The notes under the pieces are model-generated. The model searched no databases, had not been told where the DNA came from, and saw nothing but the letters and a program-made list of their open reading frames with translations. Positions 1 through 64,000 of a stretch of 64,000 bases of DNA are shown here, piece by piece; positions within the stretch are counted from its first letter, which is position 1; every line of letters starts with the position of its first letter. Location: positions 769,319 to 833,318 of the forward strand of contig CAZVTT010000001.1 in the NCBI GenBank assembly GCA_964629685.1. The letters are read 5' to 3'. The position numbers and the translations under genes were made by a program. This stretch comes from an uncultured Gammaproteobacteria bacterium. GTDB taxonomy: Bacteria; Patescibacteriota; Microgenomatia; UBA10105; UBA927.

Positions 1-258
1 AATCCGGCAGGCTTAGACGCAATACCTGGCACGGATGATGAAGCTGTTATTCTTCCGTATGAAGGGCAACTACTTCATGTCAGAACGAAAACTCAGAACA
101 GTAGATTTTTAGTAATATCGGAAATGCATAACCCTATCTGGTCTGTTACCATAGACGGGAACCCTGCCACCATTTACCGGACAAATTATGCATTTATGGG
201 AATAGTAGTACCGGCTGGAGTGCATGATGTACGTATTCGTCCGAAGCCAGGAATATGA
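1..258 (+). CDS. C-terminal ~85 aa of a YfhO-like polytopic membrane protein; 5' end lies outside the window
   Basis: Frame 1 is open from nt 1 to TGA at 256-258, and the stop overlaps the next ATG (ATGA). The tail ...IWSVTIDGNPATIYRTNYAFMGIVVPAGVHDVRIRPKPGI parallels the C-terminus of the 789-aa protein at 7944-10313 (...IHKTNYTFRGLYVPEGKHQIQFEY). This is the YfhO-type C-terminal pattern Y(R/K)xNYxF(R/M)G(I/V)xVPxGxHxxxF. Confidence 0.5.
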   Translation, partial: NPAGLDAIPGTDDEAVILPYEGQLLHVRTKTQNSRFLVISEMHNPIWSVTIDGNPATIYRTNYAFMGIVVPAGVHDVRIRPKPGI

Positions 259-1166
259 ATAAAAAACAAACGGTTTCCATAATAATTCCCAACCACAACG
301 GCATTTCGTTGTTACGGCAATTCTTACCGAAAGTCATAGACGTAGCGGACGGTGCAGAGATCATTGTTGTAGATGATAATTCCACGGATGATTCCGTTTC
401 CTGGATGAAGCAAATTGGTACCCGCATAACCGTTATAGAAAAGAAAGAACATACAGGTTTTGCTTCTACGGTAAACACAGGTGTAACAGCTGCCAAGGGG
501 GATATAGTGTATTTGTTAAATACGGATGTCGTACCGGAAAAAGGTTTTTTGTCCCCATTGCTGACCGTACTGGAGGATGAGCAGGTATTCGCGGTCGGCA
601 GTCTGGAAAAAAGCCATGAAAAGGAAGGTATCGTTACTCGTGGCAGGGGTAAGGCTAAATGGACAAAAGGGTTTTTTATTCACCGGAAAGGTGAATCGGA
701 TTTGCGGGATACTGCCTGGGTATCAGGAGGAAGCGCAGCATTCAGAAAGTCGTTATGGGTAAAATTCGGCGGAATGGACGAATTATACAATCCGTTTTAC
801 TGGGAAGATATCGATTTGTCATACAGGGCGTTAAAGAACGGATACAAAATCAGGTTTGAGCCAACCAGTATAGTACATCATTACCATGATAAGGGAAGTA
901 TAAAACGGGAGTTTTCTCCTGAATATGTAAAACTGGTGGCATACCGGAATCAGTTTATTTTTATCTGGAAGAATTTATCTGACGCAGGTATTTTCCGGGA
1001 TCATTTCCTTTGGCTTCCTGTCCGCTTGTTTCAGGCATTATTTCGGTTCGATTGGCGGTTCACTGCCGGCTTATTTTGGGCGGTACTTCTGCTTCCCGCA
1101 ATTATTCACTCGCGGCACTTACAGCAGCAATTCTGGCGTATTCCCGATCGGGAAATTCCCTTATAA
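255..1166 (+). CDS. Glycosyltransferase family 2 (GT-A fold)
   Basis: The N-terminus VSIIIPNHNG...AEIIVVDDNSTDDS and the later KGDIVYLLNTDVV match the GT2 signature (NDP-sugar binding region plus DxD-like motif). AGGAA lies a few nt upstream of the ATG. Confidence 0.8.
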   Translation: MNKKQTVSIIIPNHNGISLLRQFLPKVIDVADGAEIIVVDDNSTDDSVSWMKQIGTRITVIEKKEHTGFASTVNTGVTAAKGDIVYLLNTDVVPEKGFLSPLLTVLEDEQVFAVGSLEKSHEKEGIVTRGRGKAKWTKGFFIHRKGESDLRDTAWVSGGSAAFRKSLWVKFGGMDELYNPFYWEDIDLSYRALKNGYKIRFEPTSIVHHYHDKGSIKREFSPEYVKLVAYRNQFIFIWKNLSDAGIFRDHFLWLPVRLFQALFRFDWRFTAGLFWAVLLLPAIIHSRHLQQQFWRIPDREIPL

Positions 1167-1931
1167 CGTATCGAGAAAGTCTACCAGCAAAGTGTTAAAG
1201 GTAGCAGGTTGCTCCATATTCACCAAATGTCCCGCATCCGTAATCTCTTCCGTACGTGAGAGTTCAATACGTCTCTCCAGAATTTTCGCAACATCCTGGA
1301 AATACGTTAGATCATTTGTTCCTTTAATGATTAGCGTCGGTACGGCAATTTCCGTAATCCGATCAATGGCTTTAGGAAATAATTTTTTCCGGAAATCTCC
1401 GTCTATCCAGTGCGAGCCGGAATAATCGTGTACCATTTGTTGGAGTTGCTCATAGGCTTCCTGGTGTTTTCTGGTTTCGCTAAATACCTCATGAGTCAGC
1501 CAGTAATGTTTGGCGTTCGGAATTCCTTCTTCTCTGGCATGTACATTCCAGCTGACGGTGCTGGCATATCCGCCTAACGATGAATTTACCAGTGTCAGCG
1601 ATCTTATGAATTCAGGATGGGTGAGGGTCGTATCTATGGCTATTTCGCCACCCAGCGATAATCCTACAAGGTGTGTGCGCGTGATTCCCAAATGATCCAA
1701 TAACCGCGCTAAGTCATCGTGATGCGCATACGGTGATCCGGGAATGGAGGATTTACCGAATCCCCGTAAATCGTACGTGAGTACCTGAAATTGTTGGGCA
1801 AAGTAGGTTATTTGCGGTTGCCATAATCTATGATCCATGCCGAACCCGTGCACAAAAGTCAACGTTTCTCCTTTTCCTTCAAGCTGATAGTGTAAAACTC
1901 CGCGGGAAACTTCGCATGTGCCGTTAGACAT
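1161..1931 (-). CDS. Alpha/beta-hydrolase fold protein (esterase/lipase type)
   Basis: HGFGMDHRLW forms the oxyanion-hole region and GLSLGG is the GxSxG nucleophile elbow. The 256-aa length is typical of the ABH fold. Confidence 0.75.
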   Translation of the reverse strand: MSNGTCEVSRGVLHYQLEGKGETLTFVHGFGMDHRLWQPQITYFAQQFQVLTYDLRGFGKSSIPGSPYAHHDDLARLLDHLGITRTHLVGLSLGGEIAIDTTLTHPEFIRSLTLVNSSLGGYASTVSWNVHAREEGIPNAKHYWLTHEVFSETRKHQEAYEQLQQMVHDYSGSHWIDGDFRKKLFPKAIDRITEIAVPTLIIKGTNDLTYFQDVAKILERRIELSRTEEITDAGHLVNMEQPATFNTLLVDFLDTL

Positions 1932-2010
1932 AGCCGTAGTGTACAGTTGTCTCGGTCATTTGCCAACGTGTACGAAATGGGACTAGTCCGGGCGGCTTTA
2001 TCTGGGTACA

Positions 2011-2907
2011 ATGTATTGTTGTAAATACGGAATCATTATTATGAAATGTTATCTTTGTTCTTCTCCAATGCAACCGTTTCTAAATAAAAACGGTTTCCGG
2101 ATATATCGTTGTCGGGAGTGCACCTTGGCACAAACCGATTTGCGTCAGAATTATGACGAGTTTGTTGAAGAACATTATGCGAAAGGGTATTTTACCGGTG
2201 ACGCAACTAAAGTTGCATATGTGGATTATAAAGATGATAAGGCTATGATTGTAAGAAATATGCGGAAATTTCTTCAGCGTATTGAGCAGGTTAAGCCGAA
2301 CGGAAAGTTGTTGGATGTGGGATGTGCACTAGGGTTTTTTGTAGAGTTAGCGCTTTCTAAAAATTTTGATGCGTATGGATTTGACCCTTCAGATTATGCC
2401 GTTACCGAAGCCCGGGCGTTAGTTGGGGATGACCGTATTCAGAAATATACGATCCACACTGCCAAGTATGCTTCCGGGCAATTTGACGTCATCACTTTAT
2501 TTGACGTGTTTGAACATTTGGCTGATCCGGCAAGGGATCTACGGCAGTTGTACAAATTATTAAAACCGGACGGCATTTTGATTCTGGCAACGGGGGATAC
2601 GAATAGCTGGCTTGCGAAAATATTAAAAAAACGCTGGACATTTTATATTCCGCCGCAGCATTTGTTTTTTTTCAACCAGCAAACGCTTTCGTCGCTACTT
2701 GAACGGGAGAAATTCATACCCACACAATGGTTCCGTATAGGAAAATGGTTGAGTTTACGGTATGTGCTGCATTTAGCAGGAACAACAGGACAAAGCGGGT
2801 TGGGTAAATATTTGTATCAAAAGGTTAAATCGAATTGGTTGGGGAAAATTCCGCTCTGGTTGCCTGTGCAGGATAATATGGTAGTAGTTGCGCAAAAAAG
2901 GAAATAG
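2011..2907 (+). CDS. Class I SAM-dependent methyltransferase with N-terminal CxxC...CxxC zinc ribbon; start is more likely ATG 2041 (MKCYLCSS...)
   Basis: Zinc ribbon CYLCS...YRCREC. Motif I LLDVGCALGFF and post-I FDVITLFDVFEHL resemble Methyltransf_11/23. Confidence 0.75.
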   Translation: MYCCKYGIIIMKCYLCSSPMQPFLNKNGFRIYRCRECTLAQTDLRQNYDEFVEEHYAKGYFTGDATKVAYVDYKDDKAMIVRNMRKFLQRIEQVKPNGKLLDVGCALGFFVELALSKNFDAYGFDPSDYAVTEARALVGDDRIQKYTIHTAKYASGQFDVITLFDVFEHLADPARDLRQLYKLLKPDGILILATGDTNSWLAKILKKRWTFYIPPQHLFFFNQQTLSSLLEREKFIPTQWFRIGKWLSLRYVLHLAGTTGQSGLGKYLYQKVKSNWLGKIPLWLPVQDNMVVVAQKRK

Positions 2908-2943
2908 TCGTTAATTTGAAGCAATATCCTGTATTGTCTGTGT

Positions 2944-4644
2944 CTACTTCGTGCGGTGCAGGATTTGAAACACGGCGCTGTTATCACTTCGTTGTATGAT
3001 TTTATCATAGGTAATGAGCGGGCTGTCCACGCGTGTGCATGTTCCGGCGTTTACATACAGAATATTCGTTTCGCCCACTAGTTGTGTTTTTACTTTTCCT
3101 GTTGGTTCGGAAACGGTATCCATACGTACCGGACAATCATCCGTGGTAAAGGTGTAAGGTCCGAAGGATACCCGATCAAAATCGTTGGTAGCTAGTTGGG
3201 CTGTCTCACGTTGGAATAAAGCAGGATCATATTTCAGATAAAATAACATGAATATTGTGGGTGCGGATTCGCGGTTAGTGATTACCGCCCTATTATATTT
3301 TAGGATTTCCGGATTGATGGATTTGACTAACTCTGCGTATCCTTCCATCCTATACCATGGTTTATGCACCACCTGGTGGATGTAATACTGATGCAGGTAT
3401 TGAGTAAAACCAAATAAACATATAAGTAGCGTACCGGTAAGCAGAATACGTCTTTTTCCGGGCGATATCCGTTTTATGGTTTCCCATAGAGTGCTAATCC
3501 CGAGTGCAGTGCCGATTACGATGGGAATGATCATCACCACTGTCCGTTGCAGGTTCGGAATATCATCAAATGTCAGCGCGCTTCCGATAGGGGCCAGTAG
3601 TAACCAGCCGAATATTACATTTGTATCGGGCGATTTATTTTTGAGTAGGGTGATGAGTCCCAGGAGGATAAGCGGTAGTTCAAAAATATAGAGCAGGCCG
3701 GCACCGGGCACCCTGTATCGGTCGGGAAAACCAGCATCCGTAAAAAGGAATTTATAGGTAAAGTGATCAAAATAATTTTGGATTACCGCTTGCCCATAGC
3801 CTATTAGTTTGTTATGAAAAAGCCGGGAAACAATCGGTTGTATTTTCATTACACCGTCTTCGCGGATGGCTTCGTCGAGCATCAGCTGTGTGCCCTGTGA
3901 CGCGAACACACTTACCGTTTGGATGCGTAGTCCCAAGTTGGGCATTTTAAAAATAATGACGACCGGAATTACGATACACAACGTGTAAAGCAACCAGGTT
4001 TTGCTATGTATTCGTTTTTTTTCAGGAAAGTTCCAGAGCAATACCGGAAGAAAAAGAGGCAAAAATATGCGGGGTGCTTGGTACATAGTCAGAGTTATGC
4101 CAAAACTGGCAAATGCCAATAGTACTAGTGAAATTCGTTTTGAACTAAGACCGCGTCGGTACAACCAGACTCCCAGCAGAATAAAAAATAATACCGGTAT
4201 ATGTTCGGTTGCCGTACGCGAAAGGTTTATGTGCCATGGAGAAACCGCCAACAGAAATGCACCCAGTATTCCTACCGCCTTCCGGTGCTGCAGGGTAGAA
4301 AATTGGAATACGATTAATGCGACAAGCAAAATGCTTAAGGACCCGAATAATGCTGAGGCAAATCGAACGGAATACGCGGATAATCCGAACACCGCGATGA
4401 AAGGAATAGAAAGATATGAGTAGCCACCGGGACTATACAGGAAAGACCGGAAATGCAAAGGAAGGCGCGCCCCGGTCATATCGTTTCCGGTTTTGAGCAG
4501 TGAATAGGCATTGTAGCCCAAAAACGCTTCATCTCTATGCAGACCCGCGGGGATATGACCCAGCTCATGAAAACGGATAACGCCACCCAGGAGTATGGCA
4601 ACAGCAAGTAAAATAATGCCGATATTAATTCGTTTCATGAACAC
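2944..4644 (-). CDS. GT39/PMT_2-like (ArnT/PMT family) GT-C membrane glycosyltransferase, paralog 1
   Basis: N-terminal TM helix, then the loop motif LHRDEAFLGYNAYSLLKTGNDMTGARLPLHF shared with the four other paralogs. Multiple TM helices follow, then a C-terminal soluble domain. Confidence 0.7.
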   Translation of the reverse strand: MFMKRINIGIILLAVAILLGGVIRFHELGHIPAGLHRDEAFLGYNAYSLLKTGNDMTGARLPLHFRSFLYSPGGYSYLSIPFIAVFGLSAYSVRFASALFGSLSILLVALIVFQFSTLQHRKAVGILGAFLLAVSPWHINLSRTATEHIPVLFFILLGVWLYRRGLSSKRISLVLLAFASFGITLTMYQAPRIFLPLFLPVLLWNFPEKKRIHSKTWLLYTLCIVIPVVIIFKMPNLGLRIQTVSVFASQGTQLMLDEAIREDGVMKIQPIVSRLFHNKLIGYGQAVIQNYFDHFTYKFLFTDAGFPDRYRVPGAGLLYIFELPLILLGLITLLKNKSPDTNVIFGWLLLAPIGSALTFDDIPNLQRTVVMIIPIVIGTALGISTLWETIKRISPGKRRILLTGTLLICLFGFTQYLHQYYIHQVVHKPWYRMEGYAELVKSINPEILKYNRAVITNRESAPTIFMLFYLKYDPALFQRETAQLATNDFDRVSFGPYTFTTDDCPVRMDTVSEPTGKVKTQLVGETNILYVNAGTCTRVDSPLITYDKIIQRSDNSAVFQILHRTK

Positions 4645-6265
4645 GTAATGTTTTAATAATTCCGATTCCCAATATCATACACCATGCTCCGATAGAAAAA
4701 ACAGAAATGAGGTTGGTAGCCGTCCGGAATTTAGTTTCCCCAAATTTTATGCTAACGGAATATTCACCCGATGATAAGGGAAATGTAATTAACCCTCTGG
4801 CTGCAGGATCCTGAAATTCAATAGGTACCGGAATACCGTTTGCCGTAACAGTCCAACCGGGATAATAGAGTGTTGATTCGACGAGTTTTGACGGTAAAGT
4901 GGTATGTATGGAATACCGGTGTTCTATCGTCGAACGATAAAGTTCTCGTATTTCCGAATTTCCTTCAACTACCTGCAGCGCATGTTCGGGGGGTGCTGCG
5001 GGGTTTCCTGCACTCCATACCGTAGAAGACTGTCCGTGAAAATCAGTTGGCCCGTTATATGATTTGTAATACTCATCCGAATGCGTAATGACTTCGGGTA
5101 TTGCGGTAGCCATCGGTAAGGAAAATAAACATACGAGTGGTAATAGACACAGTATTACGGTTCGGCGTCCGAACTTTGGCAGGGAGAGCGTAATTGCGCA
5201 GGCAGCCGCGAATGAGGCAAGTGCCATCATCCTCCAAGGAAACTGTAGTTTTTGTAACATAGGTAATGCTCTCCATATGGATGAGGAGCTTGAAATCATC
5301 ATAAACAACGCGATTGTGGTTATTCCCAGGAAAAAAAGTATTCGTTTCGAATGAGCGGTGCGGTGATTAAAATAAAAGACGGAGAGTATCAGCAATAATA
5401 CTGGTAGTATTCCTAATTGCGGCGACAGGCCTTGCGGATCTGCGACAGCGGCGCCATTTCCCCATGTTGACCAGATGAGCTGTATTGGCGTAACAAAATT
5501 TTGTTTATACATGTCACCGATAAATAGAGCAGCATGAGTATATTTCTGTTCCGTGAGGGCCGGGAGCCAAAACCAAGAAGCAAGTGCTAATCCAAATAAT
5601 ACCGCAGTAAAATTTCCGAATCCTTTTTTTCCTGTCCCGGCAGATACAGCCGTATAAAGGATTATGACCGGCAAAAAAATAAGACTTATTCCGTTATGCG
5701 CCAGAATCAGTAGTGCTGTTGTTCCCGACAGGGCTGAGAATGAGAAGGCGGATATTCGCTTCGAGTTTCGGTCTGCACTCAGGAAAATTAATGGTATTAC
5801 GGCCAGTGCCACCAATTCTCCGATATCACCGCGGATATACAGGTTCAGGAAATGGTAGGGTAGTAATCCATAAATTAATGCCCCTAAAAATGCGTACTCG
5901 TCAGCGACATGCTGCTTCATCCACCAGAAAAAATGTAATCCTGCCAATATAAAACTTACCGAGATAAGTATCTTAAATCTGTTTTCATACGATAATCCCA
6001 GTGGGGAAATTGCGGCTGATAAATATCCCGGTAGAGGATAGAAAAAATTAAACACCGGAGAGCCAAACCTGTAATTTAAATCTCCTGCCCATCGGGGAGG
6101 AATGTGGCGGTCGGCAAATGCTTTATCATAGGCAGCAAAGCGGGCAATATTTACTTCACCGTCATGTGATTTCGGTATACCCGGATTAAGCATCGGCACG
6201 GTAAACGCTCCGAGTATTATGAGCAGGATTATGCACCAGTGACGGGTTTGAGGTGGTCGACCCAT
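4625..6265 (-). CDS. YfhO/PTPS-related-type polytopic membrane protein (putative GT-C glycosyltransferase), paralog A
   Basis: Shared N-terminal motif SHDGEVNIARFAAY...IPPRWAGDLNYRFGSPVFNFFYPLPGY. About 12 TM segments. C-terminal domain YYPGWTVTANGIPVPIEFQD..GEYSVSIKFGET. Paralogous to 10303-11961 and 19763-21394. Confidence 0.6.
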   Translation of the reverse strand: MGRPPQTRHWCIILLIILGAFTVPMLNPGIPKSHDGEVNIARFAAYDKAFADRHIPPRWAGDLNYRFGSPVFNFFYPLPGYLSAAISPLGLSYENRFKILISVSFILAGLHFFWWMKQHVADEYAFLGALIYGLLPYHFLNLYIRGDIGELVALAVIPLIFLSADRNSKRISAFSFSALSGTTALLILAHNGISLIFLPVIILYTAVSAGTGKKGFGNFTAVLFGLALASWFWLPALTEQKYTHAALFIGDMYKQNFVTPIQLIWSTWGNGAAVADPQGLSPQLGILPVLLLILSVFYFNHRTAHSKRILFFLGITTIALFMMISSSSSIWRALPMLQKLQFPWRMMALASFAAACAITLSLPKFGRRTVILCLLPLVCLFSLPMATAIPEVITHSDEYYKSYNGPTDFHGQSSTVWSAGNPAAPPEHALQVVEGNSEIRELYRSTIEHRYSIHTTLPSKLVESTLYYPGWTVTANGIPVPIEFQDPAARGLITFPLSSGEYSVSIKFGETKFRTATNLISVFSIGAWCMILGIGIIKTLRVHETN

Positions 6266-6268
6266 ACC

Positions 6269-7975
6269 TTACGGGCGGGAATTTACGAGCACAAATGCTA
6301 TATCCTCAACCGGATATTGAACTATGGTTTGCTTTACGGCGAATACAACCGGCTTTCTGGGGTAGTATACGGTTTTAAGCGGTGTAACATCCTTAGGTTT
6401 ATTATCCGGTGTAGTAACCAGTAACGTCCGTGGTTGTTTCATGTCGTGGTCCCAGTCAATTGCTCTGAATTCAAATTGATTAAATTTTAAAACCGGAATA
6501 AATCCTTCCTCATCCGCGTTTCCTCTCAAAACCGTGTCCTGAAATGATGCCGGTGGAACATGCAGGTAAAACAGTACTGAAGTATAGGGAATTCCTGCCG
6601 CCGGGTCTATGATAACCTTGTCGTACTCAATGCTACTGGTAAGAAGAAAGGCTGCTAAAGCAGGGTCTTCGGCTCGCCAAGCAGGTGCATACACTACCGG
6701 AAATCTGATGGTGTAAGACATGAAATAGTGAATACCGCTAAGCGTGAATAGTATTAATGTTATAAGTGATAAACCGACTTTAATCATTTTCGGACTCCTA
6801 CGGACATACGAAAGGAGTGTCTCATAGCCGGTTGCAAGCACGACCGTAAGCGGAAATAGCAAGAAATAACTTCTGGTCGCGTGCGGTGCTTCGCGGGTTA
6901 AGCTGGCGACACCAACGGTAATAACCGCCCAACCGGAAAGATAGATCATCCAGGATTCTCTCTTTCTCGTCCAAACCCATAGCCCTATCAACATGATTGC
7001 TATTTCGAATAAATAGAATTGTCCGGTAGTAGAAATTCCATGGTTGCCATGTGTTGATCCGGTTATAAAAAAGAAAGGCACAGACAAATAATTCGCGACA
7101 TTTTTAGAAAATTGCATACCATTCAACAGATATGAATTAAAAAAGAGTTGCGGAATTGGTTTAGGAAGCGTGTTAGCAAAACTTCTCAATTCTATTAACG
7201 GTGCTTGCACGACCGCACTTGAGGTTAGCAGCGTTCCTTGTGCGGAAGTTACTCCCCCCAATGACCGGAACGACAATACGAATGGCAGCAAGAGGATTAA
7301 CGTCGGTAATATTGCGATGAGTAATTCACCTTTTCCCGGTGTTTTTTGATTTCGTTTTAGGAATATAAAAGAAAAAACTGCCAGCAACGGAGCCAACATT
7401 CTGGTCAGATTATACGTATATAGTCCCAATACAAAACACAGCAGACTAATACATAACCACCCGCGCTTGTGCTCAAAGGCTTTCATCATTGCCCATGAAC
7501 CTGTCATCAATAAAAATAATCCGATACTGACCTCGAAGGTAGCTCTACTATAATGTATATGCCAGGGATTTACTGTCAGTATTGCAGCCGCAATCAGACC
7601 TGTGTTTTTTTTCTTTGTGAGTTTAGTGACCAATACATACATGAGTATGACGGTAAGCACCCCAAATAATGCGGAAGGGAAGCGTACTGCAAATGGGGTT
7701 AGACCGAATAGCTTTATTGAAATCGCTGCGGTATATATGTATACCGGTAATTTCTGGTCACCGAATGATGTAAAGTAGAGCGGAAAAGAAACGCCGTGCT
7801 CGTCTTTTCCGGTTTCCAGAATGGAATATGCGTTATATCCGATGGCAGTTTCGTCCTGATAGAGTCCGTTAGGAATTGTTCCCAGAGCGTAAAATCGAAT
7901 ACAGGCAGCTATAAAAACCACCAATCCCAATACCCAGAAGTGTTTATTCATGATGCCGTCGTTTCCCGATTGCAT
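6269..7975 (-). CDS. GT39/PMT_2-like GT-C membrane glycosyltransferase, paralog 2
   Basis: Loop motif LYQDETAIGYNAYSILETGKDEHGVSFPLYF after the first TM helix; polytopic. Confidence 0.7.
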   Translation of the reverse strand: MQSGNDGIMNKHFWVLGLVVFIAACIRFYALGTIPNGLYQDETAIGYNAYSILETGKDEHGVSFPLYFTSFGDQKLPVYIYTAAISIKLFGLTPFAVRFPSALFGVLTVILMYVLVTKLTKKKNTGLIAAAILTVNPWHIHYSRATFEVSIGLFLLMTGSWAMMKAFEHKRGWLCISLLCFVLGLYTYNLTRMLAPLLAVFSFIFLKRNQKTPGKGELLIAILPTLILLLPFVLSFRSLGGVTSAQGTLLTSSAVVQAPLIELRSFANTLPKPIPQLFFNSYLLNGMQFSKNVANYLSVPFFFITGSTHGNHGISTTGQFYLFEIAIMLIGLWVWTRKRESWMIYLSGWAVITVGVASLTREAPHATRSYFLLFPLTVVLATGYETLLSYVRRSPKMIKVGLSLITLILFTLSGIHYFMSYTIRFPVVYAPAWRAEDPALAAFLLTSSIEYDKVIIDPAAGIPYTSVLFYLHVPPASFQDTVLRGNADEEGFIPVLKFNQFEFRAIDWDHDMKQPRTLLVTTPDNKPKDVTPLKTVYYPRKPVVFAVKQTIVQYPVEDIAFVLVNSRP

Positions 7976-10313
7976 ATATATAATAACCGTATGCTAGTAA
8001 CCCTAATACACTGATCATAGACAGTTTGAGTCCCATATAAAAGGACACCGGTCTATATTCAAATTGTATCTGGTGTTTTCCTTCCGGAACATATAATCCT
8101 CTGAATGTGTAATTGGTTTTATGTATCGGTACACTCTCCGAATCTATTGTGGCAATCCATCCCGGGTCATACGAATCTGAAAATACCATAAATTTATTGC
8201 CGGTGCTTTGAGTTTGAATCGTGACTTTATTCGGTGAATACATGCTAATCGATGCCGAATCCGCTGCGTCATAAGGTGATAATTCCGTAACTTCCGGATG
8301 CTCTACCAACGCAGTTGTTAAAGGGTTAAACTCATCACTGAAAAATATTTTTTCGAATTCTTCCTTATTCGTGTACGGTTGAATTGTAGAAACAAATTGA
8401 ACCCGAGGAACACTCTTCCGAAACTGATATATACGCCAACCATCCTGGTCATAAACTTGCGAAAATTGAGATGGCGGGTAGCTGGTTTGATCCGTTCCGT
8501 TTTCTATCCGGTCCAGAATATATCCGGTACCGGTTATGGCGAGAATTTTAAGCCGGGCGGCATTTTCTGCAATGTCGGTATTTCCGAATCCCGGAGCTAT
8601 TCGGGCATCGGAACGGGTAGCAGTGTCAAAATTCCGCAAAAGAATTCCGTTGCGGGAAGCACCTAACAATTCACCGTATGATCGCGGATAAAGGGGATCG
8701 TACCCTTCTGCAGAATAGAGTCGGAATGCAGTTGCAAAGTTGGCTTCTATCCCTGCAGAGCCATAACCCCAAAATCGTTCGTACCCCGCCTTATCTTTCA
8801 GCCAGTTTATGACGGCAGTAGGCGGATAAATATATGATGCGGGAACAAAAGGGTTAAATTTTTGTCCGAAATACCATAAGTCGGTTGCTTGAATACATAT
8901 AAGAACCGTCGCAATTATCCATGTTTTTTTTATAAATCGGGGTAGAATAAATACCGAAAGCATGAGTAGAGTAAATACACCCGCAGAAAAAATCCACATG
9001 CTTTTTACGATAGCAATATATTTAGTTATGCCCAAGGCAAAAATTAATCCTAAAATAATTATAAATATCACGGATGAATACAGGGGTTTTTCCTTAGGTT
9101 TCCGTATCCATGTATCAAATCCGTGAGCTCCTAAGACCGCCAGTGCGAAGCTTAGCAAAAAAATCATATTTGCCGGGGAACTGGTAGATATTAACGGTAT
9201 GGGGATACGGTAGAGCCATTCGCTAAAGGGTGTGCGGATTACAAGTAATAATAAAATTATGGCCATGCCGCCGAAAAATTTGGTGTTTCCCGATTGCTTA
9301 TTATTTCTTAACGCCAGATGTACAAAAAATAAACAAATCAGACCCACATACATGGCTTTACCGGGATAAGATCCCGGATCGGTGTAATTTCTGGTGGCCG
9401 GATTACCGAATATATCCGGAGAAAAAAGCATAAAAATTTGCTTTGGCTGGATTAAAAGGTTTTCTATCAGGAAGTTGTACGGTTGATTGACCCGAGCAGA
9501 TTCGCCCAGTAACGTAACTGTCGGGATTAACTGAAAAGAAATCAAACCCAACCCGATTGTCGTTAAGAGTATCTGCCTGATCAATACGGTTTTGGAATTT
9601 CTGAGTGTAACTGCCATATATCCCAGAATTGCAGTCAAAGATACGACAAAAATTTGTAAATGTCCTGCAAGTCCGGACATAGTTAACGCGGTAATATAAA
9701 CGATAGACCAGCGGACACTCGATTTTTCCTTTAGTCGGATTATTGCCGTAAACGCGAGCGGCAGCCACATGAATACATGGCCAATCGTGTTGTATTCTAA
9801 GAAGACGGTCATAAATAACGAAAGACCGAATGCGACAGCACCGAACACGGCACTAACGCGGGTAAGTGCTTGTGATCGAAGAAACATATACGTAAATAGC
9901 ATGGCTAACGCCGGTTGGGCTATAACCAAAATTGTCCAGGCAATAACCGTGGGGAATAAAATATACAGCAGGTGAAATGGGTAAAATACGGCAGATTGTG
10001 AATTTGCATGGAGCGGACTTCCCGAGAAATTATAAGGATTCCACAGCGGTATATTCCCCGACTTCCAGATGTCTGCAGCAAGTGCATGCCATGGGTATAT
10101 CTGTCGTACGGTATCGAAATATTGGGCTTTATTCGGAATTGAACCTGCTGTATAGCCATTATAAGAATATGACTGCCATGGTTTATATTCTGAAAGTAAG
10201 ATATCTCCCGGGAAGGGAATTAATCCCAGGAAAATACTTTTATAAAAGTAGGCAGCGCAAACAACTATAAACGTGCATATCGGAAGCCAGCGGATAAGTA
10301 CTTTAAGCTGCAT
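7944..10313 (-). CDS. YfhO-family polytopic membrane protein (putative GT-C glycosyltransferase)
   Basis: The N-terminal region FPGDILLSEYKPW...IWKSGNIPLWNPYNFSGSPLHANSQSAVFYPF resembles the YfhO signature. Many TM helices. C-terminal TNYTFRGLYVPEGKHQIQFEY is followed by a terminal TM helix. Confidence 0.65.
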   Translation of the reverse strand: MQLKVLIRWLPICTFIVVCAAYFYKSIFLGLIPFPGDILLSEYKPWQSYSYNGYTAGSIPNKAQYFDTVRQIYPWHALAADIWKSGNIPLWNPYNFSGSPLHANSQSAVFYPFHLLYILFPTVIAWTILVIAQPALAMLFTYMFLRSQALTRVSAVFGAVAFGLSLFMTVFLEYNTIGHVFMWLPLAFTAIIRLKEKSSVRWSIVYITALTMSGLAGHLQIFVVSLTAILGYMAVTLRNSKTVLIRQILLTTIGLGLISFQLIPTVTLLGESARVNQPYNFLIENLLIQPKQIFMLFSPDIFGNPATRNYTDPGSYPGKAMYVGLICLFFVHLALRNNKQSGNTKFFGGMAIILLLLVIRTPFSEWLYRIPIPLISTSSPANMIFLLSFALAVLGAHGFDTWIRKPKEKPLYSSVIFIIILGLIFALGITKYIAIVKSMWIFSAGVFTLLMLSVFILPRFIKKTWIIATVLICIQATDLWYFGQKFNPFVPASYIYPPTAVINWLKDKAGYERFWGYGSAGIEANFATAFRLYSAEGYDPLYPRSYGELLGASRNGILLRNFDTATRSDARIAPGFGNTDIAENAARLKILAITGTGYILDRIENGTDQTSYPPSQFSQVYDQDGWRIYQFRKSVPRVQFVSTIQPYTNKEEFEKIFFSDEFNPLTTALVEHPEVTELSPYDAADSASISMYSPNKVTIQTQSTGNKFMVFSDSYDPGWIATIDSESVPIHKTNYTFRGLYVPEGKHQIQFEYRPVSFYMGLKLSMISVLGLLAYGYYIYAIGKRRHHE

Positions 10314-11961
10314 GGTGAAGGGAATGTGAACGTTTTTTCATAAATATATAGATGAATGGTAATATGACGATGCTCGATATTGATATGACATCACTTACTG
10401 CCCGTATTTTACTTTCACCAAATGTTATCTCCACATGATGTGTTCCTGCGGGAACTGCGAAGGTAATTTCTCCGCGCCAATTCTGATCCTGGAACTCAAT
10501 AGGCGTTACTTGTCCGTCAATTTTAACCCGCCAACCGGGAAAGTATTGAGTGTGACTTACCAACCTGGCATCGCCATCGGCAGTCACCGTGAATTGCTGG
10601 AGTTGTGTCTTTTGGGAAAAATAGGAAATTCCGGCTTTTCCGGCAATGACTTCAATTCGTTCCGGGGGGTATCCTTTGGCCGGGCCGGCAGACCAAATGA
10701 CGTCAGTTTCGCCGAAGTACGTAGTATTTAACGGATAGTTCCAGAAATCCGACTCGTTAACCCTGTCATATCCCTGTGTCGGTTGCCAGTAAAAAACTGT
10801 TGCCAGAACCGTAATTCCTAAAATGCCGAATAGTACTTTCTGTTTATGCATGCGGGGAAAATGAAACAGTAACGGACTCAAAAACGCGGTGGTGAATGTA
10901 AGTACAGCCAAAAGTCTCCAGGGAAATTGAAACTGCCTGAGCCAGCTAATATTTTGCCAGACCGGAATGGTAATGGGATGCATAAACAGCAATGCGGTCA
11001 ATGTAGGTATCAGGGAAAAAAGCAGAATTTTTTTTGTGAACCGATCCAGCTTTTTGAATTTGGTTAATAGAAACAAACCTATCATCAGTATAAACGTGTG
11101 AAATAAGCCGATGTGTACTGAGATCTCCGAAACCCGTAAGGATTTGTCATCAAATAAATTGGGAATAAAGAAATTTATAAAGCGTGGGAAATTTACTTTA
11201 AATAAATCTTTCATAAATAAATCGCCGTAGGTGTATTTGTGTTCTGCAAGTGCCGGTATCCAATACCAGGCGGCCATACATAGTCCGAGACTTAACGATA
11301 ACGCACCGGCAGCGGTATGCTTTTTTGAAGGGCTGAAAAGGAGCAGCCACCAAATGCAAAGTGCGAAAAAAACCAGAGCCAGGGAATTGTGGGAAATAAT
11401 CATAAATGCGGTGGCTAAAGCGGTTATGAGTACGGCGCTAAATTCAATTTTTTTCGTGAGTTTCGTGAGTCCGTACAAAATTAACGGAAAAAACGTATAC
11501 GCATATATCCCGCCGATGCTTCCCCGTACCAGAATTTCTATGAGTCTGTACGGGGCAAATTGGTAAAAAACGGTAAGTATAAGCGCTTTCCGGTTGTCCT
11601 CGTAAAAAGCCTTCCCGAACAGAAACATAAAAATTCCCGCTCCGAGGAAACTCAATGCCAACAGTATTTTAAAAGCGGTTACGAGAGGCACCCCGACAGC
11701 TATGAGCGGTGCCGCGATTAAAAATGCGGTATGGTATATGAATACAAAAAGCGGCATTCCGTATCCATAATTTAGCTCTCCCGCCCATCTGACTGGAATA
11801 TGCAAGTCAGCCAGCGCTTTATAATAAGCCGCCATTCTCGGAATCTGAACGCCGCCGTCACTGGTATGCGGGAGCAGGGGATTTAAAAAAATGCCTATAA
11901 ACGGTAAAAGAGAGAGAATAATAATGAGTAAATAGTAACGGCTATTGTGGAGACGATTCAT
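10303..11961 (-). CDS. YfhO/PTPS-related-type polytopic membrane protein, paralog B
   Basis: HTSDGGVQIPRMAAY...IPVRWAGELNYGYGMPLFVFIY and C-terminal YFPGWRVKIDGQVTPIEFQDQNWRGEITFAVPAGTHHVEITFGES. Confidence 0.6.
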   Translation of the reverse strand: MNRLHNSRYYLLIIILSLLPFIGIFLNPLLPHTSDGGVQIPRMAAYYKALADLHIPVRWAGELNYGYGMPLFVFIYHTAFLIAAPLIAVGVPLVTAFKILLALSFLGAGIFMFLFGKAFYEDNRKALILTVFYQFAPYRLIEILVRGSIGGIYAYTFFPLILYGLTKLTKKIEFSAVLITALATAFMIISHNSLALVFFALCIWWLLLFSPSKKHTAAGALSLSLGLCMAAWYWIPALAEHKYTYGDLFMKDLFKVNFPRFINFFIPNLFDDKSLRVSEISVHIGLFHTFILMIGLFLLTKFKKLDRFTKKILLFSLIPTLTALLFMHPITIPVWQNISWLRQFQFPWRLLAVLTFTTAFLSPLLFHFPRMHKQKVLFGILGITVLATVFYWQPTQGYDRVNESDFWNYPLNTTYFGETDVIWSAGPAKGYPPERIEVIAGKAGISYFSQKTQLQQFTVTADGDARLVSHTQYFPGWRVKIDGQVTPIEFQDQNWRGEITFAVPAGTHHVEITFGESKIRAVSDVISISSIVILPFIYIFMKKRSHSLHHAA

Positions 11962-12024
11962 GTGGTATAAATTTGGATTTTGCTTCCGTGTGCGTATAGC
12001 CGTATTATAACAGAGGTGTTACAC

Positions 12025-13554
12025 ATGACAGGCACGCAAATTATCAACGGGATAAAGAGAAACTGGATACTGCTTACAATCCTATCCATAGCTACATTTT
12101 TGCGTTTATGGCATATCGGTCGGGCTATGGAGTTCCTCGGTGATCAGGGAAGTGCCGCGGTCGTTATCCTGGACGCCTGGCAACAGAAAATACTTCCTTT
12201 GGTGGGACCAACTGTAAGTTTGGGTATCCGGCCTGGACCGCTTTACTACTATCTTATTGCACCGTGGTTAATCCTTTCAGGATTTAATCCCATTTTCGTA
12301 TCCGTGTTCTTCGCTGCCGTAGGCGTATTAACCGTTTGGTTACTGTATCTAGTCTGCAAAAGATTATGCGGCAGGGATGTGGGTCTTATTGTTGCCGGAC
12401 TCTATGCGATCTCCCCTGCGATTGTGACCGCCAGCCGGATGATGTGGAATCCAACCGCCATACCGTTTTTTGTTGCGTTAATGATCTATACGGTGCTGAA
12501 ACAGCGGGATACCCAGCAATACCGGTACGCTGTGCTAACCGGATTAATGGCCGGCTGTTTGGTCCAATTACATTACACGACCTTGATTGTAAGCGGGTGC
12601 CTTGTCATAGCACAGGTATTTCTCTGGAAGAGCATTCATAAACGTATTCGGATAAAACATATTGTATATGGCATCGGATTATGGGGGTTTGGTTTTTTGC
12701 TATCGCTTTTTCCGTTTCTTTACTCCGAGTGGATAAATAATTTCCCCAATATTCGGGAATTGTTATTAATGGGGCTGGGTGAGGGTAGTCCGGTATCCGA
12801 CTCGTTGCGTTCTGAGCCTGCGGTAGCATACGGATTTTCCCTGGAACTGTTCCGTAACGTTATTCCTTTCCTGCGGAATGTACCGGTATGGCTGTTGCAG
12901 GTCGTATTTTTAGCCATTGCCGTGATGCGTGGTAGTCGCTGGGGTAAGATTTTTGCGTGTGTCTATATCGTGGGGATATTGGCTATGTCCAGATATAGTG
13001 GACCCATGTTCAGTCACTATTTTTATTTTTTGTTACCAATTCCGTTTATAATCGCTGGCTTTGTTTTTTCTGAGGTCGGTTCCCGTTTCGGAAAAACTAC
13101 GCTCTGGTCTGTAGGAGTATTGCTGCTTGTTTGGTTGGGTATAGGAAATTTGCGTCCACACCAGTATCCTGACGATATTGTCCGTACATCCGAAAGTACA
13201 CAGCGGATGATATCAGCGGCTGCAAATAGACCCTTTTCTTTTACCCTAACGAAAAGTCGTTCTTTTTCCGATTTTCATTATCGGTTTTATTTCCGATTGT
13301 TTAAGGTAAGTCCGGTTCATATTACGGATAAAAGTTATCCGATATTGTTTCTCGTGTGCGAGCAATTACCGTGTCCGACTCATGAGGAACTTGAAAGACC
13401 CCGAATACTTAATACTATGTGCTCTGATCATCATTGCAGCGGGAGATATCCGGAGATATTTTTTGATGATTGGGAATATACCAGTACGCTAAACGGTCCC
13501 ATGTACACTATTTATCAATATCAACGCGTAAAGCCCGTGTCATCGGGCGGGTAA
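12025..13554 (+). CDS. Polytopic membrane protein, ArnT/PMT-like GT-C fold candidate; the ORF track starts at 11980, but ATG 12025 (MTGTQ...) has AGGTG 7 nt upstream
   Basis: About 11 TM helices with LRLWHIGRAMEFLGDQGSAAV in the first loop, comparable to the GT39/GT83 first-loop acidic motif. Soluble C-terminal ~120 aa. Confidence 0.45.
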   Translation: MTGTQIINGIKRNWILLTILSIATFLRLWHIGRAMEFLGDQGSAAVVILDAWQQKILPLVGPTVSLGIRPGPLYYYLIAPWLILSGFNPIFVSVFFAAVGVLTVWLLYLVCKRLCGRDVGLIVAGLYAISPAIVTASRMMWNPTAIPFFVALMIYTVLKQRDTQQYRYAVLTGLMAGCLVQLHYTTLIVSGCLVIAQVFLWKSIHKRIRIKHIVYGIGLWGFGFLLSLFPFLYSEWINNFPNIRELLLMGLGEGSPVSDSLRSEPAVAYGFSLELFRNVIPFLRNVPVWLLQVVFLAIAVMRGSRWGKIFACVYIVGILAMSRYSGPMFSHYFYFLLPIPFIIAGFVFSEVGSRFGKTTLWSVGVLLLVWLGIGNLRPHQYPDDIVRTSESTQRMISAAANRPFSFTLTKSRSFSDFHYRFYFRLFKVSPVHITDKSYPILFLVCEQLPCPTHEELERPRILNTMCSDHHCSGRYPEIFFDDWEYTSTLNGPMYTIYQYQRVKPVSSGG

Positions 13555-13575
13555 GTTTAGTACAATATAACTGCT

Positions 13576-14847
13576 ATGGAGCATCTTTTTGCGCTCAATG
13601 CTATCCTTTTATTTGCTTTGGGATTTCCCCTGGTTATGAAATACAGGATTCTTCCCGTTGAGGGAACTCCATACTGGCTATTTGGTGTTTTGTTTGTACT
13701 GTGGGTGGGTAATTGTGCGTTGGCGTTTTTCCGAAAACAAATTGAAAAAAAATTACCCGTTCAAAGTATCAGGAATGTTATTTTGGTCGTTAGTTTGACT
13801 TTAGTTATCGGTGGAATCACGTGGACATCAATAGCGGATAGGCACAGAGTTGCTCCCGTTTGGGGTGTACACGATATTATTTTGCAGCAGGAAGCTGCCA
13901 TGCGCTATCTGGTTACGGGGAAGAATCCGTATAAAGAAACCTATTTCGGTACGCCGGTCGAAAGTTTTAAATATGACGAGATGGGTGAAGCTGCCGTAAA
14001 TCCTGCACTATATCATTTTGTCATGCCGCCGTGGTATTTACTTTTCCCCTTTAGTGTTTACGTTCCTGCTAACCGGTTATTCGGCTACTTCGACGGAAGA
14101 ATGGTATCTTTGCTGTGTCTCTTGGGTACACTCTATATCTTGTGGCGTTGGTTCCATACCCGTGAATTGGGTGTACTTGCAATTATCTTGACCGCGTTAT
14201 CTCCCGGCATAGTGGAGTATTTTATTGAAGGCCGCAGTGATGCGTTTGCATTGTTCTGGATGCTGTTGGCATTTTTTCTGTTGGATAGCAAACGGTATAT
14301 TTCATCGGCAATCGTGTTCGGACTGGCATTTTTAAGTAAGCAAACCATCTGGTTTGCGACCCCCATTTTTTTTGTTTTACTGTGGTTAAAAAGTAATTCC
14401 CGTAAAACGGTTATTCGCTCCGTTATTGCTACCGGAATAGTTGTGTTAGCATTAGTGACGCCGTTTTTGCTTTGGGATGCGGAGGCTTTTTTCGCGAGTA
14501 CGGTATTTTATTTAAGCGGCAGTGCGAATTTAGCAACCAGTTATCCCGTATCAGGTTACGGGTTCGGAATGCTTTTGCACTCGTTGGGTTTTATCCGTTC
14601 AATACATGATTATTATCCATTTACTATCTGGCAGATACTCTGCGGGCTCCCCGTTCTCGGATTTGGCATATGGCGGCTCAAAAAACAACCCAAAGTATCA
14701 ACCGCGCTATTTGTATACGGATTATTTCTCTGTATCGTTTGGTATTTCAGCCGGTATTTTAACAACAGCCACGTCGGAGTTGTTGCACAACTCTTAGGCT
14801 TGGCACTGCTAAAACAGGCAGATGAGTATCGGGAGAATGCGACATGA
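13576..14847 (+). CDS. Integral membrane protein, possibly DUF2029/GT87-like mannosyltransferase family
   Basis: 423 aa and hydrophobic throughout (about 10 TM). No soluble domain. Lies upstream of the GT39 triplet. The family call is tentative. Confidence 0.4.
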   Translation: MEHLFALNAILLFALGFPLVMKYRILPVEGTPYWLFGVLFVLWVGNCALAFFRKQIEKKLPVQSIRNVILVVSLTLVIGGITWTSIADRHRVAPVWGVHDIILQQEAAMRYLVTGKNPYKETYFGTPVESFKYDEMGEAAVNPALYHFVMPPWYLLFPFSVYVPANRLFGYFDGRMVSLLCLLGTLYILWRWFHTRELGVLAIILTALSPGIVEYFIEGRSDAFALFWMLLAFFLLDSKRYISSAIVFGLAFLSKQTIWFATPIFFVLLWLKSNSRKTVIRSVIATGIVVLALVTPFLLWDAEAFFASTVFYLSGSANLATSYPVSGYGFGMLLHSLGFIRSIHDYYPFTIWQILCGLPVLGFGIWRLKKQPKVSTALFVYGLFLCIVWYFSRYFNNSHVGVVAQLLGLALLKQADEYRENAT

Positions 14848-16457
14848 AACGACGATTCCTGCTGATTTGGTTCGTGTTAGTGCTCGTTGCCGCAATATTG
14901 CGGATCTATGGGATCTCGCAGAATCCTCCGGGATTATCCTGGGATGAAGTCTCAATCGGGTACAACGCATATAGTATTCTTAAGACAGGCGCTGATGAGC
15001 ACGGGAAAATATTACCACTGGACACCTTTGTAGCGTACGGAGATTATAAACCGCCGCTATCTATCTATATTACCGTTCCGTTCGTATCTGTATTTGGATT
15101 AAACGCATTGGCTGTCCGTTTACCGTCGGCGCTGTTCGGTATTGCATTAGTCGTGCTTATATTTCCGTTAGTAAAACAACTGTACTCAGATAAAACGCAG
15201 GCAGAGTATTTAGGTCTGATCGCGACCGGTGTGATGGCTTTTTCGCCATGGCATATTAATTTATCCAGGGCGGGCTTTGAGGCTAACATTGCCACAACAC
15301 TGGTGGCCTTTGGTGTTTATGCTATCCTGCGTGCCCGCTCAGCCATTTTCTGGCGATACTGGTGTTGGATACCGTTTGTATTGGCCATGTATACCTTTAA
15401 CAGCGCCCGTTATTTGGTTCCGCTTTTGGGTGTTGTATTGCTCTATCCGCTTCGGCTGGAGATAGTAAAATCCAAAAAAAATTGGTTAGTGGGAATGGTT
15501 TTGGCATTTGTTTTTTTAGTTCCGCTTATACCTCACCTGTTATCGCCTCAGGCACGATTGAGGTTTACGGAGGTGAATATTTTTTCGGATAGTTCCGTCG
15601 TTATCACGGCAAATGAACGGATTGCTGCAGACGGGAATTCAATATTCAGTTCTATCCTGAATAACAGAAGGATCGGATATGCCAGAAGTTATCTAACACA
15701 TTTTTTTGATCACTTTGAACCTTGGTTTTTATTTATCCGCGGTGATGGTAATCCAAAATTTTCCATTCAGGATGTGGGTCAGCTCTATATGGTGGAAGCC
15801 CCCTTTCTGATAGTCGGTTTGTTCTGGTGGATACTTCACGCCAGAAAGAGCGGAATATTGTTGCTGACATGGCTACTGCTGGCCATTATTCCTGCTGCAA
15901 CAGCTCGTGAAACTCCCCATGCTTTACGGATAGAAAATTCTTTACCCGTCTGGCAGTTATTTATTGCAGGAGGAGTTCTTTCGGTATGGGTGTCCGTACG
16001 TCAGCGTATCCGCCGTAACATCGTAATCCTACTTTGCCTGGGACTTTGGTTCGGGAATATTATTTTTTACATACATAACTATTACCAACACTACCCGCGG
16101 CAATATTCAGGGGAGTGGCAATACGGGTATAAGGAAGCACTCCAAAATGCTTTTCCGCTGGTATCGTCATATAAACACGTAGTGATTTCCGAGCGGATAG
16201 GCAGGGCATATATGTACGTATTGTTTTATTCTCAATTTGATCCGCGGAAGTTTATTGCTGATAAAGAATCATTTTTTGATGCGGCGGGTTTTTATAACGT
16301 GGTTAGGTTTGATAAATACCGTTTTGTAAAAGAAGCTCCGGCATTTGAACCGGATACGCTTTACATACTGCCTCCTGATCAGGTTCCGTCGGGAGCACAC
16401 GTGTTAACTACCGTTAGGCTATTAAACGGCAACCCTGTTTTAGTCCTGTTTGATTAA
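14844..16457 (+). CDS. GT39/PMT_2-like GT-C membrane glycosyltransferase, paralog 3
   Basis: LSWDEVSIGYNAYSILKTGADEHGKILPL motif; polytopic; ATGA overlap with the upstream gene. Confidence 0.7.
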   Translation: MKRRFLLIWFVLVLVAAILRIYGISQNPPGLSWDEVSIGYNAYSILKTGADEHGKILPLDTFVAYGDYKPPLSIYITVPFVSVFGLNALAVRLPSALFGIALVVLIFPLVKQLYSDKTQAEYLGLIATGVMAFSPWHINLSRAGFEANIATTLVAFGVYAILRARSAIFWRYWCWIPFVLAMYTFNSARYLVPLLGVVLLYPLRLEIVKSKKNWLVGMVLAFVFLVPLIPHLLSPQARLRFTEVNIFSDSSVVITANERIAADGNSIFSSILNNRRIGYARSYLTHFFDHFEPWFLFIRGDGNPKFSIQDVGQLYMVEAPFLIVGLFWWILHARKSGILLLTWLLLAIIPAATARETPHALRIENSLPVWQLFIAGGVLSVWVSVRQRIRRNIVILLCLGLWFGNIIFYIHNYYQHYPRQYSGEWQYGYKEALQNAFPLVSSYKHVVISERIGRAYMYVLFYSQFDPRKFIADKESFFDAAGFYNVVRFDKYRFVKEAPAFEPDTLYILPPDQVPSGAHVLTTVRLLNGNPVLVLFD

Positions 16458-18102
16458 TATGAAAACATTTTTAACTAAAAATCGGTTAATTCTGGGAATT
16501 TTATGTATAGGTTTTATGCTAAGGATTTGGCAACTGGGATCAGTTCCGCCCAGCCCGGATTGGGATGAAGCTGCCTTAGGATATAACGCGTATTCAATAC
16601 TAAAAACCGGAAGAGATGAATACGGTATCTGGTTTCCGCGTACGTTGCGTTCGTTTGATGATTATAAACCACCGCTCTATATGTACCTGACGATACCGTC
16701 GGTAGCTATTTTCGGTCTGGATACTTGGACTGTACGGTTGCCGTCCGTGGTGATGGGAATGTTCGCAATTTGGGGAGTCTTTCTCATGACCGGAGAGTTG
16801 CTGCGGAGGACAAACGAAAAGAAAGAGTTTCGGGCCATGCCCTATCTGAGTGCATTGCTATTGGCAATCTCTCCTTGGCATATTCAATTTTCGCGAATAG
16901 CATTTGAAGCAAATACCGGCGTTACGTTAAATATTTTGGGAGTATATACGTTGTTGCGGGGATTTAGGTCGCCTCGTTGGTTATTGGGGAGTGCTGCTTT
17001 ATTTGCCTTAAGTCTCTACGCGTATCATAGCCAACGGATATTTGCACCGCTTCTGGTATTGTTACTCGGCGGCATTTTTTGGCATGAACTTCGTCGGGTT
17101 AACCTTAAGTTCATACTAGGTGCGTTTGTTGTTGGTATATTGGTCATAGCGCCCTTGATACCGGTTATTTTTGATACGACGGCCTTAACACGTTTACGCG
17201 GAACCAGTTCACTTTCCGATCAGACCAGATTATTGGCAAATAGTGTAGAAAAATTGGACGCAGATCAGAAAGCCGGTAATAGAATCGGATTGTTGCTCGA
17301 TAACAGACGTCTGGTATGGGCGCGAACATTGGCGGAAGGATATGTATCCCATTTTTCACTGCGTTGGTTATTTCTGACCGGAGATAATGCCAGGCATCAT
17401 GCTCCCGATAATGGTTTACTGTATCTTTGGGAATTGCCATTTCTATTCTTGGGAATGTTGTGGGTCTTTCATAAAGGGAAAATATTACGCTCTTTGCTTT
17501 TCGGTTGGTTGCTGCTTGCGCCGGTTGCCGCTTCACCGACAACGGAGTTACCTCATGCTATTAGGACATTGGTTTTTTTACCTGTATGGCAGATATTTAC
17601 GGCATTCGGAATCGTGTATGCCTGGCGTCGGATTCAAACATATCGTTCCCCAATAACTCGCGTTATGACGCTTGGCGTTGTAATCGCGATAGTATTTAAT
17701 CTTGTCTTTTATCTTTATATGTATTTCCGGCAGTTAAACAGGGAATATTCTCCTTATTGGCAGTATGGGTATAGGCAGGCTGTACTTTATACACAGCAGC
17801 ACTACGATGCGTATCAGAAAATAATCGTGTCTACGAAATTGGAACAACCTCACATGTTTTTCCTTTTTTACCTGAAATATGATCCCGTTTTATATCTGTC
17901 TAATGGGGGGACTAAGTCCGGGGGATTTGCAGAGGTCAGGAATGCATTCGGTAAGTACGAATTCAGACCGATTCATTGGGAGCAGGAGAAACGTGACGGG
18001 ACCGAATTATATATCGGTACACCGAATGAAATTAGCGGAAGCCGGCTGGAGACGATTTATTATCTGGACGGAAAAGAAGCGATAATTATTGCCGACCGTT
18101 AA
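16450..18102 (+). CDS. GT39/PMT_2-like GT-C membrane glycosyltransferase, paralog 4 (alternative start ATG 16459)
   Basis: PDWDEAALGYNAYSILKTGRDEYGIWFP motif. C-terminal soluble domain YLKYDPVLY...GGFAEVRNAFGKYEFRPIHW is shared with paralog 5. Confidence 0.7.
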   Translation: MINMKTFLTKNRLILGILCIGFMLRIWQLGSVPPSPDWDEAALGYNAYSILKTGRDEYGIWFPRTLRSFDDYKPPLYMYLTIPSVAIFGLDTWTVRLPSVVMGMFAIWGVFLMTGELLRRTNEKKEFRAMPYLSALLLAISPWHIQFSRIAFEANTGVTLNILGVYTLLRGFRSPRWLLGSAALFALSLYAYHSQRIFAPLLVLLLGGIFWHELRRVNLKFILGAFVVGILVIAPLIPVIFDTTALTRLRGTSSLSDQTRLLANSVEKLDADQKAGNRIGLLLDNRRLVWARTLAEGYVSHFSLRWLFLTGDNARHHAPDNGLLYLWELPFLFLGMLWVFHKGKILRSLLFGWLLLAPVAASPTTELPHAIRTLVFLPVWQIFTAFGIVYAWRRIQTYRSPITRVMTLGVVIAIVFNLVFYLYMYFRQLNREYSPYWQYGYRQAVLYTQQHYDAYQKIIVSTKLEQPHMFFLFYLKYDPVLYLSNGGTKSGGFAEVRNAFGKYEFRPIHWEQEKRDGTELYIGTPNEISGSRLETIYYLDGKEAIIIADR

Positions 18103-18107
18103 CCCTT

Positions 18108-19766
18108 ATGCAAAAACAGTTTTTCGCAGCGATACGGAAGCACGGTATTTGGATTGTACTTTTCTGTGCATTATTGCTGAGGCTGTATGCTATAGAACAC
18201 GTTCCTCCCAGTCCTTCTTTAGATGAGGTTTCGTTAGGGTATAATGCCTATTCCATTTTAAGGACCGGAATGGATGAGTTTGGTACCCGGTATCCCATCA
18301 TATTGCGGGCATATGACGATTTTCGTCCGGCCCTGTATGTCTACGCAGTAGCGCCGATGGTCGCTGTTTTCGGATTAACACCGTTAGCTGTACGGTTGCC
18401 CTCAGTTCTCTTGTCGTTAGCAAGTATTTGGGGATCATATATGATTGTTAAAACGTGGTTCTTGCTTTACTGGCAGCAGGTAAAGACAAAACGATTTGCA
18501 GAAGAAGCAGCATTGGGAACCGCCTTATTGCTGGCAATATCCCCGTGGCATATATATCTCTCCCGGTTGGGTCATGAAGTAAATTTAGGATTAGCATCCG
18601 TAATTATATCGATTCTGGTATTTTTCCGCGCCCTTAGTACGAAACGTTTTGGGTGGTTAATCCTTTCTGCTTGTACTTTCGGTTTAGCGTTCTATAGCTA
18701 TCAGAGTGAAAAAGTAGTTGTACCGTTGGTTCTTTTAGCATTGGGTATGTTGTTTCTTCGCGAATTGTGGAAGACTAAACGCACCGAATTAATCATTTCA
18801 TTGTTGGTAGGGTTTATTTTAGTAACGCCAATGACCGTACAATCCTTGAGCAAACAGGGAATGCTGCGATATACCGCCACATCCGCATTTACCGAGGGAA
18901 ATCCGATTTATGCACGGGATCGTCAGAATTTCGTGGCAGCAAAAACAAAGGGGAATATAGTGGGACAGTTACTTGCTTACCCGAAATTTTCATCACTAAA
19001 AATATTTTTGGGAAATTATTTTTCACATTTTAATATCGGCTGGTTATTTTTCGGTGGCCAACATGAAAGCCATAAGGTTCCGAACCTCGGATTACTGTAC
19101 GTATGGGAGTTTCCGTTTATCGTAATCGGTATATGGCTGTTCCTAAAATCACCCTTTCCGGGCAAATTAAAGTGGTTTGTAACAGTATGGTTTTTGTCTG
19201 CGGCAGTACCGGCAGCCATTACCACTCAGGCTCCTCACGCAATGCGTTCCTTGACGTTTCTGCCGTTATGGCAATTTTTTTCTGCTTACGCAGCGGCTTA
19301 TCTCATTGCGCGTATTCAATGGCCGGTGATTATCGGTTTAACGGTAGCGGTTATGGCAAGCATAATATCGTTTAATACAAATTATTTTCGCGTATTTCCC
19401 GTGACGCAGTCAGACTCGTTTCAATTCCCCTTGTCGCAAGCCCTGCCCGTTGTATTTGAACTGGAAGACGGGTATAAGCACATAGTGGTATCGAATGAAG
19501 ACGCGCTGTACCAGTCCTATATGTTTTATCTGTTTAACCGAAAGTATGATCCAAAAATGTATCTGAAAATGGGAGGTACCGTCAGTGGCGGATTTGCCGA
19601 AAAACATAGTATCGGAAAATACGAATTTAGGCCGTTACATCCGGGTGAAAAAATGGAGCCGGATGTCCTGTACGTTGGGAATCCGCAGGATTTTAACGGC
19701 GGAACAACCGTAAGGGAATTTACAAACTTAGCAGGACAAACGCGAGTGGTTGTGAAAACATTATGA
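18108..19766 (+). CDS. GT39/PMT_2-like GT-C membrane glycosyltransferase, paralog 5
   Basis: PSLDEVSLGYNAYSILRTGMDEFGTRYP motif. C-terminal YLKMGGTVSGGFAEKHSIGKYEFRPLHP matches paralog 4. Confidence 0.7.
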   Translation: MQKQFFAAIRKHGIWIVLFCALLLRLYAIEHVPPSPSLDEVSLGYNAYSILRTGMDEFGTRYPIILRAYDDFRPALYVYAVAPMVAVFGLTPLAVRLPSVLLSLASIWGSYMIVKTWFLLYWQQVKTKRFAEEAALGTALLLAISPWHIYLSRLGHEVNLGLASVIISILVFFRALSTKRFGWLILSACTFGLAFYSYQSEKVVVPLVLLALGMLFLRELWKTKRTELIISLLVGFILVTPMTVQSLSKQGMLRYTATSAFTEGNPIYARDRQNFVAAKTKGNIVGQLLAYPKFSSLKIFLGNYFSHFNIGWLFFGGQHESHKVPNLGLLYVWEFPFIVIGIWLFLKSPFPGKLKWFVTVWFLSAAVPAAITTQAPHAMRSLTFLPLWQFFSAYAAAYLIARIQWPVIIGLTVAVMASIISFNTNYFRVFPVTQSDSFQFPLSQALPVVFELEDGYKHIVVSNEDALYQSYMFYLFNRKYDPKMYLKMGGTVSGGFAEKHSIGKYEFRPLHPGEKMEPDVLYVGNPQDFNGGTTVREFTNLAGQTRVVVKTL

Positions 19767-21394
19767 ACTCACGAAAAATAGGGTTATTCATACTTTTACT
19801 CCTTTCTTTTTTACCCGTAATTTCACTATTACAGCCGGGCTTACCGGTAACGCACGATGCACAGGATCATGTGGTCAGAATTGCAAATTTTTTCCGGTCT
19901 TTTATGGAGGGAAATCTTATACCGCGTTGGGGAGGAGACTTAAATTGGGGATTTGGTCACCCGGTACTCATGTTTCTTTATCCACTCCCTTCGTATGTGG
20001 CGGTTTTTTTCCGGTTGGTAGGACTCAGTTTTGTTGATAGTACCAAAATGGTATTCGGGCTTGCATACGTTGCGAGTATTCTGACGTTCTATGTATGGGC
20101 GAGGCGACAATGGGGGAATGCAGCAGGATTCGCAGGAGCGATTGCTTACGGATTTGCACCGTACAGATTCGTGGATTTGTATGTCCGTGGAGCAATTGGC
20201 GAACATGTGGCTTTTATTTTCCCGCCCTTAATTTTGTTTGGCTTGTGGCTATCCGCACATAAGAAACAGTCTCAGTTTATTCAACTGTTATGTATCTCAG
20301 GGGGAGTTGCAGGTTTAGTGCTATCACACAATGCAGTAAGTCTGATGGTGCTTCCTGTGGTACTTCTCTATTCGTTATATTTGGCGAAGTATCATTCGGA
20401 CAGACCAAAGAGTTTTCTGTTGTGGATATTTGCCGCGCTGTCTGCGGGTATGGCCCTCTCCGCATTTTTCTGGATTCCTGCTTTGCTCGAAGGAAAGTAT
20501 ACCTTGCGGTATATCGTAACCGCAGGAGAAGTTCTCCAGCGATTCGTTCCGTTATCTCAGTTATTCTATTCTCCGTGGAATTATGGTGGCGGAAATGATT
20601 TTTCGAAACAAGTGGGAGTACTGCAATGGTTAAGTATTGTAGGATTGGTAGGAATCGTATGGCGTAACGGCATACGTCGTGAACAAAGCCGGTTGTCGTT
20701 CGGTATTGTTATCGTGTGCCTTTTTTCTATATGGATGACGACAGGCTGGTCCGGTTTCCTCTGGAAACATGTTCCGTTGTTGCAAACGTTTCAGTTCTCC
20801 TGGCGTTTTCTTACTCTGACCGTGTTTGCTACCGCAGCAGCGGTGGCGCAGTGCATATCATTTTTATCGGCACGCGTTAGACGATGGATTGTCCTTCTCT
20901 TTACGTGCATCACACTTATTCTTACGGTAGGCATGTGGCACCCAAAAACGTACAAGGTATATGATCCGCATTTTTTTACGAATATATATCAGGGGACTAC
21001 GGATACCGGTGAAAGTAGTCCTATCTGGTCCGTTCGTTTTATGGAACGAATACCTCCTGCTCCGCTGGAATTAATAGCCGGTGAAGCATCGTTCGTCGCT
21101 TTAGAAAGGTCTTCCACATTTCATGAATACAGAGTAATTGCACGTACAAAGTCACGTTTGGTAGAAAATACGTTATACTTTCCGGGTTGGGTTTTACTGG
21201 TAGACGGGGTAAAAGTCGAACCACAATTCCAGGACCCTGACTACCGCGGACTTATGACATTTTGGTTAGAGACGGGTGAGCATACCGTCCAATTTATGTT
21301 TACGGATACGAAAGTGCGTAAGATAGCAAACACCATAAGTATGATATCCGCGGTAGCAATTCTGGTTTTGTTCGGAAAGCGGTTAGTTTTATGA
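19763..21394 (+). CDS. YfhO/PTPS-related-type polytopic membrane protein, paralog C
   Basis: VTHDAQDHVVRIANFF...IPRWGGDLNWGFGHPVLMFLYPLPSY and C-terminal LYFPGWVLLVDGVKVEPQFQDPDYRGLMTF...GEHTVQFMFTDT. Overlaps the upstream GT39 by 4 nt. Confidence 0.6.
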   Translation: MNSRKIGLFILLLLSFLPVISLLQPGLPVTHDAQDHVVRIANFFRSFMEGNLIPRWGGDLNWGFGHPVLMFLYPLPSYVAVFFRLVGLSFVDSTKMVFGLAYVASILTFYVWARRQWGNAAGFAGAIAYGFAPYRFVDLYVRGAIGEHVAFIFPPLILFGLWLSAHKKQSQFIQLLCISGGVAGLVLSHNAVSLMVLPVVLLYSLYLAKYHSDRPKSFLLWIFAALSAGMALSAFFWIPALLEGKYTLRYIVTAGEVLQRFVPLSQLFYSPWNYGGGNDFSKQVGVLQWLSIVGLVGIVWRNGIRREQSRLSFGIVIVCLFSIWMTTGWSGFLWKHVPLLQTFQFSWRFLTLTVFATAAAVAQCISFLSARVRRWIVLLFTCITLILTVGMWHPKTYKVYDPHFFTNIYQGTTDTGESSPIWSVRFMERIPPAPLELIAGEASFVALERSSTFHEYRVIARTKSRLVENTLYFPGWVLLVDGVKVEPQFQDPDYRGLMTFWLETGEHTVQFMFTDTKVRKIANTISMISAVAILVLFGKRLVL

Positions 21395-22158
21395 AAAGAC
21401 TTACGGTTGCGTTGGCAATATATAACGAAGCTGCACAAATACAGGCGTGCTTGGAAGCCGTTAAGGGATGGGCGGATGAAATTGTTATCGTTGATGGCGG
21501 ATCGTCAGACGAAACAATAGAGCTCCTTAAGCCGTTCGGCGTGCGTCTGATAGTTACCGATAATCCGGCAATATTTCATATAAACAAGCAGAAAGCATTG
21601 GATGCATCAACGGGGCAGTGGATACTTCAGTTGGATGCAGATGAAATAGTAACGCCCCAGCTAAAGCGTGAAATAGATGGAATTCTGGATAATCCAAATA
21701 CGAAGCATGCCGGATATTATGTACCGCGGAGAAACTATTTTAGCGGGCATTGGCTACGGAAGGGCGGGCTGTATCCTGATTACGTTATCCGGTTGCTACG
21801 CCGTGGAAAGGGACATTTTCCCTGTAAATCGGTGCATGAACAGATAGATATCGAGGGTACGGTCGGATATCTTACCGAACCATTGCTTCATCACACATAT
21901 CATTCCGTTGCGGAATACTGGCGTAAAGCCGATACGTATACATCATTAACTGCAAAAGAGTATGGGGTAAAAAAACTGCCAAAATCCGCGGGAACGATAC
22001 TTAAATATGGGATAATTCATCCTTGTACTACTTTTATTGCACGATATATCAGACACAAAGGAATTTTAGACGGATACTATGGTTTTTTATTTTCATTGTT
22101 TTCATCACTACATGAGCCGATTGCATTATATAAATATTTTTCAGGTCATACCGTATGA
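21391..22158 (+). CDS. Glycosyltransferase family 2
   Basis: LTVALAIYNEAAQI...EIVIVDGGSSDETIE...ILQLDADEIV (DAD motif). Confidence 0.75.
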   Translation: MKRLTVALAIYNEAAQIQACLEAVKGWADEIVIVDGGSSDETIELLKPFGVRLIVTDNPAIFHINKQKALDASTGQWILQLDADEIVTPQLKREIDGILDNPNTKHAGYYVPRRNYFSGHWLRKGGLYPDYVIRLLRRGKGHFPCKSVHEQIDIEGTVGYLTEPLLHHTYHSVAEYWRKADTYTSLTAKEYGVKKLPKSAGTILKYGIIHPCTTFIARYIRHKGILDGYYGFLFSLFSSLHEPIALYKYFSGHTV

Positions 22159-23222
22159 ACATAGCTATTGATATTACACCGCTCGAAAATGATCACAAAG
22201 ACAGAGGTGTAGGATCCTATACACGCCTGATAAAGGAAGCTCTGCAATCTGCGGACACGAACCACAAATTTCTTTGGTTCAGAAGAGGGCAATCAGTTCC
22301 GTCAGCGGCAGATATTGTGCATTATCCGTATTTTGATCCGTTTTTTTTAACTTTACCCTGGCGAAAACGCATACCCACAGTGGTAACCGTACACGATCTT
22401 ATCCCGATTGCGTATGCAGAACATTTTCCTCCGGGATTTAGAGGAAAATGTAAATGGCAGTTGCAGAAAATGGCCTTAAACGGTGTGGATATGGTTATTA
22501 CCGATTCGGAGGCTTCGCGAAAAGATATTTCCAGATATACGGCAATACCGCGCGAGCAGATTTCCGTAGTCTATTTGGCGCCATCGGCTGTTTTCAGACC
22601 CATAAAAAATGAAGCGGTATTGCGGGATATACAAAAGCGGTTACATTTGCCCGAACGGTTTATCTTATATGTAGGAGATATAAATTGGAATAAGAATATA
22701 CCTGGGGTATTACAATCATTCGCAGAATATAAAAATATGGAACAAGATGATACGCATAAGCCAAAAATTCCGGTACGCTTGGTTTTGGCGGGTAAAGCAT
22801 TCAATAATGAGCAGTTAGCCGAAGTGCAACATATTCATAAATGTATCCGAAAATTCGGAATTGAAGAAGATGTACTTTTTACCGGAAAAGTAAGCGAAAT
22901 GGATCTGGTAGGTTTGTATTCTTTAGCAACCTGCTATATCCAATTGTCTTTTGCTGAAGGATTTGGCTTGCCGGTATTAGAAGCTTTTGCCTGCGGGTGC
23001 CCGGTGGTGGTTTCCCGTACTTCAAGTTTACCGGAAATAGCCGGGCCGGCGTTGCAGGTTGATCCGTACTCGCCCCATGATGCAGCTTTAGCTCTTCGTC
23101 GGATTATACGTGATGAGGGAGTACGTGTTGGTAAGAGCGGTAGAGAATGGGCAGCAACATTTACCTGGGAGAGGGTAGCTAAAGAAACGCTTCACGTATA
23201 CGAGCAAGTAGGGCATAATTAG
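22155..23222 (+). CDS. Glycosyltransferase family 4 (GT-B fold)
   Basis: C-terminal EGFGLPVLEAFACGCPVVVSRTSSLPEI, the GT4 E-x7-E region. N-terminal MNIAIDITPLENDHKDRGVGSY is like 60418 and 60975. Confidence 0.75.
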   Translation: MNIAIDITPLENDHKDRGVGSYTRLIKEALQSADTNHKFLWFRRGQSVPSAADIVHYPYFDPFFLTLPWRKRIPTVVTVHDLIPIAYAEHFPPGFRGKCKWQLQKMALNGVDMVITDSEASRKDISRYTAIPREQISVVYLAPSAVFRPIKNEAVLRDIQKRLHLPERFILYVGDINWNKNIPGVLQSFAEYKNMEQDDTHKPKIPVRLVLAGKAFNNEQLAEVQHIHKCIRKFGIEEDVLFTGKVSEMDLVGLYSLATCYIQLSFAEGFGLPVLEAFACGCPVVVSRTSSLPEIAGPALQVDPYSPHDAALALRRIIRDEGVRVGKSGREWAATFTWERVAKETLHVYEQVGHN

Positions 23223-23226
23223 GCAT

Positions 23227-23913
23227 ATGAAAACAGTTAGCATTATTGTTCCGGTGTATAACGAAGAAAAGACCATAGACGAGGTTTTATCGGCAGTTAT
23301 ATCCCAGGAGATACCCGGTTGGAAAAAAGAAATAATCGTCGTCGATGACGGGTCGAAAGATGCTACCAGAGAGAAGTTAAAAGCCTGGCAAAAGAAATGT
23401 GCCATTATTCTGAAGCCTAAAAACGAAGGAAAAGGTTCAGCCGTCGTTGAAGGTTTTTCCAAAGCGACAAGTGAAATAGTAATTATTCAGGATGCAGATC
23501 AGGAGTATAGCCCGACGGATTATCCGGTACTATTAAAACCGTTTGAAAATCAGAAAGTAAGTGTTGTATACGGTTCGCGGTTTCTCGGCCCGCATCTTTC
23601 AACTATGTTTGTATACGCGCAGGGAAATAAATTTGTAACATTAATGACGAATATTCTTTTCAATACGAACTTAACAGATATGGAAACAGGATTTAAAGTT
23701 TTCAGAAGAGGTGTACTCGACGGTGTGATTATCAGGGCAAAACGATTTGACTTTGAACCTGAGTTTACGGTTAAGGTATTGAAGCGTGGATATCAGATTT
23801 ATGAAGTTCCGATATCGTATTACGGACGAACTTTTATGGAAGGGAAAAAATTAACATGGAAAGATGGAGTAGCCGCCCTTTGGACATTGGTTAAATACCG
23901 TTTCACTGATTGA
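23227..23913 (+). CDS. GT2 polyprenyl-phosphate sugar synthase (Dpm1/GtrB/ArnC-like)
   Basis: Short (228 aa) soluble GT2: VSIIVPVYNEEKTIDEVL...IIVVDDGSKDAT...IIQDADQEYSP. Confidence 0.7.
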   Translation: MKTVSIIVPVYNEEKTIDEVLSAVISQEIPGWKKEIIVVDDGSKDATREKLKAWQKKCAIILKPKNEGKGSAVVEGFSKATSEIVIIQDADQEYSPTDYPVLLKPFENQKVSVVYGSRFLGPHLSTMFVYAQGNKFVTLMTNILFNTNLTDMETGFKVFRRGVLDGVIIRAKRFDFEPEFTVKVLKRGYQIYEVPISYYGRTFMEGKKLTWKDGVAALWTLVKYRFTD

Positions 23914-25166
23914 TGAAGAAAATTCAATTATTTTTTTTCTCATTGTTCACCAACCCCATTGCCCGTAATAGTTTCATTATGATGGCAGGGAATATGATCG
24001 CAAATATATCTGCGTATTTGTATCATGTTGTGGTGGGACGTATACTTGGTCCCGATAAATACGGCGAATTAAGCGCGTTACTCTCGTTATTTTATATTCT
24101 GAATGTACCTGCGGCCGTACTGCAGACGGTTTTTACGAAATATTTCGCCGTATACAAAGCCCGAAAAGAGTTTGGAAAAGCTAAACATTTACTCTTCACA
24201 TCCATCAGGATTACCGCAGTAATAGGTGCTGTCGGAGTAGGCGTAGCCGTTCTCGTCTCTCCGTCCGTAGCATCCTTCCTGCATATAGAGGAACAATATG
24301 CATTTATTCTGCTTTATATTAATTTAGTCACCTCCATTTTCGGAACACTTATAGGTGGGGCGCTGCAGGGATTGCAGTTATTTACGGGTTCTGTTATCGC
24401 GGTAAACGTAAATATGGCCATGAGGTTAGGATTAGGATATTGGTGGTCCAGCGCAGGTGTTATGTGGGCGCTGGCAGGAAGCGTCGTTGCAACGGTTGCC
24501 GGTTGCCTGATAGCTTTGTACCCGTTACGCTTTTTGTTAAAACAACAGCGTCAGAAGGTTACATTATCCGGGCGGGAAATTGCCGGTTATGCAGTACCGA
24601 CGTTTTTGGCTACATTAGGAATTACGACAATATTCAGTGTCGATGTAGTACTTGTGAAGCATTTCTTTCCGCCTTCAGTTGCCGGAATTTATTCTTCACT
24701 TTCCGTTCTGGGGAAAATAGTTTTTTTTGCTACATCTTCAATTGGCCAGGTACTATTTCCGGTAGTTGCAGAACGGAAGGAATTAAATCAATCCCATGAC
24801 AAGGTTGTATATGTGGCACTGTTATGTATTGCCGGAGTTTCCTTTGCCATTTGTGCTGTTTACGCCCTGTTTCCTTCATTAGTGGTTCATGTACTATTTG
24901 GAAAAGCCTTTGAAGGTGCGACGGAATACCTAGGGTGGTTTGGAGTATTTATATCGTTTTTTACTATCGCAAACACAATTACGACCATTTGTTTGGCGGC
25001 AGGAAAGTTGAAGGTTTGGATTTTCCCTTTAGCGGCATTAAGTCTGGAAGTTTTGGGAATTACCCTATTCCATGACACGATCTTATCCGTAATTTGGGTA
25101 AACACGGGGATTACCCTACTGCTTTGTTGTACTCTTTTGCTATACTACCGCTATGCCAAAGCGTAA
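23910..25166 (+). CDS. Polysaccharide biosynthesis protein / MOP-superfamily (Wzx-like) flippase
   Basis: 418 aa with about 12 TM and no soluble domain. The N-terminal ARNSFIMMAGNMIANISAYLYHVVVGRILGP resembles PF01943/PF13440 proteins. Confidence 0.6.
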   Translation: MMKKIQLFFFSLFTNPIARNSFIMMAGNMIANISAYLYHVVVGRILGPDKYGELSALLSLFYILNVPAAVLQTVFTKYFAVYKARKEFGKAKHLLFTSIRITAVIGAVGVGVAVLVSPSVASFLHIEEQYAFILLYINLVTSIFGTLIGGALQGLQLFTGSVIAVNVNMAMRLGLGYWWSSAGVMWALAGSVVATVAGCLIALYPLRFLLKQQRQKVTLSGREIAGYAVPTFLATLGITTIFSVDVVLVKHFFPPSVAGIYSSLSVLGKIVFFATSSIGQVLFPVVAERKELNQSHDKVVYVALLCIAGVSFAICAVYALFPSLVVHVLFGKAFEGATEYLGWFGVFISFFTIANTITTICLAAGKLKVWIFPLAALSLEVLGITLFHDTILSVIWVNTGITLLLCCTLLLYYRYAKA

Positions 25167-25962
25167 TCCACCGTTACTTTCGCTCATTATTCCTGTATAC
25201 AAACAAGAAAAAACAATAGCAAAAAACCTTCGTTCCATACTGGGAGAGCTAGAGCTACTTTCCGCTGCGTATAAATGCGAAGTGGTCGTTGTGGTCGATG
25301 GTATGTTGGATAAAAGTTATGAAGAAGCCAGAAGGGTTACTTCTCCGCGTCTTCGGGTGTACGGGTATCGTACGAATCGCGGGAAAGGATATGCCGTCAG
25401 GTATGGTATGGCCAAATCCCATGGCACGATTATCGGATTTTTGGATAGCGGAGGAGATATCAGCGAAACGAGTCTCTCCATGATGCTGGAACATTTCCGA
25501 TGGTATAACGCGGATATTATTATTGGAAGCAAACGGCATCCCGTTTCAAAAGTCCGGTATCCGTGGTATCGCACTATTATGTCTTTTTGGTATCAACAGC
25601 TGGTACGGGTATTATTCGGACTTAATATTCGGGATTCTCAGGTTGGTATGAAATTATATCGCCGTACGGTTCTTGAAGACGTATTACCCAGACTAGTCGT
25701 TAAACACTTTGCGTTTGATATAGAAATATTAGCGATTGCAAATTCACTTGGATATACCCGCATATACGAGGCTCCAATTGAACTTGATTTCACCGGAGTA
25801 TCCAGTATTACGTCCATGAATTTTTGGAGAGTGATTTCCCGGACATTAATGGATACATTGGCAGTTTTTTATCGACTACGGATACAACGGTACTACGAAC
25901 CTAAGAATCGAAGTCTATGGCAGTTTGATCCGGAGGTTAATTTTGATGCACCAAATACGTAA
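25153..25962 (+). CDS. Glycosyltransferase family 2 (Dpm1-like)
   Basis: LSLIIPVYKQEKTI...VVVVVDGMLDKSYEEA...GFLDSGGD. Confidence 0.7.
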   Translation: MPKRNPPLLSLIIPVYKQEKTIAKNLRSILGELELLSAAYKCEVVVVVDGMLDKSYEEARRVTSPRLRVYGYRTNRGKGYAVRYGMAKSHGTIIGFLDSGGDISETSLSMMLEHFRWYNADIIIGSKRHPVSKVRYPWYRTIMSFWYQQLVRVLFGLNIRDSQVGMKLYRRTVLEDVLPRLVVKHFAFDIEILAIANSLGYTRIYEAPIELDFTGVSSITSMNFWRVISRTLMDTLAVFYRLRIQRYYEPKNRSLWQFDPEVNFDAPNT

Positions 25963-25967
25963 CTGGT

Positions 25968-26975
25968 ATGAAACATCCGCACGTCTCAATTATTATTCCT
26001 CTCCGGCGAATCAATTCGTATCTGCATGAAAATATTACTGCCTGTTTAGATAGCTCTTACACTGATTTTGAAATAATAGTATTAATCGATGTAGATACAG
26101 ATCAGACGTTTCCGAAAACCAGAATATACGTGACGGATAAACTGGGGCCTGCCCAAAAAAGAGACTTAGGCGTACAAAAAGCCAAAGGAGAAATCCTGTG
26201 CTTTTTAGATGATGATGCCTATCCAAGCAGGCATTGGCTTAAACATGTAATTACCCATTTTCGGGATACAACGGTGGCAGGTGTGGGCGGTCCGGGTGTA
26301 ACGCCGCCTCAGGTAACCTGGCAGGAAGCTGCATCCGGTTGGGCCTCAGCATCTCCGGCAGGATCGGGTGGGTTTATTTATCGTTTTTTGCCCGTGGGAA
26401 CTGTTAAGAACGTAGACGATTATCCTTCAATGAATTTAGCCGTACGGAAAACGGATTTTACTGCGGTGGGTGGATTCGATAGTTCTTACTGGCCCGGTGA
26501 GGATACTAAGCTCTGTCACGATTTGACGCATAAATTAGGTAAAAGAATAGTCTATGATCCGCAGGCGTTGGTTTACCATCACCGCCGGCCACTTTGGCTT
26601 CCGCATCTTAAGCAACAAGGAAATTTCGGTTTACATCGCGGTTATTTTGCCAGAGTGCTACCTAAAACGTCGGCCAGGATTATCTATTTTATTCCGACAT
26701 TATTAGTCCTTACTACTGTCGGAATGATTTTTCTATGGTCCATATACTGGTTTTCAGGACCGATCTCCTCAGTCTTTGAATCGATTCGGCTTATATGTAC
26801 CGTTGCATTTTTTGGGTATATTGGTATAGTAGGATGTAATGCGCTATGGGTACTGAAACAGTCCCGCGCACCTACCCAGGGTCTAATTTCCATCCCGGCA
26901 ATAATTCTTACTCATTTCTGGTATGGGATACGGTTTATCCAAGGATTTCTTTTTACCAAGCGATTAACAATATGA
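25968..26975 (+). CDS. Glycosyltransferase family 2 with C-terminal TM helices
   Basis: VSIIIPLRRINSYL...FEIIVLIDVDTD...ILCFLDDDAYP, followed by about 4 C-terminal TM segments. Confidence 0.7.
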   Translation: MKHPHVSIIIPLRRINSYLHENITACLDSSYTDFEIIVLIDVDTDQTFPKTRIYVTDKLGPAQKRDLGVQKAKGEILCFLDDDAYPSRHWLKHVITHFRDTTVAGVGGPGVTPPQVTWQEAASGWASASPAGSGGFIYRFLPVGTVKNVDDYPSMNLAVRKTDFTAVGGFDSSYWPGEDTKLCHDLTHKLGKRIVYDPQALVYHHRRPLWLPHLKQQGNFGLHRGYFARVLPKTSARIIYFIPTLLVLTTVGMIFLWSIYWFSGPISSVFESIRLICTVAFFGYIGIVGCNALWVLKQSRAPTQGLISIPAIILTHFWYGIRFIQGFLFTKRLTI

Positions 26976-27241
26976 AGGACGATGTAGTTACGACAGAACA
27001 AAGTTCCAGCGGCAAACGGGCCGACGGAATGACCGTAACTGTAGATTTAAACAAGTGTATCGGTGCAGGACCGTGTGCTATTGAAGCCGGGAATGTATTT
27101 GTAATTCGCGACGAAGACGGTAAGGCAATAATCGGAGATCCTGACGGGGATTCGCCGGCAGCCATTCTGTCCGCTGCAAAAAGTTGTCCGGTAAAGGCTA
27201 TACTTATAAAGGATACAAAAGGGAAACAGCAATTTCCCTGA
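26972..27241 (+). CDS. Ferredoxin, single-cluster [3Fe-4S]-type (CxxAxxC...CP)
   Basis: ATG 26972 overlaps the TGA of the upstream GT2 (ATGA). MKDDVV...VDLNKCIGAGPCAIEAGNVF...SAAKSCPVKAI gives three Cys in the pattern C-x2-A-x2-C...CP. The track ORF 26846-27241 has a spurious 5' extension. Confidence 0.7.
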   Translation: MKDDVVTTEQSSSGKRADGMTVTVDLNKCIGAGPCAIEAGNVFVIRDEDGKAIIGDPDGDSPAAILSAAKSCPVKAILIKDTKGKQQFP

Positions 27242-27249
27242 GGCTAACG

Positions 27250-27278
27250 TTGACAATCATTGTAAGATAATAAACAAT
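27250..27278 (+). promoter_or_regulatory. Putative sigma70-like promoter TTGACA-N17-AACAAT in the 43-nt gap upstream of the radical SAM gene; near-leaderless
   Basis: A perfect TTGACA at 27250-27255 and a weak -10 AACAAT at 27273-27278. The ATG is at 27285. Confidence 0.25.
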
Positions 27279-27284
27279 CTAAAT

Positions 27285-28898
27285 ATGGCAAAGCGAAACG
27301 TAACGGTCAAACATAAAGCAGTAAAACGGGTAAGGGCAGATCGGCCACTTCGATTAGTGGTCGGATATCCTCCTATTCCTTCAGCTAAAGGCGTTGCATT
27401 ACTTTCACAAAATAGACAATTTCAATACTTTAATGCTAAAACCTACATTTATCCCATGGTGCCGGCTTACGCGGCTTCCAACGCGCAGGCACACGGATAT
27501 GAAGTGCGCTGGATGGACGGTATTGCTGCTGAACAAACATATGAGCAATGGTTGGCAGAACTGCGTGAGTTTAACCCGGATGTATTGTTGGTCGAAACAA
27601 AATCTCCCATTATTAAGCGCCATTGGGAGCTTATTAAGAGGTTAAAAAAAGAGATGCCCGAGTTGATTCTGGTTTGGGTCGGTGATCAAATTTCTTTTAT
27701 GCCGGCCGAGACACTAGACCATAGTCCGGTTGATCTACTTATAACCGGCGGCGACTATGATTTCGTAATCGTAAATATTTTGGATCATCTCTCCAAAGGA
27801 ACTCCCTTGGAAGGTGGAGTGTGGTGGAGGGTCGGTGATAAGCGTATCAATCAGAAACCGGCACAAGTAGTAACCGGGGTTAAGAAACAAAAATACGCTA
27901 ACTCCGGGCCGGCCAGTTTAGCTCACGATCTGAATTCTTTACCGTTTGTGGATCGGACCTTAACGCATTGGGAATATTATGCGTATTACAACGGCAACTA
28001 CAAGTATACGCCGGCTACATACATGTATTCTGGCAGGGATTGCTGGTGGAACAGGTGTACGTTTTGCGTCTGGGATCACACGATTAATCCTGTAGGATCA
28101 TACCGTAGGTTTACGCCGCAACGTCTTTTTGAAGAGGTAAAGCATGTTGTAGATACATACGGGGTTCGGGAAATATTTGATGACGCCGGAACCTTTATGA
28201 TCGGTAAGCCGCTTATGGATTTTTGTCAGTTGATGATCGATAGTGGGTACAACAAAAAGGTTGTATACGGATGCAATATGCGCCTGAACGCCCTCAAACA
28301 GGAGCATTACGATAAAATGGGTGAAGCGAATTTCCGGTTCATTCTTTACGGAATGGAGTCGGCAAATCAATATACCCTGGATAAACTCGATAAAGGATTA
28401 AAACCGGAGCAAATTATGGAAGGCGTCCGGATGGCAAAAAAGGCAGGTCTGGATCCTCATTTAACCATTATGATGGGATATCCTTGGGAAACATATGAAG
28501 ATGCCAAAAACACTGTTCAATTAGCCAAAGATTGCTTTACGAAGGGATACGTAGATACTTTGCAGGGAACTGTTGTCATACCATATCCCGGGACACCTTT
28601 GTGGAAAGAATGTAGGGAAAAGGGGTGGTTATTAAGTGAGGATTACGATGACTATGACATGCGCCGACCGGTAATGAAGTCTCCGCTTACGGATCAACAA
28701 ATATTGGAACTTACTCAGGAATTGTATAAAGTGTTTCTTACACCGCAGTATATTACCAGGCGTTTGTTAGAAATCAGGACATTGGATGATATAAAATTTT
28801 TGGCAATGGCTGGATGGCGGTTTTTGGGACATTTAGCGGATTTTTCGCCAAAGCAACTTGCCAAACGATTAGAATCTACTGCTCCGGTAACTACCTGA
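27285..28898 (+). CDS. B12-binding-domain radical SAM enzyme (class B radical SAM)
   Basis: N-terminal Rossmann-like B12-binding domain ...ILVWVGDQISFMPAETLDHSPVDLLITGGDYDFVI. Cluster motif SGRDCWWNRCTFCVWD reads as Cx4Cx2C. Downstream VVIPYPGTPLW is typical of B12-rSAM proteins. Confidence 0.8.
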   Translation: MAKRNVTVKHKAVKRVRADRPLRLVVGYPPIPSAKGVALLSQNRQFQYFNAKTYIYPMVPAYAASNAQAHGYEVRWMDGIAAEQTYEQWLAELREFNPDVLLVETKSPIIKRHWELIKRLKKEMPELILVWVGDQISFMPAETLDHSPVDLLITGGDYDFVIVNILDHLSKGTPLEGGVWWRVGDKRINQKPAQVVTGVKKQKYANSGPASLAHDLNSLPFVDRTLTHWEYYAYYNGNYKYTPATYMYSGRDCWWNRCTFCVWDHTINPVGSYRRFTPQRLFEEVKHVVDTYGVREIFDDAGTFMIGKPLMDFCQLMIDSGYNKKVVYGCNMRLNALKQEHYDKMGEANFRFILYGMESANQYTLDKLDKGLKPEQIMEGVRMAKKAGLDPHLTIMMGYPWETYEDAKNTVQLAKDCFTKGYVDTLQGTVVIPYPGTPLWKECREKGWLLSEDYDDYDMRRPVMKSPLTDQQILELTQELYKVFLTPQYITRRLLEIRTLDDIKFLAMAGWRFLGHLADFSPKQLAKRLESTAPVTT

Positions 28899-28913
28899 TT
28901 CTTTAAATGCAGG

Positions 28914-28941
28914 GTGACACTACCGTTTAATCCTATATAAT
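28914..28941 (+). promoter_or_regulatory. Putative sigma70-like promoter GTGACA-N16-TATAAT; predicted TSS at or next to the A of ATG 28948 (leaderless transcript for the GT2 at 28948)
   Basis: GTGACA at 28914-28919 and TATAAT at 28936-28941, which is 7 nt upstream of the ATG. No Shine-Dalgarno is possible. Confidence 0.35.
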
Positions 28942-28947
28942 CTCTTC

Positions 28948-29970
28948 ATGGAGTTACCACAAATCTCGGTTGTTATTCCGACATTAAACGCAGAGAGCGT
29001 ATTGTTAGGTTGCTTAACTACCGTCAGAGCGCAGGATTATCCACAGAATAGAATTGAAATTATCATTGCCGACGGCGGTTCCCGGGATAATACAGTGTCT
29101 ATTGCTAAAAAATTTAAAGCTACAGTCATTTCAAACCCCCAAAAGACATCTGAATCAGGTAAGGCACGTGGAATTAGAAAAGCGAAAGGCGAATTAGTAT
29201 TGCTTATCGATTCGGATAATTTACTAGAAGGAACGGATTGGCTACGGAAAATGATAGTACCGTTCCGGGACAAAAATATTGCAGGCAGCGAGCCGATTCG
29301 ATTCACGCATAGACCCAGTGATTCCTATATAAACAGATATTGTGCCTTGATTGGTGCGAATGATCCTTTTTGTATGTTTTTAGGAAATTACGATAGATAT
29401 AATTATGCGACGGGAAATTGGACTGAAGTACCACTGCATATTGAACCGCAAAAAGGATATTTAAAGATATCCGCTGCTGCTCACCGTTTTATAACTATGG
29501 GTGCGAATGGTTTTTTGGCTAGACGTAAGGTATTACTGCCTTATGTTACCGGAGACTATTACTTTGATATAGACGTGACAAAAGATCTGGCACTGCACAA
29601 AAAAGCTCATTTTGCTAAGGTGGAAGTGGGAATAATTCACTTGTATGCCTCGTCTTATTCCGTATTTGTTAAGAAGCAGACTCGGCGGGTTAAGGATTTT
29701 CTGTTTTTTCAAAGTCAGCGGAATTATGCTGCGTATATGTTTCAGGAAAAAACGGATATTCCGAAATTCAGCTTTTTCAAATTTATTTTTTCCTGTCTGC
29801 TTTTATTCCCCTTGGTTTGGCAGGCAGTAGTCGGTTATTTTCGTAAGCCGGATGTCGCTTGGCTATTTCATATACCTGCCTGTCTCACTACATTATGCAT
29901 ATATGGCATAAACGTGGGGGCGTATTTATTGTTTTCCAAAAGTACATTTATGGAGCGGCATAATTGGTAA
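28948..29970 (+). CDS. Glycosyltransferase family 2 with C-terminal TM helices
   Basis: ISVVIPTLNAESVL...IEIIIADGGSRDNT...LVLLIDSDNLL; C-terminal hydrophobic segments. Confidence 0.7.
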   Translation: MELPQISVVIPTLNAESVLLGCLTTVRAQDYPQNRIEIIIADGGSRDNTVSIAKKFKATVISNPQKTSESGKARGIRKAKGELVLLIDSDNLLEGTDWLRKMIVPFRDKNIAGSEPIRFTHRPSDSYINRYCALIGANDPFCMFLGNYDRYNYATGNWTEVPLHIEPQKGYLKISAAAHRFITMGANGFLARRKVLLPYVTGDYYFDIDVTKDLALHKKAHFAKVEVGIIHLYASSYSVFVKKQTRRVKDFLFFQSQRNYAAYMFQEKTDIPKFSFFKFIFSCLLLFPLVWQAVVGYFRKPDVAWLFHIPACLTTLCIYGINVGAYLLFSKSTFMERHNW

Positions 29971-30479
29971 ATTATATGTTGAAATTGCTTATTCAGATAT
30001 ACAACTGGTACGCATTTACCTGTGCCAAAATACGGGCATCATTTTGGGAATTGTTTGTACAGAAAATGGGAAAAGACGTCTGGATTATGCCTCACTGCAG
30101 TATTACTTCTCCTAAAGGTATTGAAATAGGCAATAATGTGCTGGTGGGTAATTATGTCAGTCTTTGCGGGCAGGGAGGCATTAGTATCGGAAATAATGTC
30201 ATGATCGGTGCCTTCAGTCAAATAATGTCAGTAACTCATTCATATCAAGGTCGACAACCCATATACTTTCAACCAATCAGGAAAGAAAAAATTCTAATCG
30301 GTAGTGATGTATGGATTGGCACTCATGTGACTATCCTTCCCGGTATAAAAATAGGAGACGGATCAGTCGTCGGCGCCAACTCAGTTGTTACACACAACGT
30401 GCCGCCGTTTACCGTTGTGGGCGGGGTTCCGGCAAGGTATATTAAGAAACGATTTACCATTAAGAAAAAAAATGAATAA
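29964..30479 (+). CDS. Hexapeptide-repeat (left-handed beta-helix) acetyltransferase, WbbJ/LacA/NodL-like
   Basis: Repeats IGNNVLVGNYVSLCGQGGISIGNNVMIGAF...IGSDVWIGTHVTILPGIKIGDGSVVGANSVV with ...PPFTVVGGVPARYIKKR. Confidence 0.75.
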   Translation: MVNYMLKLLIQIYNWYAFTCAKIRASFWELFVQKMGKDVWIMPHCSITSPKGIEIGNNVLVGNYVSLCGQGGISIGNNVMIGAFSQIMSVTHSYQGRQPIYFQPIRKEKILIGSDVWIGTHVTILPGIKIGDGSVVGANSVVTHNVPPFTVVGGVPARYIKKRFTIKKKNE

Positions 30480-31419
30480 GCGATATACGGATAAAAATCA
30501 GATTAATCCTTTTCTTTACATTTGTTGTCCCCTCTGTAAGGGAGATCTTCGTTTACGCGGATCGGTACTAACGTGTTCTCAGTGTGCGAAATCATATAGG
30601 AAAAAAGATGGAATTTATCTATTACTTCCCGATCAATCAGCGGAGCTGGAGCTAACGATAGAAAAATGGGACCGGATCTATCAACTTCAGTTAAAAAATA
30701 AGACGTATCTGCGTGAGCAGCAATCATACCTGAATCTCTATGCGGAAGATACAAAAAGGCAATTATGTGAGGTAAAAACTTTTACCCGTAGCGTCTACTT
30801 GGAAATTGGGTGCGGTCCGTTTTTCTTAGGACAAGAGATTGCAGATCAGACGAAAGTCATAATCGGAATAGATATATGTCCAGGCGCGTTACAGATAGCA
30901 AAAACGATGCTGGAAAAAAGGGGAATCCGGAATGCGATTCTTATACAGGGAGATATTTTGGCATTGCCTTTAAAGCGAGATAGTGTTGATCTCATATATG
31001 GCGGAGGCGTAATAGAACATTTTCCTGATACACAACAATGTGTAAATGAATTACATCGTGTACTGCGTCCCAAAGGTGTAAGTTTTAACACCGTACCTTA
31101 TCTGAATTTGGGATCGTTAACCTATAGACAAGTTTGGGGGAATATCCCGAACTTGCCGGTTCTAAGGCAAATTGCCGAATTCGTGCATATTAATTTGTTG
31201 GGTGCAAAGCATATGATTTTTGGGTTTGAAATGTCGTTTACGAAAGGAATGCTTCGTCGAATTCATGAACGTGCCGGGTTTAAGAAAGTCGCTATTTCCC
31301 GGTTTGATGTGGCATTGGTTTTTGAATTTGTACCGGTGATACTCCGAAGGCCATTGCGGTATTTGGCGAAAAATTCTGCTCTGTTTTGGCCGATGGTAAA
31401 AGTAATTGCTACAAAATAA
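30472..31419 (+). CDS. Class I SAM-dependent methyltransferase with N-terminal Trm112-like zinc ribbon
   Basis: The start MNKRYTDK... overlaps the upstream stop (ATGAATAA). Zinc ribbon CPLC...CSQC. Motif I YLEIGCGPFF and later DLIYGGGVIEHFPD. The track's 5' extension from 30385 overlaps the acetyltransferase and is rejected. Confidence 0.75.
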   Translation: MNKRYTDKNQINPFLYICCPLCKGDLRLRGSVLTCSQCAKSYRKKDGIYLLLPDQSAELELTIEKWDRIYQLQLKNKTYLREQQSYLNLYAEDTKRQLCEVKTFTRSVYLEIGCGPFFLGQEIADQTKVIIGIDICPGALQIAKTMLEKRGIRNAILIQGDILALPLKRDSVDLIYGGGVIEHFPDTQQCVNELHRVLRPKGVSFNTVPYLNLGSLTYRQVWGNIPNLPVLRQIAEFVHINLLGAKHMIFGFEMSFTKGMLRRIHERAGFKKVAISRFDVALVFEFVPVILRRPLRYLAKNSALFWPMVKVIATK

Positions 31420-31473
31420 TAACAGTGTGGATTTCATTTGAATGTATACTTGTCCAAACGTACTGGATCGGTT

Positions 31474-32637
31474 ATGAAAAAACAATTACGCGTATTACAG
31501 ATTGGACATGTAAAAGTTCCGGGGGTAGTTCAGGATTTAAAGCAGTATCTCATACAGTCTTATTCGGATGTTTCTACATTTGAGCATCCGTTTTCAACTA
31601 TTATCGAGCTGAATAAGACTACTGCTTCCTTATATGAGAAATATATTCAAGGGCGACTAGTTGAAAGGAAAAATAGCTTTGCACCTGTGGGAAGTGAATT
31701 GTTCTTCTGGCTAAGAGATGTTCTGTGGACCTGGTGGGAAGTGTGGCGATGTGGGAATTCGTATGATGTGGGAATAGGAATGGATTGCCTGAATGCTTCT
31801 ACCGTACTTGTTTTAAAATTTTTGGGGAAAGTAAACTATGTGGTGTACTATACGGTAGATGTAACTGATAAAAGGTTTTCAAATCCGATACTTAGTTGGT
31901 TATATTTACAAATGGACAAAAGGTGCTGCCAGTTTGCCGATGAAGTATGGGATATCAGTCCGGCGGTGCAGCCGCTTCGAGAAAAGTACGGGTACGGATC
32001 ATTTCCGAAAATTACCCGGATTGTTCCCATCGGTGTATATCCTGAGGAATATAAACGGAATTCCCAGCGCAAATTTCAGGATTCTACCATAGTATATTTA
32101 GGTTCTTTATTCTCGATTATGGGAATTCAGCTTGCGATTCGAGCGATGCCGTTAATCTTGAGGCGTATACCCAAAGCCCGTTTACGAATTATCGGTAAAG
32201 GAAACTATGAACAGTCACTACGGGAATTAGTAGGAGAATTAAATTTACAACAGGTTGTCTCGTTCGAATATTATCCTACGAGGAAAGAAAATATCAGAAA
32301 GTTATTCTCTTCGACTATCGGGATTGCTCCGTATACGTATGACCAGGAGTCATATAAGTTTTATTGTGACCCAACCAAAGTCAAGGAATATTTTGCTGCA
32401 GGATTACCAGTAGTGATTACTGACGTTCCGGATGTTAGTAAGGTTATTGCAACAACACCTATGGGTATTCGTGTGCGGTATGATGAACATGAGTTTGCTG
32501 AAGGAGTTATTGCGTTATTACGTGATAAGGGTTTTTATTCGTTATGTCGTAAAAATATTAAAGTATACATCCGTAATTATTCTTGGACTGAAATTTTTAG
32601 GTCGGCATTTGTAGGAATAGAAAACCGTTTCTTATGA
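31474..32637 (+). CDS. Glycosyltransferase family 4-like (GT-B); paralog of 49963-51192
   Basis: C-terminal KVKEYFAAGLPVVITDVPDV. Middle-region motifs VVYYTVDVTDKRF and CCQFADEVWDISPAV match VVYYVSDYSPKRY and CCYHADFIWDLSPAM in the minus-strand GT4. The track ORF starts at 31438; ATG 31474 (MKKQLRVLQIG) is preferred. Confidence 0.6.
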   Translation: MKKQLRVLQIGHVKVPGVVQDLKQYLIQSYSDVSTFEHPFSTIIELNKTTASLYEKYIQGRLVERKNSFAPVGSELFFWLRDVLWTWWEVWRCGNSYDVGIGMDCLNASTVLVLKFLGKVNYVVYYTVDVTDKRFSNPILSWLYLQMDKRCCQFADEVWDISPAVQPLREKYGYGSFPKITRIVPIGVYPEEYKRNSQRKFQDSTIVYLGSLFSIMGIQLAIRAMPLILRRIPKARLRIIGKGNYEQSLRELVGELNLQQVVSFEYYPTRKENIRKLFSSTIGIAPYTYDQESYKFYCDPTKVKEYFAAGLPVVITDVPDVSKVIATTPMGIRVRYDEHEFAEGVIALLRDKGFYSLCRKNIKVYIRNYSWTEIFRSAFVGIENRFL

Positions 32638-35378
32638 AGCGAAATCGTATCATACTCGCTGTGTTGTTAGTCTTAACACTTCTGTCTCTTCGTGGATTTG
32701 TAACCGGAAACATTATTTTTACCACCTGGGATTTTGCTTTTCCTATGTCTTTACCTCAGGTCCAATCACAGTTGGAACGCAGCATGTCCATTATTACTGC
32801 GCAATATAGTATGGGATACGCGGATAATCAGAATCCGATTTCATTTTATTTTTGGTTATATATTTATCCGTTAATTTTTGTAGCAGCCCAACATACAGCC
32901 AAGATACTCATCGGAATAAGCTTGTTCTTATCTGGTTTATTTATGTACCGGTTATTACGGTATTTGGGAGTTGGGTTGATAATCGCGCTGGTGTTTTCTG
33001 CATACTTCATGTTCAACCCCTTTTTTTACAGCCGCATGATTGCCGGCCATTACGGTGTTATGGCGGGAGTTCCGTTTAGTGTGCTTTATGTGCACGCATT
33101 GATTGAATGGCTTAGTCCGGAAAAAAAATCGAGATATTTATTTGTTGTAATTTGTCTTGCCTTTGTTCTGTCATCATTCCATCCGATGATGATGGGAGTG
33201 ATCGGCGTTTTAACGACAGGCATCATAGCACATGCGGTGTATAACAGCAGGGAAAGACATACTGTAGTCGGTAAATCCGTGCTTTTAGGTTTGTGTGTGA
33301 TACTTATAAACGCCCATTGGTTGGTTCCTATGGGGGCAAATTATTTTCGGGACAAACCTTTTTTTCGGGGAGATTTGACTGTTGCTGAAGAGACGGTAAA
33401 CCGGATCAGTAAGGTGGAAGGTTCCGCAAATCCCATATGGTATCCGTTTTTTTTCTATAACAGAACCGGTTTAGATACGGAGTATGTGTATCCTGTACAT
33501 TCTAAGAAATTATGGTTTGGTGCGCAGATATTGCTGGCGGGAATGGCAGTCTTAGGAATAGTACGGAAGAAAAAAAGAGAATATACGATATTATTTACAG
33601 GTTTGTTCCTGACCGGCATGGCTTTAACCTCCGGAATGGGGAATCCTGTGGGTACGTGGCTGTACACATATATACTTTCAAATCTGGGTCCGGTTTTTTT
33701 CGAATTTTCCAATAGTAACCGATTTTTACTGCTACCTATCATAGGGGGTAGCATATTTATGGCCTTGGGTGTCGATGGTTTATTGCGGAAATATCAGTCA
33801 CGGGCTACGCTGATAGCGATAGTTGCTATTTTATGTGTTGGTATACGGGTATTTAGTTATTTCGATAATAGTCTATTCATAAAGCAAAACGATTTGACAA
33901 CGCCGTACTCATATTTTACCGAACCTTTCGGTGCTGATGAAGAATATATATTGGGTTTATTTAACGAAAAATCTGAGTACCGTAAGGCGCTTGCTCCACC
34001 ATTCCAGATATCGCCCGTAGGTATCGGACAAATAAACTACGGCACAATGTCCGGTGTCTCGTTTATTAACGATTTTTTTAACGGATACGCTTCAGAAAAT
34101 CCTTTTCAGCACTTCGTGATTTCCGCATTTGCTTCTCCGCAAGTACCTTCACAGCGATTGGATTTGGCGCTCAGTTTGGCAAACGTTTCTGAACTCTATT
34201 TCCCGACGTACAATAAATATTATTACTTTTTGGACTTTGGACAATATAAAAATGCGAGTAATAAGGAAACTCTTTATGAAAGTAACTCCTCCTTTGAACG
34301 CACTTTATCGATGCAAACCGTTTTGGCGCCGAATCCGTTAAGAAGTAAGCCAAACGTGATCAACGTTTATCAAAACCCAAAGGTACAACCAAGAATTCAG
34401 GGTATTTCTAGTTCATACCTTCTCGGTGGTTCGTATGATTTGTTGTTCCCCGTCATGCAGGATGAACGGTTTAGCTTAGCCAATTCTACCGTTATGTTTG
34501 CCCGTTTAACAGGCAAGCAGGGCTTACTTTCCAGTACTGATGTAGTCCTTCCGGATTCGAATACTGATGAATTGTTATACGTCTTACTTGACCCGCTGGA
34601 TATTCCTCAAATTATGTTGGAACCGCGCCGACAAATTAAGAATTACTACCGTGGAGAGTATGTATTAGCTGCAATACCGGGCAAGCGAAAGGGCATTGTA
34701 CTGGAGGATGGATCTTACGAGATTCAGCTTTCTCAAAATACTGAAGCTGCTGTGGCATTATTGCATATAGCAACGACATCTGCGGTGGTAAAAATTAACG
34801 GAATTACCGTATGTCAGGGAACAAAAGAGTGTAGCCCGTATCATCAGTTACCGTTGGGCAGTACCTCATCAGCGACGTTAACGGTACATGGAGGAAGACT
34901 CTATTTGTCCGATTTATTTATCACCGGTGCAAACCGGTTAAAGGAGAAGAAAACCGAGCTACAGTCATATTTAAACGGAAAACATATACATATAGTGGAG
35001 ACTAATACCCAGACAGTCCGTTGGGCCACCGAACGGGGTGGTAGTCCCATACTGCAACCTGTTAGGTTTACCAGGTTGACGCCGGATACCTACAGCGCAA
35101 ATATTCCTGCCGGTTTATCTATGCTTTATTTTTCACAGCAATTTGATGAAGATTGGGTTATTGAAGGATATCCCACGGTAATGAAATTACCGGCAGGTGC
35201 GGACGGCATGCTATTTATCCTAAACGGAATTGTAGGACAAATAACAATTAAACATCATGTACAATCATACGTATATCTGGGTTATTGCATAACACTTTCT
35301 ACCTGGTTTATAGTGTGTTGTCTGCAGCTTTTTTGGACAAGGAGTCGGCATGAGAAAAACAAAGAAACGATCAGCTAA
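32634..35378 (+). CDS. Giant (914 aa) polytopic membrane protein, unknown family, paralog 1; GT-C-like architecture
   Basis: N-terminal ~400 aa carries many TM helices with TTWDFAFP...[17 protein letters not shown]. This is followed by a long hydrophilic domain and a C-terminal TM anchor ([23 protein letters not shown]). The N-terminal motif is shared with 41894-45403. Confidence 0.5.
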
Positions 35379-36423
35379 AAAAATACTGGTTACCGGTTCA
35401 GCGGGGTTAATCGGTTCGGAAGCCGTTAAATTTTTTTGTGAACGAGACCATGAAGTTATCGGAGTGGATAATAATATGCGTCAATATTTTTTCGGTAGAG
35501 AGGCGAGTACCGAATGGAATAAACAAACCCTAGAGCAACTTTATCCAAAACAATATACGCATATAAATGCCGATATTCGGGATGAACAGGCTATCTCACA
35601 AATTTTTAAGAATAACCAGTTTGATTTGGTTATTCATACTGCAGCACAACCGTCGCATGACTGGGCTGCAAAAGAGCCACTCACTGACTTTTCCGTGAAT
35701 GCCTATGCAACATTAATCGTGCTGGAACAGTACCGCAAATTTTCTCCGGAAGCTGTTTTTATTTTTACTTCGACAAATAAAGTATATGGGGACAGACCGA
35801 ACGAACTGCCATTGGTTGAACTTGCTCACCGTTATGAATTGCCAGAAGATCATACATTTTATCGTGGTATAGATGAATCGATGAGTATAGATGCCAGTAA
35901 ACACAGCGTTTTCGGTGCTTCTAAAGTAGCCGCGGATATAATGGTCCAGGAATACGGACGATACTTCGGTTTGGCGACAGGTGTATTTCGGGGTGGTTGT
36001 CTGACCGGACCTTCCCATTCGGGTACGAAGTTACATGGTTTTCTTGCGTATTTGGTGCGGTGTATTAAGCGTGGGGATGAATACACGATTATCGGATATA
36101 AAGGAAAACAGGTGCGTGATAATATTCATGCATTTGATTTGGTAAATGCGTTTTATCACTTTTATAAAAATCCCCACAACGGAGAAGTTTACAATATGGG
36201 TGGCTCGCGTCATTCAAATGTATCTATGCTTGAAGCCATCACGAAGATTGAACACATAACCGGGAAAAAGGCAAAAATAAAGTATATAGATCAAAATAGA
36301 ATCGGTGATCATATTTGGTATATTTCGGATGTTACTAAATATCAAAAACATTACCCTGACTGGAAATATAAATACACTATAGATACATTGCTTGAGGAAC
36401 TGGCGACAATGGGGCACGAATAA
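35350..36423 (+). CDS. NAD-dependent sugar epimerase (SDR), CDP-paratose 2-epimerase (Tyv)-like
   Basis: [14 protein letters not shown] is the GxxGxxG motif. ...[35 protein letters not shown] and [15 protein letters not shown] resemble the CDP-tyvelose-2-epimerase family. Confidence 0.7.
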
Positions 36424-36429
36424 CGCACT

Positions 36430-37494
36430 ATGAATATAAAGCACATACTAATTACCGGGGGAGCAGGATTTATCGGTTCCAATCTTGCAGTTGCACTACG
36501 GAATTTTGATTCAGGTATTTCTGTTACGGTGATTGATAATTTAATGCGAACGGGATCGGAGTTAAATATTCCCAGGCTACGGAATGCCGGTGTAACATTT
36601 GTCCATGGTGACGTGCGTAACCCTGAGGATTTAGAAATTTCCGAAATTGACCTTATTATTGAGTGTTCTGCTGAACCTTCGGTTACCGCCGGGCTGGATG
36701 GCAGTCCGGAATATGTGATTAATACCAACTTAGTCGGCGCGTTAAACTGTTTTGAGTTAGCGCGCAGACATCGGGCGGCAGTTATTTTCCTATCGACAAG
36801 CAGAGTTTATCCCATCGCGCTATTAAATAATCTTGTTGTTTCCGAAGGACCGACCCGATTTGAACTTGCCGATAGGCAGGAGTTAGCAGGAGTATCAGGA
36901 AACGGTTTAACAGAAGATTTTCCCATGCACGGGGTTCGTTCTATTTATGGAGCGACAAAATATGCCGCTGAATTATTACTGCAGGAGTATTTATCTGCAT
37001 ACAATCTGAAGGGAATAGTAAACAGATTCGGTGTTATCAGCGGGCCGTATCAAATGGGAAAAGTCGATCAGGGCGTAGGAGCATTATGGATGGCTGCCCA
37101 TGTATTCGGAAAGCAGTTAACATACTTTGGTTTTGGGGGTAATGGTAAACAAGTGCGCGATATACTTCACATAAACGATCTCATTACTTTAATTATTACG
37201 GAAATAGAGCATCTGGATGAAATTTCCGGTAATGTTTTTGTCGCGGGTGGCGGAAAAGAAAATGCGGTTTCGTTATGTGAATTAACCGGTCTATGTCAGC
37301 AGATTTCCGGAAAGAAAATCAAAGTAGTCTCTAAAAACGAAGTAAGAAAAGCCGATATAAAAGTATATATCTCGGATAATACCAAAATAACTAAAACACT
37401 TGGATGGAAACCACACCATACAGTGAAGTCAATACTCACGGATATTCATTCGTGGATGATGCAAGAATATAAGATCCTGCAGCCATACTTCTGA
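36430..37494 (+). CDS. NAD-dependent sugar epimerase/dehydratase (SDR), second copy of the same subfamily
   Basis: ILITGGAGFIGSNLA; YGATKYAAELL (YxxxK); GKQVRDILHINDL. Confidence 0.7.
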   Translation: MNIKHILITGGAGFIGSNLAVALRNFDSGISVTVIDNLMRTGSELNIPRLRNAGVTFVHGDVRNPEDLEISEIDLIIECSAEPSVTAGLDGSPEYVINTNLVGALNCFELARRHRAAVIFLSTSRVYPIALLNNLVVSEGPTRFELADRQELAGVSGNGLTEDFPMHGVRSIYGATKYAAELLLQEYLSAYNLKGIVNRFGVISGPYQMGKVDQGVGALWMAAHVFGKQLTYFGFGGNGKQVRDILHINDLITLIITEIEHLDEISGNVFVAGGGKENAVSLCELTGLCQQISGKKIKVVSKNEVRKADIKVYISDNTKITKTLGWKPHHTVKSILTDIHSWMMQEYKILQPYF

Positions 37495-37524
37495 AATGGT
37501 ATTCGTCGGGAAAGTATATTATCT

Positions 37525-38712
37525 ATGAATATATTGGTTGTTGGATTCGGTCATACTTCTAAAACCGCTACTCCCACCCGCGCCAGAAGCGGTGGTGAGA
37601 CGAAACTGTTAAACATGCTACCTGTTTGGCAACGGCTTTCACAAAATCACTTGACGTTCTTAACATCAAACGCATATGCGTGCATCCTGAGGAACGAAAT
37701 TCCCGGAATTTGTACGTTGGAGTTACATAAAATATTTGATCAGAGTAAATTGGGATTTGCCTGGCTATCACTAAAAAGAATTACAGCGGTTTGGTCTGTT
37801 CGGTTATCCGAAAAGCCGGATATTATATATTGTTCTTCAGATCTTTTTTTTGACGTAATACCAAGTGTCCTAGTTAAACGATGCAATCCTAAAGCGAAAT
37901 TGATTTCCTGTGTTTTTCTAGTATCCGCTACTCCATGGCGTGCATTCCAAACTGCAGGATCGTTGCTTTCAGCTGTTAAAGCTTGGGCATTTTATTTATT
38001 ACAAATAATAAGTTTTCTATTTCTTCGTCTCTCTGCCGACGGTATTCTTGTCCTGAATGAACTCGATAAACAGTCGTTAATTCAGCGTGGCTTTCCTGCT
38101 GAAAAAATTTTTATTACCAGTGGCGGTGTGGATATCCGGGAAATAAAATTACAATCTGCAACTCCAAAGCGGTATGATGCGGTGTTCCTCGGTAGGTTCC
38201 ACCCACAAAAAGGGATTGCCGATCTTCCGGAAATTTGGAGAGCGGTCTGTCATAAACTTCCGGGAAAAAAGCTATTAGTCTGTGGTGGTGGAGATGAGCG
38301 AATGCAGAAAATACTGGGACAACAAATCCAGGATTATGGCTTGAACGCCGTTATTACGGTAAAATCTCAGCTTTCCAGAAAGGAAGTAGTGGATTGTTTG
38401 CATTCGGCAAGAGTGTTCGTATTTCCGAGTCATCATGAAAGTTGGGGATTTGTTGTTGCAGAAGCTATGGCTTGTGGGTTGCCTGTCGTCGCGTATATGT
38501 TGCCGTATATGAAGTCGGTATTTACTTCCGGTATCCGATCCGTGCCGTGTTACGATAGAGAAAAATTTGCAGAGGCAATTTGTTCTTTATTATCCGACTC
38601 AACGGAGTATAAACGCATGAGTGCTGCAGCGATTAATCAGGCAAAACGATATGATTGGAATCATGTGGCGCAACGGGAATATGGATTATTCGGGGATATA
38701 CTGAAAACATGA
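37525..38712 (+). CDS. Glycosyltransferase family 4
   Basis: C-terminal FVFPSHHESWGFVVAEAMACGLPVVAY. Confidence 0.75.
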   Translation: MNILVVGFGHTSKTATPTRARSGGETKLLNMLPVWQRLSQNHLTFLTSNAYACILRNEIPGICTLELHKIFDQSKLGFAWLSLKRITAVWSVRLSEKPDIIYCSSDLFFDVIPSVLVKRCNPKAKLISCVFLVSATPWRAFQTAGSLLSAVKAWAFYLLQIISFLFLRLSADGILVLNELDKQSLIQRGFPAEKIFITSGGVDIREIKLQSATPKRYDAVFLGRFHPQKGIADLPEIWRAVCHKLPGKKLLVCGGGDERMQKILGQQIQDYGLNAVITVKSQLSRKEVVDCLHSARVFVFPSHHESWGFVVAEAMACGLPVVAYMLPYMKSVFTSGIRSVPCYDREKFAEAICSLLSDSTEYKRMSAAAINQAKRYDWNHVAQREYGLFGDILKT

Positions 38713-39869
38713 GAATACTTTATATAACCTCCGGTTCGGAGAATGTAGGAACATACTTTCGGGCATTGTTTTGGGCAAAGTATATAGCATCAACCGGAAA
38801 TCAGGTTACGCTTATATCCGGACATGAAGGTCCTTCTTTTAAGCTAAGCGTGTCGAAAATTCGGGATGGTATACATATTGTTACGTTTATTAAAACCGGG
38901 CTGAAATGGGATTATTTTGGTTATCTATTGCGAAGTGTGCTTATCTTTTTATATGTACTTACGCATGACTTTGAAGTGATCCATGTATTTGTCGGCTGGC
39001 AGCCGCCATCGTTTGCGGCTATTTGTGCTACATATTTGAAGCGTTTATTCGGATACAAAATAAAATTACTCTGTGACTGGGATGATCTCTGGGGAGGACC
39101 ATCCGGGATTGTTCATGAACACGGTACGTTGATCTCAGCATTGGCGACGAAGTTGGAATATTTGATACCAAAACTTGCGGATAGGATAACGGTGTGCAGT
39201 AATTTCTTGTTTTGTTATGCTGTGAACTCGGGAATACCCGAAGGTAAAATTAGTATCGTATACAACGGTTCAAACGTCGATGCCATCAAACCATTATCAA
39301 AGTTAAATTCACGGAAAAAATTGGGAATTTCCGGAAACGGAAAACTGATAGTGTATATTGGACAATACCAGTCACCTATTGTAGGTATCATGCTGCGTTA
39401 TATGAAGTCATTTTTACATGCGCACAAAGACGTACGTTTCTATATACTCGGTAGTTTATCAACAGTTTATCAGCGGGAGCTACGTGATTTACCAGCAGTT
39501 TCATATCTCGGTAAAGTACCACATATTGAATTATCTTTGTACTTTTCCGCTGCGGATATCCTGTTATTGCCGATGGCGGATTCCGATGCTGAACGCGCCA
39601 GATTCCCCATTCGCTTCGGGGATTATTTAGCATCCGGTACCCCCATGTTGGTATCGCCTCAGGGAGAGGTGGCAAAATTAATTAGTGAAAATAAGCTGGC
39701 ATATACGGTTGATTTTACCGATGAATATAGTTTTAAGAACGTATTAGCGAAAGTGCTGTCGGATCCAAAAAGGGGACAAGTGGGTGCACGTGCCAGAGAT
39801 TTTGCGGAACGCAAGCTCTCTTGGAAACATATCGCACAGCAGTTAATAATCCTGTATGAAACAAATTAA
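38709..39869 (+). CDS. Glycosyltransferase family 4-like (divergent)
   Basis: ATG 38709 (MRILYITSGSENVG) overlaps the upstream TGA. GT-B two-domain length. C-terminal LLLPMADSDAERARFPIRFGDYLASGTPMLVS. Confidence 0.65.
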   Translation: MRILYITSGSENVGTYFRALFWAKYIASTGNQVTLISGHEGPSFKLSVSKIRDGIHIVTFIKTGLKWDYFGYLLRSVLIFLYVLTHDFEVIHVFVGWQPPSFAAICATYLKRLFGYKIKLLCDWDDLWGGPSGIVHEHGTLISALATKLEYLIPKLADRITVCSNFLFCYAVNSGIPEGKISIVYNGSNVDAIKPLSKLNSRKKLGISGNGKLIVYIGQYQSPIVGIMLRYMKSFLHAHKDVRFYILGSLSTVYQRELRDLPAVSYLGKVPHIELSLYFSAADILLLPMADSDAERARFPIRFGDYLASGTPMLVSPQGEVAKLISENKLAYTVDFTDEYSFKNVLAKVLSDPKRGQVGARARDFAERKLSWKHIAQQLIILYETN

Positions 39870-41025
39870 ACCGGTCGTAATGATCGTAACTCCTTTTTTT
39901 AGTCCCAATGTGGGAGGAGTGGAAACACACCTTGATGATTTAGTTGATGTATTAAACGTCAAACACATTCATTCCGTCGTTTCCACCTATTCTCCGTTAA
40001 CAACGGTTATAGCATTCAAACAGAAGGAACAGCGTGAGCTGTGTACCATTTATCGTCTACAGTGGATAGGTAGAAATATATTTCATGCGATAGAACATAA
40101 TCCGTTATTTGCAATGCTATATTTATTCCCGGGTCTGTTTATTCAAACAGTCCTTTTATTAATGAAACATCCGGAAGTTACGGTACTGCATGCACAGGGT
40201 TTCGTGGCAGCTCTTGTCGTTAAGTGCTGCAGTGTCTTTTTCCGTAAGCGGACGGTTATGAGTACACATGCTCTGTACACGCTACCCCAAAAGAAGCTTT
40301 TGGCGGGAGTATTTACATGGATTCTCTCGGGTTTTGATGTAGTACTAACATTATCCAAGGCATCTACAGATGAGTTGGTCCATGGAGGTATCCCTGCGAA
40401 TAAGATTAAACGGTATACCTATTGGGTAAATCAGAACATATTTAAACCCGGAGATAGTTTGGTGTCAAAACGGAATTTGGGTATATCGCACTCGAAACTG
40501 ATTCTATTCATGGGTCGACTTTTACGGAAGAAAGGTACGGAAATAGCGCTTGAGTTGGCAACCGGTATGCAAAAACACAATTATGCGGTGGGTATAATCG
40601 GAACCGGACCCGAGGAATTGAGAATCCGTACAAGCACCCGGGAAATACCCAATCTTTTGTTTTGGGGGAGAGTAAATAATACGCAGATTGTAAAATATTT
40701 ACAGGCTGCAGATGTACTCATAGTTCCTTCCCTTTATGAAGAGGGTATGGCTCGTGTGGTTATGGAGGCACTTTCCTGCGGCATACCCGTAGCTGCTAGC
40801 AATAGAGGGTCTTTACCGGAGATGTTGACGGAGCCTAAAATTTGTCGACTGGTAGAGCCCACGGTTGCGGAGTTTACTAAAGCAGTCAAATCGCTCACTG
40901 CATTGCCGGCAGTCCAGCAGCGCATTTTGAGTCGGCGTTTTGCAGAACAGCGGTTTTCCGATAAGAATGCGGAAGTGATTTTATCAGCATACGAACATAC
41001 AAGTGTTGTAGTTAAGCATCCATGA
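39856..41025 (+). CDS. Glycosyltransferase family 4
   Basis: VMIVTPFFSPNVGGVETHLDDL and EEGMARVVMEALSCGIPVAASNRGSLPEM. Confidence 0.75.
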   Translation: MKQIKPVVMIVTPFFSPNVGGVETHLDDLVDVLNVKHIHSVVSTYSPLTTVIAFKQKEQRELCTIYRLQWIGRNIFHAIEHNPLFAMLYLFPGLFIQTVLLLMKHPEVTVLHAQGFVAALVVKCCSVFFRKRTVMSTHALYTLPQKKLLAGVFTWILSGFDVVLTLSKASTDELVHGGIPANKIKRYTYWVNQNIFKPGDSLVSKRNLGISHSKLILFMGRLLRKKGTEIALELATGMQKHNYAVGIIGTGPEELRIRTSTREIPNLLFWGRVNNTQIVKYLQAADVLIVPSLYEEGMARVVMEALSCGIPVAASNRGSLPEMLTEPKICRLVEPTVAEFTKAVKSLTALPAVQQRILSRRFAEQRFSDKNAEVILSAYEHTSVVVKHP

Positions 41026-41897
41026 AAAACATAGTACAGAAATCTATATTTAATACGAAGTATGAAGAACACAAGGGAGATATAAGCGAACTTCTGGTTG
41101 ATCTGCATCTCAGGCGAAAATCAGGATTAAGCTGGTATCCACGTGCTTTATATGAGCAAACATTTACGGAAAATGAATCTTCCTTAGCGGTAACTCCCAG
41201 AAGTTCCGTTCTCGATGTCGGCTGCGGCGTGGGAGCATCGGCTATTAGTTTTGTACTATCAGGTGCTGAAGTTGTGGGAATAGATTTTTCCGCAGCAGGA
41301 ATTAAACGTGCCAGAAATATATTTAACGCGGCAGGTGAAAAAAAGATCAGTTTTAAACAGGCTGATTTTTTTGCTCTGCATAAAAACAGGAAAAGATATG
41401 ATGTCATTAGTCTGCAAACGTTTATGGAACATATGGAAGATATGGGTCAAGCCGGTCGCGTGTTGAGAACTGCTAAAATTTTACTAAAGCCCGGTGGTAA
41501 AATTTTTATTTATACGGTGAATAAGCATTTTATATACAGGTCTCTGGCGAAAATATTTAAACCGGACTATTTACGGAAACAACTGGAAGCCATGGGACAT
41601 CACGACCAGCTATTTTATGATGAAAAAGATTTCAGAACATTGTTTGCTCAGGTGGGTTTAAAAACGGTCAAAGTTTCGTTCGTATTCGGACCGGTATCAT
41701 TTCTGTATGATTTATATCTTTATCCGAAAATTCTCTCGTGGTATCTCAGTAGCAGGGAATCGAATACTATTCCCACATGGGCGGGAGTATATGACCATGT
41801 AATACTTCCCGTGCTTAGAATATTTTCGGTACTGGATATGCCGTTCATCCGAGCCGGCAACAGTAGCGGAATTATCGCTATTGCGGTAAAATTATGA
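41022..41897 (+). CDS. Class I SAM-dependent methyltransferase
   Basis: VLDVGCGVGASAISFVLSGAEVVGIDFS (motif I and II) and LKPGGKIFI. Confidence 0.75.
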   Translation: MKNIVQKSIFNTKYEEHKGDISELLVDLHLRRKSGLSWYPRALYEQTFTENESSLAVTPRSSVLDVGCGVGASAISFVLSGAEVVGIDFSAAGIKRARNIFNAAGEKKISFKQADFFALHKNRKRYDVISLQTFMEHMEDMGQAGRVLRTAKILLKPGGKIFIYTVNKHFIYRSLAKIFKPDYLRKQLEAMGHHDQLFYDEKDFRTLFAQVGLKTVKVSFVFGPVSFLYDLYLYPKILSWYLSSRESNTIPTWAGVYDHVILPVLRIFSVLDMPFIRAGNSSGIIAIAVKL

Positions 41898-44800
41898 GGC
41901 TGTCCACCCGCTTCATGAAACGAACAACATTCTTGGCTTTACTTCTATTTATTCTCGTTTCCGCCTGTTTCTTCCGAACCGTTTTGTTTACTCGCGGTAT
42001 GATTGCCAGGACTTGGGACTGGGGTATTCCGGCTACCGGTACGCAGTACGAAAAGGTACTTTCTTCACAGTTTTTTGTTTGGGACGATCGAATATACGGG
42101 GGTTTAAAATCCACATTTAAAAATGAGCTGCCGTTCTGGTTGCTTTTTTCCCCGCTGTCACCATTTGGAGGAGAAGTAGTCTCTAAAGTTATCCCCTTAC
42201 TACTCATCATACTAGCAGGATTTTCCATGTTCCTACTCGGTACAAAAACATTTCGTTCAAATTGGTTTACCGCGTTTATCGCCGGAATGTTCTATGCATA
42301 TTCACCTTTTGCGTATAGCCGGATTATTGCCGGGCATGTAACCATGCTGTTGGGCTATGCGCTTCTGCCTTTACTGTTAGGATTCAGCATTACTTTTTTT
42401 TCCTACCCAAAACGTTCCACGATACATATGTTGGGGATTTTTTCCGCACTTTTAATTATAGCTACGCTTGTTTCGGTTCACTTAAATATGGCAATTCTCG
42501 GAATCGGAATAGTATTTCTGGGCTGCATTTATACGATTACGGAATACCGAAGTCGTATACTGTCTCTTCTAACAAAGCTCGTTTTTTTCGGAATCGGATT
42601 TGTGTTGTTAAATGCGTTCTGGATTGTACCCGTTGTGACTTCGTATATATATGAGCGGGGTATTTATTTACGACCGAATGAAACGGTAACCGAAGAAGCA
42701 GCCAGGCGCGTAAGTTATATTTCTTCTCAGAGTCAATCGCTATTGGGTGTTATTTCCTATGACCTACCGTTTGGTTTAAGCACCGAGTTCGTGTACCCCA
42801 ATTCCGGTGTCGGGAAAGTTTTCCTCTCACTGGCGGCTATTCTGCTTTTTGGGTGCCTGCTTATTTCTTCCGGCATCATGAAGCGGGCCAAAATGCTCAT
42901 ATTTTATGCATTTTTTCTCATAAGTCTACTACTTACTACCGGCAACACTCTTATCCCCGGGGAGGTGCTGTACGGAGTGCTGCTACGGTTTGTACCGTTT
43001 ATTTTTGCCGGGTTTTCAAATCCCCTCCGATTTTTACCGTACGTATTCCTTTCTGCCGGCGTTATTCTAATCTTCTGCATTAAACATCTGGAAGTACGCT
43101 TTGTGCGGTATCTTTTCGTAGTTAGATTTTTACTCGTATTTTGGTTGATATTGCTTATTCAACCGTGGTTAGGTTCTGCCTTTATACGTCCGATTGTTCC
43201 CGGTGATTCGCAACCTCTTTCATTAATTATTGCGCCGGTTCATGGTGATAGCGAAAAAATAGAGCGGTTGTTGTCGGAACAGGAGAGTACGAATCGATTC
43301 GTGGTATTTCCTCCCTCGTTTCTGTCCTGGCCGGGACAAACTGATCAAATTTTTCCTTGGGCTGCAGGTTATTATCCGAAGCCCGTTATGTTTCAGTACC
43401 TGCAGGAGCCTTTGGCAACTGCGTTGTATCAACAGTTATACACAAGAGCGACGAGTGTATACCTGGCGCGCTTGCTTGGGTTAGGGAATGTGGAAACCAT
43501 AGTATACCCCTATTATGATTCCTTCGAATCGTATTATACATTTCGACCGGGAATTAAAAACTATAAACCTTTATTCGATGCCAATTTGTCAGTTCAACGC
43601 AATATAACGGAATTCCCTACTACGGCCACTCATACCCGAGTTTGGAAAAATGAAGATGTCTTGCCCAAGATATATGCTTCCGAATTTACTACGGTAATTA
43701 ATACGAATGAAGCACTTGTAGATGCGGTTTCACTGCCGGGTTATATTCAACGGTCATTAATACGAACTGAATCTGGTGAGGAAACAATACTCCCGTATAA
43801 CCGTTTGATTTTGAAACCTCAGATGGTAACACCACCCAAAGAAAATGCGGAGTTGGATGCCTTGGTTTCACCGCCGGTCAGATTTCTGCCAACGTCGCCG
43901 TTTTATTGGATAGTAAAACGCAGCGAATCGCGAATTTATTCTGTTTCGTCGGATCCCCAAGTCCGTGAAGCACTAACGTTGGCGGGTAAACGTCTGGCAG
44001 AAATACGCATGATGTTGGCCAGACAGCCATATCCTTATCTGGAAGTAAAAGAAAACATTCTTGAATATGAACGGATTGTACGGCTGGTAGCTGTATATAT
44101 TGACGCAAACGGCATTTTATCTGAGCAGACAGCGTTTGATATACGGTACGTTTTCGATCATCACTATCGGGATATTCAACAAATTTCCGCAGCCAAAGAG
44201 TTTGATGGGTTTGCGTCTGAGCTCAATAGTACGCTATCGTTGCTTTTTGACTTACTTCAACAGGTAGAAAAAAACATTGTATCGCGTTCGGATCCGAATG
44301 TCCTATATTTTTCCCTGGATAACTCCAACGCCGGTGAATATGAAATGTGGCTTCCGGACGAACATTCTCTACCCGAGTCCGTGACGATTAATGATGATTT
44401 CCTTGATATAACGAAAATACAGCATAAGGAAGAATGGGTGTCGTTAGGAAAAATAAACATGCCAAAGGGAAAAATAAGAATGGAAATGAAGTATAAACCC
44501 CAACAGAACCTGTGGGCTGGTTTTACTAACCAATTCATTACAGACCAGACCATTGGGGGAGATTTGGTGGAAGTGTTAAAAGGGCAACCGAGGTATATGT
44601 CTTACCTGAAAGAAATTTCCGGGATTATACCAAATCGTTTATACCGATTGTCGTTTTCATATAAGGTTTCGGATAGTCCTGCCAGATTAACGATTGGACC
44701 GATACTGGGACAAAACAGTACTCATGTGGAAAATACATCTTACTATGAAAAGATACTCGTTCCTGAAAATAACTGGCGGGAATCTCATCTGAATTTTTAT

Positions 44801-45403
44801 TCTGCCGTTTCCACGACAGCGGCAGTGGTGAAGCTTGATACGAATCCGACAGAATATAATATTGAACACTATAAATTAAAGGACATGAATTTTTCGGAAG
44901 TACCGGAAGCCCGCCCTGTCTTCGTAAGAACAGAAAATATACCGGCAATTACGATTCCTACCATCCATTTCCAAAAGGTAAATCCGGCACGTTATCGGGT
45001 ATTAGTATCAGGTGCCGTGGAACCGTTTACGTTGGTTTTTGGAGAATCTTTCCATTCCGGTTGGCAGATTTCCAGACGTAAGACTACTGAAATGTCATCA
45101 GGTTCAAAAGGTTTAACGTATTTTAACGGTCAAGTTACGGAGGAAGTCCCGAACTATTCGTTTATGGATTTGAATTTTTTATCAGGAGAAAGATATGAAA
45201 AATTACCGTATCCATTAAAACATTTTATGGTAAATGGCTATGCGAACGCATGGCTTTTGGACCAAAGCGGATCGTATGAATTGGAGTTGGAATTTGTACC
45301 GCAGCGATATATGTATGCCGGGTTATTTATAGCGGGATTAAGTTGGGCTATTTGTCTCACCCTCGGACTTATTTGGTTAATAAAAAGGCAGCAACATGAA
45401 TAA
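41894..45403 (+). CDS. Giant (1169 aa) polytopic membrane protein, unknown family, paralog 2
   Basis: The N-terminal TM bundle carries RTWDWGIP...YSRIIAGHVTMLLGYALLPL, parallel to 32634-35378. The hydrophilic domain is about 650 aa. A C-terminal TM anchor (LFIAGLSWAICLTLGLIWLI) is preceded by HFMVNGYANAWLLD. Confidence 0.5.
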   Translation: MRLSTRFMKRTTFLALLLFILVSACFFRTVLFTRGMIARTWDWGIPATGTQYEKVLSSQFFVWDDRIYGGLKSTFKNELPFWLLFSPLSPFGGEVVSKVIPLLLIILAGFSMFLLGTKTFRSNWFTAFIAGMFYAYSPFAYSRIIAGHVTMLLGYALLPLLLGFSITFFSYPKRSTIHMLGIFSALLIIATLVSVHLNMAILGIGIVFLGCIYTITEYRSRILSLLTKLVFFGIGFVLLNAFWIVPVVTSYIYERGIYLRPNETVTEEAARRVSYISSQSQSLLGVISYDLPFGLSTEFVYPNSGVGKVFLSLAAILLFGCLLISSGIMKRAKMLIFYAFFLISLLLTTGNTLIPGEVLYGVLLRFVPFIFAGFSNPLRFLPYVFLSAGVILIFCIKHLEVRFVRYLFVVRFLLVFWLILLIQPWLGSAFIRPIVPGDSQPLSLIIAPVHGDSEKIERLLSEQESTNRFVVFPPSFLSWPGQTDQIFPWAAGYYPKPVMFQYLQEPLATALYQQLYTRATSVYLARLLGLGNVETIVYPYYDSFESYYTFRPGIKNYKPLFDANLSVQRNITEFPTTATHTRVWKNEDVLPKIYASEFTTVINTNEALVDAVSLPGYIQRSLIRTESGEETILPYNRLILKPQMVTPPKENAELDALVSPPVRFLPTSPFYWIVKRSESRIYSVSSDPQVREALTLAGKRLAEIRMMLARQPYPYLEVKENILEYERIVRLVAVYIDANGILSEQTAFDIRYVFDHHYRDIQQISAAKEFDGFASELNSTLSLLFDLLQQVEKNIVSRSDPNVLYFSLDNSNAGEYEMWLPDEHSLPESVTINDDFLDITKIQHKEEWVSLGKINMPKGKIRMEMKYKPQQNLWAGFTNQFITDQTIGGDLVEVLKGQPRYMSYLKEISGIIPNRLYRLSFSYKVSDSPARLTIGPILGQNSTHVENTSYYEKILVPENNWRESHLNFYSAVSTTAAVVKLDTNPTEYNIEHYKLKDMNFSEVPEARPVFVRTENIPAITIPTIHFQKVNPARYRVLVSGAVEPFTLVFGESFHSGWQISRRKTTEMSSGSKGLTYFNGQVTEEVPNYSFMDLNFLSGERYEKLPYPLKHFMVNGYANAWLLDQSGSYELELEFVPQRYMYAGLFIAGLSWAICLTLGLIWLIKRQQHE

Positions 45404-45734
45404 GTATTTACCAAATATGCAGATAAATTGGATCGGGGATTTGCCCAAAATACTGGTGTACGTAGTTTTAGTTTTCTGCGTAGTGATGGTAAAACAATTG
45501 CCGTACTTCAACGTGTATTTACCACTATCTTATTGTCTGATTCTTTTATGGGTAGCCGGTATTTGGATGTTTAGACCAAAACAATGGGTAACGCTGACCA
45601 TAAGCTTGTTATTCTTTATTGTAGGCGCTGTAGTACATGTTACCGGTGATACCTCCGTAGCGGGTGAGTTTGTAACGGCTGGCTATTATATTTGCTTTAT
45701 CCTATTTTTCCGGAATTTGCGGGTTACGTTATGA
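45396..45734 (+). CDS. Small (112 aa) 3-4 TM membrane protein, function unknown (GtrA-like flippase candidate)
   Basis: Almost entirely hydrophobic. Translationally coupled at both ends (8-nt and ATGA overlaps) between two giant membrane proteins. Confidence 0.35.
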   Translation: MNKYLPNMQINWIGDLPKILVYVVLVFCVVMVKQLPYFNVYLPLSYCLILLWVAGIWMFRPKQWVTLTISLLFFIVGAVVHVTGDTSVAGEFVTAGYYICFILFFRNLRVTL

Positions 45735-47782
45735 AACGTATATTTGGGTCTGGTATCGTGAATCTACTTGTCAGTCTACTGCTTGTTTGTTTCGTTTATC
45801 GCGGATGGTTTACCGGTTCACTGGTTTTCGGTGGTGATCATTTTTTCCCTCCATATAGCTCAATGGTATCGGGGTTAGCTGACAGGCCATACGCGTGGGA
45901 TCCTTTTAAGGGAAATGGTTTAGGCGGGGTGAATCTTGGCACATTATGGATAGATACTTATGCGCAGGTGGTACCGAATTTGCTTCAGAGGGTCGGTATT
46001 CCTCCTGCTATGACGCAAAAAGTAGTATTTACGTGGTTGTTTTTAGTTCTGGGATTTGTAAGTATTTCGTTCTTTTCCCGAGTACTATTTGGCCTTTCCG
46101 GATTAACTGGTTGGTATAGCGGAGTATTGTATCTTACCAATACTTATATTCTCATGGTTATGAGCGGTGGGCAATTCGGAATCGGTATGGCGTATGCCAT
46201 TGCGCCCCTCGTGTTAGGTCTGACAGTTCTGTGTCTGCGGGGTACACCTGCGGTTTCTCCTCCGAAATTATCATATTTGTTGGGATTTGTGATTTCGATT
46301 CAGATTTTTTTCGACTTGCGGTTAACGTATATTACTCTGTGGATGGTTTTGGGAGCTTGTATCGCGTATATAATTCTTTCGCGCCCGGAGACCCGTATGC
46401 AGCAGCTTCTAAAAGTGGCAGTACGAATAGGTGTCCTCCCGGCAGTAGTAGCAGTCTTGCCTCACATGTTTTGGTTACTCCCGTTACTCGTTTATCGGGT
46501 AAATCCGGTGGAACAACTGGGTGCCGCATATACGAGTATCTCCGCCGTCAGATTCTTTAGTTTTGCCGATTATTCGCATGCCTTTACCTGGTTACATCCG
46601 AATTGGCCGGAGAACATATTCGGAAAAACATATTTCCTGCAGCCGGAATTCTTGATAGTTCCTATAGTGGTTTTTTCCGCGCTGTGGGTTATACCTAAAG
46701 TTGCAAATTTAGAACATTGGGTTACATTCCGAATTAGGTTACTGATGCTGTTGGCACTTATCGGAATATTTTTATCGAAAGGAACGCAAGAGCCGTTGGG
46801 ATTTATATATCTTTGGTTATATACATATATTCCGGGTTTCTTTCTGTTCCGTGATCCGACCAAATTCTATCTCGTAACTGCAATTGCTTATTCAGTTTTA
46901 ATCCCAATTTCGCTTGCACTGATATACAGATGGGTTTCTATGAACCCATTTATGAAGACATATGTAAAGTCGCGCTGGGTTGTGCAGGGGGCTTTGCTTG
47001 TCGTAGCTATCGGTTGGCTTGTACTTATAAGACAAAGTATTACAGGAGAAATCCGGGGCACGTTTTATCCCAAACGTATTGCACCTGAATACGGCGTATT
47101 TGCAGAGCATATGCATGCTGACACAGCATTTTATCGAACGCTTTGGTTACCCAGACATCATTTTGCCTCATACTTTGATGTAAGTCATCCGGTGGTGGAT
47201 GCGGACCTCCTCATTCCCGGAGCTGGAATATATGACACAATAGAGTATCTGCAACTAGCTTCTGCATATACAAAATTATCTGACATTGGAGTACGGTATA
47301 TTGTAGTTCCGTATGATACGGAACAGAACATTTTCACCATAGACCGGAAATACGATCACGCTCAATATACGGCGGCAGTAGAAACGCTGAGTACGATTCC
47401 CTGGCTTACAAAAGTTAACGGTTACGGATCTTTGGGAGTTTTTGAGCTCAAACGATATCTGCCCAAGTTTTCCTTAACACGTGCTCCGGAATTAAGGGAC
47501 GTTGCGTATACTATGCATGAACCTACGAGGTTTACTGTTGAGTTGCCCGCTGGAAGTAGTCTCTTACGGTTTAATGAGAGGTATGCACCCGGCTGGGTAT
47601 TACGGACGGGTTCACGGAAAGTAACGGCAGTTGCGGACGGAGACGGAATGATGGAGTTTCCTGTAGCTGGTTTACGTGATTCGGTAGAAATTTATTTTGA
47701 ACCACAGCAACTGCTCGAGCGATCCGGATTAATTGCAATAGTAATGCTGATTATTTTATCCGTTGGAGTACTATTTTTTTAG
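45731..47782 (+). CDS. Large (~683 aa) polytopic membrane protein, unknown family, paralog 3 (more divergent)
   Basis: ATG 45731 (MKRIFGSG) overlaps the upstream TGA. About 13 TM helices in the N-terminal ~430 aa, then a hydrophilic domain and a C-terminal TM helix (LIAIVMLIILSVGVLFF). The first loop GGDHFFPPYSSM..AWDPF resembles the other two. Confidence 0.45.
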   Translation: MKRIFGSGIVNLLVSLLLVCFVYRGWFTGSLVFGGDHFFPPYSSMVSGLADRPYAWDPFKGNGLGGVNLGTLWIDTYAQVVPNLLQRVGIPPAMTQKVVFTWLFLVLGFVSISFFSRVLFGLSGLTGWYSGVLYLTNTYILMVMSGGQFGIGMAYAIAPLVLGLTVLCLRGTPAVSPPKLSYLLGFVISIQIFFDLRLTYITLWMVLGACIAYIILSRPETRMQQLLKVAVRIGVLPAVVAVLPHMFWLLPLLVYRVNPVEQLGAAYTSISAVRFFSFADYSHAFTWLHPNWPENIFGKTYFLQPEFLIVPIVVFSALWVIPKVANLEHWVTFRIRLLMLLALIGIFLSKGTQEPLGFIYLWLYTYIPGFFLFRDPTKFYLVTAIAYSVLIPISLALIYRWVSMNPFMKTYVKSRWVVQGALLVVAIGWLVLIRQSITGEIRGTFYPKRIAPEYGVFAEHMHADTAFYRTLWLPRHHFASYFDVSHPVVDADLLIPGAGIYDTIEYLQLASAYTKLSDIGVRYIVVPYDTEQNIFTIDRKYDHAQYTAAVETLSTIPWLTKVNGYGSLGVFELKRYLPKFSLTRAPELRDVAYTMHEPTRFTVELPAGSSLLRFNERYAPGWVLRTGSRKVTAVADGDGMMEFPVAGLRDSVEIYFEPQQLLERSGLIAIVMLIILSVGVLFF

Positions 47783-47800
47783 TATGTTACAATAAAATCC

Positions 47801-48751
47801 ATGTCAAAAACTAAAATAAGTATTGTCGCCGGAGGAGCAGGATTTATTGGATCACATCTCTGTGATGCGCTGTTAGCTGCCGGTCATGAGGTATACGCGG
47901 TAGATAATCTGGCAACCGGAAACAGACAAAATAACGCTGCAGCTGTAAAAAATTCCGCATTTCATTTTTTAGAGCATGATGTTACGCAGCCTGTGCCATT
48001 AACAGTTAGACCGGATTATATTTTTCATCTGGCTTCTCCCGCCTCCGTGCCCGATTACCAGCGGCTTATGGAGGAGACAGCGCTCGTAAATGCGTTGGGA
48101 ACAAGGCTGTTACTCCAATTTGCACATGCGAGCGGAGCACGCTTTCTCTTTGCCTCTACCTCGGAAGTGTACGGTGATCCGAAGGAGCATCCGCAGCGGG
48201 AAACGTACTGGGGAAACGTAAATCCCAACGGTGAAAGGGCTTGTTATGATGAGTCAAAGCGGTACGGTGAAATGATGACGGAGTTATATGTGCGTAAACA
48301 TAATGTAGATGCCAGAATTGTACGGATTTTTAATACCTACGGGCCACGAATGCGCAAAACTGACGGAAGAGTAGTGTCCAACTTTATTAACCAAGCTTTA
48401 CGAAATGAACCATTTACGATCTACGGAGACGGGACGCAAACGCGTTCGTTCTGTTTTGTTTCCGATTTAGTTAACGGATTACTCAAATTGATGTTTACCG
48501 AAAACATTCAGGGTGAAGTCGTAAATTTGGGAAACCCGGAAGAGTTTCAGATGTTGGACTTTGCTAAAAAAATTGCCGGAATAACCGGACAAACACCAAA
48601 ATTTGTGTTTAAACCACTACCCGTAGATGATCCGACGCAGCGAAAGCCGGATATTCAGAAAGCAAAATCTCTTTTGGAATGGGTGCCAACAGTGTCAATT
48701 GATGCGGGGTTACGCCAGACAGTTGAATATTATAAATCGGCTACATACTAA
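47801..48751 (+). CDS. uxs: UDP-glucuronate decarboxylase (UDP-xylose synthase)
   Basis: ISIVAGGAGFIGSHLCDALL...HEVYAVDNLATG, ASTSEVYGDP..HPQRETYWGNVNPNGERACYDESKRYGE and RIFNTYGPRM make a characteristic UXS/ArnA-C-terminal signature. Confidence 0.85.
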   Translation: MSKTKISIVAGGAGFIGSHLCDALLAAGHEVYAVDNLATGNRQNNAAAVKNSAFHFLEHDVTQPVPLTVRPDYIFHLASPASVPDYQRLMEETALVNALGTRLLLQFAHASGARFLFASTSEVYGDPKEHPQRETYWGNVNPNGERACYDESKRYGEMMTELYVRKHNVDARIVRIFNTYGPRMRKTDGRVVSNFINQALRNEPFTIYGDGTQTRSFCFVSDLVNGLLKLMFTENIQGEVVNLGNPEEFQMLDFAKKIAGITGQTPKFVFKPLPVDDPTQRKPDIQKAKSLLEWVPTVSIDAGLRQTVEYYKSATY

Positions 48752-48757
48752 GGTTTT

Positions 48758-49003
48758 ATGAAACCACAGGATTTACTATTCATCGTATCCCTTTTTTTAA
48801 TTCTTAGGTTCAGCAAGGAACAGTTTATTCCTGCCATTGCACTTATATGTATCGTTATGGCAATACCGCTGTATGCCACATGGACTTTTTTTACGGCGGA
48901 ACGACTGATATGGTATGCTGCGTTTCTTATAACGTGTTACCTAATACGTGAAGTTTGGATACAAGGTACTGTAGTTAAACATTCTTGGAGGAAAAGCGCA
49001 TGA
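48758..49003 (+). CDS. Small (81 aa) 2-3 TM membrane protein, unknown
   Basis: A hydrophobic ORF that exactly fills the gap between uxs and galE. Its stop overlaps the galE ATG (ATGA). Confidence 0.3.
   Translation: MKPQDLLFIVSLFLILRFSKEQFIPAIALICIVMAIPLYATWTFFTAERLIWYAAFLITCYLIREVWIQGTVVKHSWRKSA
48987..48992 (+). promoter_or_regulatory. Shine-Dalgarno GGAGGA, 7 nt upstream of the galE ATG (one of few clear RBSs in the window)
   Basis: GGAGGAaaagcgcATG. Confidence 0.4.
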
Positions 49004-49989
49004 ATATACTGGTAACTGGCGGGGCTGGGTATATCGGTTCTATTACAAACAGGGTACTTACTGATGCCGGTCATAAAACCATCGTTTTTGACAATTTGTC
49101 TTCCGGTTATGCGGAAACCGTTCCGGCGAATCTAATAGTGGGAGATCTCCGGAACAAGCAGGATATACATAAAGTATTCTCGGATAATCATATAGACATT
49201 GTCGTACACTTTGCCGCTAAGGCGTTGGCGGGGGAGTCGATGAAGAATCCGTATGAATATTACGAAAATAACGTTCTGGGAGGATTAAATTTAGTCGAAG
49301 TCATGCGGGAGCATAATTGTAAGCAGATAATTTTTTCATCAACCTGTGCAGTATACGGATACCCGGATACTCTTCCGGTAACGGAAGAAGAGAAAATTAA
49401 TCCGGAAAGTGTTTACGGTTCATCCAAGCGGATGTTTGAAGAAGTGCTGGAGTGGTATGAAACGGTATACGGAATCAGACATGTAATTCTCCGGTATTTT
49501 AATGCCGCAGGGGCAGCTCTGGATGGTTCGTTAGGCGAACGTCACGTACCCGAAACGCACATTATTCCGATTGCTTTAGATGTAGCTTCAGGAAAAAAAC
49601 CGGCATTTTCCGTGTTCGGAAACGATTACGATACCGCGGACGGAACTTGTGTGCGGGACTATATTCACGTATTGGATTTGGCAATCGCCCATAAACAGGC
49701 TGCCGAGTATTTGGATAATAAAGAACACGGATCCGTGGTAGTGAACTTAGGTGCCGGTAAAGGATATAGTAATCTTGAAATATTGGACACAATTGAGCAG
49801 GTTACAGGCAAAAAAGTGAATAGAAAAATTGAACCGAGGCGCCCTGGTGATCCCGCATGTATATATGCTCGCACGGATAAAGCTAAAAGAGTATTGGGGT
49901 GGACACCTCAGTATTCAGATATAAAGACTATTATCGAATCCGCCTGGAAGTGGCACATTACTTTAGAGCAAGCCGGACCAACCGTTTAA
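49000..49989 (+). CDS. galE: UDP-glucose 4-epimerase
   Basis: MNILVTGGAGYIGS...FDNLSSG, YGSSKRMFE (YxxxK), RYFNAAGA and the overall 330-aa length make a classic GalE. The track ORF begins at 48985; ATG 49000 is preferred. Confidence 0.8.
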   Translation: MNILVTGGAGYIGSITNRVLTDAGHKTIVFDNLSSGYAETVPANLIVGDLRNKQDIHKVFSDNHIDIVVHFAAKALAGESMKNPYEYYENNVLGGLNLVEVMREHNCKQIIFSSTCAVYGYPDTLPVTEEEKINPESVYGSSKRMFEEVLEWYETVYGIRHVILRYFNAAGAALDGSLGERHVPETHIIPIALDVASGKKPAFSVFGNDYDTADGTCVRDYIHVLDLAIAHKQAAEYLDNKEHGSVVVNLGAGKGYSNLEILDTIEQVTGKKVNRKIEPRRPGDPACIYARTDKAKRVLGWTPQYSDIKTIIESAWKWHITLEQAGPTV

Positions 49990-51192
49990 CTTCATTTTTG
50001 TCAGAGTTTTCGAATATACACGATTCCACGTCGTATTTTTGGCGAAGAGGAAGGCTGATTTTTTCATACGATTATAAAGCCTGGGATGAGCACATAACTG
50101 CAGTATTCCGTCAGCAAAAGCTTCAGCGGTATCCTTTCGGATAATGCCGGCGTTTTTACTTACAAGTTCTTTACCCAAAGGTGGTACATCGGTAGTTATT
50201 ACGGGCAGGCCGCAACCGAGATAAAGTCTGATTTTTGAAGCATCTGCGTATCTCCGTAATGTTCCAGGAACATCCCTGTATGGAGCCAATCCTATCATGA
50301 AGTGTTTAATTTCTTCTGCTAACTTTGTCGTATCGGTGTATAGGCCGTGGAATAGTACATGACGTTGAACATTAAGTCTCCTGGCGTATCGCTGTAGCTC
50401 CTGCTCTCTTTTCCTTGGGCCGCCATAGAAATGGAGTTTAACATTCGGATATCTTTTCTTAACATACTGTAGAGCATGAATAGCAAGCTCAGGGCCGTTT
50501 TCATATCCAAGAGATCCGGCAAAAACCAACGTCAGCGGTTTAATATTCTTTGCGGATATAAAATGGATTTGCGAAGGAAATAGTCCGTTATGGACTACGA
50601 TTACCGGTTTGCAGCGTTCTCGGGAGAGACCAGCGGCTATTCTCGCCGGTAGCATTGCCGGCGAAAGGTCCCAAATGAAATCAGCGTGATAGCAGCAGAA
50701 TCTATCCAGGTATGTGTACACTCCATTCATAAAAACATTGTCATACCGTTTTGGAGAATAGTCTGATACGTAATAGACTACGGTTTCTATGATTCCAAAG
50801 TATTTCAGAATAATTCCGGCGAGGGTATATACACATTCCAGTCCTATAAATAATTCATATTTTTTCCGGGAACGCATCACATATTCAAATACCGAAAAGA
50901 AATCCCGAAATTTAAATATTGGTTGCGTCTGTGTGACACTATTATTTTTTGATTGTAACCATAGCTGTAACACCCGGCTTACGATAGAGGTCTGACGGCG
51001 TGTCCGTTGTACACCGGAGTATCTGTCAAAATATGTGAGGACTGTACTGCTTCCCGGATGCGTTCCGTCTAGTAAATCAATCTGGGAAGCCCGCTGACCA
51101 AAGAATGATATAAGCGGTTCTATCATTCCGTTAAGCGGAGTACGTTCACCGTTCTGCCAAAATGAGAATGTTGCAATAAGTACTCTTTTCAT
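49963..51192 (-). CDS. Glycosyltransferase family 4-like; paralog of 31474-32637
   Basis: C-terminal LYLGCGLPVITTDVPPLGKEL and shared internal motifs (see 31474). Confidence 0.65.
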   Translation of the reverse strand: MKRVLIATFSFWQNGERTPLNGMIEPLISFFGQRASQIDLLDGTHPGSSTVLTYFDRYSGVQRTRRQTSIVSRVLQLWLQSKNNSVTQTQPIFKFRDFFSVFEYVMRSRKKYELFIGLECVYTLAGIILKYFGIIETVVYYVSDYSPKRYDNVFMNGVYTYLDRFCCYHADFIWDLSPAMLPARIAAGLSRERCKPVIVVHNGLFPSQIHFISAKNIKPLTLVFAGSLGYENGPELAIHALQYVKKRYPNVKLHFYGGPRKREQELQRYARRLNVQRHVLFHGLYTDTTKLAEEIKHFMIGLAPYRDVPGTLRRYADASKIRLYLGCGLPVITTDVPPLGKELVSKNAGIIRKDTAEAFADGILQLCAHPRLYNRMKKSAFLFAKNTTWNRVYSKTLTKMKLNGWSGLL

Positions 51193-51221
51193 GCTCGAAG
51201 AACACAGTGGGCAAGGATGTG

Positions 51222-52358
51222 TTATCTGGGTTTGCTTCTGCTTATTTTTGTGGTGTTAAAAAAGGATTCGATTTTATCTGCTACCTGTTGCTGCTCTGAC
51301 TGGGTAATATGCGGGAAAAAGGGTAATGATACTATTTGTTTGGCCGCTTTTTCGGAAACAGGTAAGTCACCCCGTCTATATCCTAATTCCCTGTATGCCG
51401 GTTGAAGATGTATCGGCAGAGGATAATGAACAGCTGTATGTATACCTTGTGTCTCAAGATATGCTTGCAAAGCGTCACGTCTTGGTGTCTGTATTACATA
51501 TAAATAGTAAACGTGTTCCGCATCCGGGTGTGTGGCCGGAAGCGTAATGGGAAAGTGCCTCATGTTTTTGTTATACCATTCCGCCTTTGTTTTCCGTAGC
51601 GTATTCCACGCAGCCAGTTTTCTAAGTTTTACGGACAATATCGTTGCCTGCAGTGCATCAAGTCGGCTGTTGTATCCTTTTACGGGATGTTGATACCAAC
51701 CGGCTCTCCCCACGTTTCTCAGTATCGTAATTTGTTTAGCCAGATTTGCCTGCTTAACCGTTATTGCCCCGCCATCTCCGTACGCGCCCAGGTTTTTAGT
51801 CGGATAAAATGAATATACTACAGCGTCTGCGTAGTGCATGAGTGGTTTACCTCTAAATGTTGCTCCGTGAGATTGGCAGGCGTCCAATACAATTTTAAGT
51901 TTGTATCGTTTAGCCAGAGCAGCTATTTTATCAAGTTGTGGCGGTTGCCCATATAAACATACCGGGAGTATCGCCCGGGTTTTTTTGTTTATTTTCGCCT
52001 CAATAAGATCCTGATTCATATTCAGCGTATCCGGGTGTACATCAACAAAAACGGGAGTTGCTCCGGCATAACTAATCCCCAAGGCCGTTGCAATGAATGA
52101 ATGAGAGACGGTAATTACTTCATCTCCTGGACCGATACCAAGCGCTTTTAGTGCCATCAATAAGCCATCAGTTCCGTTGGCTATGCCAATTGCGTGAGAA
52201 CTGTGCGTTGCCTGTGCAAACTGTTTTTCAAATAGTTCAACCTGGGAACCGAGAATATAGCTTCCTTTACGCATGAGCGTAAGTACGTTCTTTTCTATCT
52301 CATTCTGCAGTTCAGCATGCTGCCTGGCAAGATCGACAAACGGTACATTTCGTTTCAT
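51222..52358 (-). CDS. DegT/DnrJ/EryC1/StrS-family PLP-dependent sugar aminotransferase (WbpE/ArnB/PglE-like)
   Basis: VPFVDLARQHAELQNEIEKNV...GSYILGSQVELFEKQFA...AIGIANGTDGLLMALKALGIGPGDEVITVSHSFIAT. Confidence 0.85.
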   Translation of the reverse strand: MKRNVPFVDLARQHAELQNEIEKNVLTLMRKGSYILGSQVELFEKQFAQATHSSHAIGIANGTDGLLMALKALGIGPGDEVITVSHSFIATALGISYAGATPVFVDVHPDTLNMNQDLIEAKINKKTRAILPVCLYGQPPQLDKIAALAKRYKLKIVLDACQSHGATFRGKPLMHYADAVVYSFYPTKNLGAYGDGGAITVKQANLAKQITILRNVGRAGWYQHPVKGYNSRLDALQATILSVKLRKLAAWNTLRKTKAEWYNKNMRHFPITLPATHPDAEHVYYLYVIQTPRRDALQAYLETQGIHTAVHYPLPIHLQPAYRELGYRRGDLPVSEKAAKQIVSLPFFPHITQSEQQQVADKIESFFNTTKISRSKPR

Positions 52359-52810
52359 AATATTTTTGCCGGATTTCCTGCAACGGTAGTGTTCGGCGCA
52401 ACATCCGAGACTACCACGCTACCAGCTCCTACCGTGGCATTTTCACCTATCGTTAGGCCGCACATAATGGTTGCGTTGGCTCCGATGGCCGCACCTTTTT
52501 TTACGGTGGTTTTTTCTACCGTCCAGTTGCTTTTCTGTTTAAGTTCTCCGTTATCCGTGGTAGCTCTGGGATTTCGGTCATTAATAAAACAGACATGTGG
52601 TCCGATAAAAACGTTATCCTCGATAGTGACACCTTCCGGTATAAATGCGAAGGCCTGAATTTTAACGTTATTTCCTATTTTCACATCCGGTTTAATTTCA
52701 ACAAAACTTCCTATCCGGCAATTGGAGCCGATAGTGCATCCATAAATATTTACCTGTTCCGGATGAAAAATAACCGTATCTTTCCCGATAATGGTATGCG
52801 GTCCTATCAT
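52355..52810 (-). CDS. Hexapeptide-repeat sugar N-acetyltransferase (WbpD/PglD-like short LbH)
   Basis: 151 aa that is almost entirely hexapeptide repeats (IGSNCRIGSFVEIKPDVKIGNNVKIQAFAFIPEGVTIEDNVFIGPHV...). ATGA overlap with the aminotransferase. Confidence 0.7.
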   Translation of the reverse strand: MIGPHTIIGKDTVIFHPEQVNIYGCTIGSNCRIGSFVEIKPDVKIGNNVKIQAFAFIPEGVTIEDNVFIGPHVCFINDRNPRATTDNGELKQKSNWTVEKTTVKKGAAIGANATIMCGLTIGENATVGAGSVVVSDVAPNTTVAGNPAKIL

Positions 52811-52811
52811 T

Positions 52812-53822
52812 TTATTTAATGGAAATAAATTTCCCGTTACGTTTTAATGATTTTTCGGCTGCATCAAGTATCTCAATCACCCGTAATCCGGCATGACCGT
52901 CGGATCTGGGTTTGCGCTTCTTCCGGATAGAATCAACAAAATGTTTGCTCATGAAGTGCAGCGCTTCTATATCATCTAGCCTTGGAGAATACATATCTCC
53001 CACTCGATACTGAAACCGGCTGATGTTAATATCCTGCGCATTTTGTTCAAATGTAATGGCGCGGTCATACACTTTTATTTTTTCTATCGGTTCCATATCA
53101 TTGTACACTATCATTTTTTTCAAACCGGAAATCAAGGTCATCCGCAGCTTTACCGGTGCTAACCAATTTACGTGTATATGACTAATAAGATTATCGTCAA
53201 ACTTAACAGTGACATAAACGATATTTTCCAGGCCTTTTTTGATATGGGAGGAACCGACGGCAGATACGGCTATCGGTTTTTTGCCGATTATATAGTCCAT
53301 GATCGAAATGTCATGCGTTGCCAGATCCCACAACACGTTGGTCCGTTGCTGAAATAGTCCAAGATTTACACGGACAGAATCAAAATAACATAATTTTCCG
53401 AGTGTGTTTTTATCTACTATTTGTTTAATTTTTTGGACAGCAGCGGAGTATACAAACGTGTGATCAACCATCAGGGTAACATGGTTTTTTTCCGCCAAAT
53501 GTACCAATGATTTGGCTTCCTTAAGGGATGCCGCCATTGGTTTTTCCAGGAGGACATGTTTTCCCGCTTGAATTGCTTTTTTTCCGATCGGGAAATGCGT
53601 ATGCACTGGGGTTGCGATAACTACGGCCTGAATTTGTTTGTTTTTGATAATACTGTCGATTGACGTTACGGTCTCTATGGTGGGAAATGCATCTTTAACT
53701 GTTTTTAGTTTCTTTGCATCAATATCACAGACATGACTCACCAGCACACCGGGAAGTGAATAAAAATTTCTTACGAGGTTAGGCCCCCAATAACCACATC
53801 CTATGACGGCAATTTGTAACAT
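52812..53822 (-). CDS. Gfo/Idh/MocA-family NAD(P)-dependent oxidoreductase (WbpB-like nucleotide-sugar dehydrogenase)
   Basis: MLQIAVIGCGYWGPNLVRNF forms the N-terminal Rossmann domain. EKPMAASLKEAKSLV is the typical EKP motif. Confidence 0.8.
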   Translation of the reverse strand: MLQIAVIGCGYWGPNLVRNFYSLPGVLVSHVCDIDAKKLKTVKDAFPTIETVTSIDSIIKNKQIQAVVIATPVHTHFPIGKKAIQAGKHVLLEKPMAASLKEAKSLVHLAEKNHVTLMVDHTFVYSAAVQKIKQIVDKNTLGKLCYFDSVRVNLGLFQQRTNVLWDLATHDISIMDYIIGKKPIAVSAVGSSHIKKGLENIVYVTVKFDDNLISHIHVNWLAPVKLRMTLISGLKKMIVYNDMEPIEKIKVYDRAITFEQNAQDINISRFQYRVGDMYSPRLDDIEALHFMSKHFVDSIRKKRKPRSDGHAGLRVIEILDAAEKSLKRNGKFISIK

Positions 53823-53896
53823 ATTAGGTTTATCCCTTGACGTTATATCAGAAAACTACTACTCCGTTAAGTAGTGGGCAGCACATGGGGCAGGTA

Positions 53897-53923
53897 TTGA
53901 CGGTTGGGTACATTTCGTATATA
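53897..53923 (+). promoter_or_regulatory. Putative sigma70-like promoter (TTGACG-N15-TATATA) for the plus-strand block that starts with the GT2 at 53949
   Basis: TTGACG at 53897-53902 and TATATA at 53918-53923. The spacing is short. Confidence 0.2.
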
Positions 53924-53948
53924 CCTCGTCTATTGGTCAAAAAGCAAT

Positions 53949-54623
53949 ATGGAATTATCAGTAATCTTCCCTGTTCATAATGAAGCCGGTACAATTGAAA
54001 AAACAATAAGTAGGGCCGTAACCGTACTCAAGGAAGCAGGAATTTCCTGTGACATCATTTGTGTAGAAAACGGTTCGACGGATACGTCTGCACAAGTGTT
54101 GCAACAGATAGTGCGAAAATACCGAAATGTCCGTATGATCACTTCGGCAAAAGGGTGGGGGAATGCAGTAAAGCGGGGACTTTCGGAGGCAAAAGGAAAA
54201 TATTTATGTTACATGGTTTCGGATTATCAGGTAGATCCCCAACACATCGTTACGGTTTATAGGGAACTGATGAAAAATCCGGGTACACTTGTTAAAGTAA
54301 CCCGGATTACGCGTGAGAATAGACAGCGTCTGATTAATTCGCGGACATACAACATCTTCGCAAAATTATTATTCGGATTTTCTACAATAGATATAAACGC
54401 AACGCCAAAAGTGTTTGATCGTAAGCTCATTTCCGGATATACCTTTATATCCCCCAACATCGCATTCGATTTGGAGTTACTGAAGAAAGTTACCCACGAC
54501 GGTGTTAATGTTATAGATATACCAGTAAAAAGTCTGCGTCGGGATGCCGGGACATCTACTACAAATTGGAAATCAGTTTTGGAAATGGTGCGCTATATGC
54601 TTAGATTTCGAATATCGGTCTGA
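53949..54623 (+). CDS. Glycosyltransferase family 2 (Dpm1/GtrB-like polyprenyl-phosphate sugar synthase candidate)
   Basis: MELSVIFPVHNEAGTIEKTI...ICVENGSTDTS...YMVSDYQVDP. The track ORF uses TTG at 53904; ATG 53949 is preferred. Confidence 0.7.
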   Translation: MELSVIFPVHNEAGTIEKTISRAVTVLKEAGISCDIICVENGSTDTSAQVLQQIVRKYRNVRMITSAKGWGNAVKRGLSEAKGKYLCYMVSDYQVDPQHIVTVYRELMKNPGTLVKVTRITRENRQRLINSRTYNIFAKLLFGFSTIDINATPKVFDRKLISGYTFISPNIAFDLELLKKVTHDGVNVIDIPVKSLRRDAGTSTTNWKSVLEMVRYMLRFRISV

Positions 54624-54671
54624 AAGTGCGACTTGCTATTCTCCTGAAGATGATTTTATAATTCCCGTTAT

Positions 54672-55610
54672 ATGTCAAAATCAACATCACCGTCCAAGTT
54701 TCAACTGATCATGATATCCGCTATGTATGAAAATGGTGGAAACACCATTCATCGCCATCTTGATGGTCATCCTCAACTTTTTGCGTATCCTTTTGAATCT
54801 CAACCGGGAACATTCATGGTTGCGGATTGGATGACAAGTATGTTTCCGCAAAAATACCGCTGGCCTGAATTTGGTTTGGAAGGAAACGTAGAACGCGATT
54901 ACGAAGCGATTATTGATGAAGAATTTAAAGTACGGGTAAATACTCCGCACGTTTCCAAATTTCGGGATCTATCAGACATGGGGTGTACCAATAAAGACCG
55001 CAAGGATCTTTTTATAAAATTTATGAAAAACAAGCCGCGTACCCGCGGTAACTTAATGGAAGCGTTTTACCGATCAACTTTTGACGCGTGGACCACGTAT
55101 AACCGAACGGGAAAAGAAGTAGCGTATGTCGGATACAGTCCAATTATCGGTGTCGATACGGATAAAATAGTAGCGGATTATCCCAACGCGATTGTCTTAC
55201 ACATAGTCAGAAATCCGTATGCAGCATTTGCGGAAACGAAACGTCGTCCAGTTCCGTATGGTTTGGAGAAATATATCCGGATATGGAACTATATGCAGTT
55301 AACCGCCTTAAATTTTGCAAATGTATATCCGAAGAATTTGGTAATGGTTCGTTATGAAGATATGGTGGAAAATAAAGAAAAATTCTTCAAAGATTTGAGC
55401 AAAAAATTGGGCATCTCCTATAGTGATACCATGTTATACCCGTCCTGGAATGGGAGGAGATTAGATCACCAGTATCCGTGGGGTACCATAGAAATTCCGA
55501 CCAAAGAAGCGAATAAAGAAACGACGTACGAATTAACTAAGGATGAATTTTCCAGGGTAAAAGCACTGACAATGGTGCTCAATAAAGTCCTGGGATATGA
55601 TCATCTTTAA
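54672..55610 (+). CDS. Sulfotransferase-family protein (Sulfotransfer_3-like) with a degenerate 5'-PSB motif
   Basis: ISAMYENGGNTIHRHLDGHPQL sits where the PKSGTT-type P-loop lies. LHIVRNPYAAFAE is 3'-PB-like. VRYEDMVENKEKFFKDLSKKLGI matches the sulfotransferase C-terminal motif rYEDLvxxPexxlxxlxxfLG. Confidence 0.45.
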   Translation: MSKSTSPSKFQLIMISAMYENGGNTIHRHLDGHPQLFAYPFESQPGTFMVADWMTSMFPQKYRWPEFGLEGNVERDYEAIIDEEFKVRVNTPHVSKFRDLSDMGCTNKDRKDLFIKFMKNKPRTRGNLMEAFYRSTFDAWTTYNRTGKEVAYVGYSPIIGVDTDKIVADYPNAIVLHIVRNPYAAFAETKRRPVPYGLEKYIRIWNYMQLTALNFANVYPKNLVMVRYEDMVENKEKFFKDLSKKLGISYSDTMLYPSWNGRRLDHQYPWGTIEIPTKEANKETTYELTKDEFSRVKALTMVLNKVLGYDHL

Positions 55611-56709
55611 ACACAATCAACTTCCGGACGAGCGTGTGATTCACGCATATGATGGTGTGCGTAAGTCAATCTTTCTGACGAAAGCAGATTATGCTATTGA
55701 ACGCGATTCTCCGAAGTTCCCCGACATCAGCAAGCAGTTGGAACAAATTCTGATTAAATATACTGGTGCAAATGTACACGTAACCTCTGTAACCGTAGAG
55801 CCTCTGGGTACGTTTCATACGATTTATCGAGTTACTACACCGAATGAACGCTACGTCGTAAAGCTCAATGCGTTTCCCGATCAGTACCGGGAGCTGTCTT
55901 TCTTGTTGGAACATTGGGTAAATATTCAGTTGGAGCAAGCAGGAATAGTATATTGTCCTACCATTGCAACAGATGTTTCCAGATCGTTTATTAATACGGA
56001 TATTCTCGTTCAGCGTCTGATTCCGGGAGATACATTGTATAGTCTTGCGGCCGGAAAAGAATTACCACCGATCCTGTTGGCTGATGTCGGGTCACATATC
56101 GCCAAGGTACACAGGTTAAAATGTAAAGGCTTCGGTCAAATTTCTTTGCAGAGCCTTCTTGCAGAAGGTGTTGCACGGGGTCAGATGAATTCCTGGTTTG
56201 AGTACTTAGATACACGGTTTAGTGATCATATACAATTCTGTATTCATCAACAGATATTGAATGCAGATAGTTTATCAATCCTGCAATCTCTCAGCCAAAC
56301 CGTAAAACGGAAAATATCCGTCAGGCAAGGGTGTTTACTTCACGGAGATGTTGCAAACCACAATATTATTGCGGATGGTAATCATGTTTCGGCGGTTTTG
56401 GATTGGGAAGATGCAGTTATTGGCGATAGTCTATACGATGTCGCATACTGGGGAACTGCTTCGTTCGGTCACGATGGCTGGATTAAAGAATTCCACACTG
56501 GATACAATGCAATTACTCCCTTTTCAGCAACGGATAATCTGGCGTATTGGTTTTATTTTTTTCGGATATCACTCGCCAAAGCCGTCATCAGACATAAAGA
56601 ACAAAAAGATAGATCACTAACAATTGCCAGGTTAAAGCATAGTCTTTCCGTTCTCGATGGACTTCTTTATAATAGCCGAGTATTATCAGCATGTCTGAGT
56701 ACCGTATGA
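55597..56709 (+). CDS. APH/choline-kinase-family small-molecule kinase (phosphotransferase enzyme family)
   Basis: HGDVANHNIIADGNHVSAVLDWEDAVIGDSLYDVA contains Brenner's motif HGDxxxxN plus the DWE motif. An N-terminal nucleotide-binding lobe is present. Confidence 0.7.
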   Translation: MIIFKHNQLPDERVIHAYDGVRKSIFLTKADYAIERDSPKFPDISKQLEQILIKYTGANVHVTSVTVEPLGTFHTIYRVTTPNERYVVKLNAFPDQYRELSFLLEHWVNIQLEQAGIVYCPTIATDVSRSFINTDILVQRLIPGDTLYSLAAGKELPPILLADVGSHIAKVHRLKCKGFGQISLQSLLAEGVARGQMNSWFEYLDTRFSDHIQFCIHQQILNADSLSILQSLSQTVKRKISVRQGCLLHGDVANHNIIADGNHVSAVLDWEDAVIGDSLYDVAYWGTASFGHDGWIKEFHTGYNAITPFSATDNLAYWFYFFRISLAKAVIRHKEQKDRSLTIARLKHSLSVLDGLLYNSRVLSACLSTV

Positions 56710-57677
56710 AACATAAAACTATTCTGATTACCGGTGGGTTGGGATTTATCGGAACTAACGTTATCCGTAGACTGCTTGCTAATACTCCCGATGATATCCT
56801 GATTTTTGATAAAATTACCTATGCCGGACGTGTTGATAATCTTCCTCAAGATAAAAAAACCCGGTCCAGAATACATTTCTATAAAGGGGATATAACCAAA
56901 AAAAGAAGTGTGTTTGCTGCCGTAAAGGAAGCGGATATCGTTGTTCATTTGGCCGCTGATACGCATACGTTCAGATCCTTAACGTATGCAGTCCCCACGG
57001 TTCTTACGAACGTATTGGGAACCGCGTTGTTACTCGAAGCGTCCAGAAAACATCCGGTGGAACGATTTATTCAAATATCCAGTTCCGAAGTATACGGTAA
57101 CTCTCTTCCTGATGTAGAGATGGATGAAAATCATCCGCTTAACCCGGTAAGTCCGTATGCCGCATCTAAGCTGGCAGCCGACCGACTGGCATATTCATTT
57201 TATCAGTCGCAGGGTGTGCCGACTACGGTATTACGTTTTTTTAATGCGTACGGTCCGTATCAGTTCCCGGAAAAAATGGTTCCGTTATTTATTACCCGTT
57301 TATTAAAAAAGCAACCGATTTCCCTAAATCACGGAGGTCGTCAGGTAAGGGACTGGGTTTTTGTGGAAGATCATGCAAAAGCCATTGAAACAATTATTAC
57401 GTCTCCTGCAGATTTAGTTGTAGGTGAAGTTTTTAACATAGGTACCGGTACTGCCACATCCATTCGCGAAGTTGCAGAATTAATTTGCCGTCAGTTAAAC
57501 TTAGGCAATGAATATATACGGATTGCCGAATCATCAAAAGTGGAAACAATGGGCAACGTGGGAATTTCGCGTAAGGTAAAACAGAAACTGGGTTGGGGTC
57601 CGCAAACGTCCCTTACGGAAGGGTTAAACCGAACTATTGATTGGTATAAAGAAAATCAGTCTTGGTGGGACAGGTAG
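56706..57677 (+). CDS. NDP-hexose 4,6-dehydratase (RmlB-like SDR)
   Basis: ATG 56706 overlaps the upstream TGA. ILITGGLGFIGTNVIRRLL; IFDKITYAGRVDNL is the RmlB-type DKLTYAGN motif; YAASKLAADRLA is YxxxK. Confidence 0.7.
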   Translation: MKHKTILITGGLGFIGTNVIRRLLANTPDDILIFDKITYAGRVDNLPQDKKTRSRIHFYKGDITKKRSVFAAVKEADIVVHLAADTHTFRSLTYAVPTVLTNVLGTALLLEASRKHPVERFIQISSSEVYGNSLPDVEMDENHPLNPVSPYAASKLAADRLAYSFYQSQGVPTTVLRFFNAYGPYQFPEKMVPLFITRLLKKQPISLNHGGRQVRDWVFVEDHAKAIETIITSPADLVVGEVFNIGTGTATSIREVAELICRQLNLGNEYIRIAESSKVETMGNVGISRKVKQKLGWGPQTSLTEGLNRTIDWYKENQSWWDR

Positions 57678-57678
57678 T

Positions 57679-58608
57679 ATGAGTCGTAAGCGTGTCGTGA
57701 TTACCGGTGGAGCTGGTTTTGTAGGTGCAAACCTTGCACGGAAGCTTCTGAAGAAATACGATGTTCATCTTATTACCCGCGAAAAAAGTAACTTGTGGCG
57801 ACTTACGGATATTTTAAACAATGTTACCATCCATCCCATCGGACTACATAATATTGACGCATTAGAACAGTTTTTTTTACGGATAAAGCCGGAGTATATT
57901 CTGCATACTGCTACATATGGCGCATATCCGTCGCAACAGAATACGGATGAATTATTTGAAGTAAATATTAAAGGAGTGTTAAACCTACTCACCGCATTGT
58001 CCGATATATCCTATTCCCGGTGTATTATTTTCGGTAGTTCATCCGAATACGGTAAGAAAGAAAAGCCGATGCGTGAAACGGATATTCTTGATCCTAATAA
58101 TATGTACGCCGTAACAAAAGCAACACAAACGCATCTGGCCCGGTACTATGCGCAGGTACATCAAAAGCCCATTACTATATTCAGATTATTTAATGTGTAT
58201 GGACCATACGAAGAAAAGGGGAGGTTAGTACGGAATGTCATAGAAGCGTCCCTAACCGGGGACACAGTCGCGCTAGCGACAGGAAAAGAGGCGCGTGATT
58301 TTATTTATGTTGACGATATTGCTAATGCTTGTGAAATGGCATTTACCTCTACACTATCTCCCGGGGAAATATTTAATATCGGTACGGGAGTACAAACGTC
58401 TATATATCAATTGGCAAAATTGGTGGTTAAATTGACCAGGAGTAAAAGCGTTATTGAACGGGGAGTATATCCGGGCAGACCGTGGGATTCATTTCATTGG
58501 AAAGCAGTTACAAAGAAAACGGATACTATCTTGCATTGGCAGAGTTCTACTGCTCTTGCAGCCGGCTTAACAAAAACTATTACCTGGTATAAAAAAAATC
58601 ATGAATAA
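57679..58608 (+). CDS. NAD-dependent epimerase/dehydratase or reductase (SDR)
   Basis: MSRKRVVITGGAGFVGANLARKLL; YAVTKATQTHLARYY (YxxxK). The track ORF begins at 57637; ATG 57679 is preferred because it directly follows the upstream stop. Confidence 0.7.
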   Translation: MSRKRVVITGGAGFVGANLARKLLKKYDVHLITREKSNLWRLTDILNNVTIHPIGLHNIDALEQFFLRIKPEYILHTATYGAYPSQQNTDELFEVNIKGVLNLLTALSDISYSRCIIFGSSSEYGKKEKPMRETDILDPNNMYAVTKATQTHLARYYAQVHQKPITIFRLFNVYGPYEEKGRLVRNVIEASLTGDTVALATGKEARDFIYVDDIANACEMAFTSTLSPGEIFNIGTGVQTSIYQLAKLVVKLTRSKSVIERGVYPGRPWDSFHWKAVTKKTDTILHWQSSTALAAGLTKTITWYKKNHE

Positions 58609-59428
58609 ACTCACTAAAACCGAACGGAATAAACTTCAGGAAGCATCATATTCAGTAAAAGAAGGAATTTTAGATATTTCATATCGTGCCAAAACCGGTC
58701 ATATAGGATCTGCTCTTTCTATAGCTGACTTGGTTGCTGTACTTTATGAGTCGTCGTTGCATATATCTCGCGCAATACTGAATTCTAATAAACGGGATAG
58801 ATTTATTTTAAGTAAAGGTCATGCAGCCGCAGCACTTTATGCTGCACTCTATTACAAGAAAATATTATCCAAAAAGGAATTCATGTCTTTCGGACATGAG
58901 GAGGGTGGTCTATGTGAGCATCCGGAAATTCATGATTCCGGCGTGGAGATGTCGGCCGGTTCGTTAGGACATGGCCTGAGTTTTGCCACGGGAATTGCTC
59001 TGGGGATGAAACGGCAGCGGATAAAGAATACTGTGTATGTATTAATTAGTGACGGCGAATGTGGAGAAGGTTCTATCTGGGAGGCAGCGCAACTTGCAGC
59101 AACGTTAAAACTGGATAATTTAGTCGTAATAGTGGATTTTAATAATTGGCAATGTTTCGGCCGTTCTACGGAAATATTGGCTCTCGAGCCGTTTCAACAG
59201 AAATGGGAAGCTTTCGGTTTTGCCGCCAGAACGATAAATGGACACGATATTGACGAAATAGTCGGCGCGTATAGATCAGTTCCATTCCGGAAAAACAAAC
59301 CGAGCGTTGTGATTGCCAAAACTATAATTGGTAAGGGAATAAGTTTATTTGAGGATCAGATAAGTGCGCACTACAAAGTGTTTACCGAAGAAGAGTATAT
59401 GCAGGCAAAACTGGAGATACAATTATGA
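58601..59428 (+). CDS. Transketolase, N-terminal (ThDP/PP-binding) subunit of a split transketolase
   Basis: KTGHIGSALSIADLVAVLY...ILSKGHAAAALYAALY and GSLGHGLSFATGIALG...LISDGECGEGSIWEA carry the ThDP-binding GDG-type motif. Confidence 0.85.
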   Translation: MNKLTKTERNKLQEASYSVKEGILDISYRAKTGHIGSALSIADLVAVLYESSLHISRAILNSNKRDRFILSKGHAAAALYAALYYKKILSKKEFMSFGHEEGGLCEHPEIHDSGVEMSAGSLGHGLSFATGIALGMKRQRIKNTVYVLISDGECGEGSIWEAAQLAATLKLDNLVVIVDFNNWQCFGRSTEILALEPFQQKWEAFGFAARTINGHDIDEIVGAYRSVPFRKNKPSVVIAKTIIGKGISLFEDQISAHYKVFTEEEYMQAKLEIQL

Positions 59429-60345
59429 GAAGTGCATTTATAAGAGGTCTTCTGGAAGCGGCAAAAACGGACAAATCAATATTCTTGTTAACTGGAGATT
59501 TAGGGTACAGATTTCTTGAACCATTCAGGGACGCGTACCCTGACCGTTTTCTAAACGTCGGCGTGGCTGAAGCAAACTTAGTAACGGCGGCTGCCGGTCT
59601 GGCTACTGCCGGATATACTCCGGTAATATATTCTATCGCCACCTTTATGACTATGCGGCCTTATGAACAAATACGTGATGATATCGTGTTACAACATTTA
59701 AACGTTAAGCTGGTCGGTATCGGGGGAGGTTTGGCATACGCCATGGCAGGTCCAACACACCATTCTCTGGAAGATATTTCCCTGATGAGAACACTTGCGT
59801 CGATGGCCATTATTGTTCCTACTGAACCCACTGAGGCGTATAAAGCCACAAAAGAGATGGTGTTGCAAAAGGGTCCGGTGTATCTCAGATTGGAAAGAAA
59901 TCCGGAGCAGGTCGTTACTGCAACTTCACGGTTTACTCTCGGTAAAGCGAACCAAATTAACAGCGGTAAGTCCGTATGTCTTATGTTTACCGGTACTAAA
60001 CGGTTACTGTCTGAACGTATCGCCGCTATTTTATATGAAAAAAAGGGAATAGAACCGACAATAGTCGCGTTCCCTACAGTCCGACCGCTTGATAAAAAAC
60101 TGGTACTCGGGATGGCGAAATCTCATCAACTGCTGGTTACGATTGAAGAACATCTCCCGTCGGGTGGGTTTGGTTCTGAAGTTCTGGAAACTATTTCGGA
60201 TTCGATACCTCCCGGAAAATTACGGGTTATCCGTATGGGTATTCCAGGTCATTCTCATCGGTCGGCTGGGTACCATACGTTATGTTCTCAGGCAGGATTT
60301 ACGCCTGAAGCTATTGCTAAACGGATCTGTTTATACCTCCCGTAG
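59425..60345 (+). CDS. Transketolase, C-terminal (Pyr and C-terminal domain) subunit of a split transketolase
   Basis: FLLTGDLGYRF...FLNVGVAEANLVTAAAGLATAGYTPVIYSIATFMTMRPYEQIR; ATGA overlap with the N-terminal subunit gene. Confidence 0.85.
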   Translation: MRSAFIRGLLEAAKTDKSIFLLTGDLGYRFLEPFRDAYPDRFLNVGVAEANLVTAAAGLATAGYTPVIYSIATFMTMRPYEQIRDDIVLQHLNVKLVGIGGGLAYAMAGPTHHSLEDISLMRTLASMAIIVPTEPTEAYKATKEMVLQKGPVYLRLERNPEQVVTATSRFTLGKANQINSGKSVCLMFTGTKRLLSERIAAILYEKKGIEPTIVAFPTVRPLDKKLVLGMAKSHQLLVTIEEHLPSGGFGSEVLETISDSIPPGKLRVIRMGIPGHSHRSAGYHTLCSQAGFTPEAIAKRICLYLP

Positions 60346-60417
60346 TAGTCAGTTTTTCGCTTTGGGTTCTCACAGAGCATTTTCTGCGGTAGAATGTCAC
60401 TAGTCCCACGCGTATAT

Positions 60418-60978
60418 ATGAAAATTGCCATAGATATTAGTCAGGTCTGTTATGAAGGTACAGGAGTTGCTCGGTATATATCGCAATTGGTACCGGCTTT
60501 ACTGCATGTACACTCTGCTCATACATTCGTGCTTTTTGGCTCATCGTTTCGGCAACGTGAGCGCCTTAAGCGTTTTGTAGAACCATTGTGTGCAGATAAT
60601 CCCCGCGTCAGTTCGGTAATATTGCCTTTCCCACCGGCATTCTGGGACGTTTTATGGAATAGATTGCATCTGGTTCCGATTGAGTGGATTATAGGGAACA
60701 TAGATGTATTTTGGAGTAGTGACTGGACGCAGCCTCCGGTTTCAACCGCGGTTGCGGTAACGACTATTCATGATATTTCCATACTCCGGAATCCCGAAAC
60801 GTTCTCGGAGCACATCAGAGAAGTACATACCCGTAAATTAGCAAGGTCTGTGGCAAAATGTAAGGCTTTTTTTTGTGACTCGGAGGCGACGAAAAAAGAC
60901 GTACATCAGACTCTCCGTATACCACTTGAACAGTTATATGTGATATACCCAGGATTGCACCAGGGGGCAAACCTATGA
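60418..60978 (+). CDS. GT4 N-terminal-domain-only protein (truncated paralog; possible pseudogene or split GT-B half)
   Basis: MKIAIDISQVCYEGTGVARYISQL... aligns with the N-termini of 22155 and 60975 but stops after ...YVIYPGLHQGANL, the domain boundary. No C-terminal EGFGLP domain. The stop overlaps the next ATG. Confidence 0.5.
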   Translation: MKIAIDISQVCYEGTGVARYISQLVPALLHVHSAHTFVLFGSSFRQRERLKRFVEPLCADNPRVSSVILPFPPAFWDVLWNRLHLVPIEWIIGNIDVFWSSDWTQPPVSTAVAVTTIHDISILRNPETFSEHIREVHTRKLARSVAKCKAFFCDSEATKKDVHQTLRIPLEQLYVIYPGLHQGANL

Positions 60979-62117
60979 TATTGGCAATCGACGGATATGA
61001 AGCAAATAGTGGTCATAGGGTAGGCGTCGGTGAATACGCCTATCAATTGCTATGTCAGATGCATAGTCTTATCGGGCAAATGCCACCGGGTAAAAGACAT
61101 ACCGTCCGGGTGTACTTACCTCAAAAACCCAGATCGGATATGCCTAAGAAAACCGGTTGGTGGCAATACCGTGTGAGAAAACCTGGTCGGTTATGGACGC
61201 TTTTTGCATTGCCGATCTCATTATGGCTTGATCATCCCAGAGCCGATGTGATTTTTTCGCCTACACACTACGTACCCAGATTCACCGCTATCCCCCGGGC
61301 AATGGCGATTATGGATTTGTCGTATTTGGAATACCCATCACTCTTCAGGGCCAAAGACTTACATAAATTAGTTCATTGGACTGCCTATTCAGTAAAAAAT
61401 GCGAAAAAGATTTTTACCATTAGCGAGTTTAGTAAGAATGCTATAATGAAGACGTACGGGCTATCAGGACGGGAAGTTATAGTAACATATCCCGGGTTAA
61501 TTATGACGAAAAAGAATAAAAAAGCTGATACCGGAGTTGAACTGCAGCAGAAATATAACTTAGGTTCACGATATATTCTTTCCGTTGGGACGCTCCAGCC
61601 CAGGAAGAATTATGTCCGACTCATTGAAGCATTTTCGTTGTTACAACAGAAATCAGATACTGCAGATTTGCAATTGGTAATTGCAGGGAAGAAGGGTTGG
61701 TTGTTTGAAGAAATTCTCGCTGCTCCCCGGAAATACGGTGTAGAATCAAAAGTTATTTTTTTGGATTATGTCCCTGATAAAGATTTGCCCTCATTGTATG
61801 AACATGCTATCTGTTTCGCGTTACCGAGTCTGTATGAAGGGTTCGGATTACCGGTTCTCGAAGCTATGGCTAACGGGTGCCAAGTGGTCGTAAGTAATGT
61901 ATCCAGCCTTCCGGAAATCGCAGGAGATGCAGGCATTTACTGTGAGCCTGAGGATGTCGCGAGTATCACTACAGGATTAAGCAAGGCGGTAAAAGACTTC
62001 GGTTCGGCGAAAGCAAAGGAGCGAATTAGTTGGGGAAAAGATAGGGTAAAATTATTTAATTGGAATGATGCTGCGGAGAAAACACTCGCAGTGCTCGAAC
62101 AAATAGTAAAAAAGTAA
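60975..62117 (+). CDS. Glycosyltransferase family 4 (full length)
   Basis: N-domain MILAIDGYEANSGHRVGVGEYAYQLL...VTYPGL. C-domain YILSVGTLQPRKNY...EGFGLPVLEAMANGCQVVVSNVSSLPEIAG. Confidence 0.75.
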   Translation: MILAIDGYEANSGHRVGVGEYAYQLLCQMHSLIGQMPPGKRHTVRVYLPQKPRSDMPKKTGWWQYRVRKPGRLWTLFALPISLWLDHPRADVIFSPTHYVPRFTAIPRAMAIMDLSYLEYPSLFRAKDLHKLVHWTAYSVKNAKKIFTISEFSKNAIMKTYGLSGREVIVTYPGLIMTKKNKKADTGVELQQKYNLGSRYILSVGTLQPRKNYVRLIEAFSLLQQKSDTADLQLVIAGKKGWLFEEILAAPRKYGVESKVIFLDYVPDKDLPSLYEHAICFALPSLYEGFGLPVLEAMANGCQVVVSNVSSLPEIAGDAGIYCEPEDVASITTGLSKAVKDFGSAKAKERISWGKDRVKLFNWNDAAEKTLAVLEQIVKK

Positions 62118-62119
62118 CT

Positions 62120-62719
62120 ATGAGATTTTTTATTGATTTTTGGGTTTATCTGTGCACGCTTGCCGGAAATATCCCCAGTCATACGGTTCGTTTATTTTTG
62201 TATAGACATTTTTTTAGGATTAAGATTGGCAAAGACACTTCAATTCATTGGTTAGCCCGATTTAATTTACCCTCAGGAATTGAAATAGGTAAGAATACTA
62301 TTATAGGGAATGATGCATTTTTAGATGGAAGATTTTTTCGTACGTGGAACCATACCGGTTCTAAATTGGCGGTTTACGTTTCTGATTTTATTAACCCAAA
62401 ATATAGGCCATTGCGAATAGGGAATAACGTTTCTATTGCCGGCGAGGTCCGTATTTTTACCATGGAGCATGATATCGATAGTCCGGATTTTACGGAAAAA
62501 GCCGGAGAAGTGGTAATAGACGATTATGTCGTAATCGGGACTAGGGTTACAATCCTACCCGGGGTGCGTATAGGTAAAGGTGCCGTAATAGCTTCTGGTG
62601 CGGTTGTAACAAAAGACGTGGAACCCTTTACGGTAGTCGGTGGCGTACCGGCAAAATTTATTAGAAATCGGGAGAAAGACGTACGGTATACGCTTAAATT
62701 TGCCCGACTATTTCAGTAG
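62120..62719 (+). CDS. Hexapeptide-repeat acetyltransferase (maltose/galactoside O-acetyltransferase-like)
   Basis: IGKNTIIGNDAFLDG...IGNNVSIAGEVRIFTMEHD...VVIGTRVTILPGVRIGKGAVIASGAVVTKDVEPFTVVGGVPAKFIRNR. Confidence 0.7.
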   Translation: MRFFIDFWVYLCTLAGNIPSHTVRLFLYRHFFRIKIGKDTSIHWLARFNLPSGIEIGKNTIIGNDAFLDGRFFRTWNHTGSKLAVYVSDFINPKYRPLRIGNNVSIAGEVRIFTMEHDIDSPDFTEKAGEVVIDDYVVIGTRVTILPGVRIGKGAVIASGAVVTKDVEPFTVVGGVPAKFIRNREKDVRYTLKFARLFQ

Positions 62720-62728
62720 TGCTACGGA

Positions 62729-63598
62729 ATGCAACTTTCGATTATCATACCAAGCTATAACACTCTTAGCCTCCTAAAACGGTGTATAGCCTCCGTTTCT
62801 AAAAGTTTACAAGATCAGGGGATTTCGTATGAAGTCCTGGTGGTCGATAATAATTCTTCTGATGGTTCTGCCGCTTGGCTTAAGAACAGCGGTTATCCTG
62901 AAGTTACAGCTATACTAAATGCTGAGAACGTCGGGTATGGAAAAGCCAATAATCAGGCTTTTCGTCACGCTAAAGGTGAATATATTCTGCTTCTCAATTC
63001 CGATATCTTAGTGCTGGATAATGCAATCCCGCGTTTAGTGGCATTTGCCCGTTCACATCCCCATGCATTTATTGGGGGTAAATTATTAAATGAAGACAAG
63101 TCTCCGCAGGCATCGTGCGGGCCGATGTATACGCTTCCGGTGGTGTTTTTGATGCTGTTCTTTAAAGGTGATAGACTGGGAATCACCCGGAGTTCACCCA
63201 CGACTATACAGTCAGCCGATTGGGTTTCCGGAGCCTGTATTATAGGCAAACGGGATAATTTCCAGCAGGTTGGTCTTTTTGATGAAGGTATATTCATGTA
63301 CATGGAAGAGATAGACTTTCTTTACCGGGCAAAGCAGAAAGGATATACTATACTGTTCTATCCGGAAGCTGTGTTTATTCATACCGGTGCTGCCAGTAGC
63401 GGAAATGCGAGGGCTCCGGTTGCCAATATTTATAAAGGCTTAGTCTATTTTTACGGAAAACACTATCCTGCATATGCAGGTTTTCTATTACACGTAATGT
63501 TACGAGTAAAAGCCCGGATAGCGATTGCGGTTTCGTATTTTACCGGAGATGAGCATCTTCGGTCTATTTATGAAAAAGGTTTATCACTGGTTGCGTGA
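62729..63598 (+). CDS. Glycosyltransferase family 2 (rhamnosyltransferase-like)
   Basis: LSIIIPSYNTLSLLKRCIASV...VLVVDNNSSDGSAAWL...ILLLNSDILV. Confidence 0.75.
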   Translation: MQLSIIIPSYNTLSLLKRCIASVSKSLQDQGISYEVLVVDNNSSDGSAAWLKNSGYPEVTAILNAENVGYGKANNQAFRHAKGEYILLLNSDILVLDNAIPRLVAFARSHPHAFIGGKLLNEDKSPQASCGPMYTLPVVFLMLFFKGDRLGITRSSPTTIQSADWVSGACIIGKRDNFQQVGLFDEGIFMYMEEIDFLYRAKQKGYTILFYPEAVFIHTGAASSGNARAPVANIYKGLVYFYGKHYPAYAGFLLHVMLRVKARIAIAVSYFTGDEHLRSIYEKGLSLVA

Positions 63599-64000
63599 GC
63601 ATATATTATTGTGTACTGCTTTGGGGCTTTTAGCCTTTATTCCCTTATATCCGAAATTTCCGCTGTTGGATATTGTGAGTACCTGGGTATATATCCGCCT
63701 GGAAGATTTTCTCGTGGCTTTAGCGGTGGTTTTCCTGGGGAGCTCAGTAGTAATAAGTAAGGGCAAGTCTTTACGTACACCACTTACAATTCCGATAGTT
63801 TCGTATTGGCTGGTAGGGCTTATCTCTTTAATATTTGCCGTTGTGTTTCTCGGTAAATCCATTCCCAACTTTTTCCCCCACCTGGCATTGCTCCACTATT
63901 TGCGCCGTATAGAGTACATGGTCGTATTTTTTGTGGCATTCTTAGCTATAGTCCACAAACCGGCGCGACTAAAATATGTCATTTGGGTTTTAGTCGTGAC
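63549..64000 (+). CDS. 5' portion of a polytopic membrane protein running off the window (O-antigen ligase/Wzy-like candidate); alternative start ATG 63570
   Basis: An open frame from ATG 63549 (or 63570) to the window end. ...LYPKFPLLDIVSTWVYIRLEDFLVALAVVFL is followed by further TM segments. It overlaps the GT2 3' end in another frame. Confidence 0.4.
   Translation, partial: MSIFGLFMKKVYHWLREHILLCTALGLLAFIPLYPKFPLLDIVSTWVYIRLEDFLVALAVVFLGSSVVISKGKSLRTPLTIPIVSYWLVGLISLIFAVVFLGKSIPNFFPHLALLHYLRRIEYMVVFFVAFLAIVHKPARLKYVIWVLVV

Follow-up and report, generated by a model that had tools for sequence, protein, structure and literature searches.

The 64,000-nucleotide stretch of Patescibacteria DNA analyzed in this work (the window) contains genes for three giant membrane proteins, P1, P2, and P3, which a sequence-only reading had placed in an unrecognized family as candidates for a new glycosyltransferase or polymerase. 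The locus raises the question of what these proteins are related to and what they might do in such an organism. Patescibacteria have tiny genomes, and to our knowledge their envelope glycans have never been studied by experiment; the genome examined here spends at least 64 kb on surface-glycan genes. The window represents a glycan island comprising GT2, GT4, and sugar-modifying genes, a Wzx-like gene, and about 15 GT-C-type enzymes. Using Pfam, no Wzy, Wzy_C/WaaL-type ligase, or priming phosphoglycosyl transferase was identified in the 64-kb island, and no GtrA/GtcA-type flippase was recognizable.

Organization and relatedness of P1, P2, and P3

The three ORFs, all on the + strand, were confirmed. 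P1 (32634..35378) is an AftD-like GT-C protein of 914 aa, while P2 (41894..45403; 1169 aa) is a paralog of P1 with a larger outside region. P3 (45731..47782) is a YfhO-related member of a widespread Microgenomates family, with a length of 683 aa if translation begins at the ATG at position 45731, which lies across the stop codon of the small ORF in front of it, or 696 aa if a TTG farther upstream (45692) is used. All share a common layout in which approximately 11 N-terminal transmembrane (TM) helices are followed by an outside domain and a single TM anchor at the C terminus. The single anchor had been anticipated in each copy, whereas the helix count is lower than the 12 to 13 first proposed and the outside domains, of approximately 220 aa in P3, 460 aa in P1, and 700 aa in P2, extend beyond both ends of the 300- to 650-aa range that had been given. 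In P1, the TM helices occupy aa 1 to 412, followed by an outside alpha/beta domain and two beta-sandwiches (aa 413 to 875) and the anchor (aa 876 to 913). The outside region of P2 runs from a helical bundle (approximately aa 671 to 795) through beta-sandwiches resembling carbohydrate-binding modules (CBMs) to the anchor at aa 1136 to 1168.

Comparison of P1 with P2 using BLASTP (E value of 1e-24, 24% identity across 620 aa) identifies the two as clear paralogs at the sequence level. Pairwise similarity of P3 to the others is weak, involving its C-terminal 75 aa for P1 (E value of 5e-6) and its TM region for P2 (E value of 0.002). Kinship is seen at the profile level, where hhalign aligned the P1/P2-family and P3-family profiles over 478 columns with a probability of 99.7% and an E value of 5.9e-27, a similarity far beyond chance. 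The earlier description of three paralogs with one architecture thus stands.

The neighboring genes are closely packed on the same strand. The stop of a cytoplasmic-type GT4 glycosyltransferase gene (31438..32637, +) overlaps the P1 start by 4 bp. Genes for two NAD-dependent epimerase/dehydratases and three GT4 glycosyltransferases (35350..41025, +) lie between P1 and a SAM-dependent methyltransferase gene (41022..41897, +), which extends 4 bp past the start of P2, and a further NAD-dependent epimerase/dehydratase is encoded directly 3' of P3 (47801..48751, +). From 28948 to 48751 one strand is shared, with junctions of -95 to +30 bp, and a scan for promoters and terminators returned counts at or below shuffle expectation. 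The suggested cotranscription with the GT4 genes, the methyltransferase gene, and a small TM protein gene is therefore borne out as far as strand and spacing go. Further upstream, a gene for a 228-aa GT2 and an overlapping Wzx-type flippase-like gene (23227..25166, +) form a candidate donor supply for P1 to P3. The best NCBIfam matches of this GT2 were AglJ, dolichyl-P-hexose transferase, PpgS, and ArnC, all below cutoff, while the flippase-like gene, which overlaps the end of the GT2 gene, gave a Polysacc_synt match. Three GT2s of the island resemble polyprenyl-P-sugar synthases, each scoring far below NCBIfam cutoffs.

Predicted fold and relationship to AftD and YfhO

Pfam and NCBIfam scans of P1, P2, and P3 returned no model above cutoff, and to this extent the family is indeed unrecognized. 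However, assignment to AftD or YfhO, which the sequence-only reading could not make, proved possible by more sensitive comparisons. The AlphaFold2 (AF2) model of P1 had a pLDDT of 85 and a pTM of 0.87. That of P2 (pLDDT of 68) was confident for the TM domain and low in the middle, with 296 residues of the poorly modeled outside region having a pLDDT of <50. Using Foldseek, AftD, the arabinofuranosyltransferase D of mycobacteria, was the best match for both P1 (E value of 4.8e-14) and P2 (E value of 2.3e-11, with CBM4/16/22 matches too), leading the next family by approximately 8 orders of magnitude in E value. All significant fold matches of P1 and P2 were GT-C enzymes, with Pmt2, Pmt1, and EmbA as structural neighbors. 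The models thus contain a GT-C core, in agreement with the layout first suggested, and P1 and P2 are predicted to adopt the GT-C fold; for P3, the same fold is indicated by its profile homology to P1/P2.

A 44-member family profile (A5) reached AftD chains 6w98/6wbx in the PDB (E value of 6e-7), with matches to the TM domain as well as to the C-terminal sandwich and anchor, and AftD was the sole PDB family reached by sequence with this profile. Three narrow profiles (A1, A2, and A3) found no match among PDB sequences, and the P3-family profile alone did not reach AftD in a sequence search of the PDB. Among the 44 relatives, five matched Pfam GT-C_AftD (best E value of 1.8e-11), three matched PTPS_related, and one matched DUF6541. 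P1, P2, and P3 themselves gave no match to GT-C_AftD (PF11847, formerly DUF3367) at E values up to 1. Matches of P1 to P3 to DUF6541 and MmpA were weak and were not taken as assignments; for MmpA (NF053599) they scored 20.5, 28.0, and 21.5 bits against a cutoff of 210, with E values of 1e-4 to 8e-7.

The Pfam YfhO model (PF09586) matched 7 of 28 P3 relatives (best E value of 3.1e-8), and none of P1, P2, and P3 even at an E value of 1. The window encodes a YfhO protein of its own (7944-10313, - strand), to which the C terminus of the P3 family aligned over 94 columns (hhalign probability of 96.9%, E value of 1.9e-10), indicating that the C-terminal beta-sandwich and single TM anchor of P3 are homologous to those of YfhO. 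For P1/P2, the link to the YfhO C-terminal domain consists of a shared motif and the AftD alignment only, and their profile was not significantly similar to the TM region of the window's YfhO (hhalign probability of 5.7%).

The outside domain had also been envisaged as carbohydrate or acceptor binding, and its modeled beta-sandwiches do resemble CBMs. CBM-containing chains were matched by the A5 profile, and CBM_11 and CBM_4_9 were each found in single relatives. P1 to P3 are not a family without relatives, as ties to AftD and YfhO were found by fold, by profile, and by Pfam matches of relatives.

Conserved motifs and residues

The motif TWD(F/W)xxP, described earlier for the first loop, occurs in P1 (TWDFAFP, aa 31 to 37; 32724..32744, +) and P2 (TWDWGIP, aa 40 to 46; 42011..42031, +), whereas P3 has GGD in the same place (aa 34 to 36; 45830..45838, +). 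Placement of this loop outside the membrane follows from the positive-inside N terminus and the helices of the AF2 model. Across 141 family representatives, the position of P1 D33, the putative catalytic acid, is occupied by D in 126 cases and by E in 10, and is acidic in 136. When the profiles are aligned, D33 pairs with D36 of P3, which does not vary among 114 family members. Both families thus appear to possess the acidic residue after TM1 that is a feature of the GT-C superfamily.

Residues essential in AftD are K39, D41, E251, K361, and D474 (10.1101/2019.12.22.885152). P1 D33 probably corresponds to D41, which lies in the equivalent N-terminal region of AftD, although the HMM alignment begins after D41, and P1 E253 lies near the stretch aligned with E251. 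Other positions are also strongly conserved: G138 (P1 numbering) is retained in 140 of the 141 representatives, and position 450, R in P1, is R or K in 132. YSRxIAGH occurs in both P1 (aa 132) and P2 (aa 141), although the extended form previously reported for the two, (Y/F)SRxIAGHxxxxxG(V/Y)xxxP, is exact in P2 only. P1, P2, P3, the window's YfhO, and AftD all carry, ahead of their last TM helix, a C-terminal motif of the (S/N)E.(F/Y)..GW type.

Family distribution and a conserved gene trio

A word-indexed homolog search returned six matches each for P1 and P2, suggesting a tiny family. This was overturned by an exhaustive HMM search, which identified 4,795 representatives at an E value of ≤0.001; one family has approximately 170 cluster representatives at an E value of ≤1e-30 and the other hundreds of members. 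At least 453 homologs were identified for the P3 family, and a scan of the genome collection with P1 alone gave no match. Two sequence families outside the curated libraries are thereby defined, and by sequence P1 to P3 appear to be divergent, uncurated, Patescibacteria-centered branches within the AftD/YfhO portion of the GT-C superfamily.

Between P2 and P3 lies a gene for a small hydrophobic protein (45396..45734, +) of 112 aa with three to four TM segments and the motif QLPYFN. At its 5' end the gene shares 8 bp with P2, and at its 3' end 4 bp with P3. The protein matched nothing in Pfam or NCBIfam, and a GtrA-like identity gained no support, as no similarity to GtrA was found. A homolog of 1,130 to 1,190 aa was encoded directly upstream at approximately 24 of 80 P3-family loci, and a small hydrophobic ORF was present between the two genes in all 19 gaps inspected. 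At three loci (L082, L083, and L008), methyltransferase, P2-like, small TM, and P3-like genes occur together, with the methyltransferase gene preceding the P2-like gene in L082 and L083 and an epimerase gene following the P3-like gene in L008. P2, the 112-aa protein, and P3 are thus encoded by a gene trio conserved in many Microgenomates genomes. As the trio is both conserved and translationally coupled, its three products probably act together, possibly as one complex, and by analogy the pairing of GT-C paralogs suggests a heteromer.

Proposed function and alternative explanations

We consider it probable that all three proteins are integral-membrane GT-C glycosyltransferases, belonging to divergent branches within the AftD/YfhO part of the superfamily. 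From these relationships we infer their activity, donor, and acceptor; most likely they would take sugars from polyprenyl-phosphate donors and attach them, outside the membrane, to a surface glycan. The island's GT2 enzymes would load polyprenyl phosphate with a sugar at the cytoplasmic face, and the lipid-linked sugar would then be flipped to the outer face. There, each GT-C protein may bind it in a cavity formed where the TM core meets the outside alpha/beta domain, in which the conserved first-loop acid (D33 of P1, D42 of P2, and D36 of P3) is predicted to sit. The sugar would be passed to a growing cell-surface glycan held by the CBM-like beta-sandwiches.

Other explanations assign the proteins a different chemistry or none. 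P1 to P3 could be block transferases that use polyprenyl-diphosphate-linked oligosaccharides, acting as an oligosaccharyltransferase (OST), a ligase, or a Wzy-independent polymerase that delivers repeat units made by the GT4 and GT2 enzymes to a protein or wall acceptor. An island of 64 kb with many cytoplasmic glycosyltransferases and a Wzx-like gene would suit such enzymes, as would the missing polymerase, ligase, and priming functions, although these may sit outside the window or among the other approximately 12 GT-C genes of the island. An OST (STT3/PglB/AglB) is disfavored by the absence of a WWDYG-type motif (WWD or W(W/Y/F)D(Y/F/W)G) from P1, P2, and P3. Furthermore, the lead of AftD in Foldseek, again approximately 8 orders of magnitude, holds over OSTs, sequence searches reached no other PDB family, and the sequence relatives AftD and YfhO use single sugars linked to a monophosphate, leaving block transfer unlikely. 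That P1 to P3 are transporters or other nonglycosyltransferase membrane proteins is scarcely credible. MFS transporters did occur among the Foldseek matches, but with E values of 6e-3 or worse, probabilities of ≤0.47, and TM-scores of <0.1; a transporter assignment, the outcome named beforehand as speaking against a glycosyltransferase, was rejected since every significant match was a GT-C enzyme.

It is also improbable, if less so, that one or more of the proteins are noncatalytic and serve as a scaffold, lipid delivery factor, or regulatory partner, like MmpA or PIG-U/GAB1. MmpA, the sole NCBIfam match (20 to 28 bits), shares partial homology with the N-terminal portion of AftD and lacks a demonstrated catalytic role (PMC8698533), and the two divergent paralogs of the trio could represent an active and an inactive partner. 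However, the MmpA scores fall short of the family cutoff by an order of magnitude, both families strongly conserve the acid of the first loop along with several polar residues, as would be expected of active enzymes, and CBM-like domains suit an enzyme that holds a glycan acceptor. A more elaborate form of the glycosyltransferase reading, which we regard as possible but doubtful, is that the trio forms a new heteromeric machine for extracytoplasmic glycan assembly, specific to Microgenomates/Patescibacteria, that builds or polymerizes a glycopolymer of the wall or surface. In this machine, the small protein, with its PYxN motif, would take the putative role of donor flippase or of an essential subunit unrelated to GtrA. 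Such a machine would explain the absence of Wzy, ligase, and GtrA genes in the island.

Placement beside AftD and YfhO gives these "hypothetical proteins" a testable function, and the trio might be investigated as a whole. Should activity be shown, P1 to P3 would probably found new CAZy families, as with GT136; the understanding of GT-C enzymes in general would stay as it is.

Comparison with known systems

P1 to P3 resemble AftD in having approximately 11 TM helices that lead into a large outside region, which contains CBM-like beta-sandwiches and returns to the membrane, in the acidic residue just after TM1, and in the ES.NPGW-type motif before the C-terminal TM helix, at an identity of 10 to 13%. 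AftD has 16 TM helices, and its C-terminal four-helix bundle binds acyl carrier protein (10.1101/2019.12.22.885152). P1, P2, and P3 would lack this bundle, as each has one C-terminal TM helix compared to five in AftD. The sandwich domains differ in number and type, P2 has an extra helical bundle, and the host is a member of the Patescibacteria rather than the Actinobacteria. As no genes of the decaprenyl-phospho-arabinose pathway were observed in the window, the donor must be other than that of AftD.

YfhO/GtlB are the GT-C enzymes of three-component teichoic acid glycosylation in Firmicutes, in which YfhO acts alongside a CsbB/GtrB-type GT2 and a GtcA/GtrA-type flippase. They share with P1 to P3 an N-terminal multi-TM core, an outside domain, and one C-terminal TM anchor, whereas P1 and P2 are larger and carry additional CBM-like domains. 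In place of the GtcA/GtrA flippase, the conserved partner here is an unrelated small membrane protein. The logic is likely the same, with a polyprenyl-P-sugar donor and transfer outside the membrane (PMC5836110, PMC8035078). Both YfhO/GtlB and Gtr-type three-component systems employ polyprenyl-P-sugar donors and GT-C enzymes (PMC5836110, PMC8035078, PMC11127046).

In layout and gene context, the locus is also similar to Gtr-type/GT136 systems (GtrA/GtrB/GtrC; Citrobacter ORF12/14/15), which likewise combine a GT-C enzyme that bears a CBM-like domain with a small multi-TM protein from an adjacent gene and with polyprenyl-P-sugar-synthase-like GT2 genes in the same island. Here, however, the small protein is without similarity to GtrA, its gene is flanked by two divergent GT-C genes instead of one, and the GT2 candidates are nonadjacent. 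The presence of two divergent GT-C paralogs encoded together is reminiscent of EmbA-EmbB and Pmt1-Pmt2.

Architecture and relationships of P1, P2, and P3

Three candidate GT-C glycosyltransferases, P1 (32634-35378, 914 aa), P2 (41894-45403, 1169 aa), and P3 (45731-47782, 683 aa, or 696 aa if an upstream TTG is used), are encoded on the (+) strand, and the coordinates and lengths matched exactly those claimed in the sequence-only reading. Hydropathy and the helices of AlphaFold models gave approximately 11 N-terminal TM helices in each protein rather than the 12 to 13 claimed, followed by a hydrophilic region (~460 aa in P1, ~700 aa in P2, and ~220 aa in P3) and, as proposed, one C-terminal TM helix. 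Positive charge at the N termini predicts that the first loop and the large domain face the outside of the cell.

P1 and P2 are clear paralogs (BLASTP E 1e-24, 24% identity across 620 aa). Pairwise similarity of P3 to either is marginal; at the profile level, comparison of the P1/P2 family with the P3 family gave a probability of 99.7% (E 5.9e-27) in an alignment of 478 columns that takes in the entire TM domain, which upholds the proposed paralogy of all three. The motifs TWD(F/W)xxP and YSRxIAGH are both present in P1 and P2 as described, while the extended form of the second matches P2 only; P3 carries GGD where P1/P2 have TWD(F/W)xxP.

Structural and sequence links to AftD and YfhO

In agreement with their description as an unrecognized family, P1, P2, and P3 matched no Pfam or NCBIfam model at cutoff, and a PDB sequence search with the narrow family profiles returned no match. 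A P1 model was built from a joint alignment of the P1/P2 and P3 families (pLDDT 85.1, pTM 0.87). Using Foldseek, AftD was its best match (E 4.8e-14, TM-score 0.55), with OST the next family at 7e-6; the P2 model, which has a mean pLDDT of 68 and is confident solely in the TM domain, also matched AftD (E 2.3e-11). The GT-C layout proposed earlier was recovered for P1 and P2. In the structural comparison of the P1 model, the next scores belonged to Pmt4 (18.2), AftA (18.0), STT3B (17.9), PglB (16.7), AglB (16.5), Pmt2 (16.3), ALG12 (14.8), and ArnT (14.5), along with further ALG, PIG, AftB, DPY19, and PimE enzymes. A transporter role, named beforehand as a refuting outcome, was rejected, as Foldseek matches to transporters were nonsignificant.

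No assignment to AftD or YfhO had been made from motifs; however, a broader, more diverse 44-member family profile found AftD (E 6e-7) at two places, one being the GT-C domain of the TM region and the other the C-terminal beta-sandwich with its TM anchor, and the C-terminal domain of P3 aligned with the YfhO protein of the window (7944-10313, - strand) at 96.9% probability. Among the 44 relatives, Pfam matches were to GT-C_AftD (5/44, best 1.8e-11), PTPS_related (3/44), and DUF6541 (1/44), with CBM_11 or CBM_4_9 present in single members; among 28 relatives of the P3 branch, seven matched YfhO and one GT-C_AftD. NCBIfam MmpA matches of P1-P3 were weak and are consistent with the AftD link, because partial homology of MmpA to the N-terminal portion of AftD has been reported (PMC8698533). 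A short motif recurs ahead of the last TM helix in P1 (FSQQFDEDW), P2 (FGESFHSGW), and P3 (FNERYAPGW), as well as in the window's YfhO (FSDSYDPGW) and AftD (PESINPGW).

Conserved residues and family distribution

Conservation in the P1/P2 family was assessed across 141 full-length representatives. The column of P1 D33 holds D in 126 and E in 10, and that of W54 holds W in 128; P129, G138, W229, and P455 are kept in 130, 140, 119, and 133, respectively, while R363 is R, H, or K in 122 and R450 is R or K in 132. Invariant in the P3 family are D36, N137, Y139, G146-Q148, R197, a WPEN motif, K350-G351, and an FRD..K motif. In AftD, the essential residues K39, D41, E251, K361, and D474 surround the cavity between the TM core and soluble domain (10.1101/2019.12.22.885152). 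D33 of P1 sits in the first loop corresponding to that of AftD, and the HMM alignment to AftD starts past D41. The conserved residues of both families may be taken as signs of catalytic competence.

A word-indexed search found just six relatives each for P1 and P2. For P3 it found >453, all of them either lacking a name or called "hypothetical," in Patescibacteria that include Levybacteria and Gottesmanbacteria. When a nine-sequence P1/P2 alignment was run as an exhaustive HMM search against 1.84 billion cluster representatives, it retrieved 4795 at E 0.001 or better, 1797 at 1e-10 or better, and 170 at 1e-30 or better, the P3-type branch being counted within the looser-threshold totals; many were 900 to 1400 aa. 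Judged by these searches, the P1/P2 family is real and not tiny. P1-P3 themselves are encoded on an NCBI contig of 953,690 bp, a length in keeping with a small Patescibacteria genome. Many records titled "uncultured Gammaproteobacteria bacterium" (loci L007, L009, L011, and ~30 others) carry the Patescibacteria-type gene (31 to 38% identity), and the same type of gene occurs in Levybacteria- or Gottesmanbacteria-named records; the former titles look like placeholders or wrong taxonomy. One P1-like homolog (P0005, 1054 aa, on a 33-kb NCBI contig) is extended at its N terminus by ~190 aa that contain a P-loop and matched Thymidylate_kin in Pfam, being either a true fusion or a gene-caller merger of two genes.

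A conserved P2-small protein-P3 gene trio

Between P2 and P3 lies a (+)-strand ORF (45396-45734) whose ends overlap P2 by 8 bp and P3 by 4 bp; its hydrophobic 112-aa product had no Pfam or NCBIfam match, nor did it match GtrA. The P3-family profile was used to fetch 80 genomic loci, of which 32 had a second homologous gene ≤10 kb away, and in ~24 of these it was a 1130- to 1190-aa ORF on the same strand ending 200 to 550 bp upstream. All 19 gaps inspected contained a small, very hydrophobic ORF (72 to 177 aa), most with (L/I)PY(F/I/L/V)N after the first TM segment, and in two loci it was tandemly duplicated within a single ORF (L005, 9459-9980; L065, 9451-9984).

Locus L082 (GCA_041753515.1) has methyltransferases followed by P2-like (1127 aa), 113-aa, and P3-like (622 aa) genes. 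In L083, a methyltransferase gene precedes a trio of 1185, 114, and 706 aa; a tandem pair of P1-like genes (7332-12757; 909 and 918 aa) comes immediately after the trio, and GT4 genes follow. All four GT-C genes are contiguous there, whereas in the window P1 is ~6.5 kb upstream of P2. A Levybacteria genome (L008) has the same gene set with an acetyltransferase inserted; its P3-like gene (9992-12538) is broken into 118- and 687-aa ORFs, each matching the P3-family profile, which suggests a frameshift or assembly error. The three products of the trio probably cooperate and may form a complex.

The surrounding glycan-biosynthesis island

The entire window is an island of glycan-biosynthesis genes. 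At 2944-21394, eleven consecutive genes for large membrane proteins are spread over both strands, ten of them GT-C by Pfam or family profile: seven PMT_2, one PTPS_related, one YfhO, and one (10303-11961, - strand) with no Pfam match that was found by the narrow P1/P2 profile A1 (E 6.5e-7). GT87 is among the Pfam matches, and the eleventh gene, of similar size (19763-21394, +), had no Pfam or profile match. This GT-C density is unusually high, given that the genome contig is shorter than 1 Mb. GT2 and GT4 genes follow at 21391-26975 with the window's one Wzx-like gene (23910-25166).

The genes of 27285-49989 share a strand, and their junctions range from -95 to +49 bp apart from a single 233-bp gap, an arrangement consistent with the claimed cotranscription. 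Their order is a B12/radical-SAM gene, GT2, acetyltransferase, methyltransferase, GT4, P1, two epimerase/dehydratases, three GT4, methyltransferase, P2, the small ORF, P3, and two epimerases. The B12-binding radical-SAM protein at the head (27285-28898, +) best matched hopanoid-associated HpnJ (E 1.8e-44, below cutoff).

Three short GT2 proteins (23227-23913, 25153-25962, and 53904-54623) aligned over their full length, all below cutoff, to AglJ, dolichyl-P-hexose transferase, PpgS, or ArnC models and are candidate makers of polyprenyl-P-sugar donors. A (-)-strand cluster at 49963-53822 (GT4, DegT-type aminotransferase, hexapeptide acetyltransferase, and GFO/IDH/MocA oxidoreductase) resembles WbpB/E/D-type diacetamido sugar synthesis. 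Genes at 54672-60345 (+) encode a sulfotransferase, an APH-type kinase, two epimerase/dehydratases, and a transketolase that is split (58601-60345), a combination that gives a hint of sulfated sugars or of unusual sugars with higher carbon numbers.

Proposed function and comparison with known systems

Fold, homology, conserved acid, and synteny of P1-P3 are matters of observation; the best reading of the proteins is as putative extracytoplasmic-face glycosyltransferases, with activity, donor, and acceptor read from the fold, nearest relatives, and context. They would draw a sugar off a polyprenyl-phosphate carrier and join it to a surface glycan at the outer face, with CBM-like beta-sandwich domains holding the glycan acceptor, as proposed for AftD (10.1101/2019.12.22.885152) and shown for a GT136 enzyme (PMC11127046).

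In the 64-kb window, Pfam found no Wzy polymerase, Wzy_C/WaaL-type ligase, priming phosphoglycosyl transferase, or GtrA-type flippase. The lack of a recognizable Wzy or ligase in the island would suit P1-P3 acting as OST-, ligase-, or polymerase-like block transferases of a diphosphate-linked oligosaccharide, but they are without the WWDYG motif and far nearer AftD/YfhO, making this unlikely. That one paralog is a noncatalytic scaffold is more improbable still.

Read as single-sugar glycosyltransferases, P1-P3 are most alike in working to AftD and YfhO, of which they are remote homologs, although neither family's curated model recognizes them and, unlike AftD, they are without a C-terminal ACP-binding helix bundle. 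Such enzymes would be expected in these genomes by a specialist, and neither the fold nor the chemistry is new; the useful results are the family definitions, the link to AftD, and the gene trio. Within the GT-C superfamily, P1-P3 are best described as uncurated branches of its AftD/YfhO part that are centered on Patescibacteria and have a conserved small partner of their own.

Follow-up and report, generated by a model that had tools for sequence, protein, structure and literature searches.

A published account (PMC10951654) gives the 5′-PSB and 3′-PB motifs as common to all sulfotransferases and R78, E99, and K158 as the catalytic residues of TPST2. Described proteins that have the alpha/beta fold of STL, the sulfotransferase-fold protein analyzed here, include TPST1/2 and the 'activating' sulfotransferase domains of CurM and OLS. 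They are of the PF13469 type and depend on PAPS, and the similarity to STL is detectable by sequence in the C-terminal half. The proteins closest to STL that have a canonical loop (ISQIQRSGGT…RNPxSWYAS), which are known as sequences only, score 102–127 bits against the STL family profile. Unlike STL, these canonical-loop relatives keep the Arg of the 5′-PSB and the Ser of the 3′-PB, so they look like real PAPS enzymes. They are often fused to TPR repeats or the NBD of an ABC transporter, which suggests action on polymers.

The gene downstream of STL encodes KIN, a kinase of the same APH/protein-kinase-like fold as APH(4)-Ia and fructosamine-3-kinase, which are small-molecule hydroxyl kinases. 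Phosphorylation of the FN3K type creates a leaving group. A described pathway to an unusual sugar is that of CDP-yersiniose, in which RfbF/DdhA and DdhB are followed by the ThDP-dependent YerE and the reductase YerF.

Fold, conservation, and altered phosphate-binding motifs of STL

STL (312 residues, forward strand, positions 54672–55610) and KIN (370 residues, forward strand, 55597–56709) are encoded in the 64 kb window, which is the whole stretch of DNA that was analyzed, and both reading frames are present exactly as given in the preliminary description. A promoter-like TTGCTA-18-TATAAT element (54633–54662, forward strand) ends 9 nt before the STL start codon. It is the best match (10/12) in the 10 kb scanned, and it is weak evidence of a promoter, the total number of matches not being above that in shuffled controls.

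In the Pfam HMM search, STL matches PF13469 (Sulfotransfer_3) with 47.2 bits (cutoff 27, E = 4e-12) in a partial alignment that covers only residues 127–252 and profile positions 80–216; PF00685 gave no match. Of the two sulfotransferase families named in the preliminary description, the first is thus confirmed and the second is not. The RYEDMV…LSKKLGI segment, put forward there as a C-terminal sulfotransferase motif, is inside the aligned block. The AF2 model of STL has a pLDDT of 91.8, and its top Foldseek matches are TPST1/2, OLS-ST, and CurM-ST (E about 1e-8, TM about 0.55). A profile search of the PDB with STL retrieved OLS-ST at 3e-6 and CurM-ST at 2e-5, whereas a profile of residues 1–150 alone returned only noise from the PDB sequences and no solved sulfotransferase. 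STL thus models as a TPST/CurM-type sulfotransferase fold. A viral fold search identified generic viral sulfotransferases only, with at most 15% identity, and protein searches of plasmid and phage collections gave 0 matches.

The HMM matches and motifs of STL and KIN are far above chance. A search of one database gave 3385 homologs of STL at E ≤ 1e-3 and 50–95% identity, and a second database contained 3544 cluster representatives. Their phyletic range includes CPR, Dependentiae, and Micrarchaeota, and public annotation calls them 'sulfotransferase' or 'hypothetical'. Of the STL positions, 63 are kept in at least 96% of 81 orthologous sequences (more than 12 phyla), including A17-T25, E42-S43-Q44, R180-N181-P182, and T189. 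The invariant basic residues are R28, K86, K96, R110, R125, and R192.

The 5′-PSB position of STL is occupied by the YENGGNT loop (codons 19–25, 54726–54746, forward strand), one of the loops of the acidic-loop clade to which STL belongs. In the model, the loop sits in a strand-loop-helix after beta1 (strand 12–17, helix 23–30). As the preliminary description had noted, the basic residue of the 5′-PSB is missing, since the loop does not contain any Lys or Arg. The sequence YENGGNT is identical in 81/81 orthologs from more than 12 phyla and therefore does not represent decay. This invariance, the conserved positions, and the retained Glu column described below make the earlier terms 'degenerate' and 'non-catalytic' unlikely to apply to STL. 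Glu20 aligns without gaps with the 5′-PSB Arg of the canonical-loop relatives, in which the loop, LDGHP motif, Glu42 column, and RNP motif are spaced as in STL. The register of the P-loop differs by one residue between alignments to TPST and to OLS-ST, and was settled only through the canonical-loop relatives.

The 3′-PB segment of STL is RNPYAAFAET (codons 180–189, 55209–55238, forward strand), as indicated by alignments to OLS, CurM, and the canonical-loop relatives. The 3′-PB-like VRNPYAAFAE proposed earlier does align with VRHPYAVIES of the OLS and CurM sulfotransferases and keeps Arg180, but it has Glu188 in place of the Ser at +8, a position that is Asp or Glu in all orthologs. The neighboring Thr189 is invariant.

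The two changes were compared in a gap-free alignment of 39 sequences, comprising 38 cluster representatives and STL of the window. The pairs of residues at the 5′-PSB and 3′-PB positions are Arg and Ser in 10 sequences, Asp and Asp in 15, Glu and Asp in 12, Glu and Glu in 1, and Glu and Ser in 1. Summed up, 10 sequences have Arg with Ser, 28 have two acids, 1 has Glu with Ser, and 0 have Arg with an acid. The 3′-PB Ser is therefore lost together with the 5′-PSB change in 28 of the 29 acidic-loop sequences. In the same alignment of acidic-loop and canonical-loop sequences, the column of R180 contains Arg in 39/39.

Glu42 (in PFESQ, 54795–54797, forward strand) is the candidate general base of STL, and its column contains Glu in 38/39 acidic- and canonical-loop relatives. 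The alignment of OLS-ST with STL near Glu42 reaches only as far as the PP residues, and the Glu42 column is presumably one residue off register from the Glu that we take to follow PP in OLS-ST. TPST, CurM, and OLS share with STL the LDxHP helix after the P-loop, the Arg of the 3′-PB, and, putatively, a Glu at the general-base position. They differ from it in that STL has Glu20 in place of the 5′-PSB Arg/Lys, Glu/Asp188 in place of the 3′-PB Ser, and a family-specific C-terminal SWNG…PWGT. STL also belongs to a sugar-pathway context, in contrast to the PKS or protein substrates of the known enzymes. The exchange of Arg/Lys for an acid at the 5′-PSB and of Ser for an acid at the 3′-PB argues against PAPS, and therefore against sulfation by STL. 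The paired replacement of both PAPS-holding residues by carboxylates points to a probable cofactor switch away from PAPS.

The partner kinase and its replacement by DUF4915

KIN matches PF01636 (APH) with 76.1 bits (cutoff 23.2) and PF03881 (Fructosamin_kin) with 33.4 bits (cutoff 22.4); PF01633 (choline kinase) did not match it at E ≤ 1. The APH fold proposed in the preliminary description is therefore upheld, whereas the LicA or choline-kinase type is not. The best NCBIfam match of KIN is APH(4)-Ia with 32.9 bits against a cutoff of 725, and the other NCBIfam resistance APH and Mph models score below this, which speaks against the resistance clade that had been considered as an alternative placement. 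The nearest solved structure is that of hygromycin-B 4-O-kinase (40 bits). The catalytic loop H249-G-D251…N256 and the metal-binding D269-W-E-D272 (56341–56412, forward strand), recognized earlier as HGDxxxxN and DWE motifs, are invariant in 38/38 orthologs. The basic residue of beta3 at position 89 is Lys in 6 orthologs and Arg in 32 (K89 in the window). These features show KIN to be, to judge from its sequence, a catalytically intact small-molecule kinase.

The ATG of KIN at 55597 precedes the TAA stop codon of STL at 55608–55610, and KIN is predicted to be translationally coupled to STL via this 14-nt overlap. The STL-KIN junction measures −28 to +10 nt in 31/38 orthologous loci, which bears out the functional coupling of the two genes proposed earlier. 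The adjacency is kept in CPR, Planctomycetota, Gammaproteobacteria, Dependentiae, Armatimonadota, and Micrarchaeota.

The kinase is not the general partner of STL, because a DUF4915 beta-propeller replaces it in about half of the lineages. Among 50 loci with at least 5 kb of flanking sequence on each side of STL, 26 contain the kinase, 24 contain DUF4915, and 0 contain both. The gene immediately after STL is the kinase in 25/50 loci, and DUF4915 immediately precedes STL in 21/50; in the remaining 4/50, the kinase or DUF4915 is located elsewhere in the locus. The STL tree splits according to the partner type. No STL residue separates the two types at a threshold of at least 85%, and three residues do so weakly. 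A sister clade contains in-frame fusions of an STL-like protein with DUF4915 (P0348, P0360, and P0374), which adjoin a split transketolase.

The number of DUF4915/TIGR03032 homologs found was 2965. It was considered whether DUF4915 is a propeller like that of arylsulfate sulfotransferase, but its fold matches were generic YWTD/NHL propellers, with 0 ASST among them. Further candidate fusions, in which DUF4915 or SDR appeared joined to the YENGGNT family (P0267, P0278, P0288, P0321, P0329, P0333, P0334, P0379, P0390, and P0394), were set aside, since most of them look like assembly or gene-calling artefacts, being frameshifted and high in GC, while for P0288 the gene call is partial. The analysis relied only on the three clean in-frame fusions of the sister clade.

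The sugar cassette around STL

The window represents a glycan island in which many independent genes are densely packed. Upstream of STL is a small GT2 of the polyprenyl-phosphate sugar synthase type (53904–54623, forward strand, 239 residues, or 224 from an alternative start at 53949; PF00535, 74.5 bits). It has sub-threshold matches to the ArnC, PpgS, and AglJ models, and its ortholog in locus L004 is PgfS/ArnC-like. KIN is followed on the forward strand by SDR1 (56691–57677, 328 residues), which resembles RmlB-like NDP-hexose 4,6-dehydratases but misses the TIGR01181 cutoff of 365 with 294.6 bits, and which has orthologs with 54–56% identity in loci L012–L014. SDR2 (57637–58608, forward strand, 323 residues, alternative start 57679; PF01370, 169 bits) is an extended SDR epimerase/reductase and a core member of the cassette. 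The N-terminal (58601–59428; PF00456, 141 bits; NF004559, 239 bits, sub-cutoff) and C-terminal (59425–60345; PF02779 and PF02780) subunits of a split transketolase-like ThDP enzyme come next on the same strand. The closest solved structure to the C-terminal subunit is the split transketolase 6yaj (149 bits), followed by DXS. The NCBIfam scores of the two subunits are 239 and 168 bits against a cutoff of 488, with DXS scoring nearly equally for the C-terminal subunit.

Across the 50 well-flanked loci, an SDR is present in 47, the transketolase in 42, and a GT2 homolog in 36. In the window and in locus L090, GT-C genes (such as PMT_2, YfhO, and PTPS_related) border the cassette, and ordinary class I methyltransferases are present in some STL loci. 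No tRNA genes or Rfam families were found in the window. In some phyla, the cassette also contains a glucose-1-phosphate cytidylyltransferase and a CDP-glucose-dehydratase-like SDR, and the NTP-transferases of the cassette score above the curated cutoff for G1P cytidylyltransferases (332 and 343 bits against 300). The carrier genes vary: Planctomycete-type loci are of the CDP type, and the window has the RmlB-like SDR and no nucleotidyltransferase. The carrier thus seems to be lineage-dependent, yet the sequence of STL is near-identical everywhere, which speaks against a reading of the nucleotide by STL. It was also considered whether KIN is an anomeric kinase that feeds the cytidylyltransferase; this was rejected, since the transferase belongs to the G1P-cytidylyltransferase equivalog and half of the kinase-type loci lack it.

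The preliminary description had suggested that STL and the kinase provide anionic decoration of the glycan. Rather than the decoration of a finished glycan, the SDRs, the split transketolase, the ArnC/GtrB-like GT2, and the occasional CDP-glucose synthase suggest that a precursor is modified, either a nucleotide sugar or a polyprenyl-phosphate sugar. Literature searches on the cassette, on DUF4915/TIGR03032, on CDP-glucose with transketolase, and on sulfotransferase-like nucleotide-sugar enzymes returned nothing relevant. An Actinoplanes EPS paper reports both a split transketolase and sulfotransferases, but in separate clusters.

Proposed function and known systems

The explanation that we prefer, and hold with about as much confidence as doubt, is that STL may be an active, repurposed, cofactor-switched enzyme of the sulfotransferase fold, which functions in a pathway from nucleotide sugar to polyprenyl-phosphate sugar and is not a glycan sulfotransferase. 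Of the three options in the preliminary description, a repurposed fold fits best, while a non-catalytic protein is unlikely and sulfation is argued against. Two side-chain changes and the gene context suggest that the former PAPS pocket could now hold a different nucleotide ligand, whose ribose hydroxyls would be free and whose 5′ group would be cationic or bridged by a metal; the most economical candidate would be an NDP-sugar with Mg2+. STL would then perform Glu42-assisted chemistry on a sugar hydroxyl rather than PAPS-dependent sulfation. As the gene context shows, STL is a fixed step of the conserved cassette of SDRs, pathway-specific split ThDP transketolase-like enzyme, and small GT2. 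The cassette may make an unusual sugar from an NDP-hexose, perhaps one with a C2 branch or an extended chain, which would be attached to polyprenyl phosphate and then transferred to the envelope. With low confidence, KIN most likely phosphorylates the same sugar intermediate, either to provide the substrate of STL or to use up the STL product, for instance by turning a hydroxyl into a leaving group, and the six-bladed DUF4915 beta-propeller presumably fills the role of the kinase in about half of the lineages.

A broader proposal, which we make more tentatively, is that the acidic-loop clade (YENGGNT, WNDSGGG, and related) could be a new enzyme class in which PAPS has given way to another nucleotide ligand, for instance an NDP-sugar with a bound metal or an adenosyl cofactor that is cationic. 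As parts of the same joint claim, it would operate in an undescribed multi-phylum envelope-sugar pathway with the split ThDP transketolase-like enzyme and the APH-fold kinase or DUF4915, in hosts that include CPR bacteria, DPANN archaea, Planctomycetota, and Melainabacteria, and its product would possibly be a C2-branched or chain-extended sugar made via polyprenyl phosphate.

It is unlikely that STL is still a genuine sulfotransferase, as in the main reading of the preliminary description. In the manner of a 'with-no-lysine' kinase, STL would bind PAPS or APS with a positive charge from a different invariant Arg/Lys or from a divalent cation coordinated by Glu20. It would yield a sulfated glycan or sugar precursor, and the kinase would place a phosphate elsewhere. 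The fold and the above-cutoff Pfam match agree with this, and so do the retained Glu column, Arg180, and the invariant Thr189, which could still hold a 3′-phosphate. The many invariant basic residues could substitute for the missing 5′-PSB charge, the change of the 3′-PB Ser to Asp would suit APS with its free 3′-OH, and the cation-bound TPST2 structure 9wwe is among the fold matches. However, STL has an invariant carboxylate where all characterized sulfotransferases carry the Lys/Arg that contacts the phosphosulfate, and this change is coupled to the loss of the 3′-PB Ser. Genes for PAPS synthesis (sat/cysDN and cysC) are absent from the 64 kb window, which covers part of a contig of roughly 0.95 Mb, and from the annotated homologous STL loci. 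CPR and DPANN genomes have been reported to contain almost no sulfur-cycle genes (PMC12153355), and the presence of STL in CPR, Dependentiae, and Micrarchaeota, groups reported to be nearly without sulfur-metabolism genes, lends weak support to the argument against a supply of PAPS. The extreme conservation also suits a nucleotide-sugar enzyme better than a sulfotransferase that decorates polymers.

That STL is a pseudoenzyme, which binds a ligand or serves as a scaffold to present the sugar to the kinase or DUF4915, is improbable. The canonical catalytic Arg/Lys is lost, STL always adjoins and often overlaps one of the two partners, and the sister clade contains in-frame fusions to DUF4915, but the putative general-base Glu and a dense set of invariant aromatic and polar residues persist in more than 12 phyla. 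STL has essentially no partner-specific residues despite the two unrelated partner folds, which is a poor fit with a dedicated interface, and it is more conserved than the kinase, with a mean pairwise identity of 58% against 32% in the same genomes. Quite improbable is a switch of the pocket to SAM or another cationic adenosyl cofactor, proposed by analogy, with transfer of a methyl or other group to a sugar hydroxyl; the sulfonium or amino group would then be paired with the loop Glu/Asp, and the ribose diol with Asp/Glu188. Class I methyltransferases have an acid with a Gly-rich loop and an acidic ribose-binding motif. The loops D-S-G-G-G, E-S-G-G-G, and E-N-G-G-N likewise have an acid followed by a glycine-rich stretch, the second acid is located where the ribose 3′ substituent lies, and the candidate general base is kept, as expected for an O-nucleophile acceptor. 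Nevertheless, this motif analogy has no known precedent of SAM use in the sulfotransferase fold and leaves the kinase or propeller partner unexplained, and ordinary class I methyltransferases are already present in some loci. The possibility that STL and KIN are unrelated neighbors, with KIN acting, for instance, on an antibiotic or a choline/ethanolamine precursor, could draw on the many independent genes of the glycan island and on the aminoglycoside kinase as the nearest solved relative of KIN. It is highly improbable and effectively refuted by the conserved synteny, with adjacency in six groups from CPR to Micrarchaeota and tight junctions in 31/38 loci; moreover, the STL tree tracks the partner type, and no resistance-APH or choline-kinase model scores KIN above its cutoff.

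The 'sulfotransferase' label feeds predictions of sulfated glycans in uncultured lineages, and the correlated carboxylate replacement suggests that this label is wrong for thousands of sequences. If the preferred explanation of a repurposed enzyme is true, STL represents a clear natural cofactor switch inside the sulfotransferase fold. The cassette is one of few envelope-sugar modules common to CPR, DPANN, Dependentiae, and free-living phyla. Its product, once known, would give a role to DUF4915/TIGR03032 and to the 'orphan' split transketolases of polysaccharide loci.

Compared with known kinases, KIN has the fold, the HGDxxxxN motif, the DWE(D) metal site, and the beta3 Arg/Lys of APH(4)-Ia and fructosamine-3-kinase. 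However, its similarity to APH(4)-Ia amounts to 40 bits only, it scores far below every NCBIfam cutoff, and it is neither a resistance determinant nor a choline kinase. The cassette as a whole would match the logic of CDP-yersiniose synthesis, with an NDP-glucose synthase, a 4,6-dehydratase, a ThDP-dependent C2 addition to a keto-sugar, and an SDR reductase. Its ThDP enzyme is split and transketolase/DXS-like, in contrast to the acetolactate-synthase-like YerE, and the cassette does not include an E1/E3 deoxygenation system and has extra steps of STL and the kinase or DUF4915. The small ArnC/PgfS-similar GT2 followed by GT-C transferases resembles the Arn/GtrB/PgfS polyprenyl-phosphate sugar routes, whereas the upstream sugar-modifying enzymes are entirely different.

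Sulfotransferase-like protein and its conserved loop

The window encodes a 312-aa sulfotransferase-like protein (STL; ORF A, positions 54672..55610, plus strand) followed by an APH-fold kinase of 370 aa (ORF B, 55597..56709, plus strand). The ATG of ORF B is positioned inside the final codons of ORF A, resulting in a 14-nt overlap. The preliminary description had recognized a sulfotransferase-like gene and an overlapping kinase gene, and this observation is correct, as the coordinates, overlap, matches to families PF13469 and PF01636, and model fold agree. The sulfotransferase assignment stands in Pfam, where ORF A reaches 47.2 bits against Sulfotransfer_3 (PF13469; gathering threshold 27). 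The alignment is limited to residues 127-252, corresponding to profile positions 80-216, and leaves unaligned the N-terminal part, where the 5'-phosphosulfate-binding (PSB) loop would be expected. No NCBIfam model matched ORF A. The AlphaFold2 model of ORF A, calculated from 27 homologs (pLDDT 91.8, pTM 0.90), has the fold of a sulfotransferase, and its closest structures are those of TPST1/2, the sulfotransferase domains of OLS and CurM, and mycobacterial Stf1/Stf9.

Public gene calls place the start of ORF A at 54672, resulting in 312 aa (locus L008, protein P0243), or at 54711, resulting in 299 aa (loci L006 and L007, protein P0244). The start at 54672 is the better one, because the longer form retains the first beta-strand and the near-invariant Phe10. 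The promoter-like sequence TTGCTA-18-TATAAT (54633-54662) is the best sigma-70-like match (10/12) in the 10 kb scanned and ends 9 nt before the STL ATG; the total of such matches over these 10 kb is not higher than in shuffled controls. If used, the promoter would imply a leaderless or nearly leaderless STL transcript.

Databases contain 3385 homologs of ORF A from many phyla, most of them 50-75% identical to it. The pattern SAMYENGGNT..R..D.HP....YP.ESQ.GT is invariant in 27 diverse homologs. Sixty-three positions are conserved to at least 96% among 81 orthologs from named genomes, including Y19-E20-N21-G22-G23-N24, E42-S43-Q44, R180-N181-P182, and T189, and position 188 is Asp or Glu in all 81. 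Judged from these alignments, the unusual YENGGNT loop is a fixed signature of the family. The mean pairwise identity in the same genomes is 58% for the STL versus 32% for the kinase. Such a constraint on the STL would be typical of enzymes of nucleotide-sugar pathways, unlike that expected for a decaying pseudo-enzyme or a polymer-specific decorating enzyme.

Paired substitution at the PAPS phosphate contacts

An exhaustive profile search reaching ever more distant relatives of the STL yielded 3544 cluster representatives. Their PSB loops form a series from ISQIQRSGGT, in distant homologs of the canonical type that keep the PSB Arg, through SAL[PH]ESGGG, SAWNDSGGG, and SAWHEQGGN to SAMYENGGNT of the ORF A family. 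The distance from the loop to the LDGHP motif is the same in all five types, and Glu20 therefore aligns with the PSB Arg without a gap. The 3'-phosphate-binding (3'-PB) motif is RNPxSW[YF]AS in the canonical-type relatives, whereas it is RNPYxAxA[DE]T in the ORF A family. The spacing of the Arg and the +8 Ser in the former is presumably that of EST and TPST2.

The residues at the two contacts were counted in 39 sequences, comprising 38 full-domain, non-artefactual representatives and the window protein. The combination (PSB, 3'-PB) is (R,S) in 10 sequences, (D,D) in 15, (E,D) in 12, and (E,E) and (E,S) in one each, and Arg is never combined with an acid. The Glu42 column contains Glu in 38 of the 39 sequences and the Arg180 column Arg in all of them. 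At the level of sequence, both PAPS phosphate contacts have been lost in a correlated manner, with the Glu42 and Arg180 columns kept. The presence of carboxylates at exactly the two positions whose side chains hold the 5' and 3' phosphates, together with the retention of a putative general-base position, looks like a change of ligand and not a loss of function.

A PSB Glu combined with a 3'-PB Ser was seen only in P0255 (EAGGN … RNPFSSYAS), which may represent an intermediate step in the evolution of the double substitution. Twelve representatives (P0263, P0267, P0292, P0329, P0333, P0334, P0342, P0347, P0355, P0379, P0390, and P0394) are frameshifted mosaics with out-of-frame stretches rich in Arg, Ala, and Pro. 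Such mosaics are common among high-GC members of the STL family in the public protein collection, where they mimic fusions with DUF4915 or short-chain dehydrogenases (SDRs) and raise cluster counts.

Alternating partners and the surrounding glycan genes

ORF B exceeds the Pfam thresholds for APH (PF01636, 76 bits) and Fructosamin_kin (PF03881, 33 bits). The choline-kinase-type label that it had been given has to be dropped, since the Pfam search returned no match to the choline-kinase family. No resistance family was matched either: ORF B is far under every NCBIfam cutoff (top model APH(4)-Ia, 33 versus 725 bits), and its nearest solved relative, hygromycin-B 4-O-kinase, reaches a mere 40 bits. 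The kinase catalytic residues H249, D251, N256, D269, D272, and the beta3 Lys/Arg are all present.

The proposed coupling of the STL and kinase is borne out by a junction and synteny kept across phyla, and the kinase is a real partner; the junction measures -28 to +10 nt in 31 of 38 loci. However, the partnership is confined to kinase-type loci, and DUF4915 takes the place of the kinase in others. Among 50 loci with at least 5 kb on both sides of the STL, the kinase is directly downstream in 25 and DUF4915/TIGR03032 directly upstream in 21, and none has both genes. In the other four, the relevant gene is elsewhere in the locus: DUF4915 in three and a kinase match in one. Pairing of the STL with a kinase or a DUF4915 propeller is obligatory. 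In a neighbour-joining tree of STL proteins, the DUF4915-partnered clade is separate from the kinase-partnered clades, with one exception, the kinase match of which is non-adjacent. No STL residue discriminates between the partners at the level of at least 85%, and positions 183, 204, and 303 alone track the partner, weakly. Therefore, the STL appears, from sequence comparison, to perform the same chemistry with either partner.

DUF4915 is likewise highly conserved (2965 homologs, 57-86% identity). Its model (pLDDT 81.7) is a six-bladed beta-propeller of the YWTD/NHL-like type with a helical segment at the N terminus, and it is not a kinase. The sister WNDSGGG clade contains clean in-frame STL-DUF4915 fusions (P0348, P0360, and P0374), one of which adjoins a split transketolase, and the association of the acidic-loop sulfotransferase fold, DUF4915, and transketolase is therefore old. 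In this clade, one ORF at L092:8001-9716 contains both an STL domain and DUF4915, and the adjacent split transketolase is transcribed divergently.

The genes recurring around STL homologs are one or more SDRs, a split transketolase (N- and C-terminal subunits), a small GT2, and often an NTP-transferase. This recurrence was seen in CPR bacteria (L001, L005), Planctomycetota (L002, L004), and the source population (L006-L008). Of the 50 flanked loci, 42 contain a transketolase, 47 an SDR, and 36 a homolog of the small GT2. The NTP-transferase, where present, is a glucose-1-phosphate cytidylyltransferase (332 and 343 bits; curated cutoff 300), and the SDR adjoining it resembles CDP-glucose 4,6-dehydratase. 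The window itself contains no nucleotidyltransferase, and the first SDR downstream of its kinase is RmlB-like; therefore, the nucleotide carrier may differ between lineages. Among solved structures, the nearest to the cassette transketolase is a split transketolase from Carboxydothermus (149 bits), followed by DXS. The GT2 resembles the polyprenyl-phosphate sugar synthases PgfS and ArnC, and in locus L090 GT-C transferases follow the cassette. Minimal kinase-type loci (L089:7726-12387, and L036 and L038 of Dependentiae) contain a cytidylyltransferase-like gene, SDR, STL, and kinase alone, with no transketolase within 10 kb. The STL-kinase pair can apparently work without a C2-adding step.

A scan of reference genomes identified 318 GTDB species with an STL relative. 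The best 80 loci all come from metagenome-assembled genomes of uncultured organisms, and span Patescibacteria, Planctomycetota, uncultured Gammaproteobacteria, Bacteroidota, Armatimonadota, Actinomycetota, Desulfomonilaceae, Melainabacteria, Dependentiae, Verrucomicrobiota, Acidobacteriota, Chloroflexota, and one Micrarchaeota archaeon. No STL copy was found in plasmid and phage collections.

The first third of the window is filled with GT-C transferases, including PMT_2 paralogs, PTPS_related (4625-6265), YfhO (7944-10313), and GT87 (13576-14847). They belong to a stretch (2944-21394) of nine or more ORFs, each about 520-790 aa long and most of them encoding GT-C-type membrane glycosyltransferases; this battery of polyprenyl-phosphate-sugar-using enzymes is unusually large for a genome whose contig is ~0.95 Mb. 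The glycan island of the window also encodes a B12-binding radical SAM enzyme (27285-28898, 537 aa), whose gene is surrounded by those of GT2, GT4, and methyltransferases; it may act as a C-methylase or modify sugars by another radical reaction. For four large ORFs of the glycan island (19763-21394, 543 aa; 32634-35378, 914 aa; 41894-45403, 1169 aa; 45692-47782, 696 aa), Pfam gave no match at E<=1e-5. The GFO/IDH/MocA oxidoreductase, hexapeptide acyltransferase, and DegT aminotransferase genes at 51222-53822 (minus strand), beside a GT4 (49963-51192), resemble the WbpB/WbpD/WbpE route to 2,3-diacetamido sugars and are transcribed divergently from the STL cassette. The ORF at 60394-60978 (194 aa) has only a GT4 N-terminal domain and runs into the start of a complete GT4 of 380 aa (60975-62117); it may be part of a split gene, a gene remnant, or an N-domain that stands alone.

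Candidate ligand and pathway

The STL could be a sulfotransferase-fold enzyme that no longer uses PAPS and has been repurposed for a nucleotide-sugar precursor pathway, a reading to which we give an even chance. It is unlikely that the STL is a true sulfotransferase in which the positive charge has been relocated or APS is used: several invariant Arg and Lys residues are present, and Arg180 and Thr189 are retained, but the 64-kb window contains no PAPS genes, and sulfur-cycle genes have been reported to be nearly absent from CPR and DPANN genomes (PMC12153355). A non-catalytic scaffold is improbable, given the conserved polar core and the absence of partner-specific residues. Binding of a SAM-type cofactor in the STL pocket, an attractive analogy and nothing more, is more improbable still. 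Chance adjacency of the STL and kinase genes is excluded by the synteny across phyla.

The sulfotransferase fold and both Pfam families are already known. As far as these tools can tell, the acidic-loop clade, the correlated double substitution, the alternating partners, and the cassette are undescribed; the literature search found no paper mentioning DUF4915/TIGR03032 or the cassette. There is a substantial chance, although somewhat below even, that the STL clade and its cassette represent an enzyme class and a sugar pathway that are both new.

As a repurposed enzyme, the STL would bind a nucleotide whose ribose hydroxyls are free and whose diol is paired with the acid at position 188, and the acid at position 20 would meet a metal-bridged or cationic 5' group. 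An NDP-sugar with Mg2+ is the simplest candidate ligand, because CDP-glucose enzymes are co-encoded. Glu42 might act on a sugar hydroxyl, and the kinase might phosphorylate the same intermediate, perhaps turning the hydroxyl into a leaving group. Fructosamine-3-kinase-type enzymes activate a hydroxyl as a leaving group by phosphorylation. The DUF4915 propeller may accomplish an equivalent step independently of ATP. The transketolase-like enzyme and the second SDR downstream of the kinase would then add and reduce a two-carbon unit, and the GT2 would load the product onto polyprenyl phosphate for the GT-C enzymes. For the kinase and transketolase, the specific roles suggested here are doubtful at best. 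The putative transketolase and SDR steps would be analogous in logic to the two-carbon addition and reduction by YerE/YerF in CDP-yersiniose synthesis.

Follow-up and report, generated by a model that had tools for sequence, protein, structure and literature searches.

We observed that the two subunits of a split transketolase (TK), TktN and TktC, are encoded in a glycosylation island whose host is an uncultured bacterium, probably a CPR member, and that the pair is a member of a large clade with a remodeled pocket rather than an ordinary pentose-phosphate enzyme. The island fills the analyzed 64-kb stretch of DNA, here called the window. By alignment, the residues for sugar phosphates and for the acceptor C2 hydroxyl are lost from the pair's predicted acceptor channel. 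We tentatively propose that TktN/TktC is a TK-type ThDP enzyme that was recruited to glycan biosynthesis and may no longer act on sugar phosphates. The most likely reaction would be two-carbon transfer to, or removal from, a keto- or aldehydo-sugar that is not phosphorylated.

Operon layout around the transketolase pair

Four closely packed genes on the + strand make up the core of the cassette. SDR1, an RmlB-like, NAD-type extended SDR (56706..57677, +; Pfam Epimerase and GDP_Man_Dehyd; alternative start at 56691), is followed by SDR2, also an extended SDR (57679..58608, +; Pfam Epimerase, E = 1.4e-49), by TktN, the ThDP diphosphate-binding (PP) subunit (58601..59428, +; Pfam Transketolase_N, E = 4e-41), and by TktC, the pyrimidine-binding and C-terminal subunit (59425..60345, +; Pfam Transket_pyr and Transketolase_C). 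A sequence-only reading of this DNA had placed the four ORFs at these positions and had described separately encoded N- and C-terminal TK subunits; the division of the Pfam domains between the TktN and TktC ORFs confirms the latter. That reading had the block start at 56706, omitting three genes from the unit, and we found that the operon begins further upstream with these: a small GT2 glycosyltransferase as gene 1 (53904..54623, +; Pfam Glycos_transf_2, E = 1.2e-20), a sulfotransferase-fold protein (54672..55610, +; Pfam PF13469, Sulfotransfer_3, E = 4e-12, residues 127-252 only) and an APH/fructosamine-kinase-like phosphotransferase (55597..56709, +; Pfam APH, E = 4.5e-21). The GT2 starts at either 53904 or 53949, the metagenome gene call being 53949 (224 aa).

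ATGA overlaps, previously thought to link the block throughout, are present at the APH/SDR1 (56706-56709) and TktN/TktC (59425-59428) junctions only; SDR1 and SDR2 are separated by a 1-nt gap, and SDR2 and TktN overlap by 8 nt (ATGAATAA). Every junction is tight, which is consistent with a single operon. At least eight GT-C enzymes are encoded in the 64-kb window, and a DegT aminotransferase and hexapeptide acyltransferases lie near the cassette. Domain searches of the window detected no nucleotidyltransferase, an observation that runs counter to the NDP-sugar pathway proposed below.

Kept and changed residues of TktN and TktC

Among solved structures, both subunits are best matched by the split TK of Carboxydothermus, each by one of its two chains (6YAK for TktN, E = 8e-57; 6YAJ for TktC, E = 2e-42), and TktN scores 141 bits against Transketolase_N versus 33 bits against E1_dh. 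In E. coli TK numbering, checked against 2R5N, TktN keeps His26, His66, His100, Asp155, Asn185 and His261, including the Asp155...Asn185 metal/ThDP motif, and TktC keeps Arg358, Glu411, His473 and Arg520. Judged by these residues, the pair keeps the predicted machinery to make and hold a ThDP-bound two-carbon carbanion. The kept residues fit a TK-type donor and a DXS-type donor (pyruvate) alike.

The substrate pocket is changed at several positions. In TktN, Arg91 is replaced by Gly, Gly154 by Ser, Ile189-Asp190 by Cys-Phe and Gly262 by Tyr; in TktC, Ser385 is replaced by Arg, His461 by Gly and Glu468-Asp469 by Met-Ala. In E. coli TK, Ser385 touches the phosphate of the substrate and a pair is formed by Asp469 and Arg91; mutations at S385, D469 and R520 move the enzyme off phospho-sugars (PMC5073344). 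The Carboxydothermus hydrogenoformans enzyme, which is that organism's only TK (PMC7661550), shares the two-chain architecture and the cofactor and catalytic residues of the window pair but is canonical at all changed pocket positions, with Arg91, Gly154, Ile189-Asp190, Gly262, Ser385, His461 and Asp469 against Gly, Ser, Cys-Phe, Tyr, Arg, Gly and Ala in the window.

These changes extend well beyond the window. Those at Arg91, Ser385, His461 and Asp469 are found in essentially all of the best 240 database homologs, and the same losses occur in 78 of 80 metagenome loci. Among the best 120 TktN homologs, none has Arg91 and 111 have Tyr262; among the best 120 TktC-profile matches, Gly461 is present in 118, Asp469 is absent from 119, and Glu411 and His473 are invariant (120/120). 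Arg358 is kept in the non-canonical clade and position 520 is mostly Arg or Lys, which suggests that an anionic group is still bound, either a phosphate or the diphosphate of an NDP. A phylogeny against housekeeping TKs had been put forward as a check, and in a rough neighbor-joining tree without support values the canonical split TKs fall outside the non-canonical radiation.

Conserved neighbors of the transketolase pair

In each of the 10 close loci, the gene directly upstream of TktN encodes an extended SDR, which in 8 of them is an SDR2 ortholog. The same arrangement is seen in 19 of the 45 more distant metagenome loci with enough upstream sequence, and an extended SDR lies within 5 kb in 19 of the 22 distant loci that have 5 kb on both sides. 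The SDR-TktN arrangement is far beyond chance. Other neighbors in related loci include DegT, NDP-sugar C-methyltransferase, NTP_transferase, Bac_transf, GT2, YfhO and PMT_2 genes. The suggestion that split TK pairs recur in glycan loci is borne out: synteny of the clade with sugar-nucleotide SDRs and with glycosyltransferases is seen in many independent loci. No pentose-phosphate gene adjoins the pair in the 10 close loci; the nearest, in L011, is a TAL_FSA/GHMP-kinase fusion at a distance of ~6.7 kb. Gene contexts vary across the wider clade, which counts against the role proposed for the pair: in one member (L061) a lipoyl-E2 gene immediately precedes the pair and an adh_short gene follows it, and another is found with an FGGY kinase as well as a fucose-isomerase-like gene. 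PfkB or FGGY kinases adjoin some members, and some subclades (L028, L054 and L077) have an NAD-type SDR next to the pair.

Within the nearest subclade, the TK pair is usually partnered by SDR2, whose orthologs (36-53% identity) adjoin TktN in L006, L007, L009, L010, L011 and L013. SDR2 carries the motifs GSSSEYG and YAVTK, it approaches the cut-off of none of the NCBIfam models, and its best solved relatives (GalE 4ZRM, RmlB, UXS and RMD) reach only ~100 bits. The Asp that ends beta2 in NAD-type SDRs is replaced by Arg or Lys in the seven close-locus SDR2 orthologs (window included), which fits a reductase using free NADPH; two more distant orthologs (L024 and L068) differ at this position. 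The probable function of SDR2 is that of an NADP(H)-dependent ketoreductase with a sugar nucleotide as substrate. The sequence-only reading was right to place a second SDR directly upstream of the TK pair, but the protein reads as an NADP(H)-type reductase and not as a second dehydratase.

SDR1, in contrast, has an ortholog in only 3 of the 10 close loci, and its orthologs are confined to L006, L010 (the same as L015) and L076; the idea that an RmlB-like SDR is the conserved TK partner does not hold. Its best NCBIfam match is the dTDP-glucose 4,6-dehydratase model TIGR01181, its best solved relative is P. horikoshii RmlB 2HUN (216 bits), and its beta2 ends in Asp (FDK). The RmlB-like character ascribed to SDR1 is thus supported; however, its score of 294.7 bits lies under the equivalog cut-off of 365.1. 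SSSEVYG stands at the site of STDEVYG in RmlB, so that SDR1 is without the catalytic Asp, and with this residue missing the 4,6-dehydratase label is plausible at best. We regard SDR1 as a candidate NDP-hexose 4,6-dehydratase or 4-oxidizing enzyme.

The conserved unit of the nearest subclade also holds the small GT2, the sulfotransferase-like protein and the APH-like kinase. The GT2 resembles the polyprenyl-phosphate sugar synthases PgfS, ArnC, PpgS and AglJ, with weak scores and NCBIfam matches far under their cut-offs. Its orthologs (37-47% identity) occur in L006, L007 and L011, a similar small GT2 lies directly 3' of TktC in L011 and L013, and a small GT2 is often present in the close loci. 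The sulfotransferase-like protein is the most conserved of the cassette (51-71% identity in L006, L007, L009 and L010); its solved relatives are weak matches to CurM/OLS sulfotransferase domains only (E = 0.005-0.015), and it has ENGGNT where the PAPS-loop motif RSGST is expected. In the same loci it is followed by orthologs of the APH-like phosphotransferase (26-33% identity), which is probably a kinase for a sugar hydroxyl and for which hygromycin-B 4-O-kinase is the best match among solved structures (E = 2e-9).

Proposed chemistry and alternative readings

In the proposed pathway, a 4-oxidizing SDR (SDR1 where present, other island SDRs elsewhere) would supply the non-phosphorylated substrate, a keto- or aldehydo-sugar for which an NDP-4-keto-(6-deoxy)hexose is the likeliest candidate. 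The TK pair would then put a two-carbon ketol unit from a ketose, hydroxypyruvate or, less likely, pyruvate on its carbonyl, giving a C-branched or chain-extended sugar with a hydroxyacetyl group. SDR2 would reduce the new side-chain ketone, as YerF does after YerE and as does the octose ketoreductase of paulomycin biosynthesis. The small GT2 would load the finished sugar on polyprenyl phosphate, the lipid-linked donor would be used outside the membrane by the island's many GT-C enzymes, and the kinase-like and sulfotransferase-like proteins may decorate or activate a hydroxyl. TKs normally accept aldehydes, not ketones, which is a counterpoint to branching, and SDR1, absent from most loci and without the RmlB Asp, is a questionable 4-keto source. 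For the earlier hypothesis of a C-branched or extended deoxy sugar, the non-canonical TK, the glycan synteny and a published precedent are favorable, but SDR1 as a conserved source is not.

The precedent for ThDP-dependent C2 transfer to a keto-sugar comes from the split-gene TKs of miharamycin and amipurimycin biosynthesis, which are proposed to transfer a hydroxyacetyl unit to give a tertiary alcohol; it is itself a proposal, as sugar branching by Streptomyces split TKs was never shown in vitro, and another 13 Streptomyces clusters have such genes (Romo 2019, Wang 2020, Zhang 2021, Krug 2024, via PMC12247030). As in the window, the subunits are separate and lie in a sugar-modifying cluster with an adjoining oxidoreductase, a likeness by description. 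In contrast, those clusters make secondary metabolites (peptidyl nucleosides), with all reported cases from Streptomycetes, whereas the cassette here lies in a cell-surface glycan island and adds the GT2, kinase-like and sulfotransferase-like genes. The YerE/YerF system of yersiniose biosynthesis, in which a ThDP enzyme adds C2 to an NDP-4-keto-deoxy sugar before a reductase acts on the branch ketone (PMC4753412), shows the same order of C2 addition and ketone reduction as proposed here. So do the alphaKADH2 pairs and ketoreductases of aldgamycin, avilamycin, kibdelomycin and paulomycin. The enzymes belong to different families, YerE to the acetolactate-synthase type and alphaKADH2 (PDH-E1-like alpha/beta pairs) to the E1 type; both use pyruvate and add an acetyl branch, whereas a TK-type pair like that of the window would be expected to add hydroxyacetyl. 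SqwGH is reportedly the 6-deoxy-6-sulfofructose transketolase, a split TK of sulfoquinovose degradation. Compared by description, it is a further split TK whose adopted sugar substrate is not a phosphate; unlike the window pair, it is catabolic, acts on a sulfonate that mimics phosphate and is not linked to SDRs or glycosyltransferases. The degradation pathway is covered by PMC11659671.

An unlikely alternative to carboligation is that the pair runs in the cleavage direction, with a glycolaldehyde unit taken off an SDR-made 2-ketose-type or side-chain-ketol sugar and passed to a cellular aldose, so that a shortened aldehyde or ketone sugar remains. TKs work reversibly, the kept His100 and His473 are suited to a dihydroxyethyl-ThDP intermediate whichever way the reaction runs, and the NAD-type SDRs beside the pair in the three loci named above would fit. 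Such ketol removal is exactly what DesAB of Clostridium scindens, a steroid-17,20-desmolase, does: this divergent split TK pair, with a dehydrogenase in its operon and ordinary TKs elsewhere in the genome, converts a tertiary carbinol with a non-phosphorylated ketol to a ketone (PMC3735941). The likeness is again by description, and unlike the role proposed for the window pair, that of DesAB is catabolic, on steroids and not sugars. Against this reading, no heptose, octose or ketose genes were found in the window or cassette, and the NADPH-reductase-like SDR2 fits better after carboligation.

Rather improbable is a dedicated isozyme with canonical chemistry, whose place in the glycan operon would serve precursor supply, for instance of sedoheptulose-7-P for heptoses or of xylulose/ribulose-5-P for pentitol phosphates, with the neighboring kinase in the supply line. 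The window protein has all catalytic residues as well as Arg358 and Arg520, its operon includes the APH-like kinase, and PfkB or FGGY kinases stand beside some clade members. However, His461, Ser385, Asp469 and Arg91 are all replaced clade-wide, GmhA/HddA-type genes and a cytidylyltransferase were not found in the window or cassette, and the universal neighbor is a sugar-nucleotide-type SDR and no isomerase.

We give little credence to the pair as an acyl source, in which the ThDP-bound C2 unit would be oxidized and passed on as glycolyl or acetyl, to end up in O- or N-linkage on a sugar. The split TK/E1-like pairs NapB/D and QncN/L of tetrahydroisoquinoline antibiotics, said to have been described by Peng et al. 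in PNAS in 2012, reportedly work in this way, passing the oxidized C2 unit on as acyl with lipoyl-E2/ACP partners. The L061 gene order and the DegT and acyltransferase genes near the cassette are compatible with it, but the window cassette and the 10 close loci have no E2, lipoyl or ACP gene, and hexapeptide acyltransferases use acyl-CoA.

Least probable is that the pair is the sole TK of the non-oxidative pentose-phosphate pathway, incidentally placed in the island: a split TK is the only TK in many CPR bacteria and archaea (PMC7661550; PMC7143001) and relatives are publicly annotated as plain 'transketolase', but the phospho-sugar-binding residues are remodeled, the SDR and glycosyltransferase synteny is conserved over distant lineages, which is unexpected for a housekeeping gene, the one complete Microgenomates genome described has its housekeeping TK genes in an operon with fructose-bisphosphate aldolase (PMC7143001), and L092 has two such pairs within a single glycan locus.

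In conclusion, the lost pocket residues and the SDR neighbor in many glycan loci make a role in unusual sugar synthesis likelier than one in central metabolism, and TktN/TktC would more likely build a two-carbon-branched or extended sugar.

A seven-gene operon within a glycan island

We observed that the two subunits of the split transketolase (TK), TktN (58601-59428) and TktC (59425-60345), close a run of seven genes on the plus strand in which every overlap or gap is 50 nt or less. The run opens with a small GT2 (53904 or 53949 to 54623), followed on the same strand by a Sulfotransfer_3-like protein (54672-55610), an APH/fructosamine-kinase-like protein (55597-56709), the RmlB-like extended SDR, SDR1 (56706-57677), and a second extended SDR, SDR2 (57679-58608). 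The ORFs and domains match the four genes from SDR1 to TktC that the sequence-only reading had described, although the operon starts ~2.8 kb further upstream than the block it had drawn. That reading had the genes linked by ATGA overlaps, which is correct for the APH/SDR1 and TktN/TktC junctions but not for SDR1/SDR2, which are separated by a 1-nt gap, or for SDR2/TktN, which overlap by 8 nt.

Within the cassette, conservation is strongest in the sulfotransferase-like protein, with 51-71% identity and up to 71% in Gottesmanbacteria. It may not be a sulfotransferase, since its presumed PAPS loop reads ENGGNT where RSGST is expected. Just after TktC, a 194-aa ORF (60394-60978) contains the N-terminal domain of a GT4 only and overlaps a complete 380-aa GT4 (60975-62117) by 4 nt. 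This half-GT4 could be what is left of a GT4 duplication, or else a half enzyme that stands alone.

The glycosylation island spans the full 64-kb window. Between 2944 and 21394, a battery of GT-C enzymes on both strands comprises six PMT_2 proteins, one YfhO (7944-10313), one GT87 (13576-14847) and one PTPS_related protein (4625-6265). Two further ORFs of 540-550 aa in this battery (10303-11961 and 19763-21394) gave no Pfam match in a scan of the ORFs other than that at 18108-19766. The island further holds many GT2 and GT4 genes, one flippase, methyltransferases, and four extended SDRs besides SDR1 and SDR2. On the minus strand, a divergent operon (49963-53822) encodes a GFO_IDH_MocA oxidoreductase, a hexapeptide acyltransferase, a DegT aminotransferase and a GT4, which we take to resemble the WbpB/WbpD/WbpE set for 3-acetamido sugars. 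Three long ORFs, at 32634-35378 (914 aa), 41894-45403 (1169 aa) and 45692-47782 (696 aa), had no Pfam match at E ≤ 1e-5, and scanning the window for tRNAs and Rfam families gave no match. Within the 64 kb we found neither a nucleotidyltransferase nor a GmhA-type or pentose-phosphate gene, and the pair has no pentose-phosphate or glycolytic context in the window, which is glycan island throughout.

Of the 32 two-kb bins of the window, 31 have a positive GC skew regardless of gene orientation, and the cumulative skew climbs across the window without a turn. For a complete Microgenomates genome, a strong disparity between the strands and replication mostly in one direction have been reported (PMC7143001).

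Catalytic and substrate-binding residues of the pair

Jointly, TktN and TktC carry the full domain set of a transketolase (EC 2.2.1.1), with Transketolase_N (PF00456, 141 bits) in the former and Transket_pyr (PF02779, 103 bits) and Transketolase_C (PF02780, 72 bits) in the latter. Against NF004559 they reach 239 and 168 bits, respectively; its cut-off of 488 is set for the full-length protein and is beyond the reach of single half-length subunits. The domains do not fit a PDH-E1-like (alphaKADH2) enzyme, as E1_dh scores 33 bits against 141 for Transketolase_N. Nor do they fit a YerE-like enzyme of the acetolactate-synthase type, with TPP_enzyme_C at 21 bits and no match to TPP_enzyme_N or TPP_enzyme_M.

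The subunits were aligned against E. coli TktA, whose numbering is used here and whose reference sequence was one residue off 2R5N when compared, the N part of human TK, and the split TK that has been characterised from Carboxydothermus. All five catalytic histidines (His26, His66, His100, His261 and His473) aligned in the window pair. The ThDP/metal motif of TktN, SDGE...DFNN, fits the GDG-X(25-30)-N type with Asp155 and Asn185 kept, and the cofactor-activating Glu411 is present in TktC. The TK and DXS families both retain these histidines, and we therefore dropped them as an indicator of donor type.

The residues around the substrate tell a different story from those around the cofactor. According to Schneider and Tittmann, Arg358, Ser385, His461 and Arg520 reportedly hold the substrate phosphate in TK, and Asp469 is said to read the acceptor C2-OH. 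The window pair retains Arg358 and Arg520, but Ser385, His461, Asp469 and Arg91 are all replaced, leaving the phospho-sugar binding set incomplete and the Arg91-Asp469 pair absent. TktN carries Arg91 to Gly, Gly154 to Ser, Ile189-Asp190 to Cys-Phe, and Gly262 to Tyr. In TktC, Ser385 is changed to Arg in a loop shorter by one residue, His461 to Gly, and Glu468-Asp469 to Met-Ala. In the E. coli enzyme, Ser385 contacts the phosphate and Asp469 is salt-bridged to Arg91, and an S385Y/D469T/R520Q variant shifts the enzyme off phospho-sugars (PMC5073344). The loss of both partners of this bridge points to coherent remodelling of the pocket rather than decay. Judged by the aligned residues, TktN/TktC is predicted to be catalytically complete, with an altered substrate pocket.

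A non-canonical clade kept beside SDRs and glycosyltransferases

Metagenome contigs from three runs (SRR14271333, SRR14271365 and SRR14271370) and one NCBI contig of 953,690 bp carry an identical TktN. One homologue bears the name Candidatus Gottesmanbacteria, and a CPR (Microgenomates) origin is therefore suggested, though not proven. Among the best 120 TktN homologues (44-100% identity), the histidines are kept in all 120, Ser154 in 117 and Tyr262 in 111, and Arg91 is found in none. We also scored the best 120 matches to a TktC profile built from 19 diverse TktC sequences. Glu411 and His473 are present in every one of these, Gly461 in 118, and Lys or Arg at position 520 in 109; Asp469 is absent from 119. 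Searching metagenomes with a TktN profile gave 80 loci, 78 with the non-canonical TktN signature and two with the canonical one. A scan of the genome collection with the single TktN recovered only two distant relatives, from Christensenella and an Anaerolineaceae MAG (36-37% identity). Named members of the clade come from MAGs of Woesearchaeota, Omnitrophica, Acidobacteriota, Armatimonadota and Elusimicrobia, and their public labels read only "transketolase", "transketolase family protein" or "DXP synthase".

The sequence-only reading had doubted that the pair is a housekeeping TK and had held that split-TK pairs recur in some polysaccharide loci, and both points were supported. A neighbour-joining tree of the two subunits joined end to end, which carries no support values, places the canonical split TKs, namely the Carboxydothermus enzyme (6YAK/6YAJ) and the pairs of loci L082 and L057, outside the non-canonical radiation and groups the window with the related loci L006, L007 and L010. 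Across many uncultured lineages, the clade is kept beside glycosyltransferases and SDRs of the sugar-nucleotide type in loci for envelope glycans.

This synteny was followed at ten close places, comprising the window, L006, L007 (with L008), L009 (a Gottesmanbacteria genome, GCA_001779095.1), L010, L011, L012 (a Woesearchaeota genome), L013, L014, and the window locus on a second metagenome contig. An extended SDR lies directly upstream of TktN in all ten, and neither rpe nor rpi lies beside the pair in any of them. In eight places this SDR is orthologous to SDR2 (36-53% identity), whereas in L014 it is of the GDP-fucose-synthase type and in L012 of a third type. SDR1 orthologues occur at only three of the ten (window, L006 and L010) and, further out, at L076, and SDR1 was accordingly rejected as an obligatory partner of the pair. 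In the window, L006, L007, L009 and L010, the pair comes with both the sulfotransferase-like protein and the APH-like kinase. The small GT2 directly follows TktC in L011 and L013 and stands at the operon start in the window, L006 and L007. At distant loci with at least 1.3 kb of upstream sequence, an SDR is directly upstream of TktN in 19 of 45; where 5 kb was available on both sides, an extended SDR lies within 5 kb in 19 of 22 and a small GT2 in 9 of 22. Further neighbours of the pair include Bac_transf, DegT, a TylF-like methyltransferase, NTP_transferase, an NDP-sugar C-methyltransferase, B12-radical SAM enzymes and Zn-ADH.

Several loci depart from this layout. In the Gottesmanbacteria locus (L009, 4871-12171), ORFs of 721 and 753 aa without a Pfam match interrupt the cassette between SDR2, TktN and TktC, and TktN has a 27-aa insertion before the ThDP motif. 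L092 (5459-11900) has two non-canonical pairs in inverted orientation, flanking a small GT2 and an SDR2 orthologue. Two loci have non-glycan settings: in L061 (4782-8624) a lipoyl-E2 (2-oxoacid_dh) lies upstream of the pair and adh_short downstream, and in L084 (8499-13254) the pair occurs with a fucose-isomerase-like gene and an FGGY kinase. Given these different settings, the wider clade is not functionally uniform and probably holds several functions. The glycan island of the window also contains a B12-binding radical SAM gene (27285-28898). Radical SAM genes lie near non-canonical pairs in L012, L013, L049 and L087 as well, those in L012 and L013 being B12-binding, and the two may form a recurrent association.

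The two SDRs and a proposed branched-sugar pathway

SDR1 had been read as an RmlB-like 4,6-dehydratase, which is right as to its nearest kin. Its closest solved relative is RmlB 2HUN (216 bits), and the end of beta2 (ILIFDK, aligned to INIDK of 2HUN) has the Asp of NAD-binding SDRs, consistent with an NAD-type fold. However, it scores 294.7 bits against the RmlB equivalog TIGR01181, under the cut-off of 365.1, and its SSSEVYG motif has Ser in place of the catalytic Asp of STDEVYG in 2HUN; YAASK is present. A Ser-Glu pair is found in GDP-mannose 4,6-dehydratase and UDP-xylose synthase, so that 4-oxidising chemistry stays plausible for SDR1, as a dehydratase or decarboxylase and not a proven RmlB. 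SDR2, with the motifs GSSSEYG and YAVTK, has no close characterised relative, its best solved matches being at ~100 bits. All seven SDR2 orthologues from close loci have Arg or Lys in place of the acidic beta2 residue of NAD-type SDRs. Under the rule commonly applied to SDRs, this suggests that NADP(H) is exchangeable and hence that SDR2 is a reductase. UDP-sulfoquinovose synthase was rejected as the identity of either SDR, since its cut-off is 575 bits and the scores are only 25-31.

The mechanism that we consider most likely is a scheme of four steps, all of which we infer. SDR1 or another SDR would make an NDP-4-keto sugar. TktN/TktC would form a ThDP-bound C2 carbanion like any TK, as proposed from the retained catalytic and cofactor residues, and would add a hydroxyacetyl unit to a carbonyl sugar. 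This acceptor is proposed to be non-phosphorylated because phosphate-site residues are lost and the context is one of sugar nucleotides. SDR2 would reduce the side-chain ketone, and the small GT2 would move the product onto polyprenyl phosphate for the GT-C battery. The original idea, that SDR1, SDR2 and the split TK make a C-branched or chain-extended deoxy sugar for the glycan, is partly supported, by the remodelled pocket and the synteny with SDRs, but SDR1 is not the conserved partner.

ThDP-enzyme C2 branching of sugars is known for YerE-type and E1-type enzymes, and the YerE/YerF and E1/ketoreductase pathways to C2-branched sugars follow the same logic as the proposed scheme (PMC4753412). 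TK-type branching has so far been a proposal only, in ~15 Streptomyces antibiotic clusters, none of them characterised. Among these proposals, as yet unproven, are split-gene TKs for sugar branching in miharamycin and amipurimycin biosynthesis (PMC12247030). The window pair is likened to them by layout and description, as it too consists of separate N and C genes in a sugar-modifying cluster. Clusters of this type have an adjacent oxidoreductase that supplies or processes the keto-sugar; SDR1 and SDR2, which adjoin the pair in the window, would be candidates for such a role, SDR2 being conserved with the pair. Our literature search on TK genes in O-antigen or capsule loci found only papers on the pneumococcal ula operon and on expression, and no paper was found under the phrase "split transketolase".

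As alternatives within this chemistry, the pair could lengthen the chain of an aldehyde rather than branch a ketone, could act in the cleavage direction, or could use an acetyl-type donor. DesAB, a divergent split TK, handles a ketol on a tertiary carbon, with a ketone as the other product (PMC3735941). A housekeeping pentose-phosphate role would be a further alternative for TktN/TktC; against it stand, as indirect evidence, the remodelled pocket, the conserved synteny with SDRs and glycan genes, and the different context in the complete Microgenomates genome, where housekeeping TK genes adjoin fructose-bisphosphate aldolase (PMC7143001). Supply of a heptose or pentitol precursor was rejected as the main reading, as the phosphate-binding residues are lost and no GmhA, HddA or cytidylyltransferase was found in the window or cassette.

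Extending the hydroxyacetyl-transfer scheme beyond the window, we tentatively suggest, while considering it rather unlikely, that a large unrecognised TK-derived family (Gly461, non-acidic 469, no Arg91) makes C-C bonds on non-phosphorylated sugar nucleotides or lipid-linked sugars. This family would be spread over CPR bacteria, DPANN archaea and other uncultured phyla, the latter represented by relatives with the source names Acidobacteriota, Omnitrophica, Elusimicrobia and Armatimonadota. If true, hydroxyacetyl- or dihydroxyethyl-branched or chain-extended sugars would be common in the surface glycans of these groups and would reach GT-C transferases via polyprenyl phosphate. Sugar branching of the TK type, so far proposed for Streptomyces antibiotics, would also be seen for the first time in primary envelope glycans. 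Should the chemistry of the four-step scheme itself hold, these pairs would offer soluble examples on which TK carboligation at sugar ketones or aldehydes could be tested, and would call for caution against counting such genes as pentose-phosphate TK in metabolic reconstructions. New sugar structures would then be predicted in the envelopes of CPR bacteria and DPANN archaea.
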